The notes under the pieces: generated by a model | Seen by the model: only the letters and a program-made list of their open reading frames with translations | Told to the model about the DNA's origin: nothing | Database searches by the model: none | Translations under genes and position numbers: made by a program | Shown here: positions 1 to 64,000 of the stretch, piece by piece | Numbering within the stretch: position 1 is the stretch's first letter | How the letters are laid out: each line of letters opens with the position of its first letter | Assembly: GCA_947502835.1 (NCBI GenBank) | Contig: CANNBJ010000002.1 | Span: forward strand, 397,850-461,849 | Length of the DNA: 64,000 nucleotides | Reading direction: 5' to 3' | Source of the DNA: Bdellovibrionales bacterium | GTDB taxonomy: Bacteria; Bdellovibrionota; UBA1018; CAIMNF01

Positions 1-651
1 GAGGCGAACGCACCCGTGGCCGCCGCCCCTGCACAATCGCCCGCCCGTGCACCAGTGGAGACTGCTCAGCCTGTGCCGGTTCCGGTCAAGACTGATCCCA
101 CCACACTGAGTGAAGATGAGCTGAGGGCCGAGCTTGCGCGCGCCAACGGACGATTGGAGGAAATGCAGCACGAGCAGGAGATCAAGGAGAAGTCGACCGG
201 CGAGGATCTGAAGAAAGCCCAGGAGCGGATCGCAGCCCTTGAAAAGCAACTGAAGGAGCTCACTCCGGAAACGGTTGCCGTGCCCGAAGGCAAGACCCCG
301 CTTGAGGCTGGAAAGGATTCATACGGCGAGGGAAAATACGAGGAAGCGATCGTGTTCTTCTCCCGGTTCCTTTCCGGACAGGACTCGGGGAAGCAGGTGG
401 AGGAGGCGACCTTTCTCAGGGGAGAGTCTCATTTCAAAAAACTCCAGTACAACAAGGCCATTCTCGACTTCTCCAAATTCCCTGAAAAGTTCCAGAAATC
501 CCCGTTTCATCCGAAGGCATTGTTGAGAATCGCGGAAAGCTTCGAGGCAACGGGACGCAAGGATGATGCGAAGGTGTTCTACTCGGATCTCGTCGAGAAA
601 TTCCCCAAGACGGCCGAAGGAAAAATCGCGAAGAAAAAGCTGAAGAAGTAA
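1..651 (+). CDS. CpoB/YbgF-like periplasmic TPR protein (5'-partial; frame is open to base 1)
   Basis: N-terminal coiled-coil (LRAELARANGRLEEMQ...LEKQLKEL) followed by a YbgF-type TPR block (GKYEEAIVFFSRF...PKALLRIAESFEATG...AKVFYSDLVEKFP). The frame has no stop upstream of the GTG at position 16. Confidence 0.55.
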   Translation, partial: EANAPVAAAPAQSPARAPVETAQPVPVPVKTDPTTLSEDELRAELARANGRLEEMQHEQEIKEKSTGEDLKKAQERIAALEKQLKELTPETVAVPEGKTPLEAGKDSYGEGKYEEAIVFFSRFLSGQDSGKQVEEATFLRGESHFKKLQYNKAILDFSKFPEKFQKSPFHPKALLRIAESFEATGRKDDAKVFYSDLVEKFPKTAEGKIAKKKLKK

Positions 652-653
652 TC

Positions 654-1715
654 ATGAGTTTGATCCTTGGAATTGAAACCTCGTGCGATGAGTGCAGTGC
701 TTCGGTCTTGATCCACGAAGGAGCGGGATATGCGCCCATTTCCATCAGCACCTATTCGCAAATCGAACTCCATCAGCCGTACGGCGGAGTGGTGCCTGAG
801 GTGGCATCCAGAAACCATCTCGAACAGATCGATCCCGTGATCTGGGATGCGCTCGGGCGGGCGAAAGTTGAGGTCGCGGATCTCGATGCAATCGCGGTGA
901 CCAATCGTCCAGGCTTGATCGGCGCACTCCTTGTTGGAGTTACGGCCGCAAAGGCTCTTGCATATGCGAGCAAAAAGCCATTGGTTCCGGTCCATCACCT
1001 TGAGGGCCACTTGATGAGTGCCTTCCTCCGAAGTCCAAAAACAGGAGTGCCGAAGATTGAATTTCCTGCGGTGTTCCTTCTTGCCTCGGGCGGGCACACC
1101 AATCTTCATTGCATCGAGAATGCGCCCGAGCTGTGGGAAGCCACCGTGCTCCGGGATTCGCTCGCGGGCTGCTCCATGGATGATGCCGCGGGAGAGGCCT
1201 TTGACAAGTCGGCAAAAATTCTCGGATTTCCGTATCCGGGGGGGAAATGGATCGACGAGGAGTCATCCAAAGGCGGAAACCCCGCAGCCTTTGATCTTCC
1301 ACGGGGTCTCAAGCAGAAGGACTCGCTCTCGTTCTCCTTCAGCGGATTGAAAACCGCTGTCGCACTCCTGGCCCAACGACTCCTCAAGGAGGGGGTGCTT
1401 CAGGCTGCGTTGCCTGACGTTTGTGCAAGTGTGCAAGAGGCGATCGTGGACCCCTTGATCCGGAAAACCCTGACCCTTCAGAAAATGAAGAGCGCAAAGA
1501 CGATTGTCGTTGTGGGCGGGGTTGCTGCGAATTCGAGGTTGCGGGCTAGATTCTCGGCGGAATCACCGGTGCCCGTGGTCTATCCCGATCTTCAGTATTG
1601 TACCGACAATGCCGCGATGATTGCGGCTGCGGGCGCGGTTCGGTATGCCCAAGGCCATGGGCTGAAGGCGTCCGATTTTCTCAAGTTGAACGCCTTTGCG
1701 ATTGCGGAGCACTGA
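654..1715 (+). CDS. tsaD: tRNA N6-adenosine threonylcarbamoyltransferase
   Basis: MSLILGIETSCDE N-terminus with the Kae1/TsaD fold signatures (HxxGH..., VVGGVAANSRLR). Confidence 0.93.
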   Translation: MSLILGIETSCDECSASVLIHEGAGYAPISISTYSQIELHQPYGGVVPEVASRNHLEQIDPVIWDALGRAKVEVADLDAIAVTNRPGLIGALLVGVTAAKALAYASKKPLVPVHHLEGHLMSAFLRSPKTGVPKIEFPAVFLLASGGHTNLHCIENAPELWEATVLRDSLAGCSMDDAAGEAFDKSAKILGFPYPGGKWIDEESSKGGNPAAFDLPRGLKQKDSLSFSFSGLKTAVALLAQRLLKEGVLQAALPDVCASVQEAIVDPLIRKTLTLQKMKSAKTIVVVGGVAANSRLRARFSAESPVPVVYPDLQYCTDNAAMIAAAGAVRYAQGHGLKASDFLKLNAFAIAEH

Positions 1716-1719
1716 TTTG

Positions 1720-2547
1720 ATGCGAACGTTTGACAAGCAAAAGGCATTTGGCCAGCACTTTCTCAAGGATGAGCGAATCATCTCGACGATCGTGGACGCG
1801 GCATTTTGTTCCCTGGAGAGGAATCCCGGACATGCACTCCTGGAAATCGGGCCGGGAAAGGGCGCCATTACGAGACCCCTGCTTTCCAGGCTTCCTTTGG
1901 ATGTGTCCTTTCATCTCGCGGAGCGGGACCGGGAGTTGATCGAGTTCTGGTCGGGAGAATCCCGGGTCGGCGTTTTATTTAAAGGTGATTTTCTGGACCA
2001 AGGAGAGGAGGCTCTTCGGAGTCTCGGCAAACTGATCGTGGTCTCGAACCTTCCCTATTCGGCCGGAACCGCGATTGTGGTGAAGCTTGCCTCGATCCCC
2101 GATTGTGTCTCCGAAATGGTACTCATGTTCCAGGCGGAAGTGGCAAAGCGCCTCTACTCGGGTGCATCCACCCCTGACCGTGGAAGTTTGTCACTCTTCA
2201 TTCAGAATGAGTGGGATGTGGAACGGTTGTGCGTGGTTCCCCCCACAGCCTTCCAACCCCCGCCGAAGGTCATGTCGGAGGTGGTCACACTGAAAAGAAG
2301 GCCCGAGCCCCTGATTGCTCTCCCGACGGACGGCGAGAAGAAGGCCTGGAATGACCTGTTGAAGTTGGCATTTCGTCATCGCAGGAAGATGATCAAGGGG
2401 AATTTTTCCGGAACCGTGTGGCAGAAGGCGCTTGAGCGGAGCGGGGTGGATCCAACGAAGAGAGCCGAGGGTCTGGAGTGGGCGGAGTGGATCCGGCTTT
2501 GGGATTCCGGCAAGGAGGAAGCGTGCAGCCAATCGATCGAAAATTGA
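1720..2547 (+). CDS. rsmA: 16S rRNA (adenine1518/1519-N6)-dimethyltransferase
   Basis: Motifs GQHFL, LEIGPGKGAIT and VVSNLPY. The likely start is the ATG at 1720 (MRTFDKQKAFGQHFL). The track ORF begins at 1696 and overlaps the tsaD stop. Confidence 0.9.
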   Translation: MRTFDKQKAFGQHFLKDERIISTIVDAAFCSLERNPGHALLEIGPGKGAITRPLLSRLPLDVSFHLAERDRELIEFWSGESRVGVLFKGDFLDQGEEALRSLGKLIVVSNLPYSAGTAIVVKLASIPDCVSEMVLMFQAEVAKRLYSGASTPDRGSLSLFIQNEWDVERLCVVPPTAFQPPPKVMSEVVTLKRRPEPLIALPTDGEKKAWNDLLKLAFRHRRKMIKGNFSGTVWQKALERSGVDPTKRAEGLEWAEWIRLWDSGKEEACSQSIEN

Positions 2548-3167
2548 AATCATTTTTGAAAATCATCCGGGATCACTTTCTCTCGGGGCTTCTGGTGCTT
2601 GCCCCGATCTTCATCGTGGCCTTCGTGTTTCAATGGATCCTCGGTGGAATCATGAATTGGATGGAAGAGGGGCCCTTCCGCATTTTCTTCCACGATCCAG
2701 CAAGCGAGATCGCGGGAGCGTTCCGTTTCGTTCTGATGCTGGGGATCCTCTTGACCGGAGTCCTCCTGATCTCGGGTGTCGGGTTGTTTTCGAGGCTCTA
2801 TTTCGGCCGGAGGCTTTTTCAATGGCTGAAAGAGGGGATTGAGAAGATCCCGTTTTTCGGTGCGATTTACTCTTCCCTCAACCAGCTTTTTGCTGCGGTT
2901 TCTCCGGAAGGTGGCAAGCAGTTCAATCGGGTCGTGTACGTGGAATACCCCCGCAAGGATGTTTGGGCCGTGGCATTTGTGACGGGTCAGGCCACCCTGA
3001 AAGGGATTCCGCCCGGATCGTTGAGCGTGTTCATTCCCACGGTCCCGAACCCGACCTCCGGATTCCACTTGATGGTGAAAGAGTCTGAAGTTATCGACAG
3101 TGGCCTCAGGGTCGAGGACGCATTCAAGCTGATTCTCAGTCTTGGAGTGGCGGTTCCCCATGAGTGA
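2544..3167 (+). CDS. DUF502 family membrane protein
   Basis: KSFLKIIRDHFLSGLLVLAPIFIVAFV... transmembrane N-terminus typical of DUF502. The likely TTG start at 2544 overlaps the rsmA stop (TTGA). The track ORF begins at a GTG at 2478. Confidence 0.65.
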   Translation: MKSFLKIIRDHFLSGLLVLAPIFIVAFVFQWILGGIMNWMEEGPFRIFFHDPASEIAGAFRFVLMLGILLTGVLLISGVGLFSRLYFGRRLFQWLKEGIEKIPFFGAIYSSLNQLFAAVSPEGGKQFNRVVYVEYPRKDVWAVAFVTGQATLKGIPPGSLSVFIPTVPNPTSGFHLMVKESEVIDSGLRVEDAFKLILSLGVAVPHE

Positions 3168-3660
3168 GTCTTCGGGCGAAAAAATCATCGCGACGAATCC
3201 AAACGCACGATCCGATTTCTTCCTCGAGGAATTTGTCGAGGCCGGGATCGTTCTTGCGGGTACCGAGGTGAAGAGCATCCGGAGCCAAAGCCCGAACCTG
3301 AAGGACTCACATGTTGAGATCAGCAGCAAAAAGCGCGGCGAGAGGGTTGCGCCGAAACTCGAGGCGTGGTTGCTGAATTTCCATATTGCGCCGTATTCCC
3401 ACGGAAACATCTGGAATCATGAAGCAAAACGCCCAAGAAAGCTTCTTCTGCATGCGCACCAAATCAAGAAAATGTTCGGGGCTCTCACCCAAGAAGGAAA
3501 GACGCTCATCCCCACGCGAATCTACTTCAAGAACGGCAGGGTGAAGGTCGAGGTTGCGATCGCAAAGGGCAAGAAAAAAGGCGACAAACGCGAGGACGTG
3601 AAGAAGCGGAGTCAAAATCGTGAAATGCAACAGGCGATGAAACAACGCCAGCGGAGGTAA
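3160..3660 (+). CDS. smpB: SsrA-binding protein
   Basis: GEKIIATNPNARSDFFLEEFVEAGIVLAGTEVKSIR...IAPY... is the SmpB signature. The ATG at 3160 overlaps the DUF502 stop. Confidence 0.9.
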   Translation: MSESSGEKIIATNPNARSDFFLEEFVEAGIVLAGTEVKSIRSQSPNLKDSHVEISSKKRGERVAPKLEAWLLNFHIAPYSHGNIWNHEAKRPRKLLLHAHQIKKMFGALTQEGKTLIPTRIYFKNGRVKVEVAIAKGKKKGDKREDVKKRSQNREMQQAMKQRQRR

Positions 3661-3663
3661 GGG

Positions 3664-4668
3664 TTGATGGAACCGATGGAACTCATTCGAAGGATTCCGA
3701 AGGCAGAGCTGCATTTGCACATCGAGGGTTCGCTTGAGCCCGAGTTGATGTTTGAGATTGCACGGAGAAACGGGGTGGAAATCCGGTTCAAGAGTGTGGA
3801 GGAGGTGCGGAAGGCCTACTCTTTCCACAATCTTCAATCGTTTCTCGACATCTATTACGAGGGAGCGAAGGTTCTTCTTCATGAGCAGGACTTCCATGAT
3901 CTCACCCGGGCATACCTCGAACGGTGCCGGGAGGATCATGTGGTCCACACCGAGATTTTTTTTGATCCCCAGACTCATACGCATCGGGGAGTTCCCTTTG
4001 AGACCGTTTTCAAAGGCATCCAGCGCGCACTTGTCGAGGCGCGATCCGAGTGGGGCATCAGCTCGAAACTGATCCTTTGTTTCCTTCGGCATTTGTCCGA
4101 GGAGGACGCGTTTGAGACCCTTCGCCAGGCGATTCCCTTCAAAAAGGACATCATTGCCGTGGGACTCGATTCTTCCGAGGTGGGACATCCACCTTCCAAA
4201 TTCAAGAGAGTCTTCGACGCCGCACGGGCCGAGGGGTTCCTGACCGTTGCCCATGCGGGCGAGGAGGGCCCTCCTGCGTATGTTCGGGAGGCGCTCGATT
4301 TGCTCGGGGTCAGAAGAATCGATCATGGAGTTCGCTCGATCGAGGATCCGGCCCTGTTTGCAGAAGTGGTTCGAAAGCGGATTCCCCTGACCGTGTGTCC
4401 TCTCTCCAACATAAAGCTTCGGGTCTTTCCCCGTTTGGAGGATCACAATTTGAAAATCCTCCTGCAGAAGGGGGCCTGTGTGACCTTGAATTCGGATGAT
4501 CCTGCCTATTTCGGTGGCTATCTGAACCAGAACTTCAGGGAAACCGTCAGAGCCCTCTGCTTGACCTCAGATGAGGTCCGAACTCTCTGTGAGAACTCGT
4601 TTGAAGGCTCCTTTTTGTCAGAATCTGAAAAGGAAGAGTGGATCCGGAAGATCCGGGAGTTGAAATGA
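3664..4668 (+). CDS. add: adenosine/adenine deaminase family protein
   Basis: LHLHIEGSL, ...HAGE... and SDDPAYFG motifs of the metal-dependent adenosine deaminase fold. Confidence 0.85.
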
Positions 4669-5414
4669 CAAGCCTGAAGAGTTTGATCCCGTGGGTCTTT
4701 TTGTTCGGTCACCCCGGATTGAGTGCCGCGCAGTCGGACCACGGCTCCTCCCGCGTGGGGAAGTGTGAGGCCGGAATCCGTTCCTATCTGGCGTTCGAGA
4801 AGAAGGGCCGGACTGTGGTTGAGGCTGCCGCCCCGCTCGGTGCCGGTGCTTGTCGGGACGCGGTCGGTGATGTGGAACAGACAACGGTCGTGCTCGCCTC
4901 CGAATGCGGAACTTTCCCCTTCGAGAAATTCGAGAGTCCCCTGAAGTCCGGGCTGCAAAAGGTAAGAGGGGTGATGCCTTCCGATACGGTGTTGGATGTA
5001 ATCTCGAAGGCCAGATTCCAGCACATCAAGGCACTCAAGAGTTTTTGTGGAATGGAGCCTCCTCCGGTCGGGGTGACTCAGGACGCGGCCGACTGTTCCT
5101 GGTTCATCGATGTTCAGCTGAAATACTTTAAAAAGCTCGGATCCATTCTGGCTGGTCTTGCTGTGAATTCCGCGAAGTCCTGCATTCAAAGGTATGAAAT
5201 CATCAAGAATTCAAGGCTTCAGGTTCCGGAAGCGTGCCGGCGCTATACGATGGAGACTTTTCCCGGCGAGGATGTGAAGGTCAGGATGGTGGAGCTCTGG
5301 TCGGATTCAGGTCGGACCCCGAATCCGGGCGAGAATATGGCCGATGCGTTTGTCAAACTCAGGGCCAATGGCCTCCCCGGCTTGCGCAAGCTGTGCGACT
5401 CGGGTGCGCGGTAA
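4665..5414 (+). CDS. secreted Cys-containing hypothetical protein
   Basis: The ATG at 4665 overlaps the add stop (ATGA). Signal-peptide-like N-terminus [24 protein letters not shown], with 9 Cys. No recognisable family. Confidence 0.4.
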
Positions 5415-5466
5415 GGCGGATTTGAAACTGGACTTTGCCCTGCCGACCTTGTAGAACAAAGGGCCT

Positions 5467-5688
5467 ATGGCACGCGTTACGATTGAAGATTGTTTGACCA
5501 ATGTCGAAAACATGTACGAGCTGATTCATCTTGCAACCCGCAGATCGCGTCAGCTCTTCAAGGGCGCGGATGTGTTGGTAAAGTCGAAGAACAGGACCGT
5601 AGTGAATTCCCTTCGCGAAATCGCGGCAGGGAAAGTGGTTCCCTTGTACAAGGGCGAGGATGAAGGTCCTCTTCCGGGCGAACTCTGA
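5467..5688 (+). CDS. rpoZ: DNA-directed RNA polymerase subunit omega
   Basis: MARVTIEDCLTNVENMYELIHLATRRSRQL is the RpoZ consensus. Confidence 0.85.
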   Translation: MARVTIEDCLTNVENMYELIHLATRRSRQLFKGADVLVKSKNRTVVNSLREIAAGKVVPLYKGEDEGPLPGEL

Positions 5689-5733
5689 GATATTTCTTTC
5701 TTACCCTTCGGGGATTGAACATTCCCTATTGCG

Positions 5734-6981
5734 ATGATGCGCTTTCTCTTTTGCTTTCTTTTGTTGTCCGTTTCAGGGTCGGCACAAGCGTTCTTCCAAT
5801 ATGCCCCCAATCGAGCTGTGCGCGAGGAAGTGGAGCAGCATGAATTCCGGATTCTTCCGCGCTCCGATACGTTCGTCATGGCCTTGGATGGTGATTTCTT
5901 CAAGCCGGTGTTTGTGGGCAGCGGTGAGGGCGACTATTACCGGGAAGACTTCTATCATGGGAACGGGTACTGGCTCGATCTCAGGGGCGAGTTTCAACCC
6001 ACCAAGCATCTTGTTCTGAATCTCAGAACCACTCTCACCCAAGGGACCACCAGTAACGGGCCCACCTTCAATGCGCTCGTCATTCCGAGGCTTGGGCTCA
6101 CGTACCGTCAGAGCGGCTTTTTGGGTTTGGAGTGGGAAACCCGGCTCGGAGATGTGGATCGACAGACCTTGGGATCGGGGATCTTCATCGAACAAAAGGA
6201 AACCGCGGGGGGAACCATCGCCGCCCGGGGCGGGGATTTTCATGCGCGACTCCTTGTGGATGGAACAGGGAGTTTCACCCTGGATGGGGGAGTTGCGGCG
6301 CTTGAGGTGATTTATGGAGAGGGAGTCCTCGGAGCCACAGTGATGATGCTTGAGCGGGATGTGGGATATCGCCCCCCGCAGTTCACAGCTACCTTGTTTT
6401 CAAAAGGGAGTTTCACCGAAGGGTTCGGCTATCGGGCCGAGGCTGGAGGGAACGAGTTGAATTATGCCGCACTCGCGGGATTGGACTATGAGGTTGACCT
6501 TGATCGCTTCAAGTTCCGGATTGGACCACAATACCGCCACTACGGACGCAAGCTCTTCGGGGATCTTGCCGGAGCGATCAACCAGACTTATGTCGGCTAT
6601 GATCAAAACGACAAGCCCTTTACGAATTTCCTGAATATCTCGGCCTATGGGGACAATGTTGATGCTTTCTCAAGCCAGCTCGGGGGAGAGTACCGATTCA
6701 ATCGTTTCTACAGCGTGTATGCCCGCTCCGAGTGGTTTGCATTCCGGTTTCATGACCGCCCCGATGTGAGCGGGATCTTTTACCGTGCCGGATTCCGATT
6801 CTTCCCGTTTCCGGGAAGAGAGGATGAATTCGGTTTACTCATCGGAAACCAATACCTGATTGCGTCCACCCTCGGCGATTCCGGGAGAGTGGTGGCTGCG
6901 CCCAACCAGTTTGACCTTGAGAACAAGCCGCTTTTCATGCAGCAGACTTTCTGGATGGTTCACTTCTCCATCAAAATGTAG
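5734..6981 (+). CDS. putative outer-membrane beta-barrel protein
   Basis: Signal peptide MMRFLFCFLLLSVSGSAQA. The sequence is rich in alternating aromatic/hydrophilic dyads (YRF, FRF, YEVDL) typical of beta-barrel outer-membrane proteins. Confidence 0.5.
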   Translation: MMRFLFCFLLLSVSGSAQAFFQYAPNRAVREEVEQHEFRILPRSDTFVMALDGDFFKPVFVGSGEGDYYREDFYHGNGYWLDLRGEFQPTKHLVLNLRTTLTQGTTSNGPTFNALVIPRLGLTYRQSGFLGLEWETRLGDVDRQTLGSGIFIEQKETAGGTIAARGGDFHARLLVDGTGSFTLDGGVAALEVIYGEGVLGATVMMLERDVGYRPPQFTATLFSKGSFTEGFGYRAEAGGNELNYAALAGLDYEVDLDRFKFRIGPQYRHYGRKLFGDLAGAINQTYVGYDQNDKPFTNFLNISAYGDNVDAFSSQLGGEYRFNRFYSVYARSEWFAFRFHDRPDVSGIFYRAGFRFFPFPGREDEFGLLIGNQYLIASTLGDSGRVVAAPNQFDLENKPLFMQQTFWMVHFSIKM

Positions 6982-6983
6982 AT

Positions 6984-8234
6984 CTAAAGACAGTATCGTC
7001 GGGTTGTGGGATCGCCGCAAAATCGTTTCAATCCACGAACGATCCGGCCCATCTCGGCGTTTTCCTCGGGGCTGATCCTCACTTGACCCAGCAGGGACGA
7101 GCGTGCCGTTGCCTCGGGGGTTTCTTTCACTTCATGCCACAACGGATAGTGGAGCTCGCGCTTCCCGGTGGATGCGTTGAATCGGATCTCGAGAAACTTC
7201 GGCGAACGGACAAGGTCGCTGAAATAGAAGTTGATGTCCCACAATTCGATTCGTCCCGTACCATCCGGATTCAAACGAACTCCGTTGGCAATCACGGAGT
7301 GCACATCAAGGGATCCGCCGAATTGTTTTCTGGAATCAGCCGCAGTGAAGAGGATTTTCGGGAGCTCCCCCCTCTGCAGGCGGGCGCGAAGAGACCGGAT
7401 CAGGCGATCGATTCCCGCCTCATCGAGTTCATCGGTGGAGGAGAAGAATGTTCCGATGCTTCCCGTGGAAATCGCTCGCAAGGCCCAGGCCTCGGTGGTT
7501 TTGAGTTTCAGGTAAAATTCGATCTCCGGTACCGCCGAGAACTCGGAAAAACTCGTGAATCCAGGGATAATCCTCGGTCTCCCGCTCAGGATGTCATTGA
7601 TGATCGACTCGTAATGGCGGAACCATTTTTCATTCTTCTCTCTTCCGTTCGCAAGGTAGCCAACGGGTGGTGTTGCATTCGGTTCAAAGAAGGCAAGGTA
7701 GGCGAAATACTGGTTCACCGTCGAGAATCCCCAGCAGAATCCGTACTCGCGATCCGAGATCCCCGCAAACTCGTAGTCACTGTTGACGAGAGCGGGGCCG
7801 TGCTTGCGGTCGAAGTTTCCGTAAAGATACCGCATCTGGCGCGTCTTCAGGAAAGGGACGAGAAGATCATGGTAGGAAAAATGATCACGGTAAAACGTTT
7901 CATCTTCCCGCATCTGCCGATTCCCTTTCCAAAACCCCGTGGGCGACATTGGATTCAGTTTTGAGAGCGCCGATCCGGCACCGATGGATGATTGGGTCCG
8001 GAATTTCTTGAGCTCAAGATGGAATCCAGTCCGGGGACTTGGATCTTCGGTGGGGCTTGATCGCTCGTCATCGAGTTCGTGGGTTTTGTGACTCAGCTGG
8101 GGTTGCCTTTCCACGTCCCCTTCCACCAGTACAACCTCGTAGCCCCCCATGGAGAAAAACGGCCGGGTGGTTTCGGCGAGGGAGTCCGGACCGGGGATGC
8201 TCAGGAACAGAAGGGGGAGAACCGCGATTTTCAT
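6984..8234 (-). CDS. secreted hypothetical protein with a papain-like CWGFS motif
   Basis: Signal peptide MKIAVLPLLFLSIPG. The internal GFCWGFS resembles the C1 peptidase catalytic Cys context (CGSCWAFS), and a downstream His (DVHSVIANG) follows. It is longer and more protein-like than the antisense ORF 7083..7964. Confidence 0.45.
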   Translation of the reverse strand: MKIAVLPLLFLSIPGPDSLAETTRPFFSMGGYEVVLVEGDVERQPQLSHKTHELDDERSSPTEDPSPRTGFHLELKKFRTQSSIGAGSALSKLNPMSPTGFWKGNRQMREDETFYRDHFSYHDLLVPFLKTRQMRYLYGNFDRKHGPALVNSDYEFAGISDREYGFCWGFSTVNQYFAYLAFFEPNATPPVGYLANGREKNEKWFRHYESIINDILSGRPRIIPGFTSFSEFSAVPEIEFYLKLKTTEAWALRAISTGSIGTFFSSTDELDEAGIDRLIRSLRARLQRGELPKILFTAADSRKQFGGSLDVHSVIANGVRLNPDGTGRIELWDINFYFSDLVRSPKFLEIRFNASTGKRELHYPLWHEVKETPEATARSSLLGQVRISPEENAEMGRIVRGLKRFCGDPTTRRYCL

Positions 8235-8304
8235 GGCGCCGTTATATCTTTTTTGTTTAAAAATACAACCCTGGCGCTCCGAAATTTAAACCTCGTGAAT
8301 TTAA

Positions 8305-9114
8305 CTACTTGCGCATGAGTTTCGACCGGCGGGTGGCGGCGAGCACGGCTTTGATCAGTGTCACCCTCAGTTTTCCCTCCTCCAGGGCCATGAGACCATC
8401 GATCGTGCAGCCGGCAGGGGTCGTCACTTCATCCTTCAGTGCGGCCGGGTGCTCCGCGCGGTCAAGCACCATCTTTGCAGCACCCATCATGGTTTGGGCT
8501 GCAAGTGCTGTGGCCTGTTTCCTCGAGATGCCCACCTTCACTCCGGCTTCACTGAGGGCCTCGATCATCAAATACACATAGGCAGGGCCGCACCCGCTCA
8601 GTCCTGTGACCCCGTCAAAGAGGCTTTCCTCCAAGACGGTCACCCGACCCAGTTCTCCGAAAATCCTTTCTGCAGATTTCAGATGGGAATCCTCGCTCCT
8701 GGGTCCCTGACAGATCGCGGTCACTCCACTCTTGATCAGGCACGGCGTATTCGGCATGGCTCGAAGGATCGCGGTTTTCCCGCCGCTCCACTCTGAGATT
8801 TGATCCGTGGTCACGGCGGCACAGATTGAAATGATCAGCTGGCCCGCGTGAAACAGTTTCTGGTTCGACTCGAGAATCTTTTGAACCTGGTGGGGTTTCA
8901 CCGCAAGCAGAATGATGTCACCCGAGCGGATTGCGTCTTCATTTGAAGTGGAAACCTCGATTCCGAGATCTTTTCCCGCATCCCTTGCAGACTCGGCGGT
9001 GCGGGTGGTGCCAAGGATGCGGTATCCCGAGCGAAGGGGGCTGTCCATGAGACCACGTGCGATCGCTTCACCCATTTTTCCCATTCCAATGATCGAGAGA
9101 GTTTGCTTGCCCAT
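8305..9114 (-). CDS. proC: pyrroline-5-carboxylate reductase
   Basis: MGKQTLSIIGMGKMGEAIARGL Rossmann N-terminus plus the P5CR C-terminal dimerisation domain. An RBS (GGAGGGA) precedes the ATG at 9114. Confidence 0.85.
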   Translation of the reverse strand: MGKQTLSIIGMGKMGEAIARGLMDSPLRSGYRILGTTRTAESARDAGKDLGIEVSTSNEDAIRSGDIILLAVKPHQVQKILESNQKLFHAGQLIISICAAVTTDQISEWSGGKTAILRAMPNTPCLIKSGVTAICQGPRSEDSHLKSAERIFGELGRVTVLEESLFDGVTGLSGCGPAYVYLMIEALSEAGVKVGISRKQATALAAQTMMGAAKMVLDRAEHPAALKDEVTTPAGCTIDGLMALEEGKLRVTLIKAVLAATRRSKLMRK

Positions 9115-9148
9115 ATCCCTCCATTTTGCAGGAACGGCCATGCAATTT

Positions 9149-11635
9149 CTATTGCTTTAGTGAGGCGCTGTGGCTGCGGGAGCGGACTTTTGGTTGTGAG
9201 CGAAGAGTCGGCTTTTTGACTGTACGGGTTCGCATGACCAAAGGAATCACGTCTTCAAGTCTGGATACAAATCTGATGTCGAGACTCCGAAGCAACTCGA
9301 TCGGCAGATCATGAAGATCCCGTTTGTTCTCCTCGGGCAGGATCACCCGATCCACCCCGGACCTTCGGGCTGCGAGCAGCTTTTCGCGCACTCCTCCGAT
9401 CGGTAGAACCCGACCCGTGAGGGAAAGCTCGCCTGTCATTGCGGTCTTCGCTCTTCCAGGGATGCGGGTGAAGAGGGAATACACCGCGCACGCGAGCGTG
9501 ATTCCGGCACTGGGGCCGTCCTTCGGAATGGCGCCCGCAGGAATATGGATGTGCACATCCCGGTCCTTGAGAAGATTCGGGGAAATCACCATCTCCTCGA
9601 TCAGCTTCTTCTTGATGTAGGTCCAGGCGATTTGGGCGCTCTCGAGCATGACATCACCCATTTGTCCGGTGAGCCTCAGTTGGCCGCTCCCCGGGAGTTC
9701 GGCCGCTTCGATGTGGAGAATCTCTCCCCCCAGCGCGGTCCAGGCAAGACCTGTCATCACGCCCGGTGTTTTCACTTCGGTTGCAAGCTCCTGCGTGTAG
9801 CGTTTTGGTCCGAGGAGATCGAGAAGATCTTCCTCCCGGATCAAAACCGGAAGCTTCAGGCGCTCGCGCGATTCCTTGCGTTCGACGATTTTGGCTGCCG
9901 TCTTGCGCGCGACCCTGCCTAGGAGCTGCTCAAGGATCCTGAGGCCCGGTTCCCTCGCATAATCAAGGATCAAGCGTTTCATTGCATGGCGTTCGATCTT
10001 GAGGTCCGAGGATTGCAGGGCGGTTTCCTCGAGAACCTTGGGTAGAATGTGTTGTCTTGCGATCTGTTCCTTTTCCTCGAGTGTGTATCCTGCGAGTTCG
10101 ATCACTTCCATCCTGTCAAGCAAGGGGGCAGGGATGCTCTGGACCGAGTTTGCCGTTGCGATGAAAATCATCTGGGAGAGATCAAAAGGCAGATCAAGAT
10201 AGTGATCGAGGAAGGCGTGGTTCTGTTCCGGATCGAGAACCTCAAGAAGAGCACTCGCGGGATCGCCATGATAGTGGGAGGCGAGTTTGTCGATCTCGTC
10301 GAGGAGAATGACTGCGTTCTTGCTTCCTGCGCGTTTCGCAGCTTGGATGAATTTTCCCGGCATTGCTCCGATGTAAGTGCGCCTGTGGCCCTTGATTTCG
10401 GCTTCATCCCTCATGCCGCCCAAGGAAAACCGGTAGAAATTCCGGCCCATGGCAGTGGCAATCGATTTTCCAATGGAGGTTTTTCCCACACCCGGAGGGC
10501 CCACAAGCAGGATGATCGAGCCCTTTTTTGAGACAAGCTTCTTGGACGCATGGAGGCTTCGGACCGCGAGGAACTCGATGATCCGCTCCTTCACCTTGTC
10601 GAGTCCGCTGTGGTTGGAGTCGAGCACCTCTCGGGCATGGGAGAGATTCAGTTGATCTGTGGTGAGCGTGCTCCAGGGGAGGGAGCAGAGCATTTCGAGA
10701 TAGCCAAGGGAGATCGTGTATTCGGGTGATTGCTCACTCAGCGTTTCGAATTTGGAGAGTTCATCGAGCGCGGCTTTTTTCGCACCCTCGGGCATGCCGG
10801 CGGCTTCGATTCGCTCACGAAAGGATCGTGCGCTCTTGTCCTTGCCCTCTTCTTCCATTCCGAGCTCTTTCTTGATGAGCTTCAGTTGCTCCTTCAAGAA
10901 GAATTCCCGCTGAAGAGTTGAAATCTTCTGGTTCACCTCGTCGTTGATTTTCTTTTGCACGGTCGCAACATCATGCTCCCGTTTCAGGAACACCAACAGT
11001 TTCTCAAACCGTGTCTTGACGGGAAGGGTTTCCAGGAAGTCCTGGGAGTCGCTCTTTCCGAGACCCAGTGCAAAAGCCACAATGTCCGCGACCACTCCCG
11101 AGTGAGGTGCGTTGATGAGCGCAAGCTTCATTTCCTCGCTGAAAAACGGGTGTGTCTCCGAGAGGTCCTTTACGTGATTGATGATCGTGCGTGTGAGCGC
11201 ATCAAGTTCAAGGCTCTTTTCGGGTTGGATCTCATCGAAATACTCCGGATCCACGACAAGGTGGGGGTGCTCGGAGAGTGTCCTCCTGCTCCGGAAGCGT
11301 TTCAGGCCCTGGATCAGGATTTGGATGGATCCGTCCGGAAGTTTGATCCGTTTCAGGATTTTCACGGCAATCCCGAACGAATAGAGGTCCGCGGACCCTG
11401 TTTCGTCCGTGATGGACTCCCCCTTGGTCATCATGAGCCCTAAATGATTTTGCTTTCGGGCAATGATTTCCTCCACGGTCGCAATCGCCTTTGGATGCCA
11501 CACCACGAGAGGGAGAACGAGGGTCGGGTAGAGAACCGGACCCAGAATGGGGATCGTGAACAGATCCCGCGGAAGAATCTGGTCTGGAAGAATGATGCCC
11601 GGATTTGCCTGAAGGATCTCGCTTGCGTTGCTCAC
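9149..11635 (-). CDS. lon: ATP-dependent Lon protease
   Basis: LON N-domain, Walker A GPPGVGKTS, and the protease Ser motif PKDGPSAGIT. GTG start. Confidence 0.95.
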   Translation of the reverse strand: MSNASEILQANPGIILPDQILPRDLFTIPILGPVLYPTLVLPLVVWHPKAIATVEEIIARKQNHLGLMMTKGESITDETGSADLYSFGIAVKILKRIKLPDGSIQILIQGLKRFRSRRTLSEHPHLVVDPEYFDEIQPEKSLELDALTRTIINHVKDLSETHPFFSEEMKLALINAPHSGVVADIVAFALGLGKSDSQDFLETLPVKTRFEKLLVFLKREHDVATVQKKINDEVNQKISTLQREFFLKEQLKLIKKELGMEEEGKDKSARSFRERIEAAGMPEGAKKAALDELSKFETLSEQSPEYTISLGYLEMLCSLPWSTLTTDQLNLSHAREVLDSNHSGLDKVKERIIEFLAVRSLHASKKLVSKKGSIILLVGPPGVGKTSIGKSIATAMGRNFYRFSLGGMRDEAEIKGHRRTYIGAMPGKFIQAAKRAGSKNAVILLDEIDKLASHYHGDPASALLEVLDPEQNHAFLDHYLDLPFDLSQMIFIATANSVQSIPAPLLDRMEVIELAGYTLEEKEQIARQHILPKVLEETALQSSDLKIERHAMKRLILDYAREPGLRILEQLLGRVARKTAAKIVERKESRERLKLPVLIREEDLLDLLGPKRYTQELATEVKTPGVMTGLAWTALGGEILHIEAAELPGSGQLRLTGQMGDVMLESAQIAWTYIKKKLIEEMVISPNLLKDRDVHIHIPAGAIPKDGPSAGITLACAVYSLFTRIPGRAKTAMTGELSLTGRVLPIGGVREKLLAARRSGVDRVILPEENKRDLHDLPIELLRSLDIRFVSRLEDVIPLVMRTRTVKKPTLRSQPKVRSRSHSASLKQ

Positions 11636-11666
11636 CTTGATGGTGATGGGCCCTAAATCGGGAAAA

Positions 11667-12167
11667 TCAAGGTTTCAGGTCAATAATGATTCGGGAGGGA
11701 TCGGTGAGCTCGAAAACCTCTGATTTTACACCTGTTTGGCATTCCATTGAGAACATCCAGCGATCCGCTTCCACCAGGGGAATGAATTCCATTTTCTTGA
11801 TGGTTTTGGTTTTTCGTGCGGACTGGATCGCGGTTTGGCTGGAGAAGTCGAGCTTGGCCTTTCCGTAGAGAGTCACTAAAACCCGATTGCTCGCCGGATC
11901 ATTTTGCACCATGAAAAACGGCGGGCGCTTGGAATCCGCCAAATCCATTACCACCCGATCGTAGCCTGCGGGATTGGCAGCGATCCTCACGCTGACCACT
12001 TTGAAATCGGATTGAGCCCGATCCCCTCCTGAAACAGAGCCCTCCGAAAGGTAGAGGTTTTTCTTGAGTTTCAGGGCTTGCCGAAAGGCGCCCTCGTCAA
12101 ACTGGGCATGGGCCGCTCGGGTGACAAGGAAGAGTGCGAGAAGGAGGATCAGGAATCGGATCGACAT
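11667..12167 (-). CDS. secreted AMIN-like domain protein
   Basis: Signal peptide MSIRFLILLLALFLVTRAAHA. Resembles the AMIN domain of AmiC/PilQ N-termini (KVVSVRI...YDRVVMDL...RVLVTLYGKAKLDF...RIIIDLKP). Confidence 0.45.
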   Translation of the reverse strand: MSIRFLILLLALFLVTRAAHAQFDEGAFRQALKLKKNLYLSEGSVSGGDRAQSDFKVVSVRIAANPAGYDRVVMDLADSKRPPFFMVQNDPASNRVLVTLYGKAKLDFSSQTAIQSARKTKTIKKMEFIPLVEADRWMFSMECQTGVKSEVFELTDPSRIIIDLKP

Positions 12168-13825
12168 GTTGGCTTCAGTCTAATCCTGCGCCGAATTGAA
12201 TTCAACTGAAAGGCCGCAATCACGAAGAATGGCCAGAACCACCCGAGCAGGCGTCCGGCCAGGGAGGATGGGGTCGCGCGGGAAGAACGAACTTCCCCTG
12301 CCCGGGCGGCGGGCACTCCGCAGAACCCGAAATCCTCCCGGGCGCTTTTCGTACTCGAGTAGCGAACGGGATTCCCCGGAGGCGAGAAATATTCGGGGGG
12401 CGAGTCTTCCGGGAGACATCGCGGGTTGAGGGGAAAGGTCCCGTTCTGGAAGGAGACCACGAAGAATGCTTGGTCCTTCAGGGAAAGTGTTCGGAAGGGA
12501 AGGGGCGCATCGCTGGGAAAGAGCGGAGTTGCGCGAATCGTAATCCTCCCGAAAGCCGACCCCTCGATCCGGGTTTCTGCGATCTTGAACCCGGAATCCG
12601 AAGAGTACAGCGGGTACTTTGTCTGAACCTGAATTCGCCGGCCTTTTTCATCGAAAGCCTCAAGATTCACGCGAATGGGGGAGAGCAGGAGGTGCGTGAG
12701 GCCGGTTGCCGTGAATGGGCCGTTTGCAATGAAGGAATAGGCAACGGGCCTTGCGACGGATCCGGCATCGACAAAAAAGGGCGGTGCGATTTCATCGCCG
12801 GAGGTTCCTCCTGAGGCGGGGATGTTCCGGCAGTGAAGCGTGATGGATCCGGTATCGGAAAACCGGCGAGGTGTGACGGTGAACTCACGAAATGTGTGGG
12901 AGTCCGCTTCGGTGACGAATTGAATCGGGAAGGATCGGGTGCCGCAGAAGTCCTGATTCGCCGGAAGGTGAGCGGGACCGATGGAGTCCGGCGGGCCCGG
13001 GTACGGCTCAAGTGCGAGCCCCACGTCCCCGGGTTCGAGCGCTCCAAAGACAAAACGTCCGTTCCTGTCGGAGACGACACGCGCCAGAGGTAATCCGGTC
13101 TTTCGTGAAATCGCGATGATCTGCACCCCGGACACCGGATTCTTTGAGGGGTTCAGGACCACACCCGAAAGGGCTCCGGTGGGCGAAGTGCTTCCATAAA
13201 GATGGCGTGCTCCTGCAAGATCGTCGCAACCCAAGTGTGCTTGATCGAGGTATTCCACAAACAGCATGGAGGAGTTGAGGTCTCCGCTGTGTCCGAGGCC
13301 GATGGCATGACCAATTTCGTGGGAAAGAATGGCATCGAGATGAACCGCCGGGCGCAAAGCCCTGGGATTCGAGGATGAATCTGCGGGGTTTGAGGAGAAT
13401 GTGTAGTTGCGATCATTCAGGATGATGTCGGATTCCACAAGATCACCCGTTGCGCTGTTGAACCAGACCTGCGTGTATCCAATCACATTTGGATCAACGG
13501 AGCTTCTCGAGTTGCTCGCAAAGAATACGGAGCTGAGACCGTCGGAGGATGCCTCGGGCGGATAGATGGCGGGGTCGGTTCCCTGCCAGTAATCGAAGTC
13601 GAGAAATCCTCCGGTGGCCCCGCGCCACTGGTGCAAGCCTTGAATGACGCCCGACCTGAAGTTTCCGCTTGGAAAACCGTCTTGATTGTTCGGGTTCCCT
13701 GCGAGCATGAGCTTCTGCCCGTATCGAAGTCGGACCGGCTCACCCGAATCGGTCGACGTAATGGTATAGGCATGGGTTTGGAGTGCAAAGAAGGAAGCAG
13801 CAATGAGAATCCGGCCGTGGCTCAT
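12149..13825 (-). CDS. matrixin-like (M10 metzincin) zinc metalloprotease with a C-terminal membrane anchor
   Basis: HEIGHAIGLGHSGDLNSSM (HExxHxxGxxH plus a Met-turn) and an MMP-like CDDLAGARHLYG motif. A CarbopepD_reg-like beta domain is present. The C-terminus RLLGWFWPFFVIAAFQLNSIRRRIR is a hydrophobic helix followed by an Arg-rich tail. Confidence 0.75.
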   Translation of the reverse strand: MSHGRILIAASFFALQTHAYTITSTDSGEPVRLRYGQKLMLAGNPNNQDGFPSGNFRSGVIQGLHQWRGATGGFLDFDYWQGTDPAIYPPEASSDGLSSVFFASNSRSSVDPNVIGYTQVWFNSATGDLVESDIILNDRNYTFSSNPADSSSNPRALRPAVHLDAILSHEIGHAIGLGHSGDLNSSMLFVEYLDQAHLGCDDLAGARHLYGSTSPTGALSGVVLNPSKNPVSGVQIIAISRKTGLPLARVVSDRNGRFVFGALEPGDVGLALEPYPGPPDSIGPAHLPANQDFCGTRSFPIQFVTEADSHTFREFTVTPRRFSDTGSITLHCRNIPASGGTSGDEIAPPFFVDAGSVARPVAYSFIANGPFTATGLTHLLLSPIRVNLEAFDEKGRRIQVQTKYPLYSSDSGFKIAETRIEGSAFGRITIRATPLFPSDAPLPFRTLSLKDQAFFVVSFQNGTFPLNPRCLPEDSPPEYFSPPGNPVRYSSTKSAREDFGFCGVPAARAGEVRSSRATPSSLAGRLLGWFWPFFVIAAFQLNSIRRRIRLKPTCRSDS

Positions 13826-13899
13826 CCTTGAGTCGCTTTCGGGGTGAATGGCGGGAATCGAACTCTTGATTCCGCCTCTTGAAAAACAGGATATCCCGT

Positions 13900-14688
13900 T
13901 TACTTGCGCCTGAGGTAGAAGAAAATCGCGAGCAAGGCGCCCCCGAAAAGGAAGAGAATCCCGGCAATTTTTGCCGGATCGGAGGACCCTGCGGGCGAGT
14001 CATTCCGGACCTCATCGTGAAGGGAGGGGGTGGCACCGGGTGCGGGAGATTCATCGAGTTTCGCGGATGATTCCGCTCTGACCGGGGGGCGCTGGTCCTT
14101 CGGGCCGGAAGAGGCATTGGCGGGTGGTGGTGACGCTTCCTTCTGGATTGCGATCAGTTCTTTCAATTGTTTCAGGGTCCACACCCGTTTGTTTTCCGCA
14201 ACACCGGGGCCGATTGCTTCGCGGGCCTCGGGACCGTTGGAGAAGGTGAACAGGCCTCCGGTAAGTTCCGTTTCCCCGGATTTATCGGAAAGTCCGAACT
14301 TGCCGAGTTCAAGACCAGTCACCTCGTAGGAGTGATCCTCGTTTTCAGGGCCAAGAAAAAAAACAGACACCTCCCCGTCCTGGAACTCAGGCGAGCCCGG
14401 GATGTGAAGTGTGGTGCCATCCTTGGTGCCGCCGAGCTTTCGAACCTGAATCGAGGACCCCGTGATTCTGCCCTTCAAGACCTCAAGCACCTCGATTTCA
14501 GCATAGGTGTGAACATTTCTCTCTCCGCTCGAGGTGATTCCGAATTCAGAATGGGGTTGATGGAGTCGCCCGCGGACGATGTTTTGCGAATCCCGGGTGA
14601 ATTCCTCGAACGGCCGGATGTAAAAACTCGTTGCCAGCGAGTCACCTGCCAGGAGGGTGCACATCAAGAAAAGGAAGTGCAAGTTCAT
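13900..14688 (-). CDS. secreted protein with a Pro/Ser-rich linker and a C-terminal TM plus basic-tail anchor
   Basis: Signal peptide MNLHFLFLMCTLLAGDSLA and a low-complexity linker EASPPPANASSGPKDQRPP. The C-terminus DPAKIAGILFLFGGALLAIFFYLRRK has PEP-CTERM-like architecture. Confidence 0.5.
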   Translation of the reverse strand: MNLHFLFLMCTLLAGDSLATSFYIRPFEEFTRDSQNIVRGRLHQPHSEFGITSSGERNVHTYAEIEVLEVLKGRITGSSIQVRKLGGTKDGTTLHIPGSPEFQDGEVSVFFLGPENEDHSYEVTGLELGKFGLSDKSGETELTGGLFTFSNGPEAREAIGPGVAENKRVWTLKQLKELIAIQKEASPPPANASSGPKDQRPPVRAESSAKLDESPAPGATPSLHDEVRNDSPAGSSDPAKIAGILFLFGGALLAIFFYLRRK

Positions 14689-14717
14689 GCCAACTATCGT
14701 ATCAATGTTTGCGATTC

Positions 14718-16502
14718 ATGGCACTTCTTCAAAGATCCGTAGTCGAAAAAACAAAGTCGAGCGTCATCTATTTGGTGCTGTTCATTGCGCTTGTTTTCGC
14801 GGTCATCGGGATCTACCGGGGTGGGGTTCACCTTTCCGGGCTTCGCGCCGAGACGGTCGATCTCCCCGATCTTCCGGGCGCCATCCTGCTCTCGACGATG
14901 CGCATGGCGATCGCATATTGCTCCTCCCTCGTGTTTGCATTCATCTTCGGCCTTCTTGCCGCACGAACCGCAACCGGTGAGCGGTTCATTCTTCCGGTTC
15001 TCGACGTTCTTCAGTCTGTGCCCGTGGTGGGTTTCTTCCCCGCAGCCATCACCTTTTTCATCGGGATCACCCAAGGCCATCGGATCGGGGTCGAGCTCTC
15101 GGCAATCTTCCTGATTTTCACGTCCCAGGCATGGAACATCGGATTTGCGGTGTACGAGTCAGTCAAGGCCATTCCCGTTGAGAACGAGGAAGCGGTCATG
15201 AGCATGGGGCTTCCCCAAAGTCAGCGTTTTTTCAAACTCTACCTCCCCGCCTCGATCCCGAGGGTGATCTACAACTCAATCCTTTCTTGGTCAAACGGGT
15301 GGTTCTTCCTGGTTGCATGCGAGATCATTGCAATCGGTCCGGTCAAGTACAACTTGCCCGGCATTGGAAGTTTCCTTGCCCGTGCCGCCGAGGAGGAGAG
15401 GCTTGAATTGGTCCTCTGGGGTTTGTTTGCACTCATTTGCGTGATCCTGGTTCTTGATACGTTCATCTGGAAGCCGCTCACCATCTGGTCCGCCCGCTTC
15501 AAGCAGGATGCGACCGCAAATCAGGACGAGGAAGATGTGGGAATCTTTCTTGATCTTCCAAAGACCATCGCATCGAGATTGTCGTTTTTCACAGAGCCGC
15601 TGTTGAGGATGTTGATCGCGCTGACTTTGCCGGTGCGCTGGTTTCTTGTGGAGGTGATTTTCCCGCTCTTCTGGGATCTGCCGGTTGCCCTTTTGTCGAA
15701 GCTCGTGAAGGGGGTCAGTCGTCCCATCGAACCCGTTCTCGAGGGGACGAGGAAAATGCGCGTCGCCATCGGATACTTTGCTCTCGGGTTTTTGGTGGTC
15801 TTGGGCGCATTTTATGTATGGAATTGGTTCCAGGGACCCCTTCCTGTTGTGCTCCGGGATCTGCCGATGAGCATTCTTTATTCCACACTCCGGATCCTCA
15901 CAGCACTCTTGATCTCCTTTGCCTGGGTGCTTCCCCTCGTGTATCTCACCTGGAATCGACCAAAGCTCAGGCATGCCCTGACCACGGTGGCCCAGCTTGG
16001 AGCCTCCATTCCTGCGACTGCTCTGTTTCCTTTGATTGTTCTGGTCGGAGTGCGAAAGCTCGGGGGTGGAATGGAGTTCGGAACCCTGGTTCTGCTCACC
16101 TTTGGAATCCAGTGGTACGTTCTTTTCAACGCAATCGGTGGAGCCGCTGCCATTCCCTCGGATCTGGTCGATGCTGCTAAATCATATGGATTGAGTCCGT
16201 TCGCAACGTTTCGTACTTTGGTGTTTCCCGCAATCCGCCCGGCCTTGATCACGGGCGCCATCACGGCATGGGGTGGTGGATGGAACGCTCTCGTGGTATC
16301 AGAATACATCACGGTGAAGAGTGAAGTCGTCAGGGTCAAAGGCCTTGGAGCGCTGCTCAGTTACTCCGTGTATGAATTGGGAGACGGTCGATCCATCAGC
16401 TTGTGCATTGTTGTGATGGTCGCCTGGATTTTATTTGTGAACCTGTTGATCTGGCAGCCTCTTTACCAAGAAAACCTTGAAAAGTTCAGGTTCTCCTCAT
16501 GA
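14718..16502 (+). CDS. ABC transporter, duplicated (tandem-fused) TauC/SsuC-type permease
   Basis: Two BPD-transporter permease units occur in one polypeptide (the second carries SYGLSPFATFRTLVFPAIRPALITG). This is the NitT/TauT family, COG4986-like. The likely start is MALLQRS at 14718. Confidence 0.8.
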   Translation: MALLQRSVVEKTKSSVIYLVLFIALVFAVIGIYRGGVHLSGLRAETVDLPDLPGAILLSTMRMAIAYCSSLVFAFIFGLLAARTATGERFILPVLDVLQSVPVVGFFPAAITFFIGITQGHRIGVELSAIFLIFTSQAWNIGFAVYESVKAIPVENEEAVMSMGLPQSQRFFKLYLPASIPRVIYNSILSWSNGWFFLVACEIIAIGPVKYNLPGIGSFLARAAEEERLELVLWGLFALICVILVLDTFIWKPLTIWSARFKQDATANQDEEDVGIFLDLPKTIASRLSFFTEPLLRMLIALTLPVRWFLVEVIFPLFWDLPVALLSKLVKGVSRPIEPVLEGTRKMRVAIGYFALGFLVVLGAFYVWNWFQGPLPVVLRDLPMSILYSTLRILTALLISFAWVLPLVYLTWNRPKLRHALTTVAQLGASIPATALFPLIVLVGVRKLGGGMEFGTLVLLTFGIQWYVLFNAIGGAAAIPSDLVDAAKSYGLSPFATFRTLVFPAIRPALITGAITAWGGGWNALVVSEYITVKSEVVRVKGLGALLSYSVYELGDGRSISLCIVVMVAWILFVNLLIWQPLYQENLEKFRFSS

Positions 16503-17263
16503 TTCAGGAAGCGCATACCCTGATCGAGCTTCAGCATGTGACCCGAAGGTTCATGCTCCCCCAAGGGGAGGTGACCGTCATCGAGAATATTTCCTTCAAG
16601 GCATTGGAGGGTGAGTTCATCACGATCGTGGGTCCCTCGGGCGCGGGCAAGAGCACTCTGCTTCGGATGATGAATGGGCTGCTTCCTCCGTCCGAAGGGG
16701 CGGTCTTGTACAATGGGCGGGAGCAGAAGGGCATCAATCTCGATACGGCCATGGTATTTCAGAATTTCGGACTCCTCCCTTGGCTCACGGTTTCCCAGAA
16801 CATCGAGCTGGGCCTTGAGGCTCGCTCCAAAGACGTCGTGTACCGGCGATCCCAGGTAAACCGGTACATCACCAAAGTGGGTCTTGAGGGCTATGAGGAA
16901 GCTTACCCCCGTGAGCTTTCCGGCGGCATGAAACAAAGGGTAGGGCTTGCGCGCGCGCTGGCGATCGAGCCATCGCTCTTGTTGATGGATGAGCCCTTTT
17001 CTTCGCTTGATGTGCTTACTTCCATCAACTTGCGGAACGAACTTTTGGACATTTGGAGTGATCGTGAAAACGTGGTGAACACCATGATCATGGTCACCCA
17101 CAACATTGAAGAGGCGATTGAGCTTTCGGATCGGATTTTGATCCTCTCGAATCGTCCAGGAAAGATTGCAGGCGAGCTGAAGATCGACCTTCCGCGCCCG
17201 AGACGAAAGCGGGATCCGCTTTTCTCGGAGTATGTGGATCGGGTCTTCTCGTTGCTTGCTTAG
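16499..17263 (+). CDS. ABC transporter ATP-binding protein (NitT/TauT family)
   Basis: Walker A GPSGAGKSTLL, the ABC signature LSGGMKQRVGLARAL, and Walker B LLLMDEPFSSLD. The start overlaps the permease stop (ATGA). Confidence 0.9.
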   Translation: MIQEAHTLIELQHVTRRFMLPQGEVTVIENISFKALEGEFITIVGPSGAGKSTLLRMMNGLLPPSEGAVLYNGREQKGINLDTAMVFQNFGLLPWLTVSQNIELGLEARSKDVVYRRSQVNRYITKVGLEGYEEAYPRELSGGMKQRVGLARALAIEPSLLLMDEPFSSLDVLTSINLRNELLDIWSDRENVVNTMIMVTHNIEEAIELSDRILILSNRPGKIAGELKIDLPRPRRKRDPLFSEYVDRVFSLLA

Positions 17264-17272
17264 GGAGAATTT

Positions 17273-17761
17273 ATGAAACACGCAGCATTACCTGAAATTG
17301 GAATCAGCCAGATCCTTGGACTGGTGGAGCTTTTGGTCGGAAAAGGCGGGCGAGAAGACATCTACAAGCTTGCAGGGGAGCTTTCAATGGAGCTCGGAGA
17401 AACCCTTACAGTGATCAAGGCAGCCGAAATGCTCGGGCTTGTTCACACCCCGGGCGGAGATGTCGTGGTGGAGGACTTTGGAAACAAAGTCGTCGACGCA
17501 TCCATCACGGACAGAAAAGACCTGATCCGCGAGAAGCTCGAGCACTTTCCCTTGTTCAAGGTGATCCGGGATTATCTTTCGAGCCAAGAGGAAACCGAAG
17601 TCACCCGCGAGGAAATGCTTGAGAAGCTCGCCGAACTCATCCCGAATGAGGATGCAGAAGCCTCCTTTAGCTCTATTGTGAACTGGGGCCGCTATTCCGA
17701 GCTTTTTGGCTACAATGATGACTCACAGACTTTTTATCTGGGTGAGAGCCGGGCGGAGTGA
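17273..17761 (+). CDS. stand-alone AAA-associated (ABC C-terminal-like) domain protein
   Basis: A small acidic protein resembling the C-terminal AAA-associated domain that is normally fused to NitT/TauT ABC ATPases. It has its own RBS (GGAGA) 4 nt upstream. Confidence 0.5.
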   Translation: MKHAALPEIGISQILGLVELLVGKGGREDIYKLAGELSMELGETLTVIKAAEMLGLVHTPGGDVVVEDFGNKVVDASITDRKDLIREKLEHFPLFKVIRDYLSSQEETEVTREEMLEKLAELIPNEDAEASFSSIVNWGRYSELFGYNDDSQTFYLGESRAE

Positions 17762-17889
17762 GATCCTCCCGCTCCCCCGTGAAGCGCCGAAATCGTTTTC
17801 ATTGATTCTTCCCTGACATTCTCCTGATTTGCCCTCGTGAACCGGGCGGGATACGGTGCGATCGCCCGTTGGACGGACGGTTTCGGGAG

Positions 17890-18455
17890 GTATGATGTTT
17901 TGTTTGCGGACTTTGGTTTCAGTTTCTTTGTTCCTTTTGGTTTCAGCAAAGGGAGTTTCTGCCGCCTCTGCGGCGCCATTGGTGCAGGTGCTTCACCACG
18001 CGATGGAATTGTCATCTCTTCAAGATCCATTTGAAGAAATCTGTCGGCTTGCGGGGAGCGGAGTGACTTGCGCATACAAGGCGTTCATGGTGGAGGAGGG
18101 GCGCATTCGCGATCGCGTTGCGATTATGGAAAATATTGAGCAGAACCGCGTTGTCGGTTGGCTCAGGTTTTCTAAGCGCGGAGCTTCGAGAGCTGCGGTG
18201 GAGAACGATATGTCGACACTCTTTGGGAAGTTTTCAGAAGCGCCGGGTCTCAGTGGAGAGAGGTTCGATGATTTGAAGAGTCAAATGATCCTGTCCTTGC
18301 GTGCATTGCAAAAGAAGAGTCACAGCCGGTTTCGCGGTATTTTTTGGTCCGGAGTTGAAAACGGGAACGCGCTTCTGGTGTTTCTCCCGAATGAAAAATT
18401 TGGTGTGACTGAGGTCGGATTGCTGATCTTTGGCAACGTGTTTGAGTCCATGTAA
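17890..18455 (+). CDS. secreted hypothetical protein
   Basis: A GGGAGG RBS precedes the ATG at 17890. Signal peptide MMFCLRTLVSVSLFLLVSAKGVSAAS. Confidence 0.45.
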
Positions 18456-18496
18456 TGCTCTCCGGGGCTTGAAAACAGAGACCAGGCATTGACCAC

Positions 18497-19666
18497 TCAC
18501 GCCCCCGACTTCAAAATCAAATGAGTAATCTCACTTCTCTTTCCAAGGCGATTCGGGGGGCCCCAAAATCCCGTTCCCCGATTCACATACAGTTGTGTTT
18601 GATCGTTCACCCGGTATAACCCCTCCGAGTACTTCAGAACCGTCTTTACGATGAAGGAATAAGGATAAAACTGCCCCGCATGCGTATGTCCTGAAACCTG
18701 AAGGTCATAGCCTGCCTCGGCTGCCTCCTTGATGCTGAAGGGGTTGTGGGCCAGCAGAATCTTGCAGGTGGCGTTGATTTCATTTTTGCAGGCAGCAAAA
18801 GGGTCACTTCGGTGCGATTCCTCATAACGATGTGCGGAATGGTCGAAGACTCCTGCCAGCAGGAGGTGTTCGTCTCCTGCGTCACTCTTCCGGGTCAGGA
18901 TATGATTCGAGTTCTTGAAGACATGGACGCCGATGCTCTCCAGATGTCGGACCCATTCGTGCACACCCGAGTAATACTCGTGGTTACCCGTGCAGAAATA
19001 GACCCCGCTTGGAGCCTTGAGGCGGCTCAAGGGTTCGATTTCGCTTCTCAGTTGCTCAACTGTGCCGTCCACAAGATCACCCGTGATGAAGATTGCGTCC
19101 GCTTCAAGGGACATCACGCGCTCCACCACGTTCTCAAGGTAATCGCGATGAATGAGTGGGCCGATATGAACATCAGAGATTTGCGCGATTTTAAATCCGT
19201 CAAAAGACTTTGGCAGAGTCCGAAGCTTGATTTCAACCCGTTCAATCAGGGGGCCGGCATTCGCCTCGAACATTCCAAGAACCGACGCAGCGGTCGATCC
19301 GGCAATCAACCCGCGGGGGATGCCTGTGGTCATGAAGATCCGCTTTGCCGGATCAAAAGGCTTGGAAAAGAGCCGAAGGATCTCGACAAACAGGAACACC
19401 AGGAAAACGGTGCCAATCCAGCCGAGCAAAGTGAACTGCGTCCATTGCAAAAAATAATCACCGAGTGAAGTCGCGGGAGTGTTGAGGACCCGATTTGAAA
19501 CGGGCCCTGCAATCATGAGGAGTCCGGAGATCCAGAAGAACGCCGCCATGATCCGGTTTCCCTGCGGCGAAAGTCCAAGGTTCCGTTTCAAGATTCGATA
19601 GGTCAGCCAACACACCAGGAAGGTGACGGTGCTGAAGAAGAGCGCGAAGCGAAGGAGCATGCTCAT
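18497..19666 (-). CDS. membrane-anchored calcineurin-like metallophosphoesterase
   Basis: N-terminal TM helices followed by the phosphoesterase motifs ISDVHIGP, ITGDLVDG and GNHEY. Confidence 0.8.
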   Translation of the reverse strand: MSMLLRFALFFSTVTFLVCWLTYRILKRNLGLSPQGNRIMAAFFWISGLLMIAGPVSNRVLNTPATSLGDYFLQWTQFTLLGWIGTVFLVFLFVEILRLFSKPFDPAKRIFMTTGIPRGLIAGSTAASVLGMFEANAGPLIERVEIKLRTLPKSFDGFKIAQISDVHIGPLIHRDYLENVVERVMSLEADAIFITGDLVDGTVEQLRSEIEPLSRLKAPSGVYFCTGNHEYYSGVHEWVRHLESIGVHVFKNSNHILTRKSDAGDEHLLLAGVFDHSAHRYEESHRSDPFAACKNEINATCKILLAHNPFSIKEAAEAGYDLQVSGHTHAGQFYPYSFIVKTVLKYSEGLYRVNDQTQLYVNRGTGFWGPPNRLGKRSEITHLILKSGA

Positions 19667-19670
19667 GGGC

Positions 19671-20627
19671 TCAGCCCTGGCTCACGCTCATCATTTTCAT
19701 GAATTTTTCGCGTCGATGCATGAGTTCTTCGCGGGAGAGGCTCTTCAAGCGGCCGATGCTGAAATCCTGAATCGTGAAGCTTGCCATCACCGTCCCGTAG
19801 ACCACCGCGCGCCGGAGAAGCTGATCCCAGCCATTGGGATCGAGCTGCATCATATCGCGCTTGGCGCCATTCTCGGCAAGGTAGCCCACCACTGCGCCCG
19901 CGAAGCTGTCGCCTGCGCCGGTTGGATCAATCACCTCGTCAACAAGGTACGCGGGTGCGAGAAAGGCGCCGTTCGGAGTAAAGAGCGCCGACCCGTATTC
20001 GCCCCGCTTGATGATGATGTTGGTGGGGCCCATGGTTTGGATTTTTCGCGCCGCCTTTTCAAGGCTCTTCTCGTCAGAGAGCAGGAATGCTTCCTTTTCA
20101 TTGATGCACAGGAGGTCCACCCGCTTCAGGGTTTCTTTCAGCTCCGCAGGCTTCCCTGTGATCCAGAAGTTCATCGAGTCGCAGGCGACCAACTCGTGTC
20201 CGTTCACCTGGTTCAAAACCTGTTGCTGCAGAACCGGATCAATGTTGGCAAGAAACACAACCGGACAGGACTTGTGGGTTTCCGGAAGTCTCGGGTCAAA
20301 ATGTTCGAAAACATTGAGCGCGGTCGCCAGGGTTTTAGCTTCATTCAGGTTGGTGTCGTACTCTCCGACCCAATGGAAGGTCTTGCCTTTCGCAACCTGG
20401 ATCCCGCTGACATCGATGTCACGCTTGCTGAGAAAACTCAGGTGGTCCTGCGGAAAATCATCTCCCACCACGGCCACGATCTTAATCGGCGAGAAGAGGG
20501 ATGCGGCCAAGGAAAAGTAATTCACGGATCCGCCCAAGACCTGATCGGCACGTCCTGCGGGGGTGCGTACAGAGTCAAATGCCATGGAGCCAACTGTCAA
20601 AATAGGGCGGTTTTTCTTGGATTGCAT
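19671..20627 (-). CDS. PfkB-family carbohydrate/nucleoside kinase
   Basis: The DPTGAGDSFAGAVVGYL motif of the ribokinase/PfkB superfamily. Confidence 0.8.
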   Translation of the reverse strand: MQSKKNRPILTVGSMAFDSVRTPAGRADQVLGGSVNYFSLAASLFSPIKIVAVVGDDFPQDHLSFLSKRDIDVSGIQVAKGKTFHWVGEYDTNLNEAKTLATALNVFEHFDPRLPETHKSCPVVFLANIDPVLQQQVLNQVNGHELVACDSMNFWITGKPAELKETLKRVDLLCINEKEAFLLSDEKSLEKAARKIQTMGPTNIIIKRGEYGSALFTPNGAFLAPAYLVDEVIDPTGAGDSFAGAVVGYLAENGAKRDMMQLDPNGWDQLLRRAVVYGTVMASFTIQDFSIGRLKSLSREELMHRREKFMKMMSVSQG

Positions 20628-20639
20628 AGGTGGCCAAGT

Positions 20640-21221
20640 CTAATAGCGGATCTCCTTCGGGTCAACGAATTTGGTCCGTGGACGGGTTTTCGGGGAAGTG
20701 GGAATCGGATTCGCTTCCAGCAGAATTCTCATGGATTCGAGTCCACTCAGCGAGATCGGAATCCTGCTCCACTCCTTGGGCGCGGGGCAAGGGAAATCCC
20801 GATGCCACACCTCGAAATGTTCGCCCAGTGCGCCATGGGGAAAGACGAGCGTTTGCAGACCCGGACTCATCCGGACTTCGAGTGTCTCTCCCCGGAAAGC
20901 CTCGGAGGAGCGCAGAATCCTTTCACGCTCTTCACCCGATTCGATCGGTCGATAGCCGAAAAAGCGCAGGATCGCTCGCCAGAAAGAGGCATCGGGTCGA
21001 TGGGAGCTCCTGTATTCAATGATTGTCATTTCACGAGTGGAAACCATGCTTGCCCACGCAAAGATGCACGAACCCATGAGAAGGGCAATGCCCCTGAGCC
21101 ATCTCAGGGTTTCAGGCGCGAGTTTTGGTTTTGAATCGCCTCCTTGAATCCGCGATAGCGTTTCAGAAAACCACGCTCGAATCCGATCAAGGCGACGAGG
21201 ATCAAGAAGCTCCATACGCAC
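20640..21221 (-). CDS. hypothetical membrane protein (fourth gene of the Flp/TadE cluster)
   Basis: A co-directional ORF with one predicted TM helix (LRWLRGIALLMGSCIFAWASMV). No family assignment. Confidence 0.35.
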   Translation of the reverse strand: MRMELLDPRRLDRIRAWFSETLSRIQGGDSKPKLAPETLRWLRGIALLMGSCIFAWASMVSTREMTIIEYRSSHRPDASFWRAILRFFGYRPIESGEERERILRSSEAFRGETLEVRMSPGLQTLVFPHGALGEHFEVWHRDFPCPAPKEWSRIPISLSGLESMRILLEANPIPTSPKTRPRTKFVDPKEIRY

Positions 21222-21248
21222 ATCTCCACGAGGCTTGAGCCTGCATTC

Positions 21249-21746
21249 CTACCGCGACCATCGGACGGACCATTCATGGTGCTTCTCCGCTTGGATCAGG
21301 GCTTCGGTTTCCAATTTTGCCACGCGGATTCCAAGCCGGATTTCCTTTGGCAAGGCCAAAAGGGATGCTGTGGTTTCAGCCTCAAACACAGTGGCGCCCG
21401 GACTGAGCACTTTGAAGTCGAAGTCTGGAAAAATGCCCCGAAACGGCTGATTTCGGAGGCCGCATCCAAGACCGGGAAAGGTATTCCATCGGACCCGCCT
21501 CTCGTTCCAAGCGGTCTTGATGGCCCGTTGAATCACGGATTCGGCAGTGATGAGTTTCCCGAACAACTCAAGAGCCATTGGTCCCGATGGAGTTGCAAGC
21601 AAGGGAAGGGTGGCAAGCCGGGCTGCCTCGATTCTCCGGTAGGATGCTGAAAGATCATTCAACAAGTGGCGAAGAAGGTGCGCCGCGCCTCCCGCACATC
21701 GATCGAGCGTGATCTGTCGTTGGGCGATGGCCCGAATGTGGATCAT
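21249..21746 (-). CDS. hypothetical protein (third gene of the Flp/TadE cluster)
   Basis: The ATG at 21746 lies immediately after the TadE-like stop. The longer track ORF 21249..22127 overlaps the TadE-like frame, so only the distal part is called. Confidence 0.3.
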   Translation of the reverse strand: MIHIRAIAQRQITLDRCAGGAAHLLRHLLNDLSASYRRIEAARLATLPLLATPSGPMALELFGKLITAESVIQRAIKTAWNERRVRWNTFPGLGCGLRNQPFRGIFPDFDFKVLSPGATVFEAETTASLLALPKEIRLGIRVAKLETEALIQAEKHHEWSVRWSR

Positions 21747-21748
21747 GG

Positions 21749-22099
21749 TCAATCCGAACCCTGCTCCGAGGAGGAAGACGAGGAGTGTGACAGCTCCCCC
21801 CAAAGCGAGGAAGCCCTCCCGACCCATCCCTGAAAAGGGGAAAGAGGATCCGGACTTTCGAGATCGCGAAGGGGACTCAGGGATACGGTCTCTGTCACCC
21901 CACTTCTGCAAACGATTTCCACCTTCACCGGTCGATTTTCCTGAATCAGGCGCGCCCTTGCCTCGAGGAATGCAAGTCGGGCGCATCGGGCACGCTGATA
22001 CTCCAGGCCTCCCCAATGAAGGATCCCCGCAATCAGGGGAAGGATCAGGACAAGCAGTACGATCGAGTGTTCGATCAGGATCTGGCCTTTCCGGTTCAT
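21749..22099 (-). CDS. TadE-like pseudopilin
   Basis: N-terminus MNRKGQILIEHSIVLLVLILPLIAGIL: a G followed by x4 then E prepilin-type site and a hydrophobic helix, matching the TadE-like domain pattern. The ATG overlaps the Flp stop (ATGA). Confidence 0.5.
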   Translation of the reverse strand: MNRKGQILIEHSIVLLVLILPLIAGILHWGGLEYQRARCARLAFLEARARLIQENRPVKVEIVCRSGVTETVSLSPLRDLESPDPLSPFQGWVGRASSLWGELSHSSSSSSEQGSD

Positions 22100-22266
22100 G
22101 GCACATGGATTTGTTGAAGGTGTTCATTCACGGTCTCCAGCTTGGCTTTGATCGTTGTTCCAAGGGTCTTCGATGCTGCAATCGAGCCCACCACGATCAA
22201 CATGGCAAGGATCATGTACTCGCTGAGGCCTTGCCCGGATTGGTTTCGGATGAGGGTTGGTTTCAT
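22096..22266 (-). CDS. flp: Flp/Fap family type IVb pilin (56 aa; not in the ORF track)
   Basis: Manual translation: MKPTLIRNQSGQGLSEYMILAMLIVVGSIAASKTLGTTIKAKLETVNEHLQQIHVP. It carries the Flp motif (G x4 EY, then LIxxLIxV...LGTxI). An AGGAG RBS lies 9 nt upstream of the ATG. The gene is translationally coupled to the TadE-like gene. Confidence 0.7.
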   Translation of the reverse strand: MKPTLIRNQSGQGLSEYMILAMLIVVGSIAASKTLGTTIKAKLETVNEHLQQIHVP

Positions 22267-22303
22267 TTCAGTGTACTCCTTCGGGACATGCCATCTTCAA
22301 AAA

Positions 22304-22339
22304 GCGGGCCAAAGTCCGACCGGTTTGACTTCGGCCCGC
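22304..22339. promoter_or_regulatory. 13-bp-arm inverted repeat in the flp/SPOR divergent intergenic region
   Basis: GCGGGCCAAAGTC then 10 nt then GACTTCGGCCCGC (one mismatch). It sits between the flp start (22266) and the SPOR gene start (22363). It is a candidate operator or 5'-UTR hairpin. Confidence 0.3.
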
Positions 22340-22362
22340 CATCTGGGCACAATCGAGGCAAG

Positions 22363-22968
22363 ATGCAAAAGAGCGAAAAATTTTATATTTTCAGTTGGAA
22401 AGAAGTTCTGGTGCTCGGATTGGTGGCTCTCACGGCAATCGGATTCTTTTTCACCCTTGGGCTCCATTACGGAAAGAAATTGAATCTTGAAGGCAAGGAG
22501 CCCGAAGCTTCTGTCGCAAAATTGGAGTCCGGTCCGGAATCCGTACCTCCGAAGGAAACACTCGAGCAGGGAGCGCACCACATCGAAGGCACTGCAGAGG
22601 AAGCAATCCGCGAGTCCACCCATGATGAAATGGAAGCATCAAAACTGAAAGTGGAGCAGCCAAGGCCTGTGGATCTTCCCGACCACAAAGTCGAGTCCGG
22701 TGCGCCGGAGGCGGGATCTGAGACCCCGGCGGGCAGATTCGCTCTGCAGTTGGGCTCCTACCCGAATTCCAAAGATGCCCAAAAGAAGATTTCGCAATTC
22801 CTGAAGCGCGGGATCAAGACCGAAATGCGCACCGCACTTGTGAATTCGGAAACCCGGTATCGGGTGGTGATCCCCGGGTTTCAGAGTCTGAAACAGGCGG
22901 ATCAAAAGGGCAAGGAACTCAAGGAGTCCAGAAAAGTCGAAAGCTTTGTCGTGATCAAAGCAGAGTGA
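22363..22968 (+). CDS. SPOR-domain protein (DedD/FtsN-like)
   Basis: N-terminal TM helix (VLVLGLVALTAIGFFF) and a C-terminal SPOR domain (FALQLGSYPNSKDAQKKISQFLKRGIKTEMRTALVNSETRYRVVIPGFQSLKQADQ). Confidence 0.75.
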   Translation: MQKSEKFYIFSWKEVLVLGLVALTAIGFFFTLGLHYGKKLNLEGKEPEASVAKLESGPESVPPKETLEQGAHHIEGTAEEAIRESTHDEMEASKLKVEQPRPVDLPDHKVESGAPEAGSETPAGRFALQLGSYPNSKDAQKKISQFLKRGIKTEMRTALVNSETRYRVVIPGFQSLKQADQKGKELKESRKVESFVVIKAE

Positions 22969-23964
22969 TCAGCTCTTGCGCTTTTGGGCATTCAGTTTTT
23001 CAAGCTCGGTCAAGAGCCCGAACGCCCGATACATGAAAATGATGTTTTTTCCGTCGTAGTCAAGGAGGACCTCTTCGCCCGAGACCAGGGTGATGTTCTT
23101 GATGAATCCTTGATCCAGCAACTCCTGCGCAAAACCGAGCGGGATTGCATTTGATTTCAATACCGGTCCGAGATTGAGTCGCTCCATGCCTTCTTCCAGG
23201 GGGGTGGCTTCGGCACGGTTCTGTACGATCAGGGTCAGGACCTTGAAGCCGTTGAGTGAGATTTCCTGCCTTTTTTCATGAGCGGTGAGATTGAGTTCAT
23301 TCAGGAAGTGGATCCATTGATCGAGAAACCGGATGTCGGTAAGAAGAAGGTCTCCCTTCAGGATTTCGATTCCCTTGAATACCTCGATGAGGGAAATCAC
23401 CTTTGCCGCAGGAACTTGAAGGATCTGACCGCTGAATTTCTCGAGGAGTGCGGTCGAAAACTCGATTCCCTCCGAGCTTTGGTTTTTCCCGTATCTGCTG
23501 GCCACAACGAGCAGCCCCGTGCTGAAGCGCAGCAGTTCCTGAATGGTGATGAAGGTGTATTCCTTGGTGCGGTTTCCGTGTTTGTCGATGTCGTACTCGG
23601 TGGAGACATTCTCAAGGATCCTGATGCGGTTGTTCGCGCCCCTCACTCTTGAGGCTATCGTCTTGATGAGGCTTACCAGCCACTCGGGAGCCTGGCCCAA
23701 TGCTGCGTCCAATGCGGGTCTTGTGATTTCGATCACTTCGGTCGTCACCAGGGCTTCGGCGGATGCAGACCGGGGCTGACCATCGAAAAACGAAAGCTCA
23801 CCCACGACTTGTCCTGAGCGGAGTGTTTCGATTTCGATTTTTCCGTCCCCCTTCCGTTTGAAAATCCGGATGGCCCCGCCTTTGATGACGTACATGTTCT
23901 TGGATTGGTCCCCTTCTTCGAAAAGGATGTCTTTTGCCTTCAATATGATTTCTTTGGATGCCAT
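22969..23964 (-). CDS. cyclic-nucleotide-binding domain protein with an uncharacterised C-terminal domain
   Basis: N-terminal cNMP-binding fold (MYVIKGGAIRIFKRKGDGKIEIETLRSGQVVGELSFFDGQPRSASAEA). About 200 aa follow with no Crp-type HTH. Confidence 0.75.
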   Translation of the reverse strand: MASKEIILKAKDILFEEGDQSKNMYVIKGGAIRIFKRKGDGKIEIETLRSGQVVGELSFFDGQPRSASAEALVTTEVIEITRPALDAALGQAPEWLVSLIKTIASRVRGANNRIRILENVSTEYDIDKHGNRTKEYTFITIQELLRFSTGLLVVASRYGKNQSSEGIEFSTALLEKFSGQILQVPAAKVISLIEVFKGIEILKGDLLLTDIRFLDQWIHFLNELNLTAHEKRQEISLNGFKVLTLIVQNRAEATPLEEGMERLNLGPVLKSNAIPLGFAQELLDQGFIKNITLVSGEEVLLDYDGKNIIFMYRAFGLLTELEKLNAQKRKS

Positions 23965-23965
23965 A

Positions 23966-26281
23966 TCACTTTTTCCTCATTTCGATCGACCCATCCCATT
24001 GTTCGGGTGGAGGTGAGTTCCGGAAGTCGTCACAGCGTTCCAGGTAGACTTCGGATGGCTCATCCGCCACCCCGTAAATCTCCTTCGAGAGGACGGAGGC
24101 TTCCCGGAAAAGGGTTGCAGCATCCTCCCAAAGACGCTTCCGGAATGCCGCCTTCCCTTCCTCGAATTTGCCGATGATCCTGGGATCGGTCGGCTGATCG
24201 GAAACGGAGATCAGGCCCACGGCATTCTTCTTGCCCTTGACCTTGACCGTATCGAGAGTCCGGCAATGAAATCGGGTCTGCTCCTGTGCGGGGATCTTCT
24301 CGAGGCATTCTTGTGTGGTCAGGATGTCGCACCCGTAGAGGCGGGTGAGGGACTCGAGTCGGGATGCGAGGTTTACATGGTCTCCGATGACTGTGTAGGC
24401 GAAGATTCGCTTTGAGCCCATGTTCCCGACACTCACGACCCCTGAGTTGATTCCGATTCCCGCACCGACCTCGATTCCGTACCGTTTCTTGAAGTCGGGA
24501 GCGATTTCCTTCAATCGTTTGGTCATTGCCACCGCCGCGGACCAAGCGCGTTCCACATGATCGTCCTGATCCAGCGGAGCTCCCCAGAAAGCCATGATCG
24601 CGTCCCCGATGTATTTGTCGAGGGTTCCCCCGTGTTCAAAAATGATTTCCGTCATTTCCGAAAGGTACTCGTTCAAGAGTTGGGTGAGGGTTTTGGGGTC
24701 CATGTTTTCGGAAAAGGAGGTGAACCCGCGAAGATCACTGAAAAGCACCGTGAGTTCCTTGCGTTCCCCTCCCACCGCGAGACGCGAGGGGTCCTTGAGA
24801 ACAAGGTCCACCACCTGGGGAGCGAGGTATTTGGAAAAAGCATCCCGGACAAATTTCTTCTTTCGCTCCTCGAGAATGTACCGGACGGAGAGAATCAATC
24901 CGAAGATCGCAAGGATCTCGAGAAACAGGAAAGCAGTGGGGAGATTGATGTGGTTTCCAAACAAGAGCCGGATGTCGATCCACCCGAATCCCGCCATGAA
25001 TGAGGTGAACAAAATCAGGCTCGGAATGGCTTGAAGGGTGGAAAACGCCCACGAAAAGAGAAGCCCCAGCACGATGAGCGAGGCCAGCGGGAGCCAAGGC
25101 ATTCCGATTCCGCTTGCGGAACGAAGCTCATCGCGGTCGATCAGGTTGCCGGCGGCGGTTGCGTGACCCTCCACGCCCGGCGTATTGAAGTCGAAGGGGA
25201 ATGCCCGCATGTCATAGATTCCCGTGGCGGAGGTGCCGAAAAACACATGGGAATCCTTGAAGATCTCTCGATCTGCCGGACTGCCGGATTCAAGAGTCCG
25301 GAACAAGTCGATCACATTCACATACTTGAAGGAACGGCTCTTTCCCTTAAAATTCAGATTGATGTAGCCCACGGGTGTGATGGCGATGGGATTCCCCGGA
25401 TCCTTTTCGAAGTAGGCTCTTGAAATCAAGCCATCTGCGGAGAACTCGAGTTTCAACCGGTCGTCACGGGCAAGTTCCGCCAGCTTCAGTCCCAACGACG
25501 GATACACCCGCCCGTTGGCGAAGTTGACGAGACCGTACCGGCGGATATAGCTGTCGGAGTCAGGATTGATCTGAAAGGATCCCGCGTGGAGTGCCGCGTC
25601 CGCGAGAATCGGGATGTTCGAGAATACGCGGACCATGAACTGGAACGGACTTCGATCCTGGATCGCATCGGGAAACCCGTAGGGATCGGGTTGGGCGAAT
25701 TTGGCCAGAGTGGTGTCGATCGTTTGATTCAATTCGGGGTCGTGGATGGGGCATTCTTCTTTCAGTGTGTACCGGGGTTGGCAATAGAGGTCGGCTGCAT
25801 ACCCGAGGACCAGGCGTTTGCGATAGGCTTGGATCACACGGGCAAGGTTCGGATCGCCTTCCAGTTTCCTCGCCTCCGACAAAAGAAACGGTTTTTCCTT
25901 CAAAAGTTCATAAAGCTCATCGGGGACGGTTTTTTCCGCTTCTGAAAAGGTGACATCGAGTGCGAGGGTTTTCGCGCCCAGTTTGAAGATGGCATGGATG
26001 ATGTCGGCATAGGTGTTCCGCGCCCATGGCCACCTTCCGATCAAGCTCACTGAATCATCATCGGCATCGACAATGATGATCTTCCCGGGGGCCGGCTCCG
26101 GCCCGCGGAGACGGAACTTGATGTTGGTCATGAGTCCATTGACGGACTGTGCGATCGGATAAAGTTTGTCGTTCAGTGCGGGATGCAGTTTGCCTTGTTC
26201 GCCCAGGTCGGAGGTGATCTGAAACACCGAAGCGGTCAGAATGATCGGAATCGACAAGGCCCAAAGAGGAAACTTGGTCAT
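23966..26281 (-). CDS. CHASE2-sensor class III adenylate/guanylate cyclase
   Basis: An N-terminal CHASE2 domain with TM helices, then the cyclase catalytic core (LTVLFSDLRGFTSFSE...KYIGDAIMAFWGAP...GINSGVVSVGNMGS...YTVIGDHVNLASRLE). Confidence 0.85.
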   Translation of the reverse strand: MTKFPLWALSIPIILTASVFQITSDLGEQGKLHPALNDKLYPIAQSVNGLMTNIKFRLRGPEPAPGKIIIVDADDDSVSLIGRWPWARNTYADIIHAIFKLGAKTLALDVTFSEAEKTVPDELYELLKEKPFLLSEARKLEGDPNLARVIQAYRKRLVLGYAADLYCQPRYTLKEECPIHDPELNQTIDTTLAKFAQPDPYGFPDAIQDRSPFQFMVRVFSNIPILADAALHAGSFQINPDSDSYIRRYGLVNFANGRVYPSLGLKLAELARDDRLKLEFSADGLISRAYFEKDPGNPIAITPVGYINLNFKGKSRSFKYVNVIDLFRTLESGSPADREIFKDSHVFFGTSATGIYDMRAFPFDFNTPGVEGHATAAGNLIDRDELRSASGIGMPWLPLASLIVLGLLFSWAFSTLQAIPSLILFTSFMAGFGWIDIRLLFGNHINLPTAFLFLEILAIFGLILSVRYILEERKKKFVRDAFSKYLAPQVVDLVLKDPSRLAVGGERKELTVLFSDLRGFTSFSENMDPKTLTQLLNEYLSEMTEIIFEHGGTLDKYIGDAIMAFWGAPLDQDDHVERAWSAAVAMTKRLKEIAPDFKKRYGIEVGAGIGINSGVVSVGNMGSKRIFAYTVIGDHVNLASRLESLTRLYGCDILTTQECLEKIPAQEQTRFHCRTLDTVKVKGKKNAVGLISVSDQPTDPRIIGKFEEGKAAFRKRLWEDAATLFREASVLSKEIYGVADEPSEVYLERCDDFRNSPPPEQWDGSIEMRKK

Positions 26282-26886
26282 GGTACCGTGCGCCCTTTTC
26301 TGCGACTCAAGGTGAATGCGAGGGTTCCAAGGAGAAGTGCACTCACAAGGAGAATGGTTTGAAACCGTTTGAATCCCGAAATGACTCCATCAATGTTGGA
26401 TCCTGCGGCATGAGCGAGATTCATCAGAATCGAAAGGTAAATCACAGTCGAGATGCCATTCAGGAGGTAAAAGGTCCTGGGATGGATGCGGAGGGTTCCC
26501 GCGGTGAAAAAGAGGGCGGTCCGGATGAAGGGCATGAACCGGATGCAGAACACAAAACGACTCCCTTTTTGCGAGAGGAACCCTTCCGCCTGTTTCAGTT
26601 TCGATTCCGGGAGGATCCATTTGAACGGGGCCCTTCGAAGAAGTCCCGGGCCGAATTTCCGTGCGATGAAAAAATTGATCGAGTCACCGGTGATCAGCCC
26701 GAGAAAGGCGATGGGGATCAGGATCGGCAGCTTGAACAGGCCTGCAGCCGCAAGCATGGATGCAGCGATCAGAATCAGATCCGAATTGAGAGGTGCGCCA
26801 ACACCGCATGCGATGAGGCACGTGTAAAAAACAAAGTATCCTTCCGGACCGCTGAACCGCATGAGAAATTCCCTGGCCTGCTCCAT
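26278..26886 (-). CDS. DedA/TVP38-family membrane protein
   Basis: DedA topology and motifs (GxxxxFxxR...FIRTA). The stop overlaps the cyclase start (ATGA). Confidence 0.8.
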   Translation of the reverse strand: MEQAREFLMRFSGPEGYFVFYTCLIACGVGAPLNSDLILIAASMLAAAGLFKLPILIPIAFLGLITGDSINFFIARKFGPGLLRRAPFKWILPESKLKQAEGFLSQKGSRFVFCIRFMPFIRTALFFTAGTLRIHPRTFYLLNGISTVIYLSILMNLAHAAGSNIDGVISGFKRFQTILLVSALLLGTLAFTLSRRKGRTVP

Positions 26887-26962
26887 CCCATCATTTTATG
26901 GAAATCGAGCCGAAAAATCACCTGAAACCCGTGTGGAACGCGAGTGCCAAAATAGTGGTATG

Positions 26963-28222
26963 TCAAGGGCCCGCCTGGAGGTTCCGTCTGAGGCAATCAA
27001 TTGCGGATTGAGCGGCTCTTTCCTTGTTTCGTTCGCGGTGATTCTCGTAGCGATATTCACGGGCAACCGTTCCACCTGCATGGGCAAGTGCGATCCAAAC
27101 GGTTCCCACCGGGGCAAACGGATCCCCGCCGGTGGGGCCGAGATAGCCCGTGGTTGCAAGACCGTAGTCGGTTCCCCACTTCCTCCGGACCCCTTCCGCC
27201 ATGGCGCGCGCGGTTTCCCCGGAAACCACCCCCCGGGACTCGAGCAGCGCTCCCGGAATGCCAAGCTCGCTCTGTTTCAGTTCCTCCTGATAGGGGATGA
27301 TCGCTCCGCGCAGGACTTTGGATGCGCCCGGGATCTGGGTCAGGCGATGGGTCACGAGACCCCCGGTGCAACTTTCAGCCAGGGCGAGCGTCCGGTTCAA
27401 CTCCCGCAGGCGGGTGATCACAAGTGCATCTATGCTGCCAGGCTCCCGTCCAAAATAATCCTCTCCGCACGCCGATTGAAGCTCAGAGGTCATTTCTGCG
27501 AAAAACGCTTCTTCTTCCGGAGTCCGGCACCGCATTTGGAGGCGGAGTCTCACCGTGGTCAGGCTTGGCAAAAATGCGAGTGTCATGGAGGGGATGGAGG
27601 CAACTTTTCTGACAAAAGGATCAAGCCGGCTTGCAAGTGCGCTTTCTCCAACCCCGGTGGTGAGAAGAGTGGTTTTCAAGATCCGCTCGCCCGATGCCAA
27701 GCTCTTTGAGCCAAGGTTTGGAAGAACGAAGCGTTCCATCATGCTCTTCATTTCATGAGGGACTCCGGGCATCACAAACACGGAGGTCTTGCCTTCTTCG
27801 AGGAATTGCCCTGCTGCGGTTCCGCAGTCGTTGTCGATTCGAGTGGCTCCTTTCAGTAAAAAGGCCTGCTTCCGGTTGTTCTCTGTCATCTCGCGATTCC
27901 GGCTCCGGAAGAATTGCTCCAATGTACCGAGCCACTCCTGATCCATTTCGAGCGGGACCTTGAAAAACCGTGAGAGAACTTCGAGGGTGATGTCATCGTG
28001 GGTCGGACCGAGGCCTCCTCCGATCAGAAGGGCATCACTGCTCTTCAGAAGAAAGGAAACCGCGTCCCGGATGGAGTCCTCTCGATCCCCCACAGTGAGA
28101 TGAGCGGTCACTTCCCAGCCGATTTCCGTGAGCCGCTCACTCATCCACTGGGCGTTCGAGTTCAGGACCTGACCGATGAGGAGTTCGTCTCCGATGGTGA
28201 GGAGGGAGGCCTTGCAGGACAT
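26963..28222 (-). CDS. cinA: CinA-family protein (MoCF-like N-domain plus NMN deamidase C-domain)
   Basis: MSCKASLLTIGDELLIGQVLNSNAQWM N-terminus with a C-terminal CinA domain. Internal start at 28222; the track ORF extends to 28399. Confidence 0.85.
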   Translation of the reverse strand: MSCKASLLTIGDELLIGQVLNSNAQWMSERLTEIGWEVTAHLTVGDREDSIRDAVSFLLKSSDALLIGGGLGPTHDDITLEVLSRFFKVPLEMDQEWLGTLEQFFRSRNREMTENNRKQAFLLKGATRIDNDCGTAAGQFLEEGKTSVFVMPGVPHEMKSMMERFVLPNLGSKSLASGERILKTTLLTTGVGESALASRLDPFVRKVASIPSMTLAFLPSLTTVRLRLQMRCRTPEEEAFFAEMTSELQSACGEDYFGREPGSIDALVITRLRELNRTLALAESCTGGLVTHRLTQIPGASKVLRGAIIPYQEELKQSELGIPGALLESRGVVSGETARAMAEGVRRKWGTDYGLATTGYLGPTGGDPFAPVGTVWIALAHAGGTVAREYRYENHRERNKERAAQSAIDCLRRNLQAGP

Positions 28223-28226
28223 GGTC

Positions 28227-30191
28227 TCACTCCTCTTCGTTCGCACGAAGGCGCTCAAGCACCGAAAAGTCTTCGAGAGTGGAGGTGTCGCCCGAGGTTT
28301 TTCCCGTGGTGACCATTTCACGCAGCAGTCTCCGCATGATCTTTCCGGATCGTGTCTTCGGGAGGGCATCGGTGAACCGGATCTCGTCGGGCCGCGCAAT
28401 CGGACCGATTTCCTTTGCCACCCAAGTTTTGAGTTCTTCCTGCATCCGCGGGAGATCGGGGGTTCCGGTCACCGCCCCGGATTTCAAGGAAACGAAAGCG
28501 ATCAGCGCGCTTCCCTTCAGTTCGTCAGGCCTTGCAACCACCGCGGATTCTGCAACCTTCGGATGGGAGACAAGCGCACTTTCGATTTCCGCCGTGCCGA
28601 GGCGATGTCCACTGACATTCACCACATCATCGACCCTTCCCATGATCCAGAAGTATCCGTCCTTATCCTTTCGGGCCCCGTCGCCCGTGAAGTACCACTT
28701 CTGTTTCTTGAAATCCGAGAAGTAAGTTTTCGCGTATCTCTCCGGATCTCCGAAAACATTCCGGAGCATCGAGGGCCAGGGATGTTTCACGACGAGGAGG
28801 CCGCCTTCATTGGGTTTGCAGGGCTTCCCCTCTTTGGTCACCACATCCGCAAGGATTCCCGGCAAGGGAAGCGTCGCAGAGCCCGGTTTGGCGGGGATTG
28901 CACCCGGAAGGGGTGCGATCAAGATCGATCCTGTCTCGGTCTGCCACCAGGTGTCCACGATCGGACATCGCTTCTTCCCGATGACCCTGTGATACCACAT
29001 CCATGCCTCGGGATTGATCGGTTCGCCGACTGTCCCCAATAATCGAAGGGAGCGAAGATCGTGTCGCTCCGGAAAGTCCTCTCCCAAACGCATGAAGGAG
29101 CGGATCGCGGTGGGAGCCGTATAAAAAATCGTGGCCCGATGGCGATCAATCATCGACCAGAGGCGATCGGGAGCGGGGTAGGTGGGAACGCCCTCGTACA
29201 TCAGCAGGGTCGCGCCGTTCATGAGTGGTCCGTAGGCAAGATACGAGTGTCCGGTGATCCAGCCGACATCCGCTGTGCAAAAGTAGATGTCTTCGTCCTT
29301 CAGATCAAAAACGACTTTGCTTGTGTAACGGGTCTGGGTCAGGTAGCCACCGGTCGTGTGCAGGATTCCTTTCGGCTTTCCGGTGGATCCGCTCGTGTAA
29401 AGAATGAACAGAGGGTGTTCACTGTCAAACCCCTCGGCTTTGCAGTCGGTGGAACAACCGGCCAGGAGATCGCTCCACCAGACGTCGCGTCCTTCCTTCA
29501 TCGGGGTTTCCTGTCCTGTCCGTTTCAGGACCACCACGCTCTGAAGACCCGGAACCTGATCCAGCACTGCGTGGACCGCACCCTTCAAGGCGGAGGGGGA
29601 TCCCTTTCGAAATGCGCCGTCCTGGGTGAGCAACACTTTCGCCCTCGAGTCAAGCAGCCGATCCCGCAAGGCTTCGGCCGAGAAGCCCCCGAAGACCACA
29701 TTGTGGGTGGCTCCGATCCTTGCGCAGGCGAGCATGGCTTGCAGGGTTTCCGGAACCATGCCCATGTAAATTCCCACCACATCGCCTTTTCGCACACCCA
29801 GTGAGCGCAGGCCGTTTGCGAGACGGTTCACGTCAAGGGAAAGCTGCTGATAGGTGAGGGTCCTGACCTCTCCGGGCTCCCCTTCCCAGAGAATCGCTGC
29901 TTTGTTTTTCCGGTGGGTGTTCAGATGGATGTCGATCGCGTTCTCGCAGGCATTGAGTTTTCCGCCTGCAAACCATTTTGCGAATGGAAACTTCCACACG
30001 AGGGTTTTCTTGAACGGTTTTTGCCAGAGCAGTTCCTTTGCCTCGTTGGCCCAAAAACGGGTCGGATTGCGCTCCGCAAGCCTCCTCATTTTTTGATAGG
30101 AGGCGAAGCTTGCGATTCCCGCGTGTTTCACGAATTCGGAACTCGGTTTGAAGGTTCGGGATTCTTTCAGGACAGAAGAAATTTCAGGCAT
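28227..30191 (-). CDS. acs: acetyl-CoA synthetase (acetate--CoA ligase)
   Basis: Full-length AMP-forming acyl-CoA synthetase with the Acs motifs ([33 protein letters not shown]). Confidence 0.95.
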
Positions 30192-30279
30192 GGGGAAGGG
30201 TGTAATCCACCCCGGACAGGCTTCGCAAGGCGGAAAGGCGCCCGTTTTGCGAAATCATGATTTGTGGTAGCGTCGGATC

Positions 30280-31425
30280 ATGAAAAAGATCCGACTTCTC
30301 ACTCCCGGTCCGACTGCGATTCCAGAGTCGGTTTTGGCCAAGTTCGCCGAACCCGTCATTCATCACCGTACGTCCCTGTTTGAGACCGAGTTCAAAGTCC
30401 TTCAGGATCATTTGAAATGGTTGTTCCAGACCAAACAATTGGTTCTCACTCTGACCTGCACTGGCACCGGAGCCATGGAATCCACGGTCGCGGGGCTGTT
30501 TTCCCCCGGGGATTCCGTGATCGTCGTGAATGGCGGCAAGTTTGGCGAACGCTGGACAAAACTCTCGAAAACCTACGGGCTGAATGTGGATGAGATCCTG
30601 CTCGAACGGGGTACGGCGGTTTCCCTGCAGGAGTTGGAAGCAAGAATGCGGGCGAATCCCGGGGCAAAGGCCGTTTTGTTCCAGGCCTCCGAAACTTCAA
30701 CCGGGGCATTGATGCCCGTGAAGGGGATTGTTGATCTTTGCAGGACCCATGGAATGCTGAGCGTGTGTGACGGAATCACGGCGGTGGGGATCCTGAATCT
30801 GCCCATGGATGAGTGGGGAATCGATGTTTTGATTACCGGGTCGCAGAAGGCGCTGATGCTGCCCCCCGGGCTCTCCTTTCTTGCGCTGAGCGAGCGCGCA
30901 TGGAAGGCGACGGAATCTTCCCGATTACCGAAATATTACTTTGACCTCGTTCGCGAAAGAAAGATGCAGGAAAAGCAGCAAACAGCGTGGACTCCCGGCA
31001 TCTCCCTGATTCACGGGGGAGTGGAATCACTGCGCCTGCTCCGCGAGGAGGGGCTCCCCGCTTTGTTCGAGCGACATGAGCGCTTGGCCCGATGCACGCG
31101 TGCGGCCGCAACGGCGCTGGGGCTCGAGTTTTTCTCGCGATCGCCTTCTCCCGTCCTGACGACGGTGAAGGTGCCGGAATCGTTTTCGGTCGAGCAGGGC
31201 AAGCAGATCCAGAAAATCATGCAGGAAAAATACGGGGTCATCATCACGGGAGGACAGGACGAGCTTCAGGGCAAGATTTTGAGGCTGTCCCACTTCGGAT
31301 ACTGCGATGTGTTCGATGTGATGACCGGAATCGGAGCGCTGGAGCTTGCCCTCGCCGACCTCGGGCACCCGGTCAGGTTCGGATCCGGCACAGGGGCGGT
31401 TCTCACGGCATTTCGGGAAACCTGA
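30280..31425 (+). CDS. class V aminotransferase (serine-pyruvate/alanine-glyoxylate type)
   Basis: LLTPGPTAIPESVL...IHHRTSLFE N-terminus and the AGXT-family fold. Confidence 0.85.
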   Translation: MKKIRLLTPGPTAIPESVLAKFAEPVIHHRTSLFETEFKVLQDHLKWLFQTKQLVLTLTCTGTGAMESTVAGLFSPGDSVIVVNGGKFGERWTKLSKTYGLNVDEILLERGTAVSLQELEARMRANPGAKAVLFQASETSTGALMPVKGIVDLCRTHGMLSVCDGITAVGILNLPMDEWGIDVLITGSQKALMLPPGLSFLALSERAWKATESSRLPKYYFDLVRERKMQEKQQTAWTPGISLIHGGVESLRLLREEGLPALFERHERLARCTRAAATALGLEFFSRSPSPVLTTVKVPESFSVEQGKQIQKIMQEKYGVIITGGQDELQGKILRLSHFGYCDVFDVMTGIGALELALADLGHPVRFGSGTGAVLTAFRET

Positions 31426-33271
31426 AGAGACTGCACTCGTTCCACTCGAAGTCTTTCACGCAGCCCAAGGCTCTCCGGATCGGAGTGGAGAGAAGATCCT
31501 TTTTCCGGTCGTCCCCGTCCGTGTGGGTGTCGTGCAGGTATTTCCGCAGGACATCGGTCTCCCTGGGGAATTCCCTCGCGAGCGAAGGGCCGTCACATTG
31601 CCAGGAATTCCCGGCGAGGAAGGTCATCCGCCGATCCCATGCCGATTGGATCTCGCGCAACTCCTCGGCAATCACCAGGCTCCCGATCGAGTCCGCAAAG
31701 CGTTCCGATGAGGGGGAACTGAAGTCTTCGTCGATGAGTTCCTTGCGCTCCGAGAATTCTCCTTCATTCCGGATCATTTCTGCTTCGATTCGTTCAAACA
31801 GGGAGGTCGTGAATTTCAGGGAATTTCTGAGGCGCTCTGAAGGGTCGCTCGCAGAGGAACACTGATACTCCATGCCGAATACGGTGAGGATGGAAAGCTC
31901 CCCGCTCAAATCCTCATGTTTCCACTGGGTCTGCAAGTAGTGGCATGCGTTCATGAAGGACGGGTTCTTTGCCCTTTTTCCATTTGCGAGGGGAAGCGCG
32001 GGCTGGGTGATGCGAATGAAAGCCTCCTCATCGGCAAGGGCGCGGATTTTCTCCCGGATTGCGGATTCGGCAAAGCGGGTGATTGCCTCCTCCCGAAGCA
32101 GTCGTGTCTCCGGTTTTTTCTTGAGGCAGCGGTTGAATTCCCTGAGGGGAGGCTCGAATCCTGAAATGCCCTCCATCAGGTCGCGCGTCCCGGTTTTGAA
32201 GTCGCTCCAGTCCTCGCAGGAGGCGGCGGAAGGGGTTCCCCCGCAGAGGCGTTGGTTGAAGATTTCAAGTTTCCGGGAGAGCTCGCTGCTTTTGTAAAAA
32301 AGATGAAGGCTCCTCGAGTGATCAAGCGCATGAGCCATTTCATGGGCAAGGGTGATCATCATGTCCTCGCTGTTGAAATCACCCGCGCACACCGTGAGTG
32401 CGTTGAGATTCGGATAGTAGAATGCGTTCATGTTGGTTGAGGAACAATCTTGATCGACAATTTCCGGCAGGCTCCCCGGCAGGACGAGGGTCAAGGAGCG
32501 GATTCTCCCGATCCAGTCGGATTTCAGCTCCTGAGTCACGGGCAGGGAGGGGATCAGCTTCAGGTAGGTTTTCCTCAGTTTTTCAAACGTCGTGGTCACT
32601 TTCTTCCAATTCGGATGATCGCGCCAGATTGCCTTGGAAATTTCGGAAAGAAGGATTTTTTGTTCTATCTTCGAGGTGTGAACCATTTCCGGAGGGAGGA
32701 GGGATGCGGGGATCCGGGGGAATTCGGGAAAGCGGTTGGTCAGTCTCGTGATCAGGGTGTCACTCAGAGCAAGGTTCCACAGGTGCTCCACCCGGTGCTC
32801 CACCTCATTGGCCTCGATTCTGTCCATCAAGGACATCTTCTCGAAAGGCTCACGGTGGATCAGCGAGTCGAGTGTTTCGAAGTACCGGTGTGCTTTCAGG
32901 ATGGAATAAAAGTCGCGGGGCAATCGTTCGCGATTCCGGATCTTGCTTCGGGAGAGCTCGTGATACACGTGGTGGAGGCCGTTCCGTGTTTTCCCTTGCA
33001 GGATGTAAATGGGGCCACCCCTTTGCTGCTGGATGATCAAATTGCCTTCGGACTCCGGACCATAGAGTGAATCGCAGTACTGAGACATGAGGGCGAGACA
33101 TCCGGTTTCCGAGGGACGCCTCATTTCGGTCCCGGGAGGGGAGAGGGTCGTGATCCCGGCATCCGTCTCGCTGCTGACCCTGAACATGCTGCACGAAACC
33201 AGTGCAGGACCTCCTAGAATCAAGAAAATGGTTTGAAAAACGAGCCGGTACATCATCCTTAATGATCTCAT
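31403..33271 (-). CDS. HExxH zinc-metallopeptidase-like lipoprotein
   Basis: Lipobox ILGGPALVSC after MRSLRMMYRLVFQTIF, and the motif ITLAHEMAHALDH. Family unresolved. The 3' end overlaps the aminotransferase by 23 nt, convergently. Confidence 0.5.
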   Translation of the reverse strand: MRSLRMMYRLVFQTIFLILGGPALVSCSMFRVSSETDAGITTLSPPGTEMRRPSETGCLALMSQYCDSLYGPESEGNLIIQQQRGGPIYILQGKTRNGLHHVYHELSRSKIRNRERLPRDFYSILKAHRYFETLDSLIHREPFEKMSLMDRIEANEVEHRVEHLWNLALSDTLITRLTNRFPEFPRIPASLLPPEMVHTSKIEQKILLSEISKAIWRDHPNWKKVTTTFEKLRKTYLKLIPSLPVTQELKSDWIGRIRSLTLVLPGSLPEIVDQDCSSTNMNAFYYPNLNALTVCAGDFNSEDMMITLAHEMAHALDHSRSLHLFYKSSELSRKLEIFNQRLCGGTPSAASCEDWSDFKTGTRDLMEGISGFEPPLREFNRCLKKKPETRLLREEAITRFAESAIREKIRALADEEAFIRITQPALPLANGKRAKNPSFMNACHYLQTQWKHEDLSGELSILTVFGMEYQCSSASDPSERLRNSLKFTTSLFERIEAEMIRNEGEFSERKELIDEDFSSPSSERFADSIGSLVIAEELREIQSAWDRRMTFLAGNSWQCDGPSLAREFPRETDVLRKYLHDTHTDGDDRKKDLLSTPIRRALGCVKDFEWNECSLFRFPEMP

Positions 33272-33378
33272 TGGAGCGGGACGGGGGGTAGTGTGTCGGG
33301 CAGGACCCTCTTTTAAAAAAATCTTGATCCCTTGGGTCGCATCTGTTAGACCTGAGCTTCCTTTCAAGCAGTTACGAT

Positions 33379-33454
33379 GAGTCCATAGCTCAGTTGGTAG
33401 AGCATTTCACTTTTAATGAAAGGGTCGAAGGTTCGAATCCTTCTGGACTCACCA
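33379..33454 (+). tRNA. tRNA-Lys (anticodon TTT)
   Basis: 76-nt cloverleaf GAGTCCATAGCTCAGTTGGTAGAGC...CTTTTAA...GGTTCGAATCC...TGGACTCACCA, with an encoded CCA. Confidence 0.85.
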
Positions 33455-33471
33455 CTTTTAAGCCGAATCAA

Positions 33472-34041
33472 ATGGTTACTGACATCATTCCATTCCTAGG
33501 TACGGTTTTTTCCCTGGCAATCCTCGAAACCCTTCTGTCCCTCGACAATGCGGTTGTTCTTGCCCTCATGGCCTCCGAGCTTCCGGAGCGGGAGCAGAAA
33601 AAGGCTCTCAAGTACGGACTTTGGGGTGCCGTGATTCTCCGGATTCTCGCCGTTTATTTTGCAACCCAGCTCGTGAGCATCGCATGGGTGAAGGCCCTCG
33701 GGGGCGCTTACCTTCTTTGGCTTGCGATCGTTTATTTCGTCAAAAAGGGTGGGGGCAAGAAAAAGACCCATAGAACCTCGAAGAACTTCTGGGCAGTGGT
33801 TTTCTGGATCGAGTTAACGGATTTGGTTTTTGCCATTGATTCCATCCTCGCTGCGGTGGCGATCACCTCGAACTACTGGGCGATCGTGGCCGGTGGCCTG
33901 ATGGGTGTTGTGGCCATCCGGTTTGCGGCGGGCAGGTTCATTGTTCTGCTCGAGCGCTATCCGAAGATTGAAACCTTTGCGTATCTCCTGGTGGCGGGGG
34001 TGGGCCTCAAGGTTCTGGTCCAGGTCTCCTATTCCTTTTGA
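33472..34041 (+). CDS. TerC-family integral membrane protein
   Basis: LSLDNAVVLAL motif and multiple TM helices. Internal start at 33472; the track ORF 33394 overlaps the tRNA. Confidence 0.8.
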   Translation: MVTDIIPFLGTVFSLAILETLLSLDNAVVLALMASELPEREQKKALKYGLWGAVILRILAVYFATQLVSIAWVKALGGAYLLWLAIVYFVKKGGGKKKTHRTSKNFWAVVFWIELTDLVFAIDSILAAVAITSNYWAIVAGGLMGVVAIRFAAGRFIVLLERYPKIETFAYLLVAGVGLKVLVQVSYSF

Positions 34042-35378
34042 TAGCTCTGTACTTCGATCTGGCTTTCGGGAATGCCGAGAATCTTTGCGATCGGGCCTCT
34101 TGAAAGGGATGAGGTTGCAACAAGCCCGACCATCAGCCGTTCCGGCTCAAGGAATGTAGCCAGGGCCGCATTCACCTGGTCCCGGGTGATCTTCGAAATC
34201 CGGTCGGCGTAGTCGGTGAAATATCCCTCAGGAAGTCCAAAGACCACCTCGGTGAGCCGGTTCTCGAGGCGTCTTTGCGGGGTGTTGTAGGTGAAGCCCG
34301 CACTGTTGATGATGCTCTTTCTTGCAAAATCAAATTCCTTCTCTGTGATCCCGTTTTGCTTCAGATCCCGGACCATGTTCAGGGCCTCTTGGATTGCAGC
34401 GGGGGTATCCGCATTCTTCGGAAAGAAGCCGATCTTCCACGAGTGGGGGCTGCTTCCCAGTTTGAAGTTGCTCCCGGCTCCATAGGTCCATCCCCGTTTC
34501 ACACGCAGTTCAATCATGAGGCGGGCCTGGAATCCGGCCCCGCCAAAGGCATGGTTGGCAAGCTGAAGGGCGTCGAGATCCGGGGTTTTGAAGGAGACCC
34601 CCTTCTGTCCGATGAGCACTTGGGTTTGGGTCCGCTCGGGTTTGTCGAAGATCACCACGCGGAGTTTCTGATTTTTCTGTTCGAATTCGGGAATCGGGGC
34701 GATCGAACGGGAATCCGCCTTTCCGCGGGAGACCGCCCCCACAAACTCCTCGAATCGGGAACGTTCCGCATCGCCGGCAGCCAGAAGGACGAGATTCGGT
34801 CCCGTGATCAGTTTTTGATACTGACTCTGAAGGTCCGCAACCCCCAGTTTCTGGATGTCCTTGATTTTTCCATGATTTGGCTTCGAATAAGGGTGTCCGC
34901 GGAAAAAGGTTTCATCAAAGCGGAGCTTCACAAGCGAGCGATCCTGGTTCAATTCGTCGAGAAGTGCGGAACTCTGCTCTTTCTTCAGTTTTTCCAGCTC
35001 AAGGGATCGGAATGAGGGTGTCGTGATGATCTCGGTCAAAAGTGAAAGGTATGCCGGAAGGTTTTCGGAAAGCACCATCCCCCGGAATGCGATGAACTCG
35101 GCGCGGGTCTCGAACTCGATTGCGCCCCCCATCTGATCAAGGGCAAGATCGATCTGCGACTTTGTCTTGTTCTTGGTGCCCCGAAGCATCAATCGCCCCA
35201 TCAAGTCGGTGGCTCCGCTTTTCTGATCGGGGTCCTGGGTCGCGCCTCCGCGGAAAGCAGCGGTCACATACACAAGTGGGAGCGATGGGTCCCGTTCAAA
35301 AAAGAACTCTGCCGCCAAAGCGGGTACATGAAGGAACACTTGGACGAAAACGAATGCCAGAATGGTTTTTGGTTTCAT
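34029..35378 (-). CDS. M16-family peptidase, non-catalytic-type subunit
   Basis: Secreted insulinase-fold protein lacking HxxEH. It is paired with the upstream catalytic M16. Confidence 0.75.
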   Translation of the reverse strand: MKPKTILAFVFVQVFLHVPALAAEFFFERDPSLPLVYVTAAFRGGATQDPDQKSGATDLMGRLMLRGTKNKTKSQIDLALDQMGGAIEFETRAEFIAFRGMVLSENLPAYLSLLTEIITTPSFRSLELEKLKKEQSSALLDELNQDRSLVKLRFDETFFRGHPYSKPNHGKIKDIQKLGVADLQSQYQKLITGPNLVLLAAGDAERSRFEEFVGAVSRGKADSRSIAPIPEFEQKNQKLRVVIFDKPERTQTQVLIGQKGVSFKTPDLDALQLANHAFGGAGFQARLMIELRVKRGWTYGAGSNFKLGSSPHSWKIGFFPKNADTPAAIQEALNMVRDLKQNGITEKEFDFARKSIINSAGFTYNTPQRRLENRLTEVVFGLPEGYFTDYADRISKITRDQVNAALATFLEPERLMVGLVATSSLSRGPIAKILGIPESQIEVQSYQKE

Positions 35379-35401
35379 ATAGATTCTTCCCTGTGGATTT
35401 C

Positions 35402-36793
35402 TCATGGGCGTTTTTTCGGCACCGCAATCACGACGGTCATTTTCGAGGTGTCGAAGTAGCGTTTCACTGCATTCTTGACCTGTTCCGGGTTGAGGTCGTA
35501 GACCTGATCCTGCAAGCGGATTCCGCGCTCAAGCCCGCCCACCGATGTCTCGGCCTGACCGATGAAGTTCGCCTTTCCGCTCGCGCTCGCGAGTCGTTCC
35601 AGAAACTTGAATCTCATCACATTCTTCGAGCGGGTGAGTTCTTCTGCGCCCACCGGAGAATTCTTCAGGCGATCGATTTCCCGGAGGATCACCGTTTCTG
35701 CAAGAAGCGCACTCTTTCCCTTTTGGAGATCGGCCTCGATCATGAAAAGGCCCGGGTCCTTCATCGTGAATGATCCCGAACTGACGGAGACCGCGATCCC
35801 CGAATCCACCAGCGCTCTTTTCAGGCGGCCGTTTTTCCCCTCGGACAGCAATCCTTGGATGGCTTCGAACGCGGGACTGTCGGGGGAGTCTGCGGCGGGC
35901 ACCTTGAAAGCCATCCAGATTTTCTCGACCTCGATGTTCAGTTCGAGTCTCTTTCTTCTCTGCGCTGTTTGCTCCGGTTCCGGTTTCACAGGAGCGTCCG
36001 GAATTCTTTTTGCCGGAATGCCGCCGTAGATCTTCTCGACTCTCCGGAGAGCCTTCTCGGGATCGACATCCCCCACGATGACCAAGGTTGCGCGATCCGG
36101 GCTGTAGTAGCGCTCGTAAAATTCGCGTGCATCCTTTGCATTCATCACATTGAGGTCCTGTTCGTATCCGATGACCGGCCAGTGATAGGGGTGCTCGAGA
36201 AAAGCGGTTTCAAGCAGGGTTTGATAGATGGTTCCCTCCGCGGAATTCTCCTTCCGGAATCGCCTTTCGTTCTGAACCACCTCCCGCTCGGTATTGAAGG
36301 ATTGCTCATTCACGATGAGGTTCACCATCCGATCCCCTTCAAGGGAGCTGATGAGGTCCAGGCCTTGTTTCGGGAGTTCCTGGATGTACACCGTGTGATC
36401 ATTCGAGGTGAATGCGTTCTCCCCCTCTGCCCCGGCCTCTTCGAGCAGCGCATCGAACTCACCTTGGGGATGTTTCGTTGTTCCCTTGAACATCATGTGT
36501 TCAAAAAGGTGGGCGAGCCCCGTTTTGCCGGGAACCTCATGAATGGAGCCGACGTTGAACCAGGTTTGATAGGCGAAGGTGGGGGAAGAGCGATCCTGAA
36601 GGATCATGACCGTGAGTCCGTTCGGGAGCCTGGCCCGGCGCACCTTGAAATCTCCCACAAAGGGGATCACCTCGAAACGTCCCTCCGTTTGAACTTCCGG
36701 ATGGCCGGGGATTGCCGGTTTCTTCGGGGTTTGGCTGCAAGAGGCCAGGGAGGCGAGGAGAATCACCAATGAGAGCTGCTGGAGTGGTCGCAT
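35402..36793 (-). CDS. M16-family zinc peptidase (catalytic, lipoprotein)
   Basis: Zinc motif HLFEHMMFKGT (HxxEH), lipobox LASC, and a GGGAGGA RBS before the ATG at 36793. Confidence 0.8.
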   Translation of the reverse strand: MRPLQQLSLVILLASLASCSQTPKKPAIPGHPEVQTEGRFEVIPFVGDFKVRRARLPNGLTVMILQDRSSPTFAYQTWFNVGSIHEVPGKTGLAHLFEHMMFKGTTKHPQGEFDALLEEAGAEGENAFTSNDHTVYIQELPKQGLDLISSLEGDRMVNLIVNEQSFNTEREVVQNERRFRKENSAEGTIYQTLLETAFLEHPYHWPVIGYEQDLNVMNAKDAREFYERYYSPDRATLVIVGDVDPEKALRRVEKIYGGIPAKRIPDAPVKPEPEQTAQRRKRLELNIEVEKIWMAFKVPAADSPDSPAFEAIQGLLSEGKNGRLKRALVDSGIAVSVSSGSFTMKDPGLFMIEADLQKGKSALLAETVILREIDRLKNSPVGAEELTRSKNVMRFKFLERLASASGKANFIGQAETSVGGLERGIRLQDQVYDLNPEQVKNAVKRYFDTSKMTVVIAVPKKRP

Positions 36794-36886
36794 ATTCCTC
36801 CCATGATCCATGAAACGCGCCCGAATGTCAGTGTTGATGTGTTGACTGAATGGGATGGATCTTCGTACTCTGGGAGAGGGGGGCGA

Positions 36887-37699
36887 ATGGCACAACTGAA
36901 TCACTACCGGAAGCCGCGGATTTTGCACGCCTCGGGAGGCGATCGCCGGAGGAACGCCGTGTACTGGGTGTTCGGACTTCTGGCGCTCGGGTTGATCGGT
37001 TTCGGGATCAAGCAGGCGGTGCGGTCATCCCTTTTCACTCTCCGATCCGTCGTGGTTGAACCGTTGTCGTCAAATTACCCCTTGAGTCGAGAACAGGTGC
37101 TGGAGATGGCCGATATCCGGGTGGGTTTCGGATCGTTGTTCGATCTCAAGCTGGCTCCTGTCGAATCACGCCTTCGGGAGCACCCCTGGGTTAAGGGTGT
37201 GATCCTTGGAAAACAGTTTCCCGGGACGCTCTCCCTTCGGGTGGTGGAGCGGACTCCGGTTGCGCTATTGACCGAGACGAACGGAAGAGTCCTGTATCTG
37301 GAGTCGGATGGCTCGACGTTCGAGGATCGTGCCCTGGTGTATCCGGGAGAACTGCCGATTCTGACCGGATTTTCCTCAACGGAGTCCGGAGTGCTCCGAA
37401 AAATCAATACGTTCGTTACCACATGGTTCGGGCCGGATGTGATTCCCGGGCTCAAGCTTTCTTCTCTCAGTTATGATGAAAAACTCGGCTTGCGCGCGAT
37501 GATCTCGTACCCCATGAAAAATCAGAAAGTCATGAGAACCGTTTTGGAGCTCGGCTTGAACCTTGAAGATGCCGCAGAGCTCCCTATAGAGAGGCTGAAG
37601 AAGGTTCTTCAATACATTGCGCAAAGATCGCAACCCGCGTCAAAGATTTGGCTTGGGAATGGTAAAAAAATCGTTGTCAAATTTTCGAGAGGTCCATAA
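36887..37699 (+). CDS. ftsQ: cell division protein FtsQ
   Basis: Single TM helix (VFGLLALGLIGFGI) followed by POTRA/FtsQ domains. Located immediately upstream of ftsA. A GGGAGAGGGGGG RBS is present. Confidence 0.75.
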   Translation: MAQLNHYRKPRILHASGGDRRRNAVYWVFGLLALGLIGFGIKQAVRSSLFTLRSVVVEPLSSNYPLSREQVLEMADIRVGFGSLFDLKLAPVESRLREHPWVKGVILGKQFPGTLSLRVVERTPVALLTETNGRVLYLESDGSTFEDRALVYPGELPILTGFSSTESGVLRKINTFVTTWFGPDVIPGLKLSSLSYDEKLGLRAMISYPMKNQKVMRTVLELGLNLEDAAELPIERLKKVLQYIAQRSQPASKIWLGNGKKIVVKFSRGP

Positions 37700-37804
37700 G
37701 CTTTTCGATAGATTGCGTCAGATGGAATTTTGTCGCAAAAAAAAAGCGACATGTTAGCATTAGGGATAAGTCGCTGCCCGTGCTCATGGAAGGAGGAGGG
37801 TCAA

Positions 37805-39073
37805 GTGTCAAAAAAAGATTTGATCGTCGGTTTGGATATCGGCACCACCAAGGTGGTTTGCATTGTCGGAGAGGTTCATCCCTTTGTTCAAGGTGAAGAA
37901 ACCAAGATCGATATCATCGGATTCGGCCAGTCTCCTTCCACAGGATTGCGCAAAGGCGTCGTCATCAATATTGATTCAACGGTTGAGGCGATTCGAAAAG
38001 CGGTAAAAGAAGCCGAAAACATGGCTGGAATCAAAATCAGTTCCGCTTATGTGGGGATTGCAGGCACGCACATCAAGTCCTTCAACTCCTCAGGAGTGGT
38101 CGCAGTCAAGGACAAGGAAATCACGGAACAGGATGTGCAGCGTGTGATTGAGGCCGCCCAGGCGATCGTGATTCCACAAGACCGTGAAGTGCTTCATGTG
38201 ATTCCCCAGGAGTTCATCATTGATGATCAGGATGGAATCCGCGATCCGGTCGGAATGAACGGTGTTCGCCTTGAAGCCAAGGTTCATGTGGTTACCGGTG
38301 CCATATCGACTGCCCAAAATCTCATCAAATGCGCGAATCGAGCTGGAATTCAAGTGACCAAGCTCTGCCTTCAGCCCATTGCGTCGAGTGCAGCGGTTCT
38401 CAGCAATGACGAAAAGGAGCTCGGTGTTGCTCTTGTGGATATCGGTGGTGGGACTACCGATATCGCGATCTTCCGTGAAGGTGCTCTTCTTCATACGGGA
38501 GTTCTTCCTGTCGGGGGTGTTCACATCACAAACGACATTTCAGTCGGAGTCCGCGCATCCATTGATGCGGCCGAGAAGATCAAAGTGGCCCATGGATGTG
38601 CAATGGCTTCGCTCGTGAAAGACGAGGAGACCATCGAGGTTCCGGCAGTGGGCGAAGGCAAGTCACGTGTGGTATCCAGGAAAATTCTCGCTGAAATCGT
38701 AGAGCCCCGGGTCGAGGAGATTTTTTCACTCATTCAGACCGAGATCACCAAATCGGGATATGCCGATTTGCTTGCGGCCGGAATGGTATTCACCGGCGGA
38801 ACCACACTGTTGCAGGGAATGATCGAGCTTGGTGACTTCTATTTTGAGGTTCCGCTGAAGCGCGGAGTTCCGATCCGTCTTGGCGGCCTCAAGGAGGTCG
38901 TAAATTCCCCGAAATTCTCAACCGCGGTTGGTTTGCTCAAATATGGAGCCGACCAAATGAGCCGTGGCCATCAGGCGTCCCATTCGATCATCGGGGACAC
39001 TTTGATGGGAGAAGACGGAATTGTGGGCAAGATTGGGGGCCAGATGAAAACCTGGTTCAAGGATTTGTTCTGA
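37805..39073 (+). CDS. ftsA: cell division protein FtsA
   Basis: Actin-like ATPase (LIVGLDIGTTKVVCIVGEV, DIGGGTTDIAIF). The likely GTG start at 37805 follows a GGAGGAGGG RBS. Confidence 0.9.
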   Translation: MSKKDLIVGLDIGTTKVVCIVGEVHPFVQGEETKIDIIGFGQSPSTGLRKGVVINIDSTVEAIRKAVKEAENMAGIKISSAYVGIAGTHIKSFNSSGVVAVKDKEITEQDVQRVIEAAQAIVIPQDREVLHVIPQEFIIDDQDGIRDPVGMNGVRLEAKVHVVTGAISTAQNLIKCANRAGIQVTKLCLQPIASSAAVLSNDEKELGVALVDIGGGTTDIAIFREGALLHTGVLPVGGVHITNDISVGVRASIDAAEKIKVAHGCAMASLVKDEETIEVPAVGEGKSRVVSRKILAEIVEPRVEEIFSLIQTEITKSGYADLLAAGMVFTGGTTLLQGMIELGDFYFEVPLKRGVPIRLGGLKEVVNSPKFSTAVGLLKYGADQMSRGHQASHSIIGDTLMGEDGIVGKIGGQMKTWFKDLF

Positions 39074-39112
39074 AAATTTTCGAAAACAACTAACACAAGG
39101 AGGCGTAGTACT

Positions 39113-40453
39113 ATGTTCGAAATTCAAGAAGAGAAAACACTGGGAGCAAAAATCAAGGTAGTCGGAGTGGGTGGCGGCGGCTGTAACGCGGTCAATACCA
39201 TGATCCGCGCAGGCCTGAGTGGAGTCGAGTTCATCGCTGCCAATACAGACAAGCAAGTGCTCGAGAGTGTTCTTGCTCCGCATAAAATTGCAATCGGTCA
39301 AGAGCTGACCCGTGGACTTGGCGCGGGTGCGAATCCGGATGTCGGCCGTAAGGCAGCCCTCGAGGATTACGCTCAGATTTCTGAATTGCTCACGGGTTCG
39401 GACATGGTGTTCATCACGGCAGGGATGGGCGGTGGAACCGGAACCGGAGCAGCCCCGGTTTTCGCGAAGATCGCAAAAGAAGTGGGTGCCCTCACGGTGG
39501 GTGTTGTGACCAAGCCGTTCCTGTTTGAGGGTAAAAAGCGGATGAAGCAGGCTCTTGAAGGCATCAATCAGCTTCGCGAGAGCGTGGATTCCTTGATTAT
39601 TATTCCGAACAACCGTCTTCTGAACATCTCGGGAGCATCGCTTTCGATGATGCAGGCGTTTGGAAAAGCCGATGAAGTGCTCCTGAACGCGGTTCAGGGG
39701 ATCTCGGATCTCATCAATCACACAGGCTACATCAACAGCGACTTTGCCGACGTCCGCACCATCATGGAGAATAAGGGGCTTGCTCTCATGGGGATCGGAT
39801 TCGGTCAGGGAGATCACCGCGCGGTGGAAGCTGCGACCTCGGCGATCAGCTCGCCCCTCCTCGAGGACATCTCCATCAACGGAGCAACCGGGATCATCAT
39901 CAATATCACCGGTGGTTCGAACCTTACCCTTCACGAGGTCAATGAAGCGACATCCATCATTCAGGAAGCAGCCGATGAAGATGCTCAAATCATTTTCGGA
40001 ACCGTGATCGATGAGGCATTGAACGACAAGGTGAAGGTCACTGTGATTGCTACGGGACTCGGGTGTGATGCTTCCGCGCTTCTGACCGAGATGAAGAATG
40101 CGAATCCAGTTCGCGCCAATACGCCTCCTCCTGTACCAAGCCAGGTGAATCAGGCGATTCAAACTCTGAATGATTCTTCTGCCAATAAGAATCAGGTGAA
40201 TCAGGAGACCCAGCAAAATGCGAATCAGCTGAATCAGTTGAGCTCAGCCGCGGCGCCGAACGCCAACAATGCTGGTTCTTCGAATTCTGGAATGAATGGG
40301 AATCAGAATTCCAATTCGGCGGGTGCCGAATCCCCCGAGCTCGCACGGGCCCGGGAGATCGCAAAGCGCCTCGGGATGATCAATCAGGACGGGCAGGATT
40401 TCGATGTTCCGGCTTTCATGAGGCGCGGATCGGAAAACACAAATAACGCCTGA
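39113..40453 (+). CDS. ftsZ: cell division GTPase FtsZ
   Basis: GGGTGTG tubulin signature. A long N/Q-rich linker precedes the conserved C-terminal peptide [10 protein letters not shown]. Confidence 0.95.
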
Positions 40454-40478
40454 TTTCCGAAAATAGGGTAGTGTGACG

Positions 40479-40512
40479 AGTGCCCCGGTGAGTTTCATCG
40501 GGGCACTTTTTT
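40479..40512 (+). terminator. rho-independent terminator downstream of ftsZ
   Basis: 9-bp GC-rich stem AGTGCCCCG / CGGGGCACT with an 11-nt loop, followed by TTTTTT. Confidence 0.6.
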
Positions 40513-40527
40513 ATGGGGAGGTCCAAG

Positions 40528-41415
40528 ATGAGTAAACTCAGCCCGGGCGCGACGTTTCTTTCTCAAAAACTGAAATCCACTACCCAAGCGATCCCGGCAT
40601 TCCATGTGGTGCTCGGTTCCGGCTTCAAGGACTCCATTGTGGATGGAGGTCTCCCCGATTCTTTTCGTGTGTGTGGCGAGCTCGATTTCAAAGAGGTTCC
40701 CGGCCTCCACTCTTCCACGGCGCCGGGACATACTGGAAAATATGTATTCGTGGAGCACCAGAAGTCGGGCAGGGCCGGAATTCTTCAGGTGGGTCGGCTC
40801 CATGGATATGAAGGGCTAGACCCGCGTGAGGTGGTTCAGACGGTCATGATCAGCCGGGAGCTCGGAGTGAAGGACTATTTTCTCACCAATGCAGCGGGAG
40901 GAATGGATCCCGCCCACCGGGTCGGAGATGTCATGGTGATTGCGGATCAGATCAACCTTACGGGCCGCAACCCGCTCTATGGGCCAAATCCTTCCAAACC
41001 GGATGGTACGGAGTGGGGCCCGAGGTTTCAGGATTTGACCCTGCTCTTTGACGCACGCATTCGGGAATCCCTTCGTGGGATGCTGGAGGGGCAAGCTCTT
41101 CGGGTGCACGAGGGCGTGTATATGGGGGTTCAGGGACCTGCATTCGAAACCCCGGCGGAAATTCGTTTTTTTCAGCGGGTCGGATGCCACGCGGTGGGAA
41201 TGTCCACGGTCTGGGAGACGGTGGCGCTGAAACATTCGGGAGCAAGGGTTTGCGGGATCTCGCTCATCAGCAACCTGGCCGCAGGAATGGCTCTTGGAGC
41301 TGATGGAAAGCCGGAGGAGCTGGATCATTTTGCCATTCTGGATGCCTGCAAGGCTTCATCCCGTGCGATTCTCCGTGCGATCCTTTTGACCGTGGAGAGT
41401 CTCCCCGCGCATTGA
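40528..41415 (+). CDS. purine nucleoside phosphorylase (PNP/MTAP family I)
   Basis: PNP-family motifs (VVLGSGF, TAPGHTGK, GMSTVWE). A GGGGAGG RBS lies 6 nt upstream of the ATG. Confidence 0.85.
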   Translation: MSKLSPGATFLSQKLKSTTQAIPAFHVVLGSGFKDSIVDGGLPDSFRVCGELDFKEVPGLHSSTAPGHTGKYVFVEHQKSGRAGILQVGRLHGYEGLDPREVVQTVMISRELGVKDYFLTNAAGGMDPAHRVGDVMVIADQINLTGRNPLYGPNPSKPDGTEWGPRFQDLTLLFDARIRESLRGMLEGQALRVHEGVYMGVQGPAFETPAEIRFFQRVGCHAVGMSTVWETVALKHSGARVCGISLISNLAAGMALGADGKPEELDHFAILDACKASSRAILRAILLTVESLPAH

Positions 41416-41583
41416 TTGCCGAGCAGTGCAACGAGTATTGTTGATGTATCGCGATTGAACGAATGTTCAGGATTTATACGGATCTTTTGAGTTGTCCATG
41501 GTGGATTCACGCCCAAAACCCCCTTCCGGGCGGCCTTGGCCTCATGGCATTCAACTTGCTCTACTCCAGATACGGAGATGTTT

Positions 41584-42066
41584 ATGATGAGTTTCATGAA
41601 TAAAAAGGGTTCACTTTTTTCAGCGCTGGTACCTGCTTTCCTTTTGGTCGGGTGTGGAATGATGGGCCTTTCCGGAAGTTACAACGTCACCCAACAGGGC
41701 GGGCAGTTTCAGCAGAATCCGGCGTGTTCCCAGATCATGCTTTCCATCAACCAGAGCGGGAATCAAATTTCAGGTCAGGGACAGAATCAATGTTTCACCC
41801 AGACCCTTCAGGGAACCTCGGCCAATAACGGACAGGCGAATGTCACCCTCACGCTCATGCCCTCCGGCTCCGGCCAAACAAATTGGATGAACTCCCCGGG
41901 CAATACGTACAACCCCTACAACAGTGGCTTCCAGAACATGGGGGGCATGGGGTGCACCTACCAAGGAATGTTGATCATTTCGGGAAACACGATTTCCGGA
42001 AGTTTGAATCCGACCGGAAACTGCATGAATCAGGGGATGATTACCCTGAACGGCACCCGAATTTGA
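41584..42066 (+). CDS. Q/N/G-rich lipoprotein
   Basis: Lipobox LLVGC, a low-complexity Q/N/G/S-rich mature region, and 6 conserved-looking Cys. Confidence 0.45.
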   Translation: MMSFMNKKGSLFSALVPAFLLVGCGMMGLSGSYNVTQQGGQFQQNPACSQIMLSINQSGNQISGQGQNQCFTQTLQGTSANNGQANVTLTLMPSGSGQTNWMNSPGNTYNPYNSGFQNMGGMGCTYQGMLIISGNTISGSLNPTGNCMNQGMITLNGTRI

Positions 42067-42081
42067 TGCTATGATCCGGAA

Positions 42082-43365
42082 ATGATCCGGATTCCAACGC
42101 TTCCCTCAGCCGAACAATCTTTTTTCTACCGGAATGGACGTCTCACGGTGGATGGAGTCGCTCTGGATGACCTCGTGGAGAGGTTCGGATCGCCTCTGTA
42201 CGTCTACTCGGGAGCCAGCATTCGAACGGCCTATGCGGCCATTACCCAATCCTTGCGAGGGCTCCCTCTTCAAGTTTGTTATGCGGTGAAGGCGAATTCA
42301 AATCTCCATATTTTGAAATTGCTGTCGAGCCTTGGTGCCGGCTGTGATCTTGTCTCCTATGGAGAGTGGCGTCGAGCCGAATTGGCCAAAGTTCCGCAAG
42401 GGCGGAGGGTTTTGTCCGGGGTGGCCAAAACCGCAAAAGAACTCGAGGCTCTTTTCAAGCACAAATTCGCCGGGGTTTATTCGATCCACGTGGAATCCGC
42501 GATGGAATTCGAACTGATCATCCTGATGGCCAATGCCTTGAAGCGGGAGGTGAGGGTCGCGTTCCGATACAATCCGGACGTGGATGCGAGAACCCTGGAT
42601 AAAATCTCAACCGGACGCAAGAAAGACAAGTTCGGACTCACGCGCGAGGAGATCCTCGATCTCGCAATCACCTATGGAGATGATGACTTTGTCAGGATCG
42701 AGGGACTCAGCATCCACATTGGCAGTCAGATCACAAACCTGAAACCCTATGATCATGCCTTTGAAAGACTTGCCGATTTGAAAACAGAGCTCGAATCCCA
42801 TCTGGGCAGGGCGCTGTCCTATGTCGATCTGGGAGGCGGGATCGGGGTCCGGTATCGGGATGAACATCCCATTTCTTTGGCGCGGTACGCGAGCCTCGTG
42901 AAGAAGCATTTCAGGAAAGTACCGAGAATCCTGATCGAGCCCGGGCGAAGTCTGCTTGCGAGTGCGGGAGCCTTGGTCAGCGAAGTTGTGTATTCCAAAG
43001 AGCGTGGAGCCAATCGTACCGTAATTCTCGATGCCGGGATGAATGATCTCGTGAGGCCCGCACTGTATGATGCGTACCATGAAATCGCCCCGCTGAAGCA
43101 GGATGGTTCAAAACCTGTGAAATGGGATGTGGTCGGTGGAATCTGCGAGAGCACGGACTATTTTGCAAAAAGCCGCATGCTCGCACTTGAGGGACTTCCC
43201 GGTGAGCGTGTTGCCATCCTCTCGAGCGGCGCTTATGGGTTCTCCATGAGCAGCACCTACAACTCCCGTCCGAGAGTGGCTGAGGTATTGGTGGATCGGG
43301 GGAAAGTAAAACTGATCCGAAAGAGAGAGACATTCCAGGACCTCGTAAAACACGAAAATTTTTGA
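42082..43365 (+). CDS. lysA: diaminopimelate decarboxylase
   Basis: PLP-dependent fold III decarboxylase (CYAVKANSN, GGGIG, ...EPGR). Confidence 0.9.
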   Translation: MIRIPTLPSAEQSFFYRNGRLTVDGVALDDLVERFGSPLYVYSGASIRTAYAAITQSLRGLPLQVCYAVKANSNLHILKLLSSLGAGCDLVSYGEWRRAELAKVPQGRRVLSGVAKTAKELEALFKHKFAGVYSIHVESAMEFELIILMANALKREVRVAFRYNPDVDARTLDKISTGRKKDKFGLTREEILDLAITYGDDDFVRIEGLSIHIGSQITNLKPYDHAFERLADLKTELESHLGRALSYVDLGGGIGVRYRDEHPISLARYASLVKKHFRKVPRILIEPGRSLLASAGALVSEVVYSKERGANRTVILDAGMNDLVRPALYDAYHEIAPLKQDGSKPVKWDVVGGICESTDYFAKSRMLALEGLPGERVAILSSGAYGFSMSSTYNSRPRVAEVLVDRGKVKLIRKRETFQDLVKHENF

Positions 43366-43383
43366 GTTGAGTGGGTGCGCGCG

Positions 43384-43403
43384 GAGGGACTTGCCCAAGC
43401 TCC
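43384..43403 (-). repeat. 20-nt direct repeat of the tRNA-Leu 3' end (possible att-site remnant)
   Basis: GGTGCGCGCGGAGGGACTTG at 43384..43403 is identical to 43533..43552, which is the 3' acceptor/T-arm of the adjacent tRNA-Leu. The repeat lies 3' of the tRNA. Confidence 0.6.
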
Positions 43404-43531
43404 AAGAACTCCATCCTTTTCAAGTTCCCTTTTTAGGAAATTGAGCAAGGTGAGCGAGCGAGATGTATGTGAGAATACTTCGAGCGAGCGAATCCGAAGC
43501 GAGATGATGTAAAAAGGGAATTTCAAAAGAA

Positions 43532-43616
43532 TGGTGCGCGCGGAGGGACTTGAACCCCCACACCTTACGGCACCAGATCCTAAGTCTGGCGTGTCTGCCA
43601 ATTTCACCACGCGCGC
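43532..43616 (-). tRNA. tRNA-Leu (anticodon TAG)
   Basis: 85-nt type II tRNA with acceptor GCGCGCG/CGCGCGC, anticodon loop CTTAGGA, a long variable arm, and an encoded CCA. Confidence 0.8.
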
Positions 43617-43685
43617 ACGAAGAGATGTCCCACACTTTAATCTGTCACATCTTCAAAATCCAGTGTAAAAATGAACCCTTGAATC

Positions 43686-44621
43686 ATGAAAACCCTCTTC
43701 GGTTCGGCACAATCGAACAGTGAATTCACGGCTGGATCCGTCGTTGCCATCGGCAATTTTGACGGGATCCACCTGGGGCACCAGTCCATCCTTGAGACAG
43801 CCAGGGAGCATGCTCGTGAGCTCCATTTGCCCCTGGTGGTGTATACCTTCAATCCACATCCGACCCTCGAGCTGAAACCGCAATCCAATCTCAAGCTTCT
43901 GATGACCTACGAGGAAAAACGCGAGCTTCTCCCTGGATTTGGGGTGGATTATTGCGTTGAAGAACGATTTGATTCGGCATTTGCGGCACTCGGAGCGCGC
44001 GAATTTTTTGAGCAGGTGCTTCTTGCCTCGCTTCACGCAAAAGTGATTGTGGTGGGTGACAACTTCACCTTCGGTCGGAAACGCGAAGGTTCCATTCCTG
44101 TGCTCCGTGAGTTTTGCCATGATGCCTCGGTCACTCTTTGCGCCATCCCGCCGCTCGAGTGGGACGGCGGCGTAATCTCAAGCTCCAGGATTCGGGAATG
44201 CCTGGCCCAAGGCCGGGTTTCAGAAGCTGAAAAAATGCTCGGTAGGCCGTTTTTTTATCGATCCGAGGTGATTCACGGCGATAAGCGCGGAAGGACTTTG
44301 GGGTTTCCGACGGCAAATATGAAGTGTCAGGAAAAGTTCCCTCTCAGGACAGGGGTCTATGCCACGTCAGTGCTTTGGCATGGTTCCCTTTACCCGAGTG
44401 TGACGAATGTCGGTGTGCGTCCCACCTTCGATTCCATGGATCTGAGAGTGGAAACCCATATCCTCGACCAGAGCTTCGAATTGTACGGAGAGCACCTCGA
44501 GGTGAGGTTTCATGAACACATTCGCGAGGAGCGGAAGTTCGCCTCGATTGCAGACCTCACGGCTCAAATTGCGAGCGATACCATTTTGGCGCGGAAGCTC
44601 TTAAGTTCTCGGAATTTTTAA
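43686..44621 (+). CDS. ribF: bifunctional riboflavin kinase/FMN adenylyltransferase
   Basis: AIGNFDGIHLGHQSIL adenylyltransferase motif plus a C-terminal riboflavin kinase domain. Confidence 0.9.
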   Translation: MKTLFGSAQSNSEFTAGSVVAIGNFDGIHLGHQSILETAREHARELHLPLVVYTFNPHPTLELKPQSNLKLLMTYEEKRELLPGFGVDYCVEERFDSAFAALGAREFFEQVLLASLHAKVIVVGDNFTFGRKREGSIPVLREFCHDASVTLCAIPPLEWDGGVISSSRIRECLAQGRVSEAEKMLGRPFFYRSEVIHGDKRGRTLGFPTANMKCQEKFPLRTGVYATSVLWHGSLYPSVTNVGVRPTFDSMDLRVETHILDQSFELYGEHLEVRFHEHIREERKFASIADLTAQIASDTILARKLLSSRNF

Positions 44622-44663
44622 ATATATTTGCTCTTCCCCGGGACTTCCTCCAAAATTGGAGAT

Positions 44664-46373
44664 ATGTCTCGAAAACTCGTCGAGCTTTTATACAAAGAGC
44701 GACTCATCACCCAGTCCCAGTACTCTGAAGCCGAAGTGATCTTCAGGTCAAACGGGGATGCCATCCGGCAGTTCATTGAACGAAAGCAACTCTCGGAGAG
44801 CAAGCTGCTTCAGTTCCTCGCGCAAAAATTCTCGATGACAGCACTTCCGAATCTGACCAAGTTCGAGATCAAGCCGGACATCATTGCCATGGTCAATCCC
44901 GATCTCGCGCGAAAATCTCAATGCATCCCCATCCGGTACGACCGCGGGATCCTTGTGGTTGCGATCCCCGATCCGACCCAGATCAACCTTCTCGATGATC
45001 TGCGCTTTGCCACCAAACTGAACGTGGAGGCGGTGCTTACGGGCTTCGCCTCGTTTGATCTTTGTTTCATGAAGCATTATGCCGGAACCCAGACCATGGG
45101 CCGGGCGCTTGAGCAATTCAAGAAGGATGCGCAGATCGCAGGAAACAAGGAAGAATCCATTCAATTCATCGACCAGCACCAGGTGCACGAAGTCGGGTCG
45201 GATTCCGCCGAGGATGCTCCGATCATTTCCGTTGTGAACGGAATCCTCACCGAAGCTGTCCGCCTCGGCGCGAGTGACATTCACGTCGAACCCTACGAGA
45301 AAGACTTCCGGGTGCGCTTCCGGATGGATGGAACCCTGGTCGACATCACCCACATTCCGATGGAAATGAGGCGCGCAGTTGTTGCACGTCTCAAGATCAT
45401 GTCCAGGATGGACATCGGGGAATCCCGAGTGCCTCAGGATGGCAGGATCAAGATCAAGATTGGAATCAAGGAGGTCGACTTCCGGGTGAATTCTCTTCCG
45501 ACTCTCTTTGGCGAGAAGGTGGTTCTCCGGATTCTCTCGAAAGGAAACCTGAAGCTTGATTTGCGCACACTCGGGTTTGAGGAAGCACAGCTTGAGATTT
45601 TTCGGCGCGGAATCGCGCAGCCAAACGGAATGGTCCTGGTGACCGGACCGACCGGAAGTGGAAAAACCACCACTCTTTATTCCGCACTCATGGAGTTGAA
45701 CAAGGTCAGTGACAACCTCTCGACCGTGGAAGATCCGGTGGAATACAACCTGGAGGGAATCAATCAAGTCCAGGTGAACAAGGACATTGGTCTCAGTTTT
45801 GCAGCAGTACTGAGAGCCCTCCTTCGTCAGGACCCGGATACGGTGCTGGTCGGAGAGATTCGGGACTTTGAGACGGGCGAGGTTGCCGTACAGGCGGCAC
45901 TGACAGGGCACCTGGTTCTGTCGACTCTTCATACAAACGACACAGTTTCCACCATCACCCGGATGGTGAACATGGGGATTGAGCCGTTTCTCGTGACGGC
46001 ATCTGTGAACACCATCGTTGCACAGCGCCTCCTTCGAACCCTTTGCAAGGCGTGTCGGCAGCAAGTGAAGGTTCCAGCCGAGAAGATCGATGGTCTCGGC
46101 ATTTCGAAAATCGCGAGCTCCGGCAGTTTCTTCCAGTCGAAGGGATGCAAGGAATGCAACATGACCGGCTACAAGGGCCGTGTTGCCATTTACGAGGTTC
46201 TCGAGTTCCATTCGGATCTGAAGGAGATGGTATTGGCGGGGAATACGGCCATTGAAATCAAGAGGGCTGCGATCCAGAACTTCGGATTGCAGACGCTCAG
46301 GGTTTCAGCACTGAAGAAAGCAATGTCGGGACTCACTTCCATTGAAGAAGCCGTGTCGATGACGAGTGAATAG
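44664..46373 (+). CDS. pilB: type IV pilus assembly ATPase PilB (GspE family)
   Basis: T2SSE_N domain, Walker A GPTGSGKTT, Asp/His boxes, and a tetracysteine motif (CKACRQ...CKECNMTGY). Followed directly by pilT and pilC. Confidence 0.9.
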   Translation: MSRKLVELLYKERLITQSQYSEAEVIFRSNGDAIRQFIERKQLSESKLLQFLAQKFSMTALPNLTKFEIKPDIIAMVNPDLARKSQCIPIRYDRGILVVAIPDPTQINLLDDLRFATKLNVEAVLTGFASFDLCFMKHYAGTQTMGRALEQFKKDAQIAGNKEESIQFIDQHQVHEVGSDSAEDAPIISVVNGILTEAVRLGASDIHVEPYEKDFRVRFRMDGTLVDITHIPMEMRRAVVARLKIMSRMDIGESRVPQDGRIKIKIGIKEVDFRVNSLPTLFGEKVVLRILSKGNLKLDLRTLGFEEAQLEIFRRGIAQPNGMVLVTGPTGSGKTTTLYSALMELNKVSDNLSTVEDPVEYNLEGINQVQVNKDIGLSFAAVLRALLRQDPDTVLVGEIRDFETGEVAVQAALTGHLVLSTLHTNDTVSTITRMVNMGIEPFLVTASVNTIVAQRLLRTLCKACRQQVKVPAEKIDGLGISKIASSGSFFQSKGCKECNMTGYKGRVAIYEVLEFHSDLKEMVLAGNTAIEIKRAAIQNFGLQTLRVSALKKAMSGLTSIEEAVSMTSE

Positions 46374-46396
46374 GGTTTTGCAGGGAGGCAGGAAAA

Positions 46397-47458
46397 ATGG
46401 GAAAACTAACGCTGATTGCATTGCTGAGGGCCATGGTTGAGCAGGATGCATCCGATCTTCACATCACCAATCAAAGTCCTCCCCAGTTCAGGATTCATGG
46501 AAAATTGGCAAAGGCGAAGACGGATCCCCTCACTCCCGAGTCCATCAAGGATCTGGTCTATGAGATTCTGACCGAGTCCCAGAAAAAAACCTTCGAGGCG
46601 AATCACGAACTGGACTTCTCGTTTGGCGTCAAGGATGTCGCTCGATTCAGGGGGAATCTCTTCTTTCAGCGAGGGAGCATGGGCGCGGTCTTCCGGAAGA
46701 TTCCGGTCACGATCCCGGACTTTGATTCGCTTCGTTTGCCTGAAACGATCAAGAAAATCGTACGGCAGCCAAATGGCTTGTTTCTCGTGACCGGACCTAC
46801 GGGATCGGGTAAGTCTACCTCGCTCGCGGCCATCATCGACTTCATCAACCGAGAGGACAATGGGCACATTCTGACAGTTGAGGATCCGATCGAGTTTACC
46901 CATCCGCATCGAAACTGCATCGTGAATCAGCGGGAAGTCGGAACGGATTCACACACATTCCATGATGCCTTAAAGCACGCGCTTCGCCAGGACCCGGACT
47001 TCATTCTGGTCGGGGAATTGCGGGATCTTGAAACGATCGAGATGGCGCTCACCGCCGCCGAAACCGGCCATATGGTTTTTGCGACCATGCACACCAATAG
47101 CGCGGTTCAGACGATTGCGAGGGTTGTGAACGTGTTTCCACCGCACCAACAGGCCCAGATCCGACAGCTTCTCGCTGCGACCCTGGCAGGAGTGATGACC
47201 CAGCAGCTGGTTCCGAATTCGGGAAGGCCCGGTCGTTCGGCAGCCTATGAGCTCATGGTGCCGACTCTTGCGATTCGAAATCTCATCCGCGAGGACAAGA
47301 TGCATCAGGTGTACGGGGTGATGCAATCAGGACAAGCCGGCACAGGAATGCAAACGATGAATCAGGCCCTTGCGGATCTGGTTCGAAAAGGAAACCTTAC
47401 CAAAGCCGATGCGATGGGATACAGCCTTCTCCCAGAAGAGCTCATGAAGATGGTATGA
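46397..47458 (+). CDS. pilT: twitching motility ATPase PilT
   Basis: GPTGSGKST Walker A and the PilT-specific AIRNLIRE motif. 353 aa. Confidence 0.93.
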   Translation: MGKLTLIALLRAMVEQDASDLHITNQSPPQFRIHGKLAKAKTDPLTPESIKDLVYEILTESQKKTFEANHELDFSFGVKDVARFRGNLFFQRGSMGAVFRKIPVTIPDFDSLRLPETIKKIVRQPNGLFLVTGPTGSGKSTSLAAIIDFINREDNGHILTVEDPIEFTHPHRNCIVNQREVGTDSHTFHDALKHALRQDPDFILVGELRDLETIEMALTAAETGHMVFATMHTNSAVQTIARVVNVFPPHQQAQIRQLLAATLAGVMTQQLVPNSGRPGRSAAYELMVPTLAIRNLIREDKMHQVYGVMQSGQAGTGMQTMNQALADLVRKGNLTKADAMGYSLLPEELMKMV

Positions 47459-47469
47459 GGAACGAGTGA

Positions 47470-48702
47470 ATGGCTGAGTACCAGTATGTAGCCCAGGACG
47501 GGGCCGGAAAAAAAGTGGAGGGACGCCTGGAGGCGAACAACGAAGGTGAGCTTCGGATGCTCCTCCGGAGCAAGGGCCTTCGTCCTACACGAATCTCAAA
47601 GGTGGCTCTCGGGCAGATGGATGTCGGTGCCACACTGAAGAGAATGATGGGAGGCGCTGCATCCCTCCCTCCTGATCGTCTGATGAACTTTGTAAAGCAA
47701 TTGCAGACCATGATTTCTTCCGGTGTTCCGCTGGTCCAGGCAATCGAGCTCTTTCTGGACCAGGAATCCCATCCGTACATGAAGATGATTCTCACAACCT
47801 TCCGGGACCGGCTGAATGGAGGAAGTTTTCTTTGGGAATGCATGTCCGCCTATCCGGATGTCTTTGAGCGTGTGTTCGTGGCGCTCGTTCGCGCGGGGGA
47901 GTCATCCGGAACCCTCGATGTGATGTTGAAGCGATCCGGAAAGTACCTGGAGAACTCCTATCGATTGAGGCGTCTGATCAAAAGCTCAATGAACTACCCG
48001 ATTATCGTAACTGCGATTGCGGTCGGGGTGATCACGCTGATGTTGACTCTGGTGATCCCTAAGTTTGAAGAGATGATTGTTTCGGGTGGGGGTGAGCTTC
48101 CCTTGCCGACCAAATTTGTGATTGACCTCTCCCATGGGTTGATCAATCACTTTTTCACAATTGTGCTTGCGCTCGGTGCTGGAGTGTATTTGATTCGCCA
48201 GTATGTCAAAACCGACGAGGGAAAAGCGGTACTTCAAAACATTGCAATGAAGCTGCCGGTCATGGGGCCCTTGATCATTCAAAGCGGGGTTGCGCGTTTC
48301 GCACGAACCATGGGCACACTTCTTTCCTCCGGGGTTCCGATTGTCGATGCTCTTGAGATTTGCAAGGACGCGGCATCTCACATCGCCTACGAGGATGCGA
48401 TTGGGTTGATGAAGCGCGAGGTGGAGCTCGGTGCGTCTTTCAGCAACGCAATGCTCAGGCAACAGGCTTTGTTTCCGAAAATGGCGGTCCAGATGACGGT
48501 TGTGGGTGAAAACACCGGAAATATGGACAAGATGCTCGAGAAGGTGGCTGACTTTTATGAAGAGGAGGTTGAAACCTCCATTCAGGGAATGTTGAAACTG
48601 ATTGAGCCGTTCATGTTGGTTTTCATGGGTGGAATTGTCGGTGGACTCCTGATAGCAATGTATTTGCCTATTTTCCAGATGGCGGGGAATACCGGGAACT
48701 GA
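47470..48702 (+). CDS. pilC: type IV pilus platform protein PilC (GspF family)
   Basis: Two GspF repeats and three TM segments. Sits in the pilB-pilT-pilC synteny. Confidence 0.9.
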   Translation: MAEYQYVAQDGAGKKVEGRLEANNEGELRMLLRSKGLRPTRISKVALGQMDVGATLKRMMGGAASLPPDRLMNFVKQLQTMISSGVPLVQAIELFLDQESHPYMKMILTTFRDRLNGGSFLWECMSAYPDVFERVFVALVRAGESSGTLDVMLKRSGKYLENSYRLRRLIKSSMNYPIIVTAIAVGVITLMLTLVIPKFEEMIVSGGGELPLPTKFVIDLSHGLINHFFTIVLALGAGVYLIRQYVKTDEGKAVLQNIAMKLPVMGPLIIQSGVARFARTMGTLLSSGVPIVDALEICKDAASHIAYEDAIGLMKREVELGASFSNAMLRQQALFPKMAVQMTVVGENTGNMDKMLEKVADFYEEEVETSIQGMLKLIEPFMLVFMGGIVGGLLIAMYLPIFQMAGNTGN

Positions 48703-48743
48703 TCTGAATCTGATTCAAGCTCTAATGTGCAAGGAGATCGAAG

Positions 48744-49688
48744 ATGGCGGCGATTGATCAAATCAAGAGACCAATACTCGGCAGATCAGTGAAGATCGAG
48801 GCGTTAAAGCAAATGATCACCCGAGTAGCGCCTGCGAAAACAAACGTTCTGATCATCGGAGAAAGCGGAACCGGGAAGGAGCTTGTTGCCCGGGCACTTC
48901 ATGAATTGAGCCCGGTGAAGGATGGCCCCTTTGTTGCGGTCAATTGCGGCGCGATCCCCGAGAGCTTGATCGAAAGCGAGCTTTTTGGGCATAAGAAGGG
49001 GAGTTTCACGGGGGCGATCGCGGATAAGCCAGGGCTCTTTGAGGCGGCCGATCGAGGCACGCTCTTCTTGGATGAGGTGGGTGAGCTCCCGACCTCCATG
49101 CAGGTCAAACTTTTGAGGGCTCTTCAGGATCGTGCGATCCGCAGAGTTGGCGGAAATGATACGATCAAGATTGATGTGCGCATCGTCGCTGCCACCAACA
49201 AGAATCTCGAAGAAGGTGTAAAGAAGGGTTCATTTCGGGAGGACCTGTACTACAGATTGAATGTGATCATGCTTGAGACTCCGCCGCTTCGGGAGCGGGT
49301 GGGGGATGTTGAGGAGTTGATCAAGGTTTTCTTTGAGCGCTTCAATGAAAAGCAAAAACGAGGTCTTTCGGGTCTTTCCCAAGACGCACTCTCGGTGCTT
49401 CTTTCCCATCAGTGGCCGGGAAATATCCGCGAGCTTGAGAATGTGATGGAGCGTGTGGTGACTCTTGAGTCGGGATCTGAAATCCAAGTTTCAACGCTTC
49501 CCCCCGAGCTGGTCCTTTCGGTGAGACGTGCCCAAGGGCTGCCGCGTGAACTCACGCTTCGGGCGAACTTTGCGCTCGGGCCCATCGACTTGGATGCGGT
49601 TCTTGGAGAAGTGCGAGCCTTTTACGAGCGTGAGGCACTCATTTTTGCGAAAAATGATTTGGCAGCCGCAAAAATCCTCTTCAAATAA
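48744..49688 (+). CDS. sigma-54-dependent activator, AAA+ core only (PilR-like, no receiver, truncated HTH)
   Basis: GESGTGKE Walker A, the GAFTGA-type loop variant ESELFGHKKGSFTGA, and ELENVMER. It starts 12 aa before the AAA+ core. It ends ...NDLAAAKILFK, lacking the Fis-type recognition helix. Confidence 0.8.
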   Translation: MAAIDQIKRPILGRSVKIEALKQMITRVAPAKTNVLIIGESGTGKELVARALHELSPVKDGPFVAVNCGAIPESLIESELFGHKKGSFTGAIADKPGLFEAADRGTLFLDEVGELPTSMQVKLLRALQDRAIRRVGGNDTIKIDVRIVAATNKNLEEGVKKGSFREDLYYRLNVIMLETPPLRERVGDVEELIKVFFERFNEKQKRGLSGLSQDALSVLLSHQWPGNIRELENVMERVVTLESGSEIQVSTLPPELVLSVRRAQGLPRELTLRANFALGPIDLDAVLGEVRAFYEREALIFAKNDLAAAKILFK

Positions 49689-49721
49689 AAAAACCCCCCG
49701 CCAAGTTCTTTGGCGAGGGGT
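49687..49721 (-). terminator. rho-independent terminator of pilA (hairpin shared with the convergent activator gene)
   Basis: Read on the minus strand: CCCCTCGCCAAA-GAAC-TTGGCGGGGGG followed by TTTTTTT. Confidence 0.55.
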
Positions 49722-49739
49722 TGAACTATAACCAACGGA

Positions 49740-50399
49740 TCAGATGCCAGGTTGGCTATTTACCAAAGCGCCGACCTCATTGATTGTCCAAATATCGGGC
49801 AGGTTGGCCCCCCCATTCCTGCCTCCAACGTTTCCTACGCCGCCGATGACGTATTGAGTAGCACTAGTAATTCGACCCTCTGCGCCGAGGGCGGTGCTAG
49901 GTCCGTTAAGAAGACTAGCCACAGGCTGAGGTGCGGTTGCCGGTGCTACAAACGAGTTTGCTGCCCACTGAACGTTTGCGGCAACGCATACTTCTGTAGC
50001 AGGGCCAGCACCACCACCTTGGGGCCAGCCTGCAAAACCATCGCACCGAGTATTCCCGGCAGGTCCACAAAAGTTAGCGGTCAAAACAGCGCCATTAAAC
50101 CCAATGGCGTATCGTGTTTGTCCCGCGCTGGGCTGAAAGCCAGCCTGCTGAATGCAACCAGAGAGGCCGTTTTCAGCACGAAATGATTCCACCGCAGTCC
50201 TGGCAGCGGCAAGGGCAAGCTTCACTTCCGACTGGCGGGACCTCGCCATAAAACTATTGAAACGCGGAATTGCAAGTGTTGCGAGAATCCCGATGATGGC
50301 AACCACCACCATGAGTTCCACCAAAGTGAAACCGGCCTGTGAGCGCAAAACTGATCCCGCACCCCTGGATTTATTTTTGATCACATTACTAATTTTCAT
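49740..50399 (-). CDS. pilA: type IV major pilin PilA with a 23-aa leader
   Basis: [23 protein letters not shown] then the [22 protein letters not shown] prepilin site. A GAGGGG RBS lies 6 nt upstream of the ATG at 50399. The C-terminal region is G/N/A-rich with 4 Cys. Confidence 0.85.
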
Positions 50400-50457
50400 A
50401 TTCACCCCTCGAGAGATTTCTTTTGCTCTCACTTTTGGATAGGATAAGGGACACCGG

Positions 50458-51138
50458 ATGAATTTGCGACAGATTTTTCATTTGCCTTGCCTGATTGCGG
50501 TTTTTTTTTGCGTCGGTTTTCATTTTTCAATTTCCGGTGTTGAGTTTGAATGTGCGAAGGATGTTTCTGACACAGGGTACGAATTGACACCCCGATTTGT
50601 TCGTTTCATCAGTGGTGGTTTGTGGCCTGTGATTGTCGATTGGGAATGGCTGAGATCACTTCAGGAATTGGGGGAGATGACCTACTCTAAAGAGACCAGC
50701 GCGGTCATGGAACAATCCTATCGTTTGATTCACGGACTTGATCCATTCTTCTTTGAGTCTTACGAGCAAGGATCGATCGGATTCATGGTTCTCCTCAAGG
50801 AGCCTGACGCTGCCTTGAGAATCCTTGACCGTGCGATCAATGTTTTTGAGAGCGGTAGTTTTCCAAAGGAGCACTGGACGCACGCATTTTTGCTTTACCT
50901 GAATCGCGCATCCGTCCATGGGTACCAAAAACAGGACTTCGCCTCTGCAAAACGTGATTTTTTGAAAGCGAGCGAAATCCCGGGAGCCCCTTCTTATCTG
51001 CAGTCCATGAAGACTTGGCTTGCAGGCGAGGATTCGGAGAGGGTCCTTGCGGTCCGAATGCTTAAGATCTTGGCCTCAAATACGAAGGATCCAGTATTGA
51101 AGGCGTTCTATGAGGAGGAGAAAAAACGTTATGAATAG
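50458..51138 (+). CDS. secreted hypothetical protein in the pilG position of a Myxococcus-type pil cluster
   Basis: Signal/TM N-terminus [19 protein letters not shown]. It is the first gene of a three-gene overlapping unit with the ABC ATPase and permease. Confidence 0.45.
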
Positions 51139-51817
51139 TGCTCGGTTTCCTGCGGTCGAATTGAAGGATGTGGAGTGGGGAGTGGCAGGAAAGAATATTC
51201 TCAAGTCTTGCTCCGTCAAGGTTGGCTTCGGGGAATGTGTTGGAGTCATTGGGCACAATGGAGCCGGAAAGACCACATTGTTTCAAATCTTGATGGGATT
51301 CAAGATTCCCAGCCGCGGTGACCTGTTTCTTAATGGCGTGTCCTCGCTTAATCCGAAGTCGAGAATTGGTGTTGCTTATGTTCCGGAACGTCCTTATTTC
51401 AACGTCGAGCAAACCTTTATGGATTTTCTCTCGCTTCACTGCGCACTTGCAGGCCTAACTGCCGGAAAAAAGATGTACGAGATCAAGCGGGTGTCGCTCG
51501 AAGTGGGCTTGCAGGATCATCTTGTTCAAAAAATGAAATCCTTTTCAAAGGGGATGCTTCAGAAAGCGTCTTTGGCCCAGGCTGCGATCGGAGACCCTTC
51601 AATCATGATTCTGGATGAGCCGATGAGCGGCTTGGACCCGGAGTCACGTGATGTTCTGCGAACTCTGATCCAGTCGTGGAGATCGTCCGGTAAGACGATC
51701 CTCTTTTCTTCCCACGCGATCGAAGATCTCGAGGCGCTTGCGAATCGGGTGATTGCTCTCTCGGCAGGGGAAATTCGTTTTGATGGATCATTAGAGGAAT
51801 GGAGGAGTAAAAGATGA
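51131..51817 (+). CDS. ABC transporter ATP-binding protein (pilH-like position)
   Basis: Walker A GHNGAGKTTLF, signature MKSFSKGMLQKASLAQA, and Walker B IMILDEPMSGLD. Confidence 0.8.
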   Translation: MNSARFPAVELKDVEWGVAGKNILKSCSVKVGFGECVGVIGHNGAGKTTLFQILMGFKIPSRGDLFLNGVSSLNPKSRIGVAYVPERPYFNVEQTFMDFLSLHCALAGLTAGKKMYEIKRVSLEVGLQDHLVQKMKSFSKGMLQKASLAQAAIGDPSIMILDEPMSGLDPESRDVLRTLIQSWRSSGKTILFSSHAIEDLEALANRVIALSAGEIRFDGSLEEWRSKR

Positions 51818-52602
51818 GCCGGGATTCGTGGATTGTTTCGCAGATACGTTCCTTTTTCGCGATTGCGATCTACACTTTCCGGAACCTGCTCCGCGAGAAG
51901 ATCCTCTATACACTTTTCTTTGTCGCCATCTTTCTTCTCATGATAGGGTATCTCGCTGCATTGTTGGTTTGGGGCCGTCAGGATAGAATCCTGCTTCATT
52001 TTGGAACCTTTGTGAATGCTCTTGCGGTTCTTGCTGTTTCGCTTGGGGCCGGATCCAGCGTTTTGCGAACTGAAATTGAGAACCGGAGCATTTATCTCCT
52101 TCTTGCGCGCCCTGTGCACCGAGGAATCCTTCTGGTTTCAAAGTGGGCCGGAATTTCACTCTTCACGCTCGCTTATTCCACGCTTCTGATGTGTGTTGTG
52201 GGTGCGGGCATTCTTTTCTTGGGCGGTCCTGTCAAGGGGGCTTTCTTCCAAAGTTTCGGCCTGGTCTTTGTCGAGTCCTTGCTTGCATCCGCCGCCTCGA
52301 TTTTTCTTTCCTTTTTCCTGAGACCTGGACTTTCCGCTGTGACCTGCCTTGCCTATCTGTTTTTAGGCCACAATCACGACCAAATTTCGTATTTGATCAA
52401 AAAAGGGGCAGCGATCCCCGGGGTTCTTGTGGTCTTGCGCGGGATTACCCCCGATCTGTCGCTTCTTTTGATGGATACGCGGGTTTTCTATGATCAGCCT
52501 CTTGCTTCCTCGGAATTCATTCTTCGTGCCGGGTACGGCTTTGGTTGGGCCTTCATGTTTGTTTTGTTTGGCAACGCGGTCTTTTTCAGGAAAAATCTCT
52601 GA
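51814..52602 (+). CDS. ABC-2-type permease (pilI-like position)
   Basis: Six predicted TM helices. The start overlaps the ATPase stop (ATGA). Confidence 0.6.
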   Translation: MSRDSWIVSQIRSFFAIAIYTFRNLLREKILYTLFFVAIFLLMIGYLAALLVWGRQDRILLHFGTFVNALAVLAVSLGAGSSVLRTEIENRSIYLLLARPVHRGILLVSKWAGISLFTLAYSTLLMCVVGAGILFLGGPVKGAFFQSFGLVFVESLLASAASIFLSFFLRPGLSAVTCLAYLFLGHNHDQISYLIKKGAAIPGVLVVLRGITPDLSLLLMDTRVFYDQPLASSEFILRAGYGFGWAFMFVLFGNAVFFRKNL

Positions 52603-53370
52603 ATGCTGAAGTCCACTCTTGTCATTCTTTTTGGATTGATCATTGGAAGCTTCCTGAATGTGGTGATTCACCGTTTGCCGCTTGATCAGTCCGTGGTGAA
52701 GCCCGCGAGCCGGTGCCCTTCCTGCGGAACGGGGCTCAAGTGGTTTCACAATGTGCCCTTGGTGAGCTACCTCTTGCTTCGCGGAAAGTGCGCGGCTTGC
52801 GGAAATCCCATCTCGTGGCGGTATCCGCTCGTGGAGTTCCTGACTGCTTTTTTGTTCTGGGCAAGTTTTCGTGATCTCCCTTTCGGTGTGTTCGAGTTCA
52901 TCTCCCAGTTCAGGATCTGGTTGTTCATTGCTCTTGGTGTTGCGATTGCATTCATCGACCTTGATCACCGGATCATTCCGGATGAGTTGAGTCTCGGAGG
53001 CTGGCTGATCGGGGCCCTCACTGCATATTGGGATTACCGTGCGGGGCTCCCCTCGCTTTTGATTGCCTCTGTAGCAGGATTCGGGTTTTTCTTCCTCTTT
53101 GCCCTTCTCTACGAAAAGGTGACCGGGCGCGCGGGCCTCGGAGGAGGAGACATCAAATTCATGGGGACGATCGGGGTATTTTTGGGCTTCGGAGGCATCT
53201 GGTCGTCCATCATGATCAGTTCGGTTTTGGGCAGCGTGGTCGGGATCGCAATTGCGAAGCTGAATCGATCAGAACAGGCATTGCGTACTGCGATTCCCTA
53301 CGGCCCTTTTCTGGTGGTTGGAGCTCTGGTAGAACTCTTCTTCGAGGTGTCACGATGGATCATCCCCTAG
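52603..53370 (+). CDS. pilD: prepilin peptidase / N-methyltransferase PilD
   Basis: DiS_P_DiS N-domain with CPSCG...CAACG zinc tetracysteine, and the A24 catalytic Asp context (IDLDHRIIPDEL, GGGDIKFMG). Confidence 0.9.
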   Translation: MLKSTLVILFGLIIGSFLNVVIHRLPLDQSVVKPASRCPSCGTGLKWFHNVPLVSYLLLRGKCAACGNPISWRYPLVEFLTAFLFWASFRDLPFGVFEFISQFRIWLFIALGVAIAFIDLDHRIIPDELSLGGWLIGALTAYWDYRAGLPSLLIASVAGFGFFFLFALLYEKVTGRAGLGGGDIKFMGTIGVFLGFGGIWSSIMISSVLGSVVGIAIAKLNRSEQALRTAIPYGPFLVVGALVELFFEVSRWIIP

Positions 53371-53918
53371 AAGATGAGTGGAGAAATTTCGAGCTTTACG
53401 AGAAGATCCGCGTTCGCGAGCGGCGCCAGCGATTTTGGACCATCACTCTTGCGGCTTTTTTGTTTCTGGCCCTTTGCTCCGTGCCAGTGATTCAGGATCG
53501 GCTTCCAAAGTGGCAGTCTTTGGATGCGGCCCTTGAGATTTCCCTGGAGCTTGAGCATCTCAAAACCCGCGCCATCCAGGAAAAACGATCCGCGTGGTTG
53601 CGCTTTTCCGGTCCGGGCGAATTCAGGGTGGATTTTGTCTCTGATTGCGAGTCGAAAGCGGATCCCGTGGTTGAAAAAGTTTCCAGGTGGAAGGATCGCG
53701 AGGGTTCCCTCAAGGTGCTTGTTCGCGAGGAGCTTTCACGCCATTCCATTGCACTTGGTGTGGATGAGATCTGTTTTGACCCGGTTTACGGACTGAGTGG
53801 GGTGAAATCCCGCATTGTTTTGGTGATTGCACCCGTCAAGGACTTGACGGAAGGTCGTTTCGAGCGCGCATCGTACGTCGAGCTCGAAGGGGAATCGGCA
53901 AAAATTTCCATAAATTAG
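53355..53918 (+). CDS. membrane-anchored hypothetical protein between pilD and pilM
   Basis: The ATG at 53355 overlaps the pilD 3' end by 16 nt. One TM helix (FWTITLAAFLFLALCSVPVI). No family assignment. Confidence 0.4.
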   Translation: MDHPLEDEWRNFELYEKIRVRERRQRFWTITLAAFLFLALCSVPVIQDRLPKWQSLDAALEISLELEHLKTRAIQEKRSAWLRFSGPGEFRVDFVSDCESKADPVVEKVSRWKDREGSLKVLVREELSRHSIALGVDEICFDPVYGLSGVKSRIVLVIAPVKDLTEGRFERASYVELEGESAKISIN

Positions 53919-53964
53919 AGTCAATGAATTGTAATTTCCGCGCGCGCTGTGTAACCTCTTAAAG

Positions 53965-55056
53965 ATGGCATCCGCTCATGGAAGGGCAGGAAGTGGTTCC
54001 GGTTTTCTCTCTCGCTTGTTCGGTTCAGGAAAATCCCTGATCGGCTTGAGCGTCGGTGCGTCCTGTACCAAGGCAGTGGAAATCAACACTCGTGGTAAAG
54101 GGTGGACTTTCAAGTCCTTCGAATCGAGTCCTGTGGAGGGTGCTCTTTCGGATCAGCGTGAAATCATCAACCCATCCTCTGTATCCGAGTCGATCCGAGA
54201 TGTCTTCTCAAGAGCGAGGATTTCAACCAAAGATGTGTGCGCTGCTGTAACGGGCAGCGGGGTGATCATCAAAACCCTCACTCTCAGCATCACCAACATG
54301 AAAGAATTGAACGACCAGGTGCTCTGGGAAGCGGAACAATACATCCCCTTCGATATCAATGATGTGGTCGTGGATTACCAGGTCCTCCGGAAACTGAAGG
54401 ACAACCAGGTCGAGGTGATCATTGTGGCGGTGAAGAAGGATTTTCTGGATCAGTACCGGAGTGTCATCGAAAGTGCCAAGCTCAAAATCAATGTATTTGA
54501 TGTGGAAATGTTCGCTCTCCAGAACTGCTTCGAAATGAACTATGATCCTCCCTTGAATCAAGCGGTGTTGTTGGCGGACATTGGTGCGATGAGCACAAAA
54601 ATGGTGATTTGCTCGGAAGGTGTCCCTCTCTTCACGAAGGATTCACCCTACGGCGGAAGCCTCGTGTCGCTTGAAATTCAGCGGGAATTGAAGCTTCCCT
54701 CCATCATGGATGCCGAAGCCTTGAAGATTTCCGGAAATCTTCCGCAGGAGGTTGCCGAGATCGTGAACCGCACCTCCCACACGATCGGTGCGGAGCTCAA
54801 AAAATCCCTCGATTTCTACAATGCATCCTCGGTCGGACCCCCGGTTTCAGTGGTGTTCCTGTCCGGAGGAGCGTCTCGCGCCCCGGGGCTCGTTCAGGTC
54901 GTTGCCGAATATGTGGGGACACCTGTTGAATTCTTGAATCCTTTTGAGAGAGTTCACCCGAATCCGAAAAAGCATACGCCTGAATTTTTGGAAACCATCG
55001 CACGGGAAGCGGTCATTCCGATGGGTCTTGCCATGCGATCGAGGGATGCGAAATGA
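53965..55056 (+). CDS. pilM: type IV pilus assembly protein PilM
   Basis: Actin-like ATPase fold (GLSVGASCTKAVEI..., DIGAMSTKMVI). It is the first gene of the pilMNOPQ block. Confidence 0.85.
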   Translation: MASAHGRAGSGSGFLSRLFGSGKSLIGLSVGASCTKAVEINTRGKGWTFKSFESSPVEGALSDQREIINPSSVSESIRDVFSRARISTKDVCAAVTGSGVIIKTLTLSITNMKELNDQVLWEAEQYIPFDINDVVVDYQVLRKLKDNQVEVIIVAVKKDFLDQYRSVIESAKLKINVFDVEMFALQNCFEMNYDPPLNQAVLLADIGAMSTKMVICSEGVPLFTKDSPYGGSLVSLEIQRELKLPSIMDAEALKISGNLPQEVAEIVNRTSHTIGAELKKSLDFYNASSVGPPVSVVFLSGGASRAPGLVQVVAEYVGTPVEFLNPFERVHPNPKKHTPEFLETIAREAVIPMGLAMRSRDAK

Positions 55057-55673
55057 TCCGGATCAATCTCGCGAAGAAAAAACCGGCATCGATGGGCGGA
55101 GGGGGGATGGGTGCCTCTGTCGGGAGCGGTTTCTCGCTGAAGTCGATTTTCGAGGGTAGAGGCGGGGACATCTGGACTGTGGGCAGCGTTCTCGTAATCC
55201 CGCTCGCTCTGGCCATCGGTGCAAATATTTATTATGACGACTATCTCCTCCAGCGCACGGCCGAGATCCAAAAGCAAATCACGGATCGTGGAAAAGAAAA
55301 GGAAAAGCTCCAACGGGAACTTCTAAGTGTGAAGGGATATGAGGCCATCAAACAACAACTTGAAGAGAATTCCTCGGTAATCCGGAACAAGATCGACACC
55401 ATTGAGAGGCTGATTCGGGACCGCGATTTCGCGACGAAATCCCTGATCACGATGGCCCAGTCCATGCCGAAAGAGATGTGGATTGCCGAATATGCCTTTG
55501 ATGACAGGGGCTATCGAATCAGTGGCTCAAGCCTGGATGCGGGCATGATCTCGGAACTGATGGGGCGTTTGCAAAAGAGCATTTATTTTACAAACCTTCA
55601 GTTGATCTCCAGCTCCTCCACGGACGGACAGGGGATGAAGGCGGATTTCTCGCTTCAAGGCAAGGTGGAATGA
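55053..55673 (+). CDS. pilN: type IV pilus assembly protein PilN
   Basis: Single TM helix followed by a coiled-coil. The start overlaps the pilM stop (ATGA). Confidence 0.75.
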   Translation: MIRINLAKKKPASMGGGGMGASVGSGFSLKSIFEGRGGDIWTVGSVLVIPLALAIGANIYYDDYLLQRTAEIQKQITDRGKEKEKLQRELLSVKGYEAIKQQLEENSSVIRNKIDTIERLIRDRDFATKSLITMAQSMPKEMWIAEYAFDDRGYRISGSSLDAGMISELMGRLQKSIYFTNLQLISSSSTDGQGMKADFSLQGKVE

Positions 55674-56296
55674 TGGAGGCGCTCAAGAGATTCCCCTCCC
55701 TTTTGTTGTTGGCAGCGTGGATCGGGTATCTCGCATATAACGTCTATGAGTTCGAGTATTCGGAATCCGGCGAGGCACACAGGCTGCAAGCGCAGGTCAA
55801 ACAGGCTGACTCGGAGCTGGATGGAATGCGAAAGAAGAAGAAAGAAGGTGAAGCGTTCCTGAAAAGCCTTGATTCCAAAAAAGAGGAGATCAGGGAACAG
55901 GCAAGGAAGCTTGCAGGATACCAGGGTGCGCTCTCCGAGGCTGCGGACATTCCGAATCTCATCAAGATTCTCCTCACGGAGGCGCGCAAGCTCGAGATTC
56001 GGGTCGAGAAGATGGAGCCTGGCCGGAAAAATCAGAAAGAGTATTATTTGGAGCAGGAATTCCGGCTGAACATGAAAGGCAATTTCCAGCAGATTGTCCT
56101 CTTCATGCACCGGATTTCCCAGCTGCAGCGGATTCTCAGGGTGGGGAATTTCAGTCTCAAGAAGAGTCCGATCAGCCTCAGTTCCCGTTTTGTCACGCTG
56201 GATGCGGGGATCTCTGTGAATGCTTATCAATACACGGTGAGCAAGGAAGATTCGCTCAGTAAGGAAGCGGAAATCAAGGGAGGAGCGAAAAAGTGA
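55670..56296 (+). CDS. pilO: type IV pilus assembly protein PilO
   Basis: TM helix (LLLLAAWIGYLAY) followed by a coiled-coil. The start overlaps the pilN stop. Confidence 0.7.
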   Translation: MMEALKRFPSLLLLAAWIGYLAYNVYEFEYSESGEAHRLQAQVKQADSELDGMRKKKKEGEAFLKSLDSKKEEIREQARKLAGYQGALSEAADIPNLIKILLTEARKLEIRVEKMEPGRKNQKEYYLEQEFRLNMKGNFQQIVLFMHRISQLQRILRVGNFSLKKSPISLSSRFVTLDAGISVNAYQYTVSKEDSLSKEAEIKGGAKK

Positions 56297-56754
56297 AACT
56301 GCTTCTGCCTGTTCCTCTTTTTCTTCTCGTGACCGGAATTGCCTCGGCAGCGCCAAACCCCGATGCCCCCGGCTCATCCATTGAATCGATCCTGAATGAG
56401 GGCTTGATCCGAGCCCTTCGGGATCCCTTCGAGGAGCCCGTGGTTGTGAAGGAAGTGAAAGTGAAGGCTCAATCGGACCTTGAACTCTATCAATTGAGGG
56501 ATCTGAAATTGAATGGGGTGATCACAGGTCCGAAAAAGACCCGTGCCTTGATTGTATCTCCGAAGGGCCAAACCTTCTTTGTCAAGGTTGGGGATTTGGT
56601 GGGGGCCCGTGAGGGAAGAGTCACGAGCATCGCTCCCGATTCGGTTCAGGTGGTGGAGTATTTCGTGGACGATCAGGGAAAGCGGTTGCCTGATCGGTAT
56701 GAGATGCGGATGGACGGAGAGCTTCGACTCCTGGACAGGAAGGGCAGGAATTGA
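56293..56754 (+). CDS. pilP: type IV pilus assembly protein PilP
   Basis: Short periplasmic protein with a signal peptide, in the pilO-pilP-pilQ position. Confidence 0.65.
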   Translation: MKLLLPVPLFLLVTGIASAAPNPDAPGSSIESILNEGLIRALRDPFEEPVVVKEVKVKAQSDLELYQLRDLKLNGVITGPKKTRALIVSPKGQTFFVKVGDLVGAREGRVTSIAPDSVQVVEYFVDDQGKRLPDRYEMRMDGELRLLDRKGRN

Positions 56755-58224
56755 ATGAAAAAACCAATGGGACTTTTTTTGGTGACGTTTGTTTTGGCTG
56801 GAAGTCCAATTGCGGAGGCCCAGGAATCCGCCCCCCTCGACACCATCGAGAAGTCGGCGAGGGAGAAGAAATTCACCGGATCCCCCATCACACTCAAGCT
56901 CAAGGATGCGGATATCAACGAAGTGATGAGGTTGATCGGGGAAGCGAGTGGATTCAATGTGGTGGTCGCTCCGGGGGTTTCGGGAAAAGTGACCGTTTCC
57001 CTGGAGGATGTGCCATGGGACCAAGCGCTTGATGTTGTCATGACTACGATGAATCTTGCTGCGGAACGATTTGAAAGTGTGTTGAGAGTCATGCCCAGAG
57101 AGGTTCTTTTGAAGGAAAAGCAGGCCATCCTCGAAACAGAGAGAATCGCATCCCAGGCAGCGCCGCGGATCACACGGATATTTCCGATCAGTTACTCGGA
57201 CCTGACCCAGCTTTCAAATCTCCTGAGTGGATTCTTGAGTACTCCGCCCGGAGGAGCCGGAGCTTCGGGAGGTGCCCAAACGGGAGCTCCCGGCGCTGCG
57301 GGCTCCCCGGGTCAGGCAGGTGGGGGCGCGGCGCTTTCCAGCATTCAAATCGATCAGAACACGCAGAGCCTGATTGTGAGGGACACGTCCGAAGGAGTCG
57401 AGCGGATCCGGAAAATGATTGCTCTCCTTGATGTTCAAACGCCCCAGATCATGATCGAGGCGAAGGTGATTGATGCAAACGAGAGTTTTGTGAATACCAT
57501 CGACGGGAAGTTTGGAATCACGGCAGGGGGCAGTTCGATTTCCATCAATGGGGCGTCACTTGGCGGAGGCGCTTCCTCAGCAGTGAGTTCCGGTTCTTCT
57601 GCGGCGGCAAGCGCTGACAATGGTCCGAACTCCTTTAGGATTGGAATCGGGAACGCCTTCAGCTTGAACGCCATCTTGAATTATTCCGAGGCTGAAAATA
57701 CAGCAAAAGTGATCACTTCACCCCGTTTGATGGTTTTGAGCGGAAAAAAAGCGAATATCAATCAAGCGAACAATCTGAGTGTGCAGCAACAGACGGTAGT
57801 GAATGGAGTCACCCTGAATCAGACTGTATTCATCCCTTACAACACGAGTCTTGATGTCACCCCCCGCGCAACCAACGAGGGGTCTGTCTTCATGAAACTC
57901 AATTTCCAAAGGGATGTGGTCCAGCTTGATGCAAATGGTCAGAACTCTGTTGCTCCAAGAAGTGTAACCACCGAGGTGGTGGTTGAGAATGGAAACACAC
58001 TGGTTCTTGGAGGGGTTCAGAGCTCATCAGAGGCAAGCGGATCCCGGGGATTTCCATTTCTCAGGAAAATCCCGATTCTCGGCTGGCTTTTCGGGACCGA
58101 GAGTAGAGCTGCAGAGAAAAACGAGTTGATGTTCTTCGTCACTCCCAAGATTGTGAATGTGAGGAAGACCGCCCTTGGATCCGGGAGCGATTCCGATGCG
58201 GAACAGAAATCGGAAAAGCTATGA
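56755..58224 (+). CDS. pilQ: type IV pilus secretin PilQ (short form, no AMIN domains)
   Basis: STN/secretin_N domain (ITLKLKDADINEVMRLIGEASGFNVVVAPGV), a G/A/S-rich linker, N1-like domains, and the C-terminal secretin core (VVENGNTLVLGGV...PFLRKIPILGWLFG). Confidence 0.85.
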   Translation: MKKPMGLFLVTFVLAGSPIAEAQESAPLDTIEKSAREKKFTGSPITLKLKDADINEVMRLIGEASGFNVVVAPGVSGKVTVSLEDVPWDQALDVVMTTMNLAAERFESVLRVMPREVLLKEKQAILETERIASQAAPRITRIFPISYSDLTQLSNLLSGFLSTPPGGAGASGGAQTGAPGAAGSPGQAGGGAALSSIQIDQNTQSLIVRDTSEGVERIRKMIALLDVQTPQIMIEAKVIDANESFVNTIDGKFGITAGGSSISINGASLGGGASSAVSSGSSAAASADNGPNSFRIGIGNAFSLNAILNYSEAENTAKVITSPRLMVLSGKKANINQANNLSVQQQTVVNGVTLNQTVFIPYNTSLDVTPRATNEGSVFMKLNFQRDVVQLDANGQNSVAPRSVTTEVVVENGNTLVLGGVQSSSEASGSRGFPFLRKIPILGWLFGTESRAAEKNELMFFVTPKIVNVRKTALGSGSDSDAEQKSEKL

Positions 58225-58820
58225 AGCCCGCTCGAGGGAATCCGCAGATTTATCACTATCTCAAGAAATACCAGGCTGATCCGAAGTCGAGGGTGTTTGC
58301 GCCGCTTGCGGAAGCATATCGCAAAGCAGGTCTGTTTGATGAGGCGATTGAGATCTGTCGGGATGGAATCCGCTATCATCCGAATTTCATCGGGGGGAGA
58401 GTTGCGCTCGGACGTGCGCTTTTTGACAAGGGAGATTACGAATCGACCGTAAAGGAGCTTGCACCGGTCGTAATGGAGGTTCCGGACAATCTCGTGGCCC
58501 AGAAACTGCTCGCGGAGAGTTGTTTGATTTTGGGTCGTCTCGCAGAGGCTCTTGTCGCCTACAAAGTGCTTCTTTTTTTCATGCCCAAGGACCAGGAGAT
58601 CATCAAGCTCGTTCAAGAGCTTGAGTCCAGAGCCTACGAAGATGGTTTACTTGTGCTTCAGGATGATCCCGTTCCCCTGAAAAGCTTCACGGTGCAGGCC
58701 GCCGATCGAGCCCTTTCAGCGGATCCCCTTGTGAAGCGTCAGGAGTGGATCAACCGAATCGAGTTACTTCAGGCCCTTCTCCTTCGAGTTCAGCGGATTA
58801 AACTTGCGAACATCAGTTGA
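58221..58820 (+). CDS. TPR-repeat protein translationally coupled to pilQ
   Basis: TPR helices (AEAYRKAGLFDEAIEICRDGIRYHPNF..., GRALFDKGDYESTVKEL). The ATG overlaps the pilQ stop (ATGA). There is no signal peptide. Confidence 0.55.
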   Translation: MKPARGNPQIYHYLKKYQADPKSRVFAPLAEAYRKAGLFDEAIEICRDGIRYHPNFIGGRVALGRALFDKGDYESTVKELAPVVMEVPDNLVAQKLLAESCLILGRLAEALVAYKVLLFFMPKDQEIIKLVQELESRAYEDGLLVLQDDPVPLKSFTVQAADRALSADPLVKRQEWINRIELLQALLLRVQRIKLANIS

Positions 58821-58852
58821 CCTTTGGTATCCGATTCTTTACCGGAGAACCT

Positions 58853-59425
58853 ATGGCATCTGTATACCCAACGAACGAATTTCGTAAGAACATCAAGCTT
58901 GAGATCGACAATACCCCGTTTCAGATTGTGGATTTCCAGCATGTGAGTCCGGGGAAGGGCAGTGCCTTCACTCGAACCAAGCTGAAGAATCTCCTGAACG
59001 GGAACGTGATTGAACGGACTTTCAAATCAGGCGAAAAGATTCCTGCTGCGAACGTTGAAATCAAGGACATGCAGTTTCTCTACAAGGACGGCAGCGGATT
59101 CAACTTCATGAATACCGAGAATTTTGAACAGATCATCATCAGTGAAGAGCAAATCGGGGAGCAATCCTTGTTCATGCAGGACAACATGCAGGTTCAGGTT
59201 CTATTCTACAATGAAAAGCCGATCACCGTTGACCTCCCGACCTTCGTTGAGTTGAAAGTGGTGAAAACCGATCCAAGTTTCCGAGGCGATACGGTCACCG
59301 GCGGTTCCAAGCCTGCCACCCTCGAGACGGGTGCAGTGATCCAGGTGCCCTTCCATATTTCGGAAGGGGATGTCCTAAAAGTGGATACAAGGGATGCAAG
59401 TTATGTCGAAAAAGCAAATAAGTAA
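58853..59425 (+). CDS. efp: elongation factor P
   Basis: [46 protein letters not shown] is the EF-P KOW domain. Confidence 0.9.
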
Positions 59426-59960
59426 GTCCAAGAAGAAGAACACCTCCGAGGCCATCAAGCAGCCTTCATCTCTGCCATTTGAATTCGATGCCCTGAATCA
59501 ACTTGCGGATTTGCTCAAGGACAAGGGAATTGCCGAGTTCGAATGGTCCAAGGGGGATCAGAAGATCCACGTAAAAACCGCACTTGCGGGAGCGGTCCAT
59601 TATGCGATGCCTGCTCCTCCCTCGGTCGCTTCGGCGCAAACCGTGGTGCAGATGCCATCGGTGCAAGCGAACGCAAACTCCTCTTCTGCTCCAGCAACCG
59701 AAACGAAGGATCCCGCAACCTTCAAGAAGGTTCTCTCGCCGTTCGTCGGGACCTTTTATCGCTCTGCCTCGCCCACTGCGGCTCCGTACGTTGAGGTGGG
59801 CAAGCGTGTGGCACCGGGAGATTCTCTTTGCATCATTGAAGCCATGAAGCTTATGAATGCGATTGAGGCGGATTTCGCGGGAAAAATCGTTCAGATTCTT
59901 GTTGAGAACGGGCAGCCCGTCGAGTTTGGCGAGCCGCTCTTCGTCATCGATACCGCCTGA
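59403..59960 (+). CDS. accB: acetyl-CoA carboxylase biotin carboxyl carrier protein
   Basis: Biotinyl-lysine motif [11 protein letters not shown] in the C-terminal lipoyl-like domain. Confidence 0.85.
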
Positions 59961-59970
59961 GGTCTGATTC

Positions 59971-61329
59971 ATGAGTTCAAAGAAACCGCCGTTCAAGAAG
60001 ATTCTGATTGCCAATCGCGGTGAGATCGCGCTGCGGATCATTCGCGCGTGTCGCGAGCTTGAGATCAAAACAGTCGCTGTGTATTCTACCGCCGACGAAA
60101 GCTCGCTTCATGTGAAGCTCGCCGACGAAGCGATCTGCATTGGTCCGCCCTCTCCGAAGCTCTCCTATCTGAACATGATGAGCATTCTCTCGGCCGCCGA
60201 GGTCACCGGGGTTGAGGCAATCCATCCCGGATATGGATTCTTGTCTGAAAATGCCGAATTCGCGAGGCTTGTCAGAGATTGCAAGCTCACCTTCATCGGT
60301 CCCACTCCCGAAAATATCGAGGCCATGGGTGAAAAAACCAGGGCACGAGCAAAGGCCCGCGAAGCGGGTGTGCCGATGCTTCCAGGAACACTCTCGGCGG
60401 TAGCGGGTGTCGAGGAGGCAATCGAGGCCTCCGAGAAAATCGGCTATCCAGTGATTCTGAAGGCGGCAGCTGGTGGCGGGGGCCGCGGAATCTTCATCAT
60501 CCGCAGCTCCAAGGATCTCCAAGACTCGTTTCAGCGCTGTAGCGAGGAAGCAAAGAACGCATTCGGCGACGGATCCCTGTATGTGGAAAAGTATTGCGAA
60601 TATCCACGGCACGTCGAGATTCAGGTTGCATGTGACAAACACGGAAACAGGGTGTATCTCGGCGAGCGCGACTGCTCGATCCAGAGGCGGCACCAGAAGC
60701 TGATCGAAGAGGCCCCGAGTGCTGTGCTTACTCCTGAAATCCGCAAGGCGATGGGTGAGGCGGCGATCGCACTTTGCAAAAACGTGAATTATGAAAGCGT
60801 CGGAACCGTAGAGTTCCTTGTTGATCAGGACCTCAGTTTCTATTTCATGGAAATGAATACCCGCATCCAGGTGGAACACCCCGTGACCGAGATGGTGACC
60901 GGTGTGGACCTGATCAAGGAAATGATCCGCATTGCTGCCGGTGAGCGCTTGAGCGTGGATCAAAAGGACATCGTGCTCCGTGGACATGCGTTTGAAGTTC
61001 GGATCAACGCCGAAGATCCCGAGACCTTTCACCCGTGCCCCGGCAAAATCACGGCACTTCATGTGCCGGGAGGGTATGGAGTCCGAGTGGATTCCTTTGT
61101 GTATGATGAGTACAAGGTCGTTCCATTTTACGACTCGATGATCGCAAAACTTATTGTTCACGGAAAAGACCGTGATGAAGCTGTGGCAAAAATGCGTCAA
61201 GCATTGGACGAGTTCGTCGTAAAGGGCATCAAGACAACCATTCCCATCCATCGCCAGATTTTCGCAAGTCAGCAGTTTGTCGAATCCCGATATACGACGC
61301 GATTTATCGAAGAATTCCTCCAAAAGTAG
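59971..61329 (+). CDS. accC: acetyl-CoA carboxylase biotin carboxylase subunit
   Basis: Full ATP-grasp biotin carboxylase (KKILIANRGEIALRIIRAC, GGGGRGI, EMNTRIQVEHPVTE). Confidence 0.95.
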   Translation: MSSKKPPFKKILIANRGEIALRIIRACRELEIKTVAVYSTADESSLHVKLADEAICIGPPSPKLSYLNMMSILSAAEVTGVEAIHPGYGFLSENAEFARLVRDCKLTFIGPTPENIEAMGEKTRARAKAREAGVPMLPGTLSAVAGVEEAIEASEKIGYPVILKAAAGGGGRGIFIIRSSKDLQDSFQRCSEEAKNAFGDGSLYVEKYCEYPRHVEIQVACDKHGNRVYLGERDCSIQRRHQKLIEEAPSAVLTPEIRKAMGEAAIALCKNVNYESVGTVEFLVDQDLSFYFMEMNTRIQVEHPVTEMVTGVDLIKEMIRIAAGERLSVDQKDIVLRGHAFEVRINAEDPETFHPCPGKITALHVPGGYGVRVDSFVYDEYKVVPFYDSMIAKLIVHGKDRDEAVAKMRQALDEFVVKGIKTTIPIHRQIFASQQFVESRYTTRFIEEFLQK

Positions 61330-61371
61330 CGCCTTTGGCGTTATCCTTTTTCATGGAGGAATCTGTGAAAA

Positions 61372-62124
61372 GTGTCTGAAAATACGGGAGAAAAGAGCAA
61401 GCCTGCCTTCGATCTGCAAGTACCCAAGGCCTCCGCGGGGGATGAGGTGGAAAGTGCAAAGATCCTGTTCCAGGAGGGCTTGCTGGACGAAGCAAAGCGC
61501 ATCCTTCACAGGGTTCTGATTTCACATCCGTCCTATGGGAAGGCTTCACGCCTTCTTGAGCAGATCCGCAACTCCGAACTCGATCAATTGTTGAACCGGC
61601 CCGGATCCCGGGCATCCGATCGAAGGAAACCCGAGGACCCTGCGAAGATCGCACGCAGGCTGGAAGCCGATCTGGGAATCACGCTAGAGCAGGAATCCGG
61701 CTCGATCGATCCGGCACGGGAGAATTGGGTTCATGGGGGTTCACTTCTGCCGCGTGAGCGGTTCGATCTTGCAATAGCCTTCTTCGAGATGGGGTGCCTC
61801 CGCGACGTGATCCGCGAACTCGAAGAGGCCATTCGACAGGTTCGACTTGAAAGTTCAATTCTGGATGAAACCGGCGTCTCGATGGTTGCACTCCTCTCGG
61901 AATCCTTGATTTTATTGGAGCGGGCATTTGAAGCAAAAATGTTTCTGGCCCCCGTCCTGAACGAGCCTGAGATCTCGCATGAAACCAAGCTTCCGCTCTA
62001 CTACCTTGCCGCGAGATCGGAGGAACTCCTCGGAGCAAAAAAAGAGGCAAAAGCTTGGCTTGAAAAGGTGATGGAAATCGATCCGTTGTACCGGGATGCG
62101 AATTTCCGGATCAGGTTGCTGTGA
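61372..62124 (+). CDS. TPR-like hypothetical protein
   Basis: GTG start 11 nt after a GGAGGA RBS. Helical repeats present. The stop overlaps the next gene's start (GTGA). Confidence 0.4.
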   Translation: MSENTGEKSKPAFDLQVPKASAGDEVESAKILFQEGLLDEAKRILHRVLISHPSYGKASRLLEQIRNSELDQLLNRPGSRASDRRKPEDPAKIARRLEADLGITLEQESGSIDPARENWVHGGSLLPRERFDLAIAFFEMGCLRDVIRELEEAIRQVRLESSILDETGVSMVALLSESLILLERAFEAKMFLAPVLNEPEISHETKLPLYYLAARSEELLGAKKEAKAWLEKVMEIDPLYRDANFRIRLL

Positions 62125-64000
62125 GGAAAATTTCAAGACTGAAACTCGCATTTCTTTCCTTCTTCGGGATCACCGCACTGTCGGTGGGCGGGGGGGTGCT
62201 TTATCTGGAAAGTGAATCGTTTGGTCAGGTGGTGAAGAGGATGATCTCGGCCAGATCACCCCAAAAACTTGGAGTGGTCGGCGACTTCAGCCATCTCAAG
62301 ATTTATTTTTTCCCTCCGGGCATCGGGATTGCCAATCCGCGAATCCACATTGAAAAGGAAAACATCGCAAAGATCCCGGTTGAGGGGGATGTCGAAGCAA
62401 AAGAACTTCGCGCAGCGTTCGCCCCTTTTCAGATGTTTTCAGGAGTCTTGCAGGTGGAGGAACTCGAGGTCTCTGGCGGTGCCGTTCAGGGACGGATCCA
62501 CTCCGAGATCTTCAAAGATTCCCCGGGGCCGAAGACCAAGTCCGTCCGCCTTGGTTGGAAGGAGTTGTTCCAGCTGCAGATCAGCGGAGTCCACTTTGTC
62601 GATACCTATTTGAATGTGGTCACGGAACTTCCGGGAGTCTCCAAGCCCGAGTTCGGTACGGAGTTTGTTGTGAAGGACCTTCACCTCGGAAAAGGGCGCG
62701 TGGGGGACCGTGAAGGCATTCTTTCGAACGCTGTGGTGAGGGCCGTGCGGATTTCACCTCCCCCGATTTGGGGACCCTTTCCCTTCCGGGAGGCAAATCA
62801 ACTTCAATGGAATGTGGAGTTCACGGATCAAGGACTCAGGCTGAATCCATTCACTTTGGACATTTCCGGTGTGCACCTCGAGGTGGATGGCGGGATCACG
62901 GGCAATTTACTGGATGAGAAGTCGGACGCACGCTTGAAAGCCGCCGCGACGCTTTCCGGGGATGCGGGAACCTTCTTTCTCACCAATCGGAATGATCCTT
63001 TGTGGTCGGGTGAATTGGATGCAAAAGGCGAAGTGAGTGCGGATCTCAAGAATCTCTTGTCAACCTTTGCGGCGAAGTTCGTGGTCGACGGAAGAAGGCT
63101 CGCCTATGACCGGATGCAGGTCTCCACCCTTCGGGCGGAGGGAGAGGTCGACTTGCCTGCAAAACGGGTGCGACTGGATGCGCTGGAGGCAACCGACGGC
63201 ACTCGCCCGGGTGACCCCGGAAAGCTGAGTGTGAAGGGGCTTGAGATTCCGTTCGAATTGAATCGTGAGTTCGGGGCGGAAGTTGTTTTCAAAAATGCGG
63301 ACATTCATTGGCTCGGCGGGGTGGTGGCCAGTGCGGTCTATCCCCTCGAGGGTGCGCTCAATGGATCTCTCGGGTTCCAATATCTCCCGGCGGGCAAGGC
63401 GTGGAGAATCAAGCTGCGCCCCGATCTCGGGGTCCATCGCTTTCAGTTGACCAATCAGAAATTGGGAGAGAGGCGGATCCGCAAGGAAATCCTGAAACCC
63501 GCCCTTCCCCTCATCCTCAAGGGAGGAGTTGAAATCCATCCCGGAGGCCTGGAGTTCAAGGATTTGGGTCTTTCCTTGCGCAAATCCCAATTCAGGATTG
63601 CCGGTGGAATCAGCGGATCCACGGGTTTTGAATTTACGGCAAAAGGTCCCGTTGAGATGGCGGAGGTGTCCGAGATTGCAGGAAGCTCCATTCGAGGAGA
63701 GGGAACTTTGGAGGCAAGAATCCATGGCACAGCCGACGAATTGCTCCTTGATTTTGACACCTCACTTTCCCGCGCCCAATATCTGGGCCTTGATTTTGGA
63801 AGTGTGAAGGGGCGGATCACCTATGATGACGGAATCTCGGAATTGCGATTCACGGGGATTCGAGCAAGCCAGAAAAACACCTTCTACTCCTTGAAGGAGG
63901 GATTCATTGATCTCTCCGGAGGGGACGATCTTCACCTGCCGATCGAGATTCACTCGGGACGAATCGAGGATCTCGCGATTGTTTTGGACAGTTTAACAAA
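62121..64000 (+). CDS. AsmA/TamB-like large membrane-anchored protein (3'-partial; runs off the window)
   Basis: Manual translation from the GTG at 62121: MRKISRLKLAFLSFFGITALSVGGGVLYLESE... is a TM anchor followed by >600 aa of beta-rich repeats, with no stop codon through position 64000. It is absent from the ORF track because no stop lies in the window. Confidence 0.55.
   Translation, partial: MRKISRLKLAFLSFFGITALSVGGGVLYLESESFGQVVKRMISARSPQKLGVVGDFSHLKIYFFPPGIGIANPRIHIEKENIAKIPVEGDVEAKELRAAFAPFQMFSGVLQVEELEVSGGAVQGRIHSEIFKDSPGPKTKSVRLGWKELFQLQISGVHFVDTYLNVVTELPGVSKPEFGTEFVVKDLHLGKGRVGDREGILSNAVVRAVRISPPPIWGPFPFREANQLQWNVEFTDQGLRLNPFTLDISGVHLEVDGGITGNLLDEKSDARLKAAATLSGDAGTFFLTNRNDPLWSGELDAKGEVSADLKNLLSTFAAKFVVDGRRLAYDRMQVSTLRAEGEVDLPAKRVRLDALEATDGTRPGDPGKLSVKGLEIPFELNREFGAEVVFKNADIHWLGGVVASAVYPLEGALNGSLGFQYLPAGKAWRIKLRPDLGVHRFQLTNQKLGERRIRKEILKPALPLILKGGVEIHPGGLEFKDLGLSLRKSQFRIAGGISGSTGFEFTAKGPVEMAEVSEIAGSSIRGEGTLEARIHGTADELLLDFDTSLSRAQYLGLDFGSVKGRITYDDGISELRFTGIRASQKNTFYSLKEGFIDLSGGDDLHLPIEIHSGRIEDLAIVLDSLT

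Follow-up and report, generated by a model that had tools for sequence, protein, structure and literature searches.

Pilins encoded apart from the Tad machinery

In canonical tad/cpa operons, such as flp-1...tadG of Aggregatibacter and pilA-cpaA-F of Caulobacter, the pilin, pseudopilins, TadV/CpaA, secretin, ATPase, and platform proteins are encoded together. In Bdellovibrio and like organisms, flp genes lie outside the tad locus in all genomes examined (PMC5430801). Bdellovibrio bacteriovorus HD100 carries two such genes, flp4 (bd4000) and flp3 (bd3297) (Avidan et al. 2017, PMC5430801). The first, formerly an unannotated ORF, is essential and free of FliA control, and its orthologues were assigned by conserved synteny with its flanks, bd2719 and bd2720; flp3 is silent in laboratory conditions, and TadV is absent from Bdellovibrio genomes (all PMC5430801). 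Recent work reports that the tad genes of B. bacteriovorus are dispersed and that the PilD associated with its type IVa pilus (T4aP) cleaves the tad-locus pilin Flp1 (bioRxiv 10.64898/2026.07.08.737194).

A related separation is described in Myxococcus, where minor-pilin “tip” clusters are remote from the Tad (Kil) machinery and are proposed to supply the tip or priming complex of a Tad pilus used against prey (PMC12075869). The Tip consists of the TadE/TadF/TadG-like proteins KilL/M/N, for which a heterotrimer is predicted; its backbone is a large KilN/TadG protein that carries a distal domain (PMC12075869). In Myxococcus xanthus, the tip3 cluster encodes the minor pilins kilL3/M3/N3 and also KilO, an Flp adapter of 59 aa (Herrou et al. 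2025, PMC12075869).

A five-gene cassette in an uncultured lineage

The locus considered here lies in a 64-kb window (the whole stretch of DNA analyzed) from an uncultured freshwater Bdellovibrionales/Oligoflexia lineage. Its core is a cassette of five genes joined by successive overlaps (ATGA, ~79 nt, 29 nt, and CTGA). An earlier note, made from the letters alone, had counted two small genes after the pilin and pseudopilin; there are three, the 57-aa ORF at 21277..21104 having been missed. The features are as follows, with an arrow at predicted cleavage points.

22296..22311, minus strand: -24/-12-like element TGGCCCG-N4-TTGAA, ~30 nt 5' of the flp start; candidate sigma-54-type promoter
22276..22280, minus strand: Shine-Dalgarno sequence AGGAG of flp, 9 nt 5' of the ATG at 22266
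22096..22266, minus strand: flp-like prepilin, 56 aa, predicted cleavage SG↓QGLSEY, mature form ~45 aa
21749..22099, minus strand: TadE-like prepilin-like protein, 116 aa, N-terminus MNRKG↓QILIEH, start overlapping the flp stop (ATGA)
21249..21827, minus strand: g3, ~192 aa, prepilin-like without Glu5, MGREG↓FLALGGAVTLLVFLLGAGFGL, start codon uncertain
21104..21277, minus strand: second mini-prepilin, 57 aa, RNAG↓SSLVEM, hydrophobic helix and basic tail, overlapping the g3 end by 29 nt
20640..21107, minus strand: g4, ~155 aa, N-terminal hydrophobic segment resembling a signal peptide (...AWA↓S), no prepilin motif
19671-20627: PfkB kinase, downstream of the cassette
18497-19666: membrane metallophosphoesterase (LpxG/YaeI-like), downstream, after PfkB
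44.6-58.8 kb of the window: T4aP cluster, 22-36 kb from the cassette, with its own N_methyl pilin
52603..53367, plus strand: PilD-type prepilin peptidase of the T4aP cluster (A24_N_bact 7.5e-36, Peptidase_A24 1.2e-15, GGGDIKF motif)

Four of the five products are built alike, with a basic leader, a Gly, four residues, a Glu or Gly, and ~20 hydrophobic residues; this class-III signal architecture is in register across four consecutive products, and the Gly and Glu positions of the prepilin-like sites are invariant or nearly so. Excess synonymous change marks purifying selection on all five frames. The gene order SPOR(-), flp, tadE-like, g3, 57-aa, g4, PfkB recurs in relatives down to 26% TadE-like identity, and across that divergence gene lengths and motifs are kept with no frame disruptions. 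The cassette is carried by GCA_018969905.1, CANGWP01, CAIOKW01, and GCA_010029165.1 and by the 528-kb contig ERZ3460577 NODE_5.

The Flp-like gene

The 56-aa ORF is a real gene and more than a chance reading frame. In a codon-substitution test, synonymous changes account for 0.60 of the total in the flp frame versus 0.04-0.08 in the other two, and the ORF is kept, with purifying selection, in at least eight related metagenomic genomes. The motif QGLSEYMIL is invariant across 20 homologue clusters of the protein, and 16 of 19 clusters are likewise 56 aa long, within the ~50-80 aa of Flp/Fap (type IVc) prepilins. The ORF at 22266..22096 with its Flp motif, an AGGAG ribosome binding site, and the ATGA overlap into a TadE-like ORF with the N-terminus G-QILIE had all been proposed in the earlier note, and each is borne out here, the AGGAG lying at 22280..22276.

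The product read from this ORF, MKPTLIRNQSGQGLSEYMILAMLIVVGSIAASKTLGTTIKAKLETVNEHLQQIHVP, carries at SG↓QGLSEYMILAMLIVVGSIAA an Flp-like prepilin site of the form G↓XXXXEY, and ~20 residues of hydrophobic helix come after it. Against Flp_Fap (PF04964) the product reaches 20.8 bits (E=3.4e-4), short of the 32.2 set as gathering cut-off, and 16 of the 20 members of its family match the profile at E<=0.01. The validated Flp1 of B. bacteriovorus (Bd0119) scores just 15.1 bits on the same profile, so the cut-off is set too high for the pilins of these bacteria. The leader also resembles that of Flp1 (SGQGATEY), the common pattern being SGQGxxEY, and the sole PDB match, a weak one (E=0.71), is the Caulobacter Tad pilin 8u1k. 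The motif, the small size, the conservation, and the sub-threshold Flp_Fap matches across the family together uphold the prediction that the 56-aa product is an Flp-type pilin.

The TadE-like gene

The stop of flp and the start of the 116-aa ORF share the overlap CCATGAAC. The N-terminus, G↓QILIEHSIVLLVLILPL, presents a site of the G↓xxxxE(F/Y) type followed by a hydrophobic helix with a conserved Pro; more distant members have Phe at +6 (G↓QSLIEF in L012, G↓QAITEF in L017), and E10 and P21 are nearly invariant among 35 representatives of the family. Selection is evident here as well, with a synonymous fraction of 0.44 in the TadE-like frame versus 0.09 in other frames.

The earlier note had placed this gene and its predecessor in the TadE and Flp_Fap families. 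The Flp assignment stands, below the curated score yet above that of Flp1, whereas the 116-aa protein falls short of TadE (PF07811), with 14.7 bits (E=0.034) under a cut-off of 22.9. The TadE HMM found no match in five TadE-like proteins translated from relatives and scanned, and at E<=0.1 it matches three of the 35 family representatives, including the window's own protein and P0067 (2.6e-14). The family is small, these 35 representatives having been found among 1.84 billion proteins, and its profile reaches the bona fide TadE P0067 (PF07811, 53.5 bits) marginally (E=3.4e-4, residues 3-57). An AF2 model places a long N-terminal helix at 3-54 followed by two strands (mean pLDDT 74.6, pTM 0.46), for which Foldseek returned no PDB match at E<=0.001. 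The TadE label is accordingly a weak one, drawn from a marginal HMM match and the N-terminal motif.

The overlapping downstream frames

The third gene begins at about 21827 within the 3' end of the TadE-like gene, an overlap of ~79 nt in which selection acts on both frames (synonymous fractions 0.34 and 0.40). Its N-terminus, G↓FLALG, is hydrophobic, a character kept in nine relatives and read as G↓FT(I/V)LG in the deepest. The AF2 model is a helical hairpin with a small sheet (pLDDT 84.5) and no large distal domain; neither a Pfam match nor an informative PDB fold match was found for g3. A 165-aa ORF considered as gene 3 was rejected in part, the hydrophobic N-terminus of g3 being coded upstream of its start, and a -1 frameshift fusing the TadE-like gene to g3 was dropped, the window's CCCTTTT heptamer not being conserved in L003. 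The g3 reading frame is open across the entire upstream TadE-like gene, and besides 21827 the ATGs at 21986, 22106, and 22127 are candidate starts. Avoidance of stop codons in this frame is apparent in synonymous resampling; ordinary genes are generally depleted too (8% of windows without stops in a calibration on such genes), which makes this a hint only.

The 57-aa prepilin-like ORF is present at the same position in eight relatives, and hhalign aligns its N-terminus in register, if weakly, with those of the TadE-like protein and Flp. The 57-aa frame has a synonymous fraction of 0.43 versus 0.06 for the N-terminal extension of a 193-aa ORF considered as gene 4, which was rejected in part on this codon-substitution test. 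With the 57-aa ORF as the selected frame, g4 (synonymous fraction 0.28) therefore starts near 21107, likely at a CTG overlapping the 57-aa ORF stop (CTGA). Residues 5' of the first g4 ATG are conserved via synonymous Arg and Leu codon changes, and L006 has an ATG at the same place as the CTG (TAATG). No family match was found for g4, and NCBIfam returned none for the small proteins of the cassette.

Promoter and neighborhood

In the -24/-12-like element upstream of flp, the TGG and TTGAA blocks are invariant and fixed in spacing in seven relatives while the bases between them vary, and the element is matched a single time in the window versus 0.29 expected by chance. Assignment to sigma-54 is tentative because the -12 element is GA, not the canonical GC. 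Upstream of flp there are no conserved sigma-70 or FliA elements (-10 or TAAA/GCCGATAA), and upstream of the T4a pilin gene there is no clear sigma-54 promoter. PfkB has its own conserved ribosome binding site and a promoter-like site at the g4 end.

The upstream neighbors are a SPOR protein and a cNMP-binding protein; downstream, as the earlier note had described, come PfkB and the membrane metallophosphoesterase. Synteny with SPOR, PfkB, and Metallophos is strict wherever the relatives' contigs extend to those genes. A scan of genome contigs with the cNMP-binding neighbor as query returned four loci, with no B. bacteriovorus among them, and a metagenome scan with the Flp alignment as query returned just four short contigs.

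Pfam and phmmer searches agree with the earlier observation that the 64 kb hold no Tad ATPase, secretin, or platform gene: apart from PilB/PilT/PilC/PilQ, neither Pfam nor phmmer (run against the six-frame translation) finds a T2SSE ATPase, T2SSF platform protein, or secretin in the window. Homologues of T2SSE, T2SSF, and secretins are likewise absent from 16 loci of relatives (L001-L016; up to 10 kb each side), and no T4aP homologue lies around the cassette in relatives' loci over the same reach. The T4aP cluster reported within the window was confirmed at 44.6-58.8 kb, and its PilD is genuine by its A24 domains; as the sole A24 peptidase seen in the window, it is the candidate processing enzyme.

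Comparison with described systems

In the cassette, as in canonical tad/cpa operons, pseudopilin genes with N-termini of the G↓xxxxE(F) type come after a G↓xxxxEY Flp pilin, and the flp-like protein has a weak sequence match to Caulobacter PilA (8u1k). Unlike those operons, the cassette has no peptidase, secretin, ATPase, or platform gene within 20 kb, and the sole A24 peptidase seen in the window is of the PilD type, with an N-terminal A24_N_bact domain.

Resemblance to flp4 and flp3 lies in a small G-x4-EY Flp pilin situated away from a tad locus in a Bdellovibrio-like host with a T4aP in its genome; the flp4 ORF was unannotated too. The flp4-type synteny with bd2719 and bd2720 flanks is not found at the cassette: bd2719, compared here by description only, is an RHS/YD-repeat element, whereas the neighbors here are SPOR and cNMP-binding proteins. 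The accounts of flp3 and flp4 cited here describe no downstream string of TadE-like, g3, 57-aa, and g4 genes. The organisms differ as well, the cassette lineage being uncultured and a putative predator.

With tip3 the cassette shares a ~57-59-aa Flp-like pilin and several prepilin-like minor pilins related to TadE/TadF/TadG, with prepilin-peptidase sites throughout. Short Flp-like pilins (56 aa and 57 aa) inside a remote minor-pilin-like cassette are what the Tip clusters also present, a resemblance of architecture only. In contrast to tip3, the cassette has no large subunit of the KilN/TadG kind bearing a distal domain (g3 is just ~190 aa) and includes two mini-pilins and an extra non-pilin protein.

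What the cassette may encode

The cassette is probably a compact set of five translationally coupled genes for type IV filament subunits that serve a Tad machine encoded elsewhere. Its products would be the Flp-type pilin (56 aa), the TadE-like pseudopilin (116 aa), the pilin-like g3 without Glu5, a 57-aa mini-prepilin, and the small exported g4 protein, all encoded at a fixed chromosomal position in this uncultured Bdellovibrionales/Oligoflexia lineage. Transcription may proceed from the conserved -24/-12-like element, and the enzyme that cuts the prepilins after Gly could be PilD, whose gene lies 30 kb off. In B. bacteriovorus, PilD cleaves Flp1 at SGQGATEY, nearly the same site. Assembly would then fall to a Tad machine elsewhere in the genome, none lying within the 64-kb window. 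The likeliest role, modeled on B. bacteriovorus flp4 and the Myxococcus tip3-kilO cluster, would be that of an accessory or priming (tip/adapter) set, or of a specialized Flp filament in prey interaction. That a remote pilin/minor-pilin module is the likeliest reading follows from what B. bacteriovorus presents: stray flp genes, dispersed tad genes, no TadV, and PilD cutting Flp1. It is also the better supported of the two possibilities raised in the earlier note, a distal cassette for a tad locus elsewhere and subunits serviced by the T4aP.

Several observations count against this reading. The Flp_Fap and TadE scores are below curated cut-offs, and most relatives' TadE-like proteins have no TadE match; synteny is unlike that published for flp4, the promoter's -12 element departs from the sigma-54 consensus, and no Tad machinery occurs within 64 kb.

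A more specific proposal can be envisioned, in which the cassette is an undescribed, self-contained priming or tip module of a predator's Tad pilus, PilD-matured and sigma-54-activated, with two mini-pilins, the TadE-like protein, and a capping subunit without Glu5. We consider this fuller version unlikely. If it is true, the open frame of the capping subunit would point to a long leader peptide that is overprinted and unconstrained, or else to coupled initiation at a non-AUG codon.

Processing and assembly of the subunits by the neighboring T4aP machine (PilBCMNOPQ), as unusual type IVa minor pilins, is very unlikely. A complete T4aP set with PilD does lie on the same contig, 22-36 kb away, no Tad gene is visible in the window or in the relatives' loci, the G↓F N-terminus of g3 (G↓FT in deep relatives) is as in T4a and T2SS pilins, and PilD is common to both systems in B. 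bacteriovorus (bioRxiv 10.64898/2026.07.08.737194). That experimental precedent, however, covers the peptidase step alone and comes from another species. The lead protein bears the Flp signature (Tyr after Glu5, a mature form of ~45 aa, and no globular domain), and to our knowledge every characterized protein with this signature is assembled by Tad machines. The T4aP cluster, moreover, already has its own N_methyl pilin, and T4aP genes do not border the cassette in the window and are absent around it in the stretches from relatives (up to 10 kb each side).

It is likewise very unlikely that the products are no filament subunits at all, and instead are small bitopic inner-membrane or periplasmic proteins working with SPOR, PfkB, and the metallophosphoesterase, the G-x4-E motif being a relic or convergence. 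Sub-threshold scores in all HMM matches, uninformative fold searches, the lack of nearby tad genes, and strict SPOR/PfkB/Metallophos synteny where contigs reach would fit such a reading. Against it stand the class-III architecture in register in four consecutive products, with Gly and Glu invariant or nearly so, the match of the Flp leader to that of validated Bdellovibrio Flp1 (SGQGxxEY), the reach of the TadE-like family profile to a true TadE, and PfkB's possession of its own ribosome binding site and promoter-like site. Decay of a former tad operon into a remnant that no longer functions, which detachment from any machinery, the unusual g3 and g4 start codons, and the silence of B. bacteriovorus flp3 in laboratory conditions might recall, is extremely unlikely given excess synonymous change in all five frames, lengths and motifs kept down to 26% identity, and no frame disruptions seen.

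Significance and annotation

The remote Flp cassette is a sound finding but not a new kind of one, because bacteria of this group were already known to encode pilins at a distance from the machine that assembles them; earlier papers describe flp genes beyond the tad locus, a PilD common to two systems, and minor-pilin clusters remote from the machinery. For this lineage the layout is not the departure from standard that the earlier note saw in it, given the reports of stray flp genes in Bdellovibrio-like genomes (PMC5430801) and of dispersed tad genes with a PilD-cut Flp1 (bioRxiv 10.64898/2026.07.08.737194). What the locus adds is an uncultured freshwater Bdellovibrionales/Oligoflexia lineage in which, as in cultured Bdellovibrio, pilin genes lie detached from Tad machinery. 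Should the module prove to be a tip or priming set, it would be a small and conserved candidate for the means by which these bacteria adapt their Tad pili.

There is also a lesson for annotation, in that gene callers still miss or mis-frame pilin genes of 56-57 codons. Public annotations of the cassette locus differ from one another in four ways; flp is called in L001, L003, L006, and L007 and missed in L002. Several of them give a 292-aa ORF at 21249..22127, rejected here as a conserved protein across the TadE-like region, where its frame has a synonymous fraction of 0.09 versus 0.44 in the TadE frame.

A five-gene cassette of small pilin-like genes

The pilin reading of the cassette is supported. 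Five overlapping ORFs on the minus strand are under selection, four of them with N-termini resembling class III signals, and a PilD gene lies on the same contig. New here are the five-gene cassette and its second, previously missed mini-prepilin; detached pilin genes as such are already known in this group.

The cassette and its neighbours
22357, divergent from flp: start of the SPOR-domain gene
22296-22311, minus strand: sigma-54-like element TGGCCCGCTTTTTGAA, 5' of flp
22266 (ATG) to 22096 (TGA), minus strand: flp-like prepilin, 56 codons, product MKPTLIRNQSGQGLSEYMILAMLIVVGSIAASKTLGTTIKAKLETVNEHLQQIHVP
22099..21749, minus strand: TadE-like ORF, 116 codons, N-terminus MNRKGQILIEHSIVLLVLILPL
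21249 to about 21827 (candidate start), minus strand: g3, a pilin-like protein of about 192 aa without Glu5
21277..21104, minus strand: second mini-prepilin, 57 codons, MNGPSDGRGRNAG/SSLVEMCVWSFLILVALIGF... (here and below, a slash marks the predicted cleavage site)
20640..21107, minus strand: g4, a protein of about 155 aa
21105-21107, minus strand: candidate CTG start of g4, overlapping the TGA of the 57-aa ORF (in the relative L006, at about 11099)
19671-20627, same strand: PfkB-family kinase, downstream of the cassette
18497-19666, same strand: membrane metallophosphoesterase, after PfkB

The earlier note had described a 56-aa minus-strand ORF with an AGGAG and a stop fused to the next ATG, all of it correct in the sequence: AGGAG lies 9 nt 5' of the flp ATG, and the flp TGA and the TadE-like ATG share bases (CCATGAAC). 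Its continuation of the string into a PfkB kinase and a membrane metallophosphoesterase also holds, both having been located. A protein identical to the flp product is already called on an ENA metagenome contig, and a database search returned 19 homologue clusters, 16 of them exactly 56 aa long and five carrying the JGI label “Flp pilus assembly pilin Flp.” The cassette was aligned with four diverged relatives carrying it (loci L003, L004, L006, and L007), and synonymous and non-synonymous differences were compared per frame; 60% of codon differences were synonymous in the flp frame versus 4-8% in the other two. Because the synonymous excess is confined to this frame, the ORF is taken as coding and conserved, not as a product of chance.

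Flp prepilins are defined by a G/XXXXEY motif followed by a hydrophobic helix. Both are present in the flp product and invariant across its family, where the invariant alignment positions are Q12-L20 (QGLSEYMIL), L23, V26, S28-A31, G36, and T38. The Pfam check proposed earlier gave a match to Flp_Fap (E=3.4e-4) that stays under the curated gathering score (20.8 versus 32.2 bits), and 16 of the 20 proteins in the family reach E<=0.01. As calibration, Bd0119 Flp1 of Bdellovibrio bacteriovorus, a Tad-system pilin seen by proteomics and cleaved by PilD, obtains just 15.1 bits on Flp_Fap (sequence from the supplement of PMC5430801); its leader (...NESGQGATEY) and that of the window flp (NQSGQGLSEY) are nearly alike. 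The sole PDB match of the family profile, a weak one, is the Caulobacter Tad pilin PilA (8u1k, E=0.71, aligned from EY on). The 56-aa protein is, with high confidence, a Flp pilin. In one relative (L002, 5997-6860, minus strand), the public call stretches the SPOR gene, which lies on the strand opposite flp, to 287 aa so that it covers the flp region, and leaves flp uncalled, an example of how such a pilin gene vanishes from annotation.

The TadE-like gene

Selection clearly acts on the 116-aa frame (synonymous fraction 0.44 versus 0.09, window plus four relatives), and protein length is kept in five homologues. The TadE assignment made earlier stands for the hallmarks, the family consensus retaining G/Qx(L)xE(F/H)...LPL...G...E...AR, and fails at the PF07811 threshold, with a marginal 14.7 bits (E=0.034) against a cut-off of 22.9; none of the proteins translated from five relatives matches Pfam TadE. 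An exhaustive HMMER search of 1.84 billion representatives with the family profile found 35 proteins in all, which make up a small, lineage-restricted family. One of them, P0067, is a true TadE (PF07811, 53.5 bits), reached at E=3.4e-4 over the N-terminal 55 residues. In the AlphaFold model (pLDDT 74.6), a long helix at the N-terminus is accompanied by two strands, and a PDB search with it gave no significant neighbour. “TadE-like prepilin” is a reasonable functional label, short of PF07811 membership.

A second mini-prepilin and the starts of g3 and g4

Between g3 and g4, and overlapping the end of g3, sits the 57-aa ORF that the earlier note overlooked. In its product, RNAG/SSLVEM is followed by a hydrophobic helix that gives way to a basic tail, and the ORF is kept in relatives with its stop at the same place. 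Across 21277..21104, the synonymous fraction is 0.43 in this frame versus 0.06 for the N-terminal extension of a previously proposed 193-aa ORF, and that extension is rejected. Public annotation calls the 57-aa ORF on L001 only; it is absent from L002, L003, L004, L006, and L007, and L002 and L003 carry an over-extended 191-aa g4 in its place. In profile-profile comparison, the Flp, TadE-like, and 57-aa N-termini fall in register at Gly and Glu, weakly (pairwise E ~1e-3).

Since the 57-aa frame is the selected one, g4 should start near 21107. Residues 5' of its first ATG are conserved via synonymous Arg and Leu codon swaps, and at the codon overlapping the 57-aa stop, four species have CTG (CTGA) where L006 has ATG (TAATG). 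It appears that g4 starts at this CTG, which points to a non-AUG start coupled through termination-reinitiation. The g4 N-terminus is signal-peptide-like and has no prepilin motif.

The codon at -4 from the g3 G/F site is ATG in the window and L007, TTG in L004, CTG in L012, ATC in L003, and ATT in L006, with nothing start-like in L017 or L023. The g3 frame is stop-free through the whole TadE-like gene in six of eight relatives (window 21749-22127, minus strand, with L003, L004, L006, L007, L012, L017, and L023), the amino-acid sequence there not being conserved; ATG codons in this frame occur either where flp meets tadE or at -56/-57. Synonymous resampling gives P 0.002-0.054 per species for the lack of stops; this is no more than suggestive, since 120 ordinary windows of this genome show general depletion of such stops, 8% having none. 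A long unconstrained leader or non-canonical coupled initiation is only hinted at.

Promoters and flanking genes

At 30 nt 5' of flp is a conserved TGGYYCG-N4-TTGAA element, in which the TGG block, the TTGAA block, and the distance separating them are invariant in seven relatives while the bases between vary. It resembles a sigma-54 -24/-12 promoter, but with A for C at -12 (GA versus GC), and may be the flp promoter. The divergent SPOR gene has its -35 (TTGACT) in the adjoining GAAGTCAA, likewise conserved. The last g4 codons (..DPKEIRY) and the next bases (20637-20665, minus strand) are almost invariant in nucleotides across relatives and contain a promoter-like TTGACC-17-TAGACT and the PfkB RBS AAGGAG; PfkB may therefore be expressed independently of the cassette.

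Pilus machinery and gene order

Pfam searches covering almost every one of the approximately 57 large ORFs, with phmmer searches of the six-frame translation using PilB, PilT, PilC, and PilQ as queries, agree with the earlier view that the window has a type IVa pilus (T4aP) set with PilD and no Tad machinery.

The T4aP set
44628-46373: PilB
46397-47458: PilT
47470-48702: PilC
48744-49688: sigma-54 activator
49740-50432, minus strand: N_methyl pilin
52603-53367, plus strand: PilD (A24_N_bact and Peptidase_A24)
53965-55673: PilM and PilN
55670-56754: probable PilO and PilP
56755-58224: PilQ
58221-58820: TPR protein

This is the window's one set; neither method found a further T2SSE, T2SSF, or secretin gene in the 64 kb. 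Within 52603-53918 (plus strand), the PilD ORF is overlapped in another frame by a longer 296-aa ORF without a Pfam match (53028-53918), which a longest-ORF gene picker takes, hiding PilD.

In relatives, titled by NCBI as “Bdellovibrionales bacterium” or “Oligoflexia bacterium” metagenome-assembled genomes, the order is CinA, VTT, CHASE2-guanylate cyclase, cNMP-binding, SPOR(-), flp, tadE-like, g3, 57aa, g4, PfkB, Metallophos (L001-L007, L011, L012, and L015, as far as contigs reach). The short contig L017 has the same flp-to-g4 string, and L023, at only 26% TadE-like identity, retains the core SPOR(-), flp, tadE-like, g3, g4 order. The earlier note had named a canonical tad locus directly outside the window as a finding that would count against its reading; none of L001-L016 holds a T2SSE, T2SSF, or secretin homologue, which answers that point. 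Given constant order and no machinery in the fetched loci, the cassette is therefore a stable chromosomal feature, never beside a tad locus.

Likely role of the cassette

The earlier note regarded a detached Flp/TadE module near a T4aP set, possibly sharing its PilD, as non-standard; it is instead a published pattern in this group. In B. bacteriovorus HD100, flp1 and flp2 lie within the tad locus and flp3 and flp4 elsewhere, flp4 being a previously unannotated ORF essential for predation; flp genes lie outside the tad locus in all Bdellovibrio-like genomes examined, and Bdellovibrio lacks TadV (Avidan et al., PMC5430801). The HD100 tad genes are scattered over several loci, and T4aP-associated PilD cleaves Flp1 in Escherichia coli (Tesseur et al., bioRxiv 10.64898/2026.07.08.737194). 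Because Bdellovibrio-like organisms show the same biology, the layout is already accounted for. The cassette is not syntenic with the reported flp4 locus, where flp4 lies beside bd2719, described as an RHS element. In Myxococcus, TadE/F/G-like minor-pilin “tip” clusters lie apart from the Kil machinery, one including KilO, a 59-aa Flp adapter (Herrou et al., PMC12075869).

With moderate confidence, we infer that cassette expression is coupled, possibly from the TGGYYCG-N4-TTGAA element, that PilD would cut the prepilins after Gly, and that a Tad machine encoded elsewhere would assemble them; the most plausible role is that of an accessory pilin together with minor pilins forming a priming or tip set. 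That the T4aP machine, the one set in the window, assembles them seems improbable. Equally improbable are membrane proteins unrelated to pili, a reading favoured by the sub-threshold Pfam scores and opposed by the invariant G/XXXXEY and the shared Gly and Glu register. A decaying remnant is scarcely credible for ORFs under selection.

Just beyond SPOR (22969-26281, minus strand) are a 771-aa CHASE2-guanylate/adenylate cyclase and a 331-aa cNMP-binding protein, kept in every relative with a long enough contig; they could be a cyclic-nucleotide signalling pair regulating the cassette. In two more distant relatives (L006, 13725-14597, and L015, 4570-5442, both minus strand), a flagellin gene follows the metallophosphoesterase; its place in the window is taken by an unrelated 199-aa ORF without a Pfam match.

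Follow-up and report, generated by a model that had tools for sequence, protein, structure and literature searches.

A CHASE2 cyclase paired with a cyclic-nucleotide-binding protein of predicted tandem winged-helix output in Bdellovibrionota

Introduction

Three consecutive minus-strand genes in the window, by which we mean the whole 64,000-nucleotide stretch of Bdellovibrionales DNA that was analysed, raise the question of how a cyclic nucleotide signal would be turned into an output when the effector protein ends in about 200 residues that match no library domain. An earlier note on this DNA described the genes as encoding a DedA membrane protein, a 771-aa CHASE2-sensor cyclase and a 331-aa protein with an N-terminal cyclic-nucleotide-binding domain. 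It read them as one unit of sensor, second messenger and effector, and placed the output mechanism outside the helix-turn-helix (HTH) type, with the effector probably not a transcription factor. We conclude that the cyclase and the effector are most likely a variant of the familiar pair of cyclase and CRP-type regulator, rather than an effector of a new kind.

Results

Organization of the locus

Open reading frames of 202, 771 and 331 aa were confirmed on the minus strand, and their coordinates, lengths and Pfam domains all agree with the earlier description of the three genes. The first gene of the run (26278..26886, minus strand) encodes the 202-aa DedA/VTT-family membrane protein, with a VTT domain (PF09335, E 8.7e-17) and several hydrophobic segments in Kyte-Doolittle windows; it matched the NCBIfam equivalogs DedA (PRK10847) and UptA, yet below their cut-offs. 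It overlaps the cyclase gene (23966..26281, minus strand) by 4 nt (ATGA). The start/stop overlaps said to chain all three genes hold for this junction and not for the second one, where a single base lies between the cyclase stop TGA (23968-23966) and the ATG at 23964 that opens the effector gene (22969..23964, minus strand). A GAGG ribosome-binding site for the effector gene sits within the 3' end of the cyclase gene. A spacer of 76 nt (26887..26962, minus strand) separates the stop of CinA from the start of DedA. It contains a TTGACA box, a TTGGCAC box and what is left of an eroded hairpin with a U-run, an element that is strong in relatives. The hairpin of this spacer has a folding energy of -22 kcal/mol in the loci L001 and L006 (z -5.8 and -7.3), and of -9.9 kcal/mol (z 0) in the window.

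The DedA gene lies upstream of the cyclase gene in 14 of the 15 closest-clade loci and in none of the 56 others. Since it accompanies the pair in the closest clade only, DedA is a lineage-specific passenger or accessory, outside the core formed by cyclase and effector.

The CHASE2 cyclase

Two Pfam domains follow one another in the 771-aa protein, CHASE2 (PF05226, E 5.6e-41) at residues 53-406 and Guanylate_cyc (PF00211, E 1.7e-24). The CHASE2 domain, the extracytoplasmic sensor (25064..26125, minus strand), has a membrane helix at residues 4-22 on its N-terminal side and a cluster of such helices at about 389-471 on its other side, as seen in Kyte-Doolittle windows. The best PDB sequence matches of the protein are cyclase catalytic domains, and its own catalytic domain spans residues 508-687 (24221..24760, minus strand). 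The catalytic residues are all present, namely the metal-binding Asp516 and Asp560, the substrate-specifying Lys556 and Thr630, and the transition-state Asn637 and Arg641, and they are invariant across 47-48 cyclase orthologues. The earlier note had named the substrate-specifying residues in proposing an assay of nucleotide specificity; in sequence they are of the adenylate-cyclase type. In the alignment the Lys/Thr pair is common to this cyclase, Pseudomonas aeruginosa CyaB (3r5g) and Spirulina CyaC (1wc1), whereas Cya2 (2w01) carries Glu and Gly at these positions. Lys556/Thr630 agrees with class IIIb adenylate cyclases, which makes cAMP the probable product, judging from sequence.

The nucleotide-binding half of the effector

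The effector begins with a cNMP-binding β-roll and C-helix (residues 1-120; 23605..23964, minus strand), in which PF00027 matches residues 8-89 (E 7.2e-20) and the AF2 model places a helix at 94-120. Its phosphate-binding cassette consists of G55-E56 and R65-S66-A67, and the C-helix bears R106 and R108. All 80 relatives examined retain G55, E56, R65, S66 and R108 without exception. The N-terminus is thus a cyclic-nucleotide-binding domain, as first described, and the residues whose loss was named as an argument against an effector role are retained throughout the family. cAMP is the presumed ligand.

Among the nearest solved-structure sequence matches to this domain is Bd1971, a cAMP-sensing EAL phosphodiesterase (6HQ5; E 7.8e-18 with the family profile). 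Both proteins have the Arg/Ser phosphate cradle and an arginine at the equivalent position of the C-helix. They differ in their output, which is an EAL enzyme domain in Bd1971 and a module of predicted winged helices in the effector.

Linkage of cyclase and effector

The effector family is confined to Bdellovibrionota, and linkage was counted over 71 informative species-level loci. A cyclase gene lies directly upstream of the effector gene on the same strand in 42 of them, down to about 30% identity, and in 14 of the 15 loci at 45% identity or more; in the remaining 29 the regulator gene has no adjacent cyclase. Many of these 29 loci retain SPOR and PfkB neighbors, and in one locus (L017) the cyclase is absent between DedA and the regulator. 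Adjacency at loci still bearing SPOR and PfkB may be partly inherited gene order.

If adjacency were mostly inherited, the regulator could sense another nucleotide or the product of another cyclase, such as cGMP, c-di-GMP or cAMP from elsewhere, and certain Bdellovibrio CRP-like proteins have indeed been proposed as putative c-di-GMP effectors (PMC11323537). We regard this explanation as improbable. The cassette is of the canonical cNMP type and does not vary, the adenylate-cyclase Lys/Thr pair is found in all cyclase orthologues, and cGMP synthesis is not known for Bdellovibrio (PMC6717892). Moreover, same-strand pairing spans three labelled lineages, with the 1-nt spacer in the close clade. 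The intact cyclase core, the cassette and the recurrent adjacency together support the original view of the pair as a unit of sensor, second messenger and effector.

Fold of the C-terminal half

No HTH and no other recognizable domain had been noticed in the C-terminal 200 residues or so. For library profiles this stands: residues 120-331 had no match in NCBIfam or in Pfam (HTH models at E up to 1), the NCBIfam models for CRP, FNR and NtcA matched about residues 10-123 alone and far below their cut-offs, and the HTH_Crp_2 profile had no match in the effector. At the fold and profile-profile levels it does not. The AF2 monomer models reached a pLDDT of 84.8 for the full-length effector and a pLDDT of 88.0 with a pTM of 0.82 for the C-terminal half, which is predicted to consist of two winged-helix domains, the first corresponding to the DNA-binding domain of CRP.

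The model places a conserved β-hairpin insert (residues 121-138; 23551..23604, minus strand), with strands at 122-126 and 132-136, after the C-helix and ahead of the first winged helix. No other stretch of the C-terminal half is as conserved, and the motif of the insert, D-K-H-G-N-R-S/T-K-E-Y, served as a search pattern. In position and topology, winged-helix domain 1 (residues 139-228; 23281..23550, minus strand) corresponds to the DNA-binding domain of CRP, and its putative recognition helix (186-198) bears K188, which is kept in 79 of 80 relatives. Winged-helix domain 2 (229-304) and a long basic C-terminal helix (305-331), together at 22972..23280 on the minus strand, were assigned from the AF2 model, the match to Bd2879 described below and charge analysis; the helix has a conserved L-N-E-x-K-R-K end.

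Structure prediction and a Foldseek search of this half had been proposed in the earlier note. Bd2879 (9SFA) ranked first among the structural matches, whether the full-length model or the C-terminal half was used, and for the latter it was the only strong one. With the C-terminal half it was found at E 2.5e-7 (TMq 0.69, 200 columns); the next match had an E of 0.18, and the lower ones, interspersed with unrelated folds, were for the most part winged-helix regulators of the MarR, CodY and CRP types. With the full-length model 9sfa was found at E 2e-19 over 346 columns, followed by CRP-family chains in whole-length alignments.

A C-terminal half that forms an output domain of a new kind, with no relation to HTH regulators, as first read, would fit both the missing library matches and the rarity of the sequence, since a profile of this half found 101 cluster representatives among 1.84 billion proteins, all of one architecture. 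That reading is contradicted by the confident winged-helix topology of the AF2 model, the Bd2879 match, an alignment to CRP in register, and the Pfam winged-helix model HTH_45, which matches 3 of 28 family C-terminal halves (best E 1.8e-5). We consider it highly improbable, and the inference that the effector is probably not a transcription factor is not supported.

Comparison with Bd2879

PDB entry 9SFA was deposited as "cyclic nucleotide binding transcription factor Bd2879" of Bdellovibrio bacteriovorus and was CASP16 target T1298; its depositors describe two winged HTH domains behind a nucleotide-binding domain (PMC12750041). Bd2879 and the effector come from one phylum and their domain limits nearly coincide, at 1-118, 125-228 and 237-335 in Bd2879 and at 1-120, 121-228 and 229-331 in the effector. 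The two are far apart in sequence, with an identity of just 11-16%, and of 11% in the C-terminal half. The effector family profile matched the 9sfa sequence at E 2.7e-13 (residues 6-326 to 4-333), and the profile of the C-terminal half alone gave no match to it at E up to 10.

There are other differences. The phosphate cradle of Bd2879 is degenerate (T65/S66, D54/Q55), whereas the effector family retains E56 and R65/S66. Bd2879 has a disordered zinc-finger tail, while the effector stops at residue 331, just past its last helix, without a Cys/His cluster. Four cyclases are annotated in strain HD100, namely bd0081, bd1116, bd2640 and bd3072 (PMC6717892), and judging from locus tags Bd2879 would adjoin none of them. 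The function of Bd2879 is itself putative.

Relation to CRP and evidence on DNA binding

The effector shares with CRP/FNR regulators the order of cNMP β-roll, C-helix and winged helix (helix D, strands 9-10, helices E and F, wing). By hhalign, the family profile aligned to Escherichia coli CRP with a probability of 97%, family residues 143-187 corresponding to CRP 143-182, and the alignment takes in helices D and E and the beginning of helix F. A Crp-like HTH is thus found by profile search, which removes the novelty claimed for this half. In Foldseek, the whole target chains of CRP, GlxR and Mycobacterium tuberculosis CRP were aligned to the effector at E of about 1e-12. The effector departs from CRP in the conserved 15-residue hairpin insertion after the C-helix, which has no counterpart in CRP, and in the appended second winged helix and long basic helix.

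Kleisin-binding (KITE), MAGE and cullin-type proteins use tandem winged helices for protein interaction. The module could likewise be a cAMP-gated interaction module that controls a partner protein instead of binding DNA, and several properties of the family would suit such a role. Both winged-helix domains are mildly acidic, with a family mean net charge of -2.3 for the first and -1.0 for the second; the second has a net charge of -5 in the window effector, as compared with +2 for the DNA-binding domain of CRP. The base-contacting R180, E181 and R185 of CRP correspond to A186, A187 and S191, leaving K188 as the only invariant residue on the putative recognition helix, and the helix at the recognition position of the second domain bears a conserved, acidic Q-E-L-x-D. 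Motif searches covered the DNA upstream of the operon and of the regulator genes that stand alone, as well as the SPOR/pilin divergent region, and found no conserved palindromic operator, which is a weak negative. The weak Foldseek matches include a MAGE homology domain and ORC, and the Bd2879 paper itself words its assignment as a "putative transcription factor" with "putative DNA-binding domains" (PMC12750041).

Against this, the MAGE and ORC matches are very weak (E about 0.5-0.8, probability 0.1-0.2), whereas many of the matches just below Bd2879 are DNA-binding winged-helix regulators. In its place along the chain the first winged helix corresponds to the DNA-binding domain of CRP, and the two align in register. 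The C-terminal half has 17 positions that are Lys or Arg in at least 80% of members, including K188 and the terminal K-R-K, and no candidate partner is conserved across the loci. We consider a protein-interaction role rather unlikely, and infer both that the effector acts as a cAMP-dependent DNA-binding regulator and the direction of its regulation.

Discussion

The domain architecture, the intact catalytic and ligand residues, the tandem winged-helix fold matching Bd2879 and the conserved linkage of the pair were computed here, and the cascade that we propose on this basis, from CHASE2 cyclase through cAMP to a tandem-winged-helix DNA-binding regulator, is moderately likely as a whole. In this uncultured member of the Bdellovibrionota, an extracytoplasmic cue would act on the CHASE2 domain of the membrane cyclase, whose class IIIb catalytic dimer would make cAMP. 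The 331-aa effector, whose gene begins one base past the cyclase stop, would take up this cAMP in its canonical pocket, and binding would be relayed via the C-helix, in a CRP-like manner, to the two C-terminal winged-helix domains. The winged-helix module would then bind DNA and alter the transcription of target genes.

In function, the nearest parallel comes from Sinorhizobium meliloti, where the CHASE2 cyclase CyaD1 (SMc02176) forms a cAMP cascade with Clr (SMc02175), a CRP-family regulator encoded by the adjacent gene (PMC5498481, PMC13001267). In the system of CyaD1, CyaD2, CyaK and Clr, cAMP is made under the control of an extracytoplasmic CHASE2 domain and sensed by a CRP-type regulator, as we propose here. 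Clr is a standard CRP with a single HTH, a palindromic box (TGTT-N8-AACA) and known target genes, whereas the present pair has two predicted winged helices and belongs to another phylum.

In related species, a TTAAG-N16-CCGATA-type promoter precedes the cyclase-regulator operon or the regulator gene where it stands alone, and a Flp-type pilin gene is a conserved neighbor. Because of these promoters and the pilin neighbor, we tentatively raise, as a rather unlikely extension, that the module may differ from a conventional operator-binding domain and serve in cAMP-gated interaction or bind nucleic acid in an unusual way, and that the pair would be a Bdellovibrionota-specific circuit wired into the FliA (attack-phase) program of predatory bacteria.

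The cyclase and CRP-type regulator we favor would leave the general picture of such signaling unchanged. It would explain an apparent orphan output domain by making the cAMP effector a derivative of CRP to which a second winged helix is joined, and it delimits a family restricted to one phylum. Unlike Bd2879, this family retains a canonical cAMP pocket and a genetic tie to a CHASE2 adenylate cyclase, and it thereby gives the protein class a natural source of ligand and a testable input. If the FliA-type promoters of related predatory lineages are real, the module may join the attack-phase program of Bdellovibrio-like predators.

Fold of the C-terminal half of the regulator

The cNMP-binding regulator (22969–23964, minus strand, 331 aa) begins with a nucleotide-binding domain (Pfam PF00027, E 7.2e-20, residues 8–89), and its C-terminal half (residues ~120–331) has no Pfam or NCBIfam match. 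Pfam HTH_45 was matched weakly within this half in 3 of 28 relatives and was not matched in the window protein. When a profile of the C-terminal half was compared with PDB sequences, only marginal matches were obtained (E 0.1 or weaker), the CggR winged helix among them, and 9sfa, the structure of Bd2879 from Bdellovibrio bacteriovorus, was not reached.

The AlphaFold2 model of the full-length regulator, based on a 39-sequence alignment, had a pLDDT of 84.8, and a separate model of residues 116–331 had a pLDDT of 88.0 and a pTM of 0.82. In the model, the C-helix at residues 94–120 is followed by a β-hairpin (122–136). Residues 139–228 consist of a helix, two strands, two helices, a wing and a further closing helix, and residues 229–304 form a second winged-helix unit, after which a 26-residue terminal helix completes the chain. 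A Foldseek search of the PDB with the C-terminal half returned 9sfa as the sole clear match (E 2.5e-7, TMq 0.69, 200 columns, 11% identity); the next match had an E of 0.18, and most of the lower ones were winged-helix regulators of the MarR, CodY and CRP types, amid unrelated folds. With the full-length model, 9sfa was matched at E 2e-19 over 346 columns, followed by CRP, GlxR and M. tuberculosis CRP over ~215 columns, which are their entire chains. The full-length family sequence profile also matched 9sfa (E 2.7e-13, residues 6–326 against 4–333).

Comparison of the family with E. coli CRP by hhalign gave 97% probability, and the alignment extended beyond the C-helix. Family residues 143–187 were in register with CRP 143–182 (helix D, strands 9–10, helix E and the start of helix F), and a 15-residue insertion relative to CRP corresponded to the β-hairpin. 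Because of this register past the C-helix, the first winged helix of the regulator is identified, by profile alignment, as a diverged CRP DNA-binding domain. The earlier note had described the C-terminal half as lacking a helix-turn-helix or any recognisable output domain. That description is contradicted by the 9sfa match and the CRP register, although the gap in Pfam and NCBIfam coverage itself stands. A Crp-like helix-turn-helix was also what the note had named as evidence against novelty, and the register with the CRP domain is therefore such evidence.

Bd2879 is built of a nucleotide-binding domain (1–118), two winged helix-turn-helix domains (125–228 and 237–335) and a disordered zinc-finger tail (PMC12750041). 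It is the closest protein to the window regulator, and their domain limits are almost identical. In contrast to Bd2879, the regulator family keeps the canonical R/S and E pocket residues, is linked to a cyclase, has no zinc-finger tail and shows strong conservation of a hairpin motif, D-K-H-G-N-R-S-K-E-Y. No other part of the C-terminal half is as well conserved as this motif, in the form D-K-H-G-N-R-S/T-K-E-Y (window 23551–23604, residues 121–138), which is nevertheless modelled at a pLDDT of only ~65. It has no counterpart in CRP, and might close over the ligand as a lid, latch the domains together or contact DNA.

Does the winged-helix module bind DNA?

DNA binding is the most likely output of the regulator, but this assignment is not secure, and Bd2879 itself was termed only a putative transcription factor by its depositors (PMC12750041). 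The transcription-factor reading is limited by several features, including the failure of the C-terminal-half profile to reach 9sfa. In the regulator, A186, A187 and S191 occupy the aligned positions of CRP residues R180, E181 and R185. The mean net charge of the winged-helix domains in the family is -2.3 for the first and -1.0 for the second, compared with +2 for the CRP domain, and the second domain of the window protein has a net charge of -5. In the second domain, a conserved Q-E-L-x-D stands at the recognition-helix position. On the other side, 17 positions of the C-terminal half are occupied by K or R in 80% or more of the members, which favours DNA binding. Among these positions are the terminal K-R-K and K188 on the putative recognition helix, which is kept in 79 of 80 relatives.

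Candidate operators were sought as gapped palindromes in the SPOR/pilin divergent region and in the DNA upstream of DedA or the cyclase and of regulator genes standing alone, and none of these regions was enriched in a motif like the CRP or Clr box. Three candidates were rejected: CTGAA-N11-TTCAG is an RNA hairpin of the terminator type whose stem positions covary, ACGAT-N7-ATCGT falls within the coding sequence of a response regulator, and GGGGCAAG-N6-CTTGCCCC is a terminator behind a conserved non-coding block.

Ligand site of the regulator and product of the cyclase

The phosphate-binding cassette, on which the effector role proposed in the earlier note depended, is kept. G55, E56, R65, S66 and R108 are invariant in 80/80 species-level relatives, while R106 is kept in 79/80 and A67 in 72/80. 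Of the solved structures, the Bdellovibrio cAMP sensor Bd1971 gave one of the closest sequence matches to the nucleotide-binding domain (E 7.8e-18, family profile).

The CHASE2 cyclase (23966–26281, minus strand, 771 aa) contains a CHASE2 domain (PF05226, E 5.6e-41, residues 53–406) and a class III catalytic domain (PF00211, E 1.7e-24, residues 508–687), for which solved class III domains were the best alignments. Hydrophobicity indicated a membrane helix at residues 4–22 and a cluster of membrane helices at ~389–471, with CHASE2 between them; this predicted arrangement is the usual layout of receptor cyclases. All six canonical catalytic residues are present, namely D516 and D560 (metal), K556 and T630 (substrate), and N637 and R641 (transition state), and they are invariant among 47–48 orthologous cyclases of related loci. 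The K/T substrate pair is a hallmark of class IIIb adenylate cyclases. Lys and Thr also occupy the substrate positions in P. aeruginosa CyaB (3r5g) and Spirulina CyaC (1wc1), whereas Synechocystis Cya2 (2w01), a guanylate cyclase, has Glu and Gly. On the basis of these residues, the product of the cyclase is likely cAMP.

At the C-terminus of the cyclase (window 23966–24010), P-P-x-x-x-W-D-G-S/A-I/W-E-M is kept across clades in most related loci, and the conserved TGGGATGG right before the stop codon reveals these kept residues. The ~85-residue tail between the catalytic domain and this conserved end has no Pfam match.

Gene arrangement and linkage

The regulator and cyclase genes are accompanied by a gene for a DedA/VTT membrane protein (26278–26886, minus strand, 202 aa; Pfam PF09335, E 8.7e-17), with CinA (26963–28222) and ACS (28227–30191) on the same strand. 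The DedA, cyclase and regulator genes had been described as chained by overlaps. Their coordinates were exact and DedA overlaps the cyclase by 4 nt, but the cyclase/regulator junction is a 1-nt spacer: the cyclase stop TGA at 23968–23966 is followed by one base and then the regulator ATG at 23964, and a GAGG ribosome-binding site lies inside the cyclase 3' end.

Full-length homologues of ~331 aa (n=62, 34–98% identity) were all metagenome- or MAG-derived, and were labelled CRP-like by source pipelines, which report PF00027 only. No cultured Bdellovibrio orthologue was found among named database entries. Among 1.84 billion proteins, the C-terminal-half profile matched only 101 representatives. 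Most of the full-length ones have ~310–390 aa, and the module begins after an N-terminal domain of ~95–195 residues, so the family is narrow with a fixed architecture. A second, word-indexed search agreed with this distribution and likewise returned no named cultured organism. When one genome per species was scanned, up to 177 genomes had a relative, and the best 80 loci, which were used here, were labelled almost all Bdellovibrionales, Bacteriovoracaceae, Oligoflexia or similar.

Linkage was counted over the 71 loci that have 2.4 kb or more of upstream sequence, and in 42 of them a CHASE2-cyclase homologue on the same strand directly precedes the regulator. By identity to the window protein, the cyclase was found in 14/15 loci at ≥45%, 12/16 at 37–45%, 14/28 at 33–37% and 2/12 below 33%. 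DedA was present in 14/15 close-clade loci and in 0/56 others. In the related locus L017 (4858–6512), the gene directly after DedA encodes the regulator, with 47% identity to the window protein. The 2.3-kb cyclase gene is absent there, and seems to have dropped cleanly out of the operon.

Many cyclase-less loci still have the convergent SPOR gene and PfkB as neighbours. A Flp-like pilin gene is found close to the regulator in 49 fetched loci, adjoining the SPOR gene in most. The cyclase-regulator adjacency may therefore be partly inherited gene order. In the cyclase-less loci checked, neighbours vary, and L040 has a divergent histidine kinase. Six loci (L070, L071, L073, L076, L080 and L083) carry a distant regulator subfamily with 29–32% identity and an intact phosphate-binding cassette, and none of the six has an adjacent cyclase. 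A thiolase gene is upstream of the regulator in L070 and L083, and ORFs of the same size, known by size alone, are upstream in L071, L073 and L080. L070 also has two CoA-transferase genes, and its regulator is followed by two large proteins (349 and 798 aa) with no Pfam match.

In the window, the minus strand also encodes a Flp/Fap-like pilin (22096–22266, 56 aa) with a G-x4-EY motif (PF04964, E 3.4e-4, below cut-off), a TadE-like ORF (21749–22099, 116 aa) with a hydrophobic TadE-like N-terminus and a 4-nt overlap with the pilin ORF, and two proteins without a family match (21249–21872 and 20640–21221). Neither flp3 nor the predation-essential flp4 of B. bacteriovorus could be linked to this pilin; flp4 adjoins bd2719, an RHS element, in a different gene order. 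A Metallophos protein (18497–19666, minus strand, 389 aa) comes after PfkB, in the same order as in two related loci. It was rejected as a nearby cAMP phosphodiesterase, being LpxG/YaeI-like and not CpdA-like.

Upstream DNA and promoters

The 76-nt CinA-DedA spacer (window 26887–26962) contains TTGACA and TTGGCAC boxes. In alignment A3 of this non-coding DNA, TTGGCAC is nearly invariant and TTGACA is kept in about half of the loci, and both precede a hairpin. In relatives, this is a 14-bp hairpin with a U-run ~30 nt before the DedA ATG (-22 kcal/mol; L001 4982–5012, z -5.8; L006 2970–3000, z -7.3), and it is eroded in the window (z 0) and in L004 (z -1.8). It may act as a terminator or an attenuator. 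A consensus promoter and terminator scan of the transcription unit was not informative.

In the Bacteriovorax-type loci L020, L022, L027 and L028, AAAGTTT-N11-GCCGATA is found ~29–34 nt upstream of the cyclase ATG (L082 has ACCGATA), and L021 and L038 have weaker CCGA-type boxes. Many stand-alone regulator genes have yTAA-N15/16-xCCGA(T/A) 16–22 nt before the ATG (L030, L031, L041, L043, L048, L052, L068 and L057, which has TTAAG-N16-CCGATC). The attack-phase FliA consensus mapped in B. bacteriovorus is TTAAG-N16-CCGATA (PMC3627812). Judged by sequence, these boxes of the relatives appear to be of sigma-28/FliA type and match the attack-phase consensus. In the window, AAAGTTT-N11-GCCGATA was not found even when up to 3 mismatches were allowed.

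A conserved non-coding block of roughly 100–200 nt precedes the regulator gene in cyclase-less loci (alignment A4; L030 5640–5935, L048, L059, L062, L068, L031 and L041), between that gene and a divergently oriented gene upstream, which in the locus checked (L040) encodes a histidine kinase. It reads GGCAyG-N4-ATTGAA ... CCGCCCCC ... GATGCG ... CCACCTCGA and ends in the GGGGCAAG-N6-CTTGCCCC hairpin and a T-run. Since no Rfam family matched, the block is considered a candidate small RNA.

Proposed mechanism

In S. meliloti, the CRP-family regulator Clr acts downstream of the CHASE2 cyclases CyaD1, CyaD2 and CyaK, and its gene clr (SMc02175) adjoins cyaD1 (SMc02176) (PMC5498481, PMC13001267). 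CyaD1/Clr, a CHASE2 cyclase gene beside a CRP-family regulator gene, is the nearest system-level precedent for the module. The best-supported model has five steps, in which a periplasmic cue would be sensed by CHASE2, the class IIIb cyclase would produce cAMP, and cAMP would bind the canonical pocket of the regulator. The C-helix would then relay the signal to the tandem winged-helix module, and transcription would be altered.

What the first reader, a model, noticed from the sequence alone, without database searches (positions are those of the whole stretch)
48744..49688. Sigma-54 activator reduced to its AAA+ core in the pilR position (no PilS, no receiver, clipped HTH)
In Myxococcus-type pil loci, a PilS/PilR two-component pair sits between pilC and pilA and drives sigma-54-dependent pilA transcription.

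Here a single 314-aa gene occupies that position:
- It starts 12 residues before the sigma-54 AAA+ domain, so it has no receiver domain.
- It has an intact Walker A and an ESELFGHKKGSFTGA sigma-54 contact loop.
- It terminates at ...NDLAAAKILFK, inside what would be the Fis-type HTH. The recognition helix is missing.
- Its stop is immediately followed by the pilA terminator.
- No histidine kinase is nearby.

This is either a constitutive, DNA-binding-independent enhancer-binding protein or a decaying regulator. I could not find a -24/-12 (TGGCAC-N5-TTGC) element in the 58-bp pilA upstream region.
Basis: partly seen in the sequence, partly recalled or inferred. Interest (0 to 1): 0.6.

Follow-up and report, generated by a model that had tools for sequence, protein, structure and literature searches.

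The report
PilR reduced to its ATPase core
The gene is real and conserved: a PilR-type sigma-54 activator in a type IV pilus cluster of uncultured Bdellovibrionales that has lost its kinase partner, receiver domain and DNA-reading helix but kept a working-looking ATPase core, an architecture a 2020 review knew from one protein only (FleT).

Summary
ORF 48744-49688 (+) encodes 314 aa: a sigma-54 AAA+ domain (res 11-177) plus lid (183-258). It has no receiver and no HTH_8 match, and it ends after the first HTH helix. No kinase lies nearby.

It is neither an error nor a decaying gene. The identical protein occurs on 5 independent contigs. More than 75 homologue clusters (64-94% identity, 295-326 aa) stop at the same point. 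All ATPase and sigma-54-contact residues are invariant, and pN is 0.10-0.25 against saturated pS of 0.72-0.86.

Synteny and a tree show a PilR descendant. Outgroups carry pilB-pilT-pilC-pilS-pilR-pilA with strong -24/-12 promoters before pilA. A Bdellovibrionales lineage lost PilS and the receiver, and then eroded the HTH several times.

pilA lacks a sigma-54 promoter in all six core-only loci. Well-placed -24/-12 promoters do exist in these genomes, before secreted-protein genes (window 41545-41560, conserved in a relative).

Best reading: an enhancer-independent, sensor-less sigma-54 activator expressed with pilBTC, acting from solution or through a partner. FleT is the closest known analogue. 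rpoN and the targets could not be checked.

The parts
48744..49688 (+). Gene for the 314-aa AAA+-core-only sigma-54 activator (PilR descendant); the stop TAA is at 49686-49688
48731..48736 (+). AAGGAG ribosome-binding site 7 nt before the ATG. An in-frame TAA at 48723-48725 excludes a longer N-terminus
   Evidence: sequence read directly
48774..49274 (+). Sigma54_activat AAA+ domain (res 11-177). It holds Walker A at 48858-48881, the GSFTGA sigma-54 contact loop at 48999-49016 and Walker B D110/E111
   Evidence: these residues are invariant; Foldseek hits FleQ, LuxO and NtrC1 AAA+ domains at TM 0.92-0.94
49290..49517 (+). AAA+ lid domain (res 183-258), including the sensor II motif GNIRELEN
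49590..49685 (+). Remnant of the Fis-type DNA-binding domain: two predicted helices (res 283-301 and 306-313) matching helix B and the first HTH helix. The recognition helix is absent
   Evidence: alignment; AF2 model (block pLDDT 83-89); tail pN 0.18-0.44 against pS about 0.8
49692..49722 (-). Intrinsic terminator hairpin of pilA. Its T-tail overlaps the activator's stop codon, so the two genes converge
49740..50399 (-). pilA: a 219-aa type IV pilin with N_methyl motif, convergent with the activator gene
50400..50457 (-). The 58-bp pilA-pilG intergenic region. It has no -24/-12 element (best 4.1 bits). A -10-like box TATCCT at 50446..50441 is conserved as TATCCT or TATAAT in close relatives (L087, L088)
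44664..48702 (+). pilB (44664-46373), pilT (46397-47458) and pilC (47470-48702), directly upstream. In relatives the activator gene abuts or overlaps the pilC stop, so it is probably the last gene of this operon
50458..53370 (+). Four genes labelled here by position as pilG-like (no Pfam hit), pilH-like (ABC ATPase), pilI-like (membrane protein) and pilD (prepilin peptidase). They continue the Myxococcus-type cluster, followed by pilMNOPQ
   Evidence: the pilG/H/I names come from my recollection of the Myxococcus cluster
41545..41560 (+). Candidate sigma-54 promoter TGGCATTCAACTTGCT, 27 nt before the start of lipoprotein gene 41587-42066. It is evidence that sigma-54 is in use here and is a possible target

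Best explanation
The gene encodes a functional, conserved descendant of the pilus response regulator PilR. It has been stripped to the sigma-54-activating AAA+ ATPase (core plus lid) with a short two-helix tail. It has no phosphorylation input (no PilS, no receiver) and cannot read an enhancer (no recognition helix). It most likely forms hexamers in a concentration-dependent way, as isolated bEBP cores such as PspF(1-275) do. It would then contact sigma-54 holoenzyme directly from solution through its GSFTGA loop, or after recruitment by a partner protein, and use ATP to open sigma-54 promoters. Because it sits at the end of pilB-pilT-pilC, its dose would follow expression of the pilus motor operon. 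Its ancestral target pilA appears to have moved to a non-sigma-54 promoter, so its present targets are other -24/-12 promoters, for example those before secreted or lipoprotein genes. What is shown: the architecture, its conservation, its PilR ancestry, the absence of a pilA -24/-12 element, and the presence of well-placed -24/-12 promoters in clade genomes. What is inferred: activity from solution, control by dose, and the identity of the targets.
For: - Architecture: AAA+ core plus lid only. The AF2 model has mean pLDDT 86.6 and matches FleQ, LuxO and NtrC1 AAA+ domains at TM 0.92-0.94.
- Not an artefact: the identical protein is on 5 contigs from separate assemblies. More than 75 clusters of 295-326 aa end at the same place.
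- Functional residues invariant across 31 and 43 sequences: Walker A K45, N67, G86-S-F-T-G-A91, D110/E111, T151/N152, R165, R171 and R229.
- Selection: pN 0.10-0.25 against pS 0.72-0.86 for the whole gene. Where dS is computable, dN/dS is 0.05-0.09.
- PilR ancestry: the gene order ribF-pilBTC-EBP-pilA-pilGHI-pilD-pilMNOPQ is conserved. The best receiver-bearing relatives lie in pilBTC-pilS-pilR-pilA clusters. Receiver-less proteins form one clade nested among these PilRs.
- Targets: with the same matrix, pilA has a 12.5-18-bit -24/-12 promoter in 9 of 12 PilR-type outgroup loci, but only 0-4 bits in six core-only loci.
- Sigma-54 in use: TGGCAT-N5-TTGCT is kept 25-27 nt before the orthologous lipoprotein gene in the window and in L087, while the flanks have diverged. 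L083 has TGGCACAGCTGTTGCT 26 nt before a secreted-protein gene, straight after a terminator.
- Precedent: FlgR and CtcC lack a DNA-binding domain, FlgR is described as enhancer-independent, and FleT lacks both domains (PMC7175178, PMC3162934).
Against: - rpoN could not be checked in this genome, and none lies in the 64 kb window.
- No promoter has been linked to this protein.
- The 15.2-bit promoter score alone is within what shuffled sequence gives (maxima up to 18.8 bits). Its support rests on position and conservation in only one relative.
- Some bEBP cores need their receiver or DNA to oligomerise, so activity without both is not guaranteed.
- The conserved tail may point to a partner-dependent rather than a free-acting mechanism.
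- The sigma-54 matrix is my own approximation of the published consensus.
Confidence: 0.6

Rival explanations
1. FleT-like co-activator. The core-only protein is inactive or unspecific alone. It co-assembles into mixed hexamers with a second, DNA-binding bEBP encoded elsewhere, which supplies promoter targeting and signal input.
For: [quoted passage not shown] The two-helix tail is conserved (F276, G279, V290, F293 and A298 invariant) and could be an interaction surface.
Against: There is no second bEBP in the window or within +-10 kb in nine related loci. The tree places its origin with PilR. The pilus context differs from FleT's flagellar one.
Confidence: 0.2
2. PspF/HrpS-style control. The core is intrinsically active but is held in check by a trans-acting anti-activator, possibly a pilus component or unassembled pilin. 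That protein would replace the lost PilS input.
For: Group 4 bEBPs without a regulatory domain are controlled by protein binding in trans (PMC7175178). The gene is fixed inside the pilus cluster next to conserved genes of unknown function (226-aa and 187-aa products with no Pfam hit).
Against: No PspA, HrpV or NifL-like gene was recognised nearby. The idea is purely inferential.
Confidence: 0.12
3. A decaying remnant or an assembly/sequencing artefact of a full PilR.
For: It has lost PilS, the receiver, the recognition helix and apparently its pilA target promoter. Relatives show several degenerate tails.
Against: The identical protein is on 5 contigs. The stop position is conserved in more than 75 clusters. 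All catalytic and sigma-54-contact residues are invariant. pN is far below the saturated pS. No downstream frame has HTH coding potential.
Confidence: 0.03
4. The AAA+ core has been put to a use outside transcription, for example acting on pilus proteins, and no longer activates sigma-54.
For: It is fixed in the pilus operon although no pil gene has a sigma-54 promoter.
Against: The GSFTGA loop, whose known role is to contact sigma-54, is invariant across the clade. Sigma-54 promoters exist in these genomes.
Confidence: 0.05

Closest known systems
FleT of Rhodobacter (Cereibacter) sphaeroides
   Same: It is a bEBP consisting of the AAA+ core alone, with no regulatory domain and no HTH. A 2020 review calls it the only known bEBP lacking both (PMC7175178; also PMC3162934, PMC10084136).
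   Different: FleT belongs to a flagellar hierarchy and is thought to act with FleQ. This protein is PilR-derived, sits in a type IV pilus cluster, keeps a two-helix HTH stump, and has no identified partner. Its sequence relationship to FleT was not tested.
PilR of PilS/PilR systems (Myxococcus, Geobacter, Bdellovibrio bacteriovorus)
   Same: It has the same position after pilB-pilT-pilC and next to pilA. PilRs are its closest receiver-bearing relatives. B. bacteriovorus has a pilB-pilT1-pilC-pilS-pilR operon (PMC4237445).
   Different: It has no PilS, no receiver and no recognition helix. pilA is inverted and has no -24/-12 promoter.
FlgR (Helicobacter pylori) and CtcC (Chlamydia), group 5 bEBPs
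   Same: [quoted passage not shown]
   Different: They keep a phosphorylatable receiver domain and a cognate kinase. This protein has neither.
PspF and HrpR/HrpS, group 4 bEBPs
   Same: They have no N-terminal regulatory domain. The truncated PspF(1-275) core is a standard DNA-independent activator in vitro (my own knowledge).
   Different: The native proteins keep an HTH and are controlled by PspA or HrpV. No such gene was seen here.

Membership tests
Bacterial enhancer-binding protein (sigma-54 activator AAA+, PF00158) | Clade 6 AAA+ core with Walker A/B, arginine fingers and sensor II, plus lid | tested here: met
   PF00158 at 9e-73 and AAA_lid_14 at 1e-24. K45, D110/E111, R165, R171 and R229 are invariant. 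Foldseek TM is 0.92-0.94 to FleQ, LuxO and NtrC1 cores.
Bacterial enhancer-binding protein (sigma-54 activator AAA+, PF00158) | GAFTGA-type L1 loop that contacts sigma-54 | tested here: met
   GSFTGA at residues 86-91 is invariant in 43 sequences. Serine at position 2 is a replacement seen in LevR of the Bacilli (PMC3162934).
Bacterial enhancer-binding protein (sigma-54 activator AAA+, PF00158) | ATP-dependent activation of sigma-54 holoenzyme, with rpoN present in the genome | not testable with these tools
   There is no rpoN in the window. The evidence is indirect only: conserved -24/-12 promoters, and rpoN in B. bacteriovorus and Bacteriovorax (PMC3464611, PMC3526173).
PilR (PilS/PilR two-component response regulator) | N-terminal receiver domain | tested here: not met
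   There is no Response_reg hit, and an upstream in-frame stop fixes the start. Outgroup PilRs have the domain.
PilR (PilS/PilR two-component response regulator) | Adjacent PilS histidine kinase | tested here: not met
   pilC is followed directly by this gene. PilS (6TM_PilS, PAS, HisKA, HATPase_c) is present in outgroups L016 and L006.
PilR (PilS/PilR two-component response regulator) | C-terminal Fis-type HTH (HTH_8) | tested here: not met
   There is no HTH_8 hit, and the protein ends before the recognition helix.
PilR (PilS/PilR two-component response regulator) | Descent from PilR: same locus position, and PilRs as nearest full-length relatives | tested here: met
   Synteny. NJ tree of the AAA+ core (no bootstrap).
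PilR (PilS/PilR two-component response regulator) | Sigma-54 (-24/-12) promoter at pilA | tested here: not met
   Best scores are 0-4 bits in six core-only loci, against 12.5-18 bits in 9 of 12 outgroup loci. The matrix is my own approximation.
FleT-type minimal bEBP | Lacks both the regulatory and the DNA-binding domain | tested here: met
FleT-type minimal bEBP | Works as a hetero-oligomer with a DNA-binding bEBP (FleQ) | not testable with these tools
   There is no second bEBP in the window or in the flanks of nine loci.
FleT-type minimal bEBP | Common descent with FleT | not tested
   No FleT sequence was available. The tree places this protein with PilRs, so an independent origin is likely.
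Group 5 bEBPs (FlgR, CtcC) | Receiver domain present, DNA-binding domain absent | tested here: not met
   The DNA-binding domain is absent, but so is the receiver.
Group 4 bEBPs (PspF, HrpR/S) | No regulatory domain, HTH present, control by a trans-acting protein | tested here: not met
   The HTH is absent. No PspA or HrpV-like neighbour was recognised. The receiver-less sister proteins with HTH (L004, L085, L089, L090) do fit this architecture.

The most novel reading that the evidence does not exclude
A PilR-derived AAA+ core has become a sensor-less, enhancer-independent global activator of a sigma-54 regulon of secreted and envelope proteins in a Bdellovibrionales lineage. Its output would be set by the pilus machinery itself. 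That could happen through co-expression with pilBTC, or through direct sequestration by a pilus component that replaces PilS, with the conserved two-helix stump as the docking site. It would be an independently evolved second family of minimal bEBPs and a new way of coupling pilus status to transcription.
Probability: 0.15. Interest if true: 0.75.

Novelty: new variant of a known kind. Interest (0 to 1): 0.5.

Why it matters
- A 2020 review lists FleT as the only bEBP lacking both the regulatory and the DNA-binding domain. Here a second family appears with the same architecture, probably of independent (PilR) origin. It is abundant in metagenomes, with more than 75 clusters at 90% identity.
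- The data preserve evolutionary steps: full PilS/PilR, then receiver-less with HTH, then core only, with the HTH eroding several times. This gives a natural series for asking what a bEBP needs in order to work without an enhancer or a sensor.
- The finding suggests that pilin transcription in this lineage has left sigma-54 control while the activator was kept for something else.
- Public annotations of these proteins ('two-component response regulator PilR', 'Fis family') are misleading, because the proteins have neither a receiver nor a Fis-type HTH.

Tried and rejected
Only L003 and L004 were close. It was still useful as a source of outgroup PilR loci.
- The 1.8-billion-protein representative search was dominated by tandem-bEBP fusions and added little.
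- The strict sigma-70 consensus scan found no promoter in 48600-50700. The pilA promoter type therefore stays unassigned apart from a conserved -10-like box.
- The 15.2-bit score of the 41545 promoter is not significant on its own against shuffles. I rely on its position and conservation instead.
- I looked for FleQ-type c-di-GMP residues using the alignment. Only generic arginines match, and the positions aligned with FleQ's N and E are A51 and V here. I did not pursue it.
- Read-through or frameshift at the A-rich stop gives no HTH-like peptide in any frame.
- rpoN and other bEBPs were sought by motif in the window and not found. The rest of the genome could not be reached.
- Rfam and tRNA scans of 40000-52000 found only a tRNA-Leu.

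Full report

Yes. ORF 48744..49688 (+) encodes 314 aa.

- **N-terminus.** An in-frame TAA at 48723 and an AAGGAG site at 48731-48736 fix the start 41 nt after the pilC stop, so no receiver domain can be hidden upstream.
- **Domains.** Pfam finds the Sigma-54 interaction domain on residues 11-177 (9e-73) and the AAA+ lid on 183-258. It finds no Response_reg and no HTH_8. NCBIfam matches cover only the central part of NifA, NtrC, PspF and similar models, all far below their cut-offs.
- **Motifs.** Walker A GESGTGKE and ESELFGHKKGSFTGA are present.
- **C-terminus.** In alignment with relatives that keep HTH_8, the protein ends at '...AAAKILFK', where they continue 'GITFRSIRYRLKKLG'. It keeps helix B and the first HTH helix but not the recognition helix.
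- **Downstream.** The 51 nt before the convergent pilA stop hold the pilA terminator hairpin (49722..49692, minus strand). No frame there encodes HTH-like sequence.
- **Kinase.** No histidine kinase or receiver is called within +-10 kb. Crude H-box, G-box, receiver and RpoN-box motifs are absent from all 64 kb.

**2. Artefact or decay?**

Neither.

- The identical protein is encoded on five contigs from separate assemblies (sources NCBI, Logan, ENA and JGI).
- The database holds more than 75 clusters at 64-94% identity and 295-326 aa. None has an HTH_8 hit, and all end within a few codons of the same point.
- Across 43 of them the following are invariant: Walker A K45, N67, the whole G86-S-F-T-G-A91 loop, Walker B D110/E111, T151/N152, R165, R171 and sensor II R229.
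- Between six loci, synonymous sites are saturated (pS 0.72-0.86) while pN is 0.10-0.25. The two computable dN/dS values are 0.05 and 0.09.
- The residual tail (residues 259-314) is looser (pN 0.18-0.44) but still constrained.
- AlphaFold gives mean pLDDT 86.6, with two confident C-terminal helices at 283-301 and 306-313. The core superposes on FleQ, LuxO and NtrC1 AAA+ domains at TM 0.92-0.94 (sequence matches).

**3. What is it derived from?**

The window carries ftsA-ftsZ, PNP, a lipoprotein gene, lysA, tRNA-Leu, ribF, pilB, pilT, pilC, this gene, pilA (minus strand), three genes in the pilG/H/I positions, pilD, a hypothetical gene, pilMNOPQ, a TPR gene and efp.

- **Core-only relatives.** The segment from ribF to efp is conserved in L083, L084, L086, L087 and L088. 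The activator gene usually abuts or overlaps the pilC stop.
- **Receiver-less relatives with HTH.** Proteins of 347-361 aa that still have HTH_8 occupy the same slot in L085, L089, L090 and L004.
- **Receiver-bearing relatives.** The best-scoring ones in named genomes (Lujinxingia, a Bacteriovoracaceae MAG, Geobacteraceae, Desulfuromonadales) sit in pilB-pilT-pilC-[kinase]-EBP-pilA clusters. Three of these activators checked with Pfam (L005, L006, L016) are Response_reg + AAA+ + HTH_8. The gap gene in L016 is PilS (6TM_PilS, PAS, HisKA, HATPase_c); in L006 it is a PAS/HisKA/HATPase_c kinase in the same position.
- **Cultivated reference.** B. bacteriovorus HD100 likewise has a pilB-pilT1-pilC-pilS-pilR operon (PMC4237445).
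- **Tree.** A neighbour-joining tree of the AAA+ core puts all receiver-less proteins in one clade nested among these PilRs. Truncated or degenerate HTH tails appear in several sub-clades (no bootstrap, so the number of losses is approximate).

The order of events is therefore: PilS and the receiver were lost once, and the DNA-binding domain then eroded repeatedly.

**4. What does it act on?**

I scored -24/-12 elements with a matrix approximating the published consensus TGGCACG-N4-TTGCW. The matrix is my own approximation.

- **Positive control.** pilA downstream of receiver-bearing PilR has a 12.5-18-bit site in 9 of 12 loci.
- **Core-only loci.** In all six, the best pilA site scores 0-4 bits, and no pil gene has a conserved site.
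- **Receiver-less loci with HTH.** These also lack a convincing pilA site (4-10.7 bits).
- **pilA promoter.** Close relatives share a -10-like TATCCT or TATAAT box about 40 nt before pilA. The strict sigma-70 scan calls nothing.

pilA therefore seems to have left sigma-54 control in this lineage. Sigma-54 itself still appears to be in use:

- TGGCATTCAACTTGCT at 41545-41560 lies 27 nt before lipoprotein gene 41587-42066, with a GGAG ribosome-binding site in between.
- The orthologous gene in L087 has TGGCATCTAAATTGCT 25 nt upstream. Both hexamers are identical, while the spacer and flanks have diverged.
- L083 has TGGCACAGCTGTTGCT (17 bits) 26 nt before a secreted 446-aa gene, directly after a terminator.

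Score alone is not significant: shuffled sequence reaches 18.8 bits. The argument rests on placement and conservation. rpoN is not in the window and the rest of the genome was out of reach. rpoN does exist in B. bacteriovorus (bd0843, PMC3464611) and in Bacteriovorax marinus (PMC3526173).

**5. Mechanism**

The most likely reading (about 0.6) is an enhancer-independent activator.

- The core forms hexamers as its concentration rises.
- It engages sigma-54 holoenzyme from solution through the GSFTGA loop and opens -24/-12 promoters.
- Its dose is set by the pilBTC operon rather than by phosphorylation.

The rivals are:

- a FleT-like subunit of mixed hexamers with a DNA-binding bEBP (0.2);
- a PspF/HrpS-like core restrained by a trans-acting protein, perhaps from the pilus cluster (0.12);
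- a role outside transcription (0.05);
- decay or artefact (0.03).

The invariant sigma-54 contact loop argues against the last two. The conserved two-helix stump keeps the partner models open.

**6. Comparison with what is known**

- bEBPs without a DNA-binding domain (FlgR, CtcC) and without a regulatory domain (PspF, HrpR/S) are established.
- FleT is described as the only known bEBP lacking both (PMC7175178 in 2020; also PMC3162934 and PMC10084136).
- This protein shares FleT's architecture. It differs in ancestry (PilR), context (type IV pili) and its retained HTH stump. No partner is known.
- It fails three of the defining features of PilR itself (receiver, PilS, HTH) and should not be annotated as a response regulator or a Fis-family regulator, as public records do.

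**7. Verdict**

The 'DNA-binding-independent' option is supported. 'Constitutive' and the link to pilA are not supported.
- Novelty: a new variant of a known kind. It is a second, probably independently evolved, minimal bEBP family with a traceable loss series.
- Interest: moderate (0.5). It is limited by the lack of any direct evidence on activity, targets or rpoN.

Noticed in passing
window 41545-41560 (+), before gene 41587-42066: A well-placed sigma-54-type promoter, TGGCATTCAACTTGCT, lies 27 nt before a Q/N/G-rich lipoprotein gene with no Pfam hit. Both hexamers are identical in the orthologous region of L087 (2898-2913) although the flanks have diverged.
   Followed up: partly
L083 3183-3168 (-): A 17-bit -24/-12 element, TGGCACAGCTGTTGCT, lies 26 nt before a secreted 446-aa protein of unknown function. 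It follows a terminator directly and sits next to the pil cluster of another core-only genome.
   Followed up: partly
L004, L005, L006, L010, L013, L016, L020, L025, L026, L034, L062, L065, L076, L085, L089, L090 compared with window, L083, L084, L086-L088: Strong pilA sigma-54 promoters accompany receiver-bearing PilR in 9 of 12 loci. They are missing wherever PilS and the receiver are lost, whether or not the HTH survives. Loss of the sensor and loss of the pilA -24/-12 element go together.
   Followed up: partly
homologues P0075-P0077, P0086, P0088-P0092, P0097, P0098, P0107, P0111, P0112, P0120: Receiver-less PilR relatives show several different degenerate or shortened HTH tails in separate tree branches. 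This suggests repeated, independent erosion of DNA binding.
   Followed up: partly
window 50441-50446 (-), with L087 and L088: A -10-like box (TATCCT, or TATAAT in L088) preceded by CCCT is conserved about 40 nt before pilA in close relatives. It is a candidate non-sigma-54 pilA promoter. The strict sigma-70 scan did not call it.
   Followed up: partly
window 49740-50399 (-): pilA is inverted relative to most of the PilS/PilR-type outgroup loci (L006 is an exception). It converges on the activator gene and shares one hairpin with it. The pilin is large (219 aa) with a roughly 23-residue leader before the FTLVELMVV motif.
   Followed up: no
window 50458-52602 (+): A 226-aa protein with no Pfam hit, an ABC ATPase and a membrane protein follow pilA, as pilG/H/I do in Myxococcus (from memory). 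The trio is conserved in all related loci, and the membrane protein hits ABC-2 families in several of them.
   Followed up: no
window 46397-47458 (+): The cluster PilT has an intact Walker A (GPTGSGKST). The operon-encoded PilT1 of B. bacteriovorus is reported to lack one (PMC4237445).
   Followed up: no
window 43532-43616 (-): A tRNA-Leu gene lies between lysA and ribF. The ORFs listed across it are translation shadows.
   Followed up: yes
window 44748-46211 (-) and 38918-40216 (-): Very long antisense ORFs (487 and 432 aa) run opposite pilB and ftsZ. They are most likely non-coding shadows of the sense genes.
   Followed up: no
public annotations of P0010, P0073 and others: Members of the core-only family are labelled 'two-component system response regulator PilR' or 'sigma-54-dependent Fis family transcriptional regulator', although they lack both a receiver and an HTH_8 match.
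   Followed up: yes
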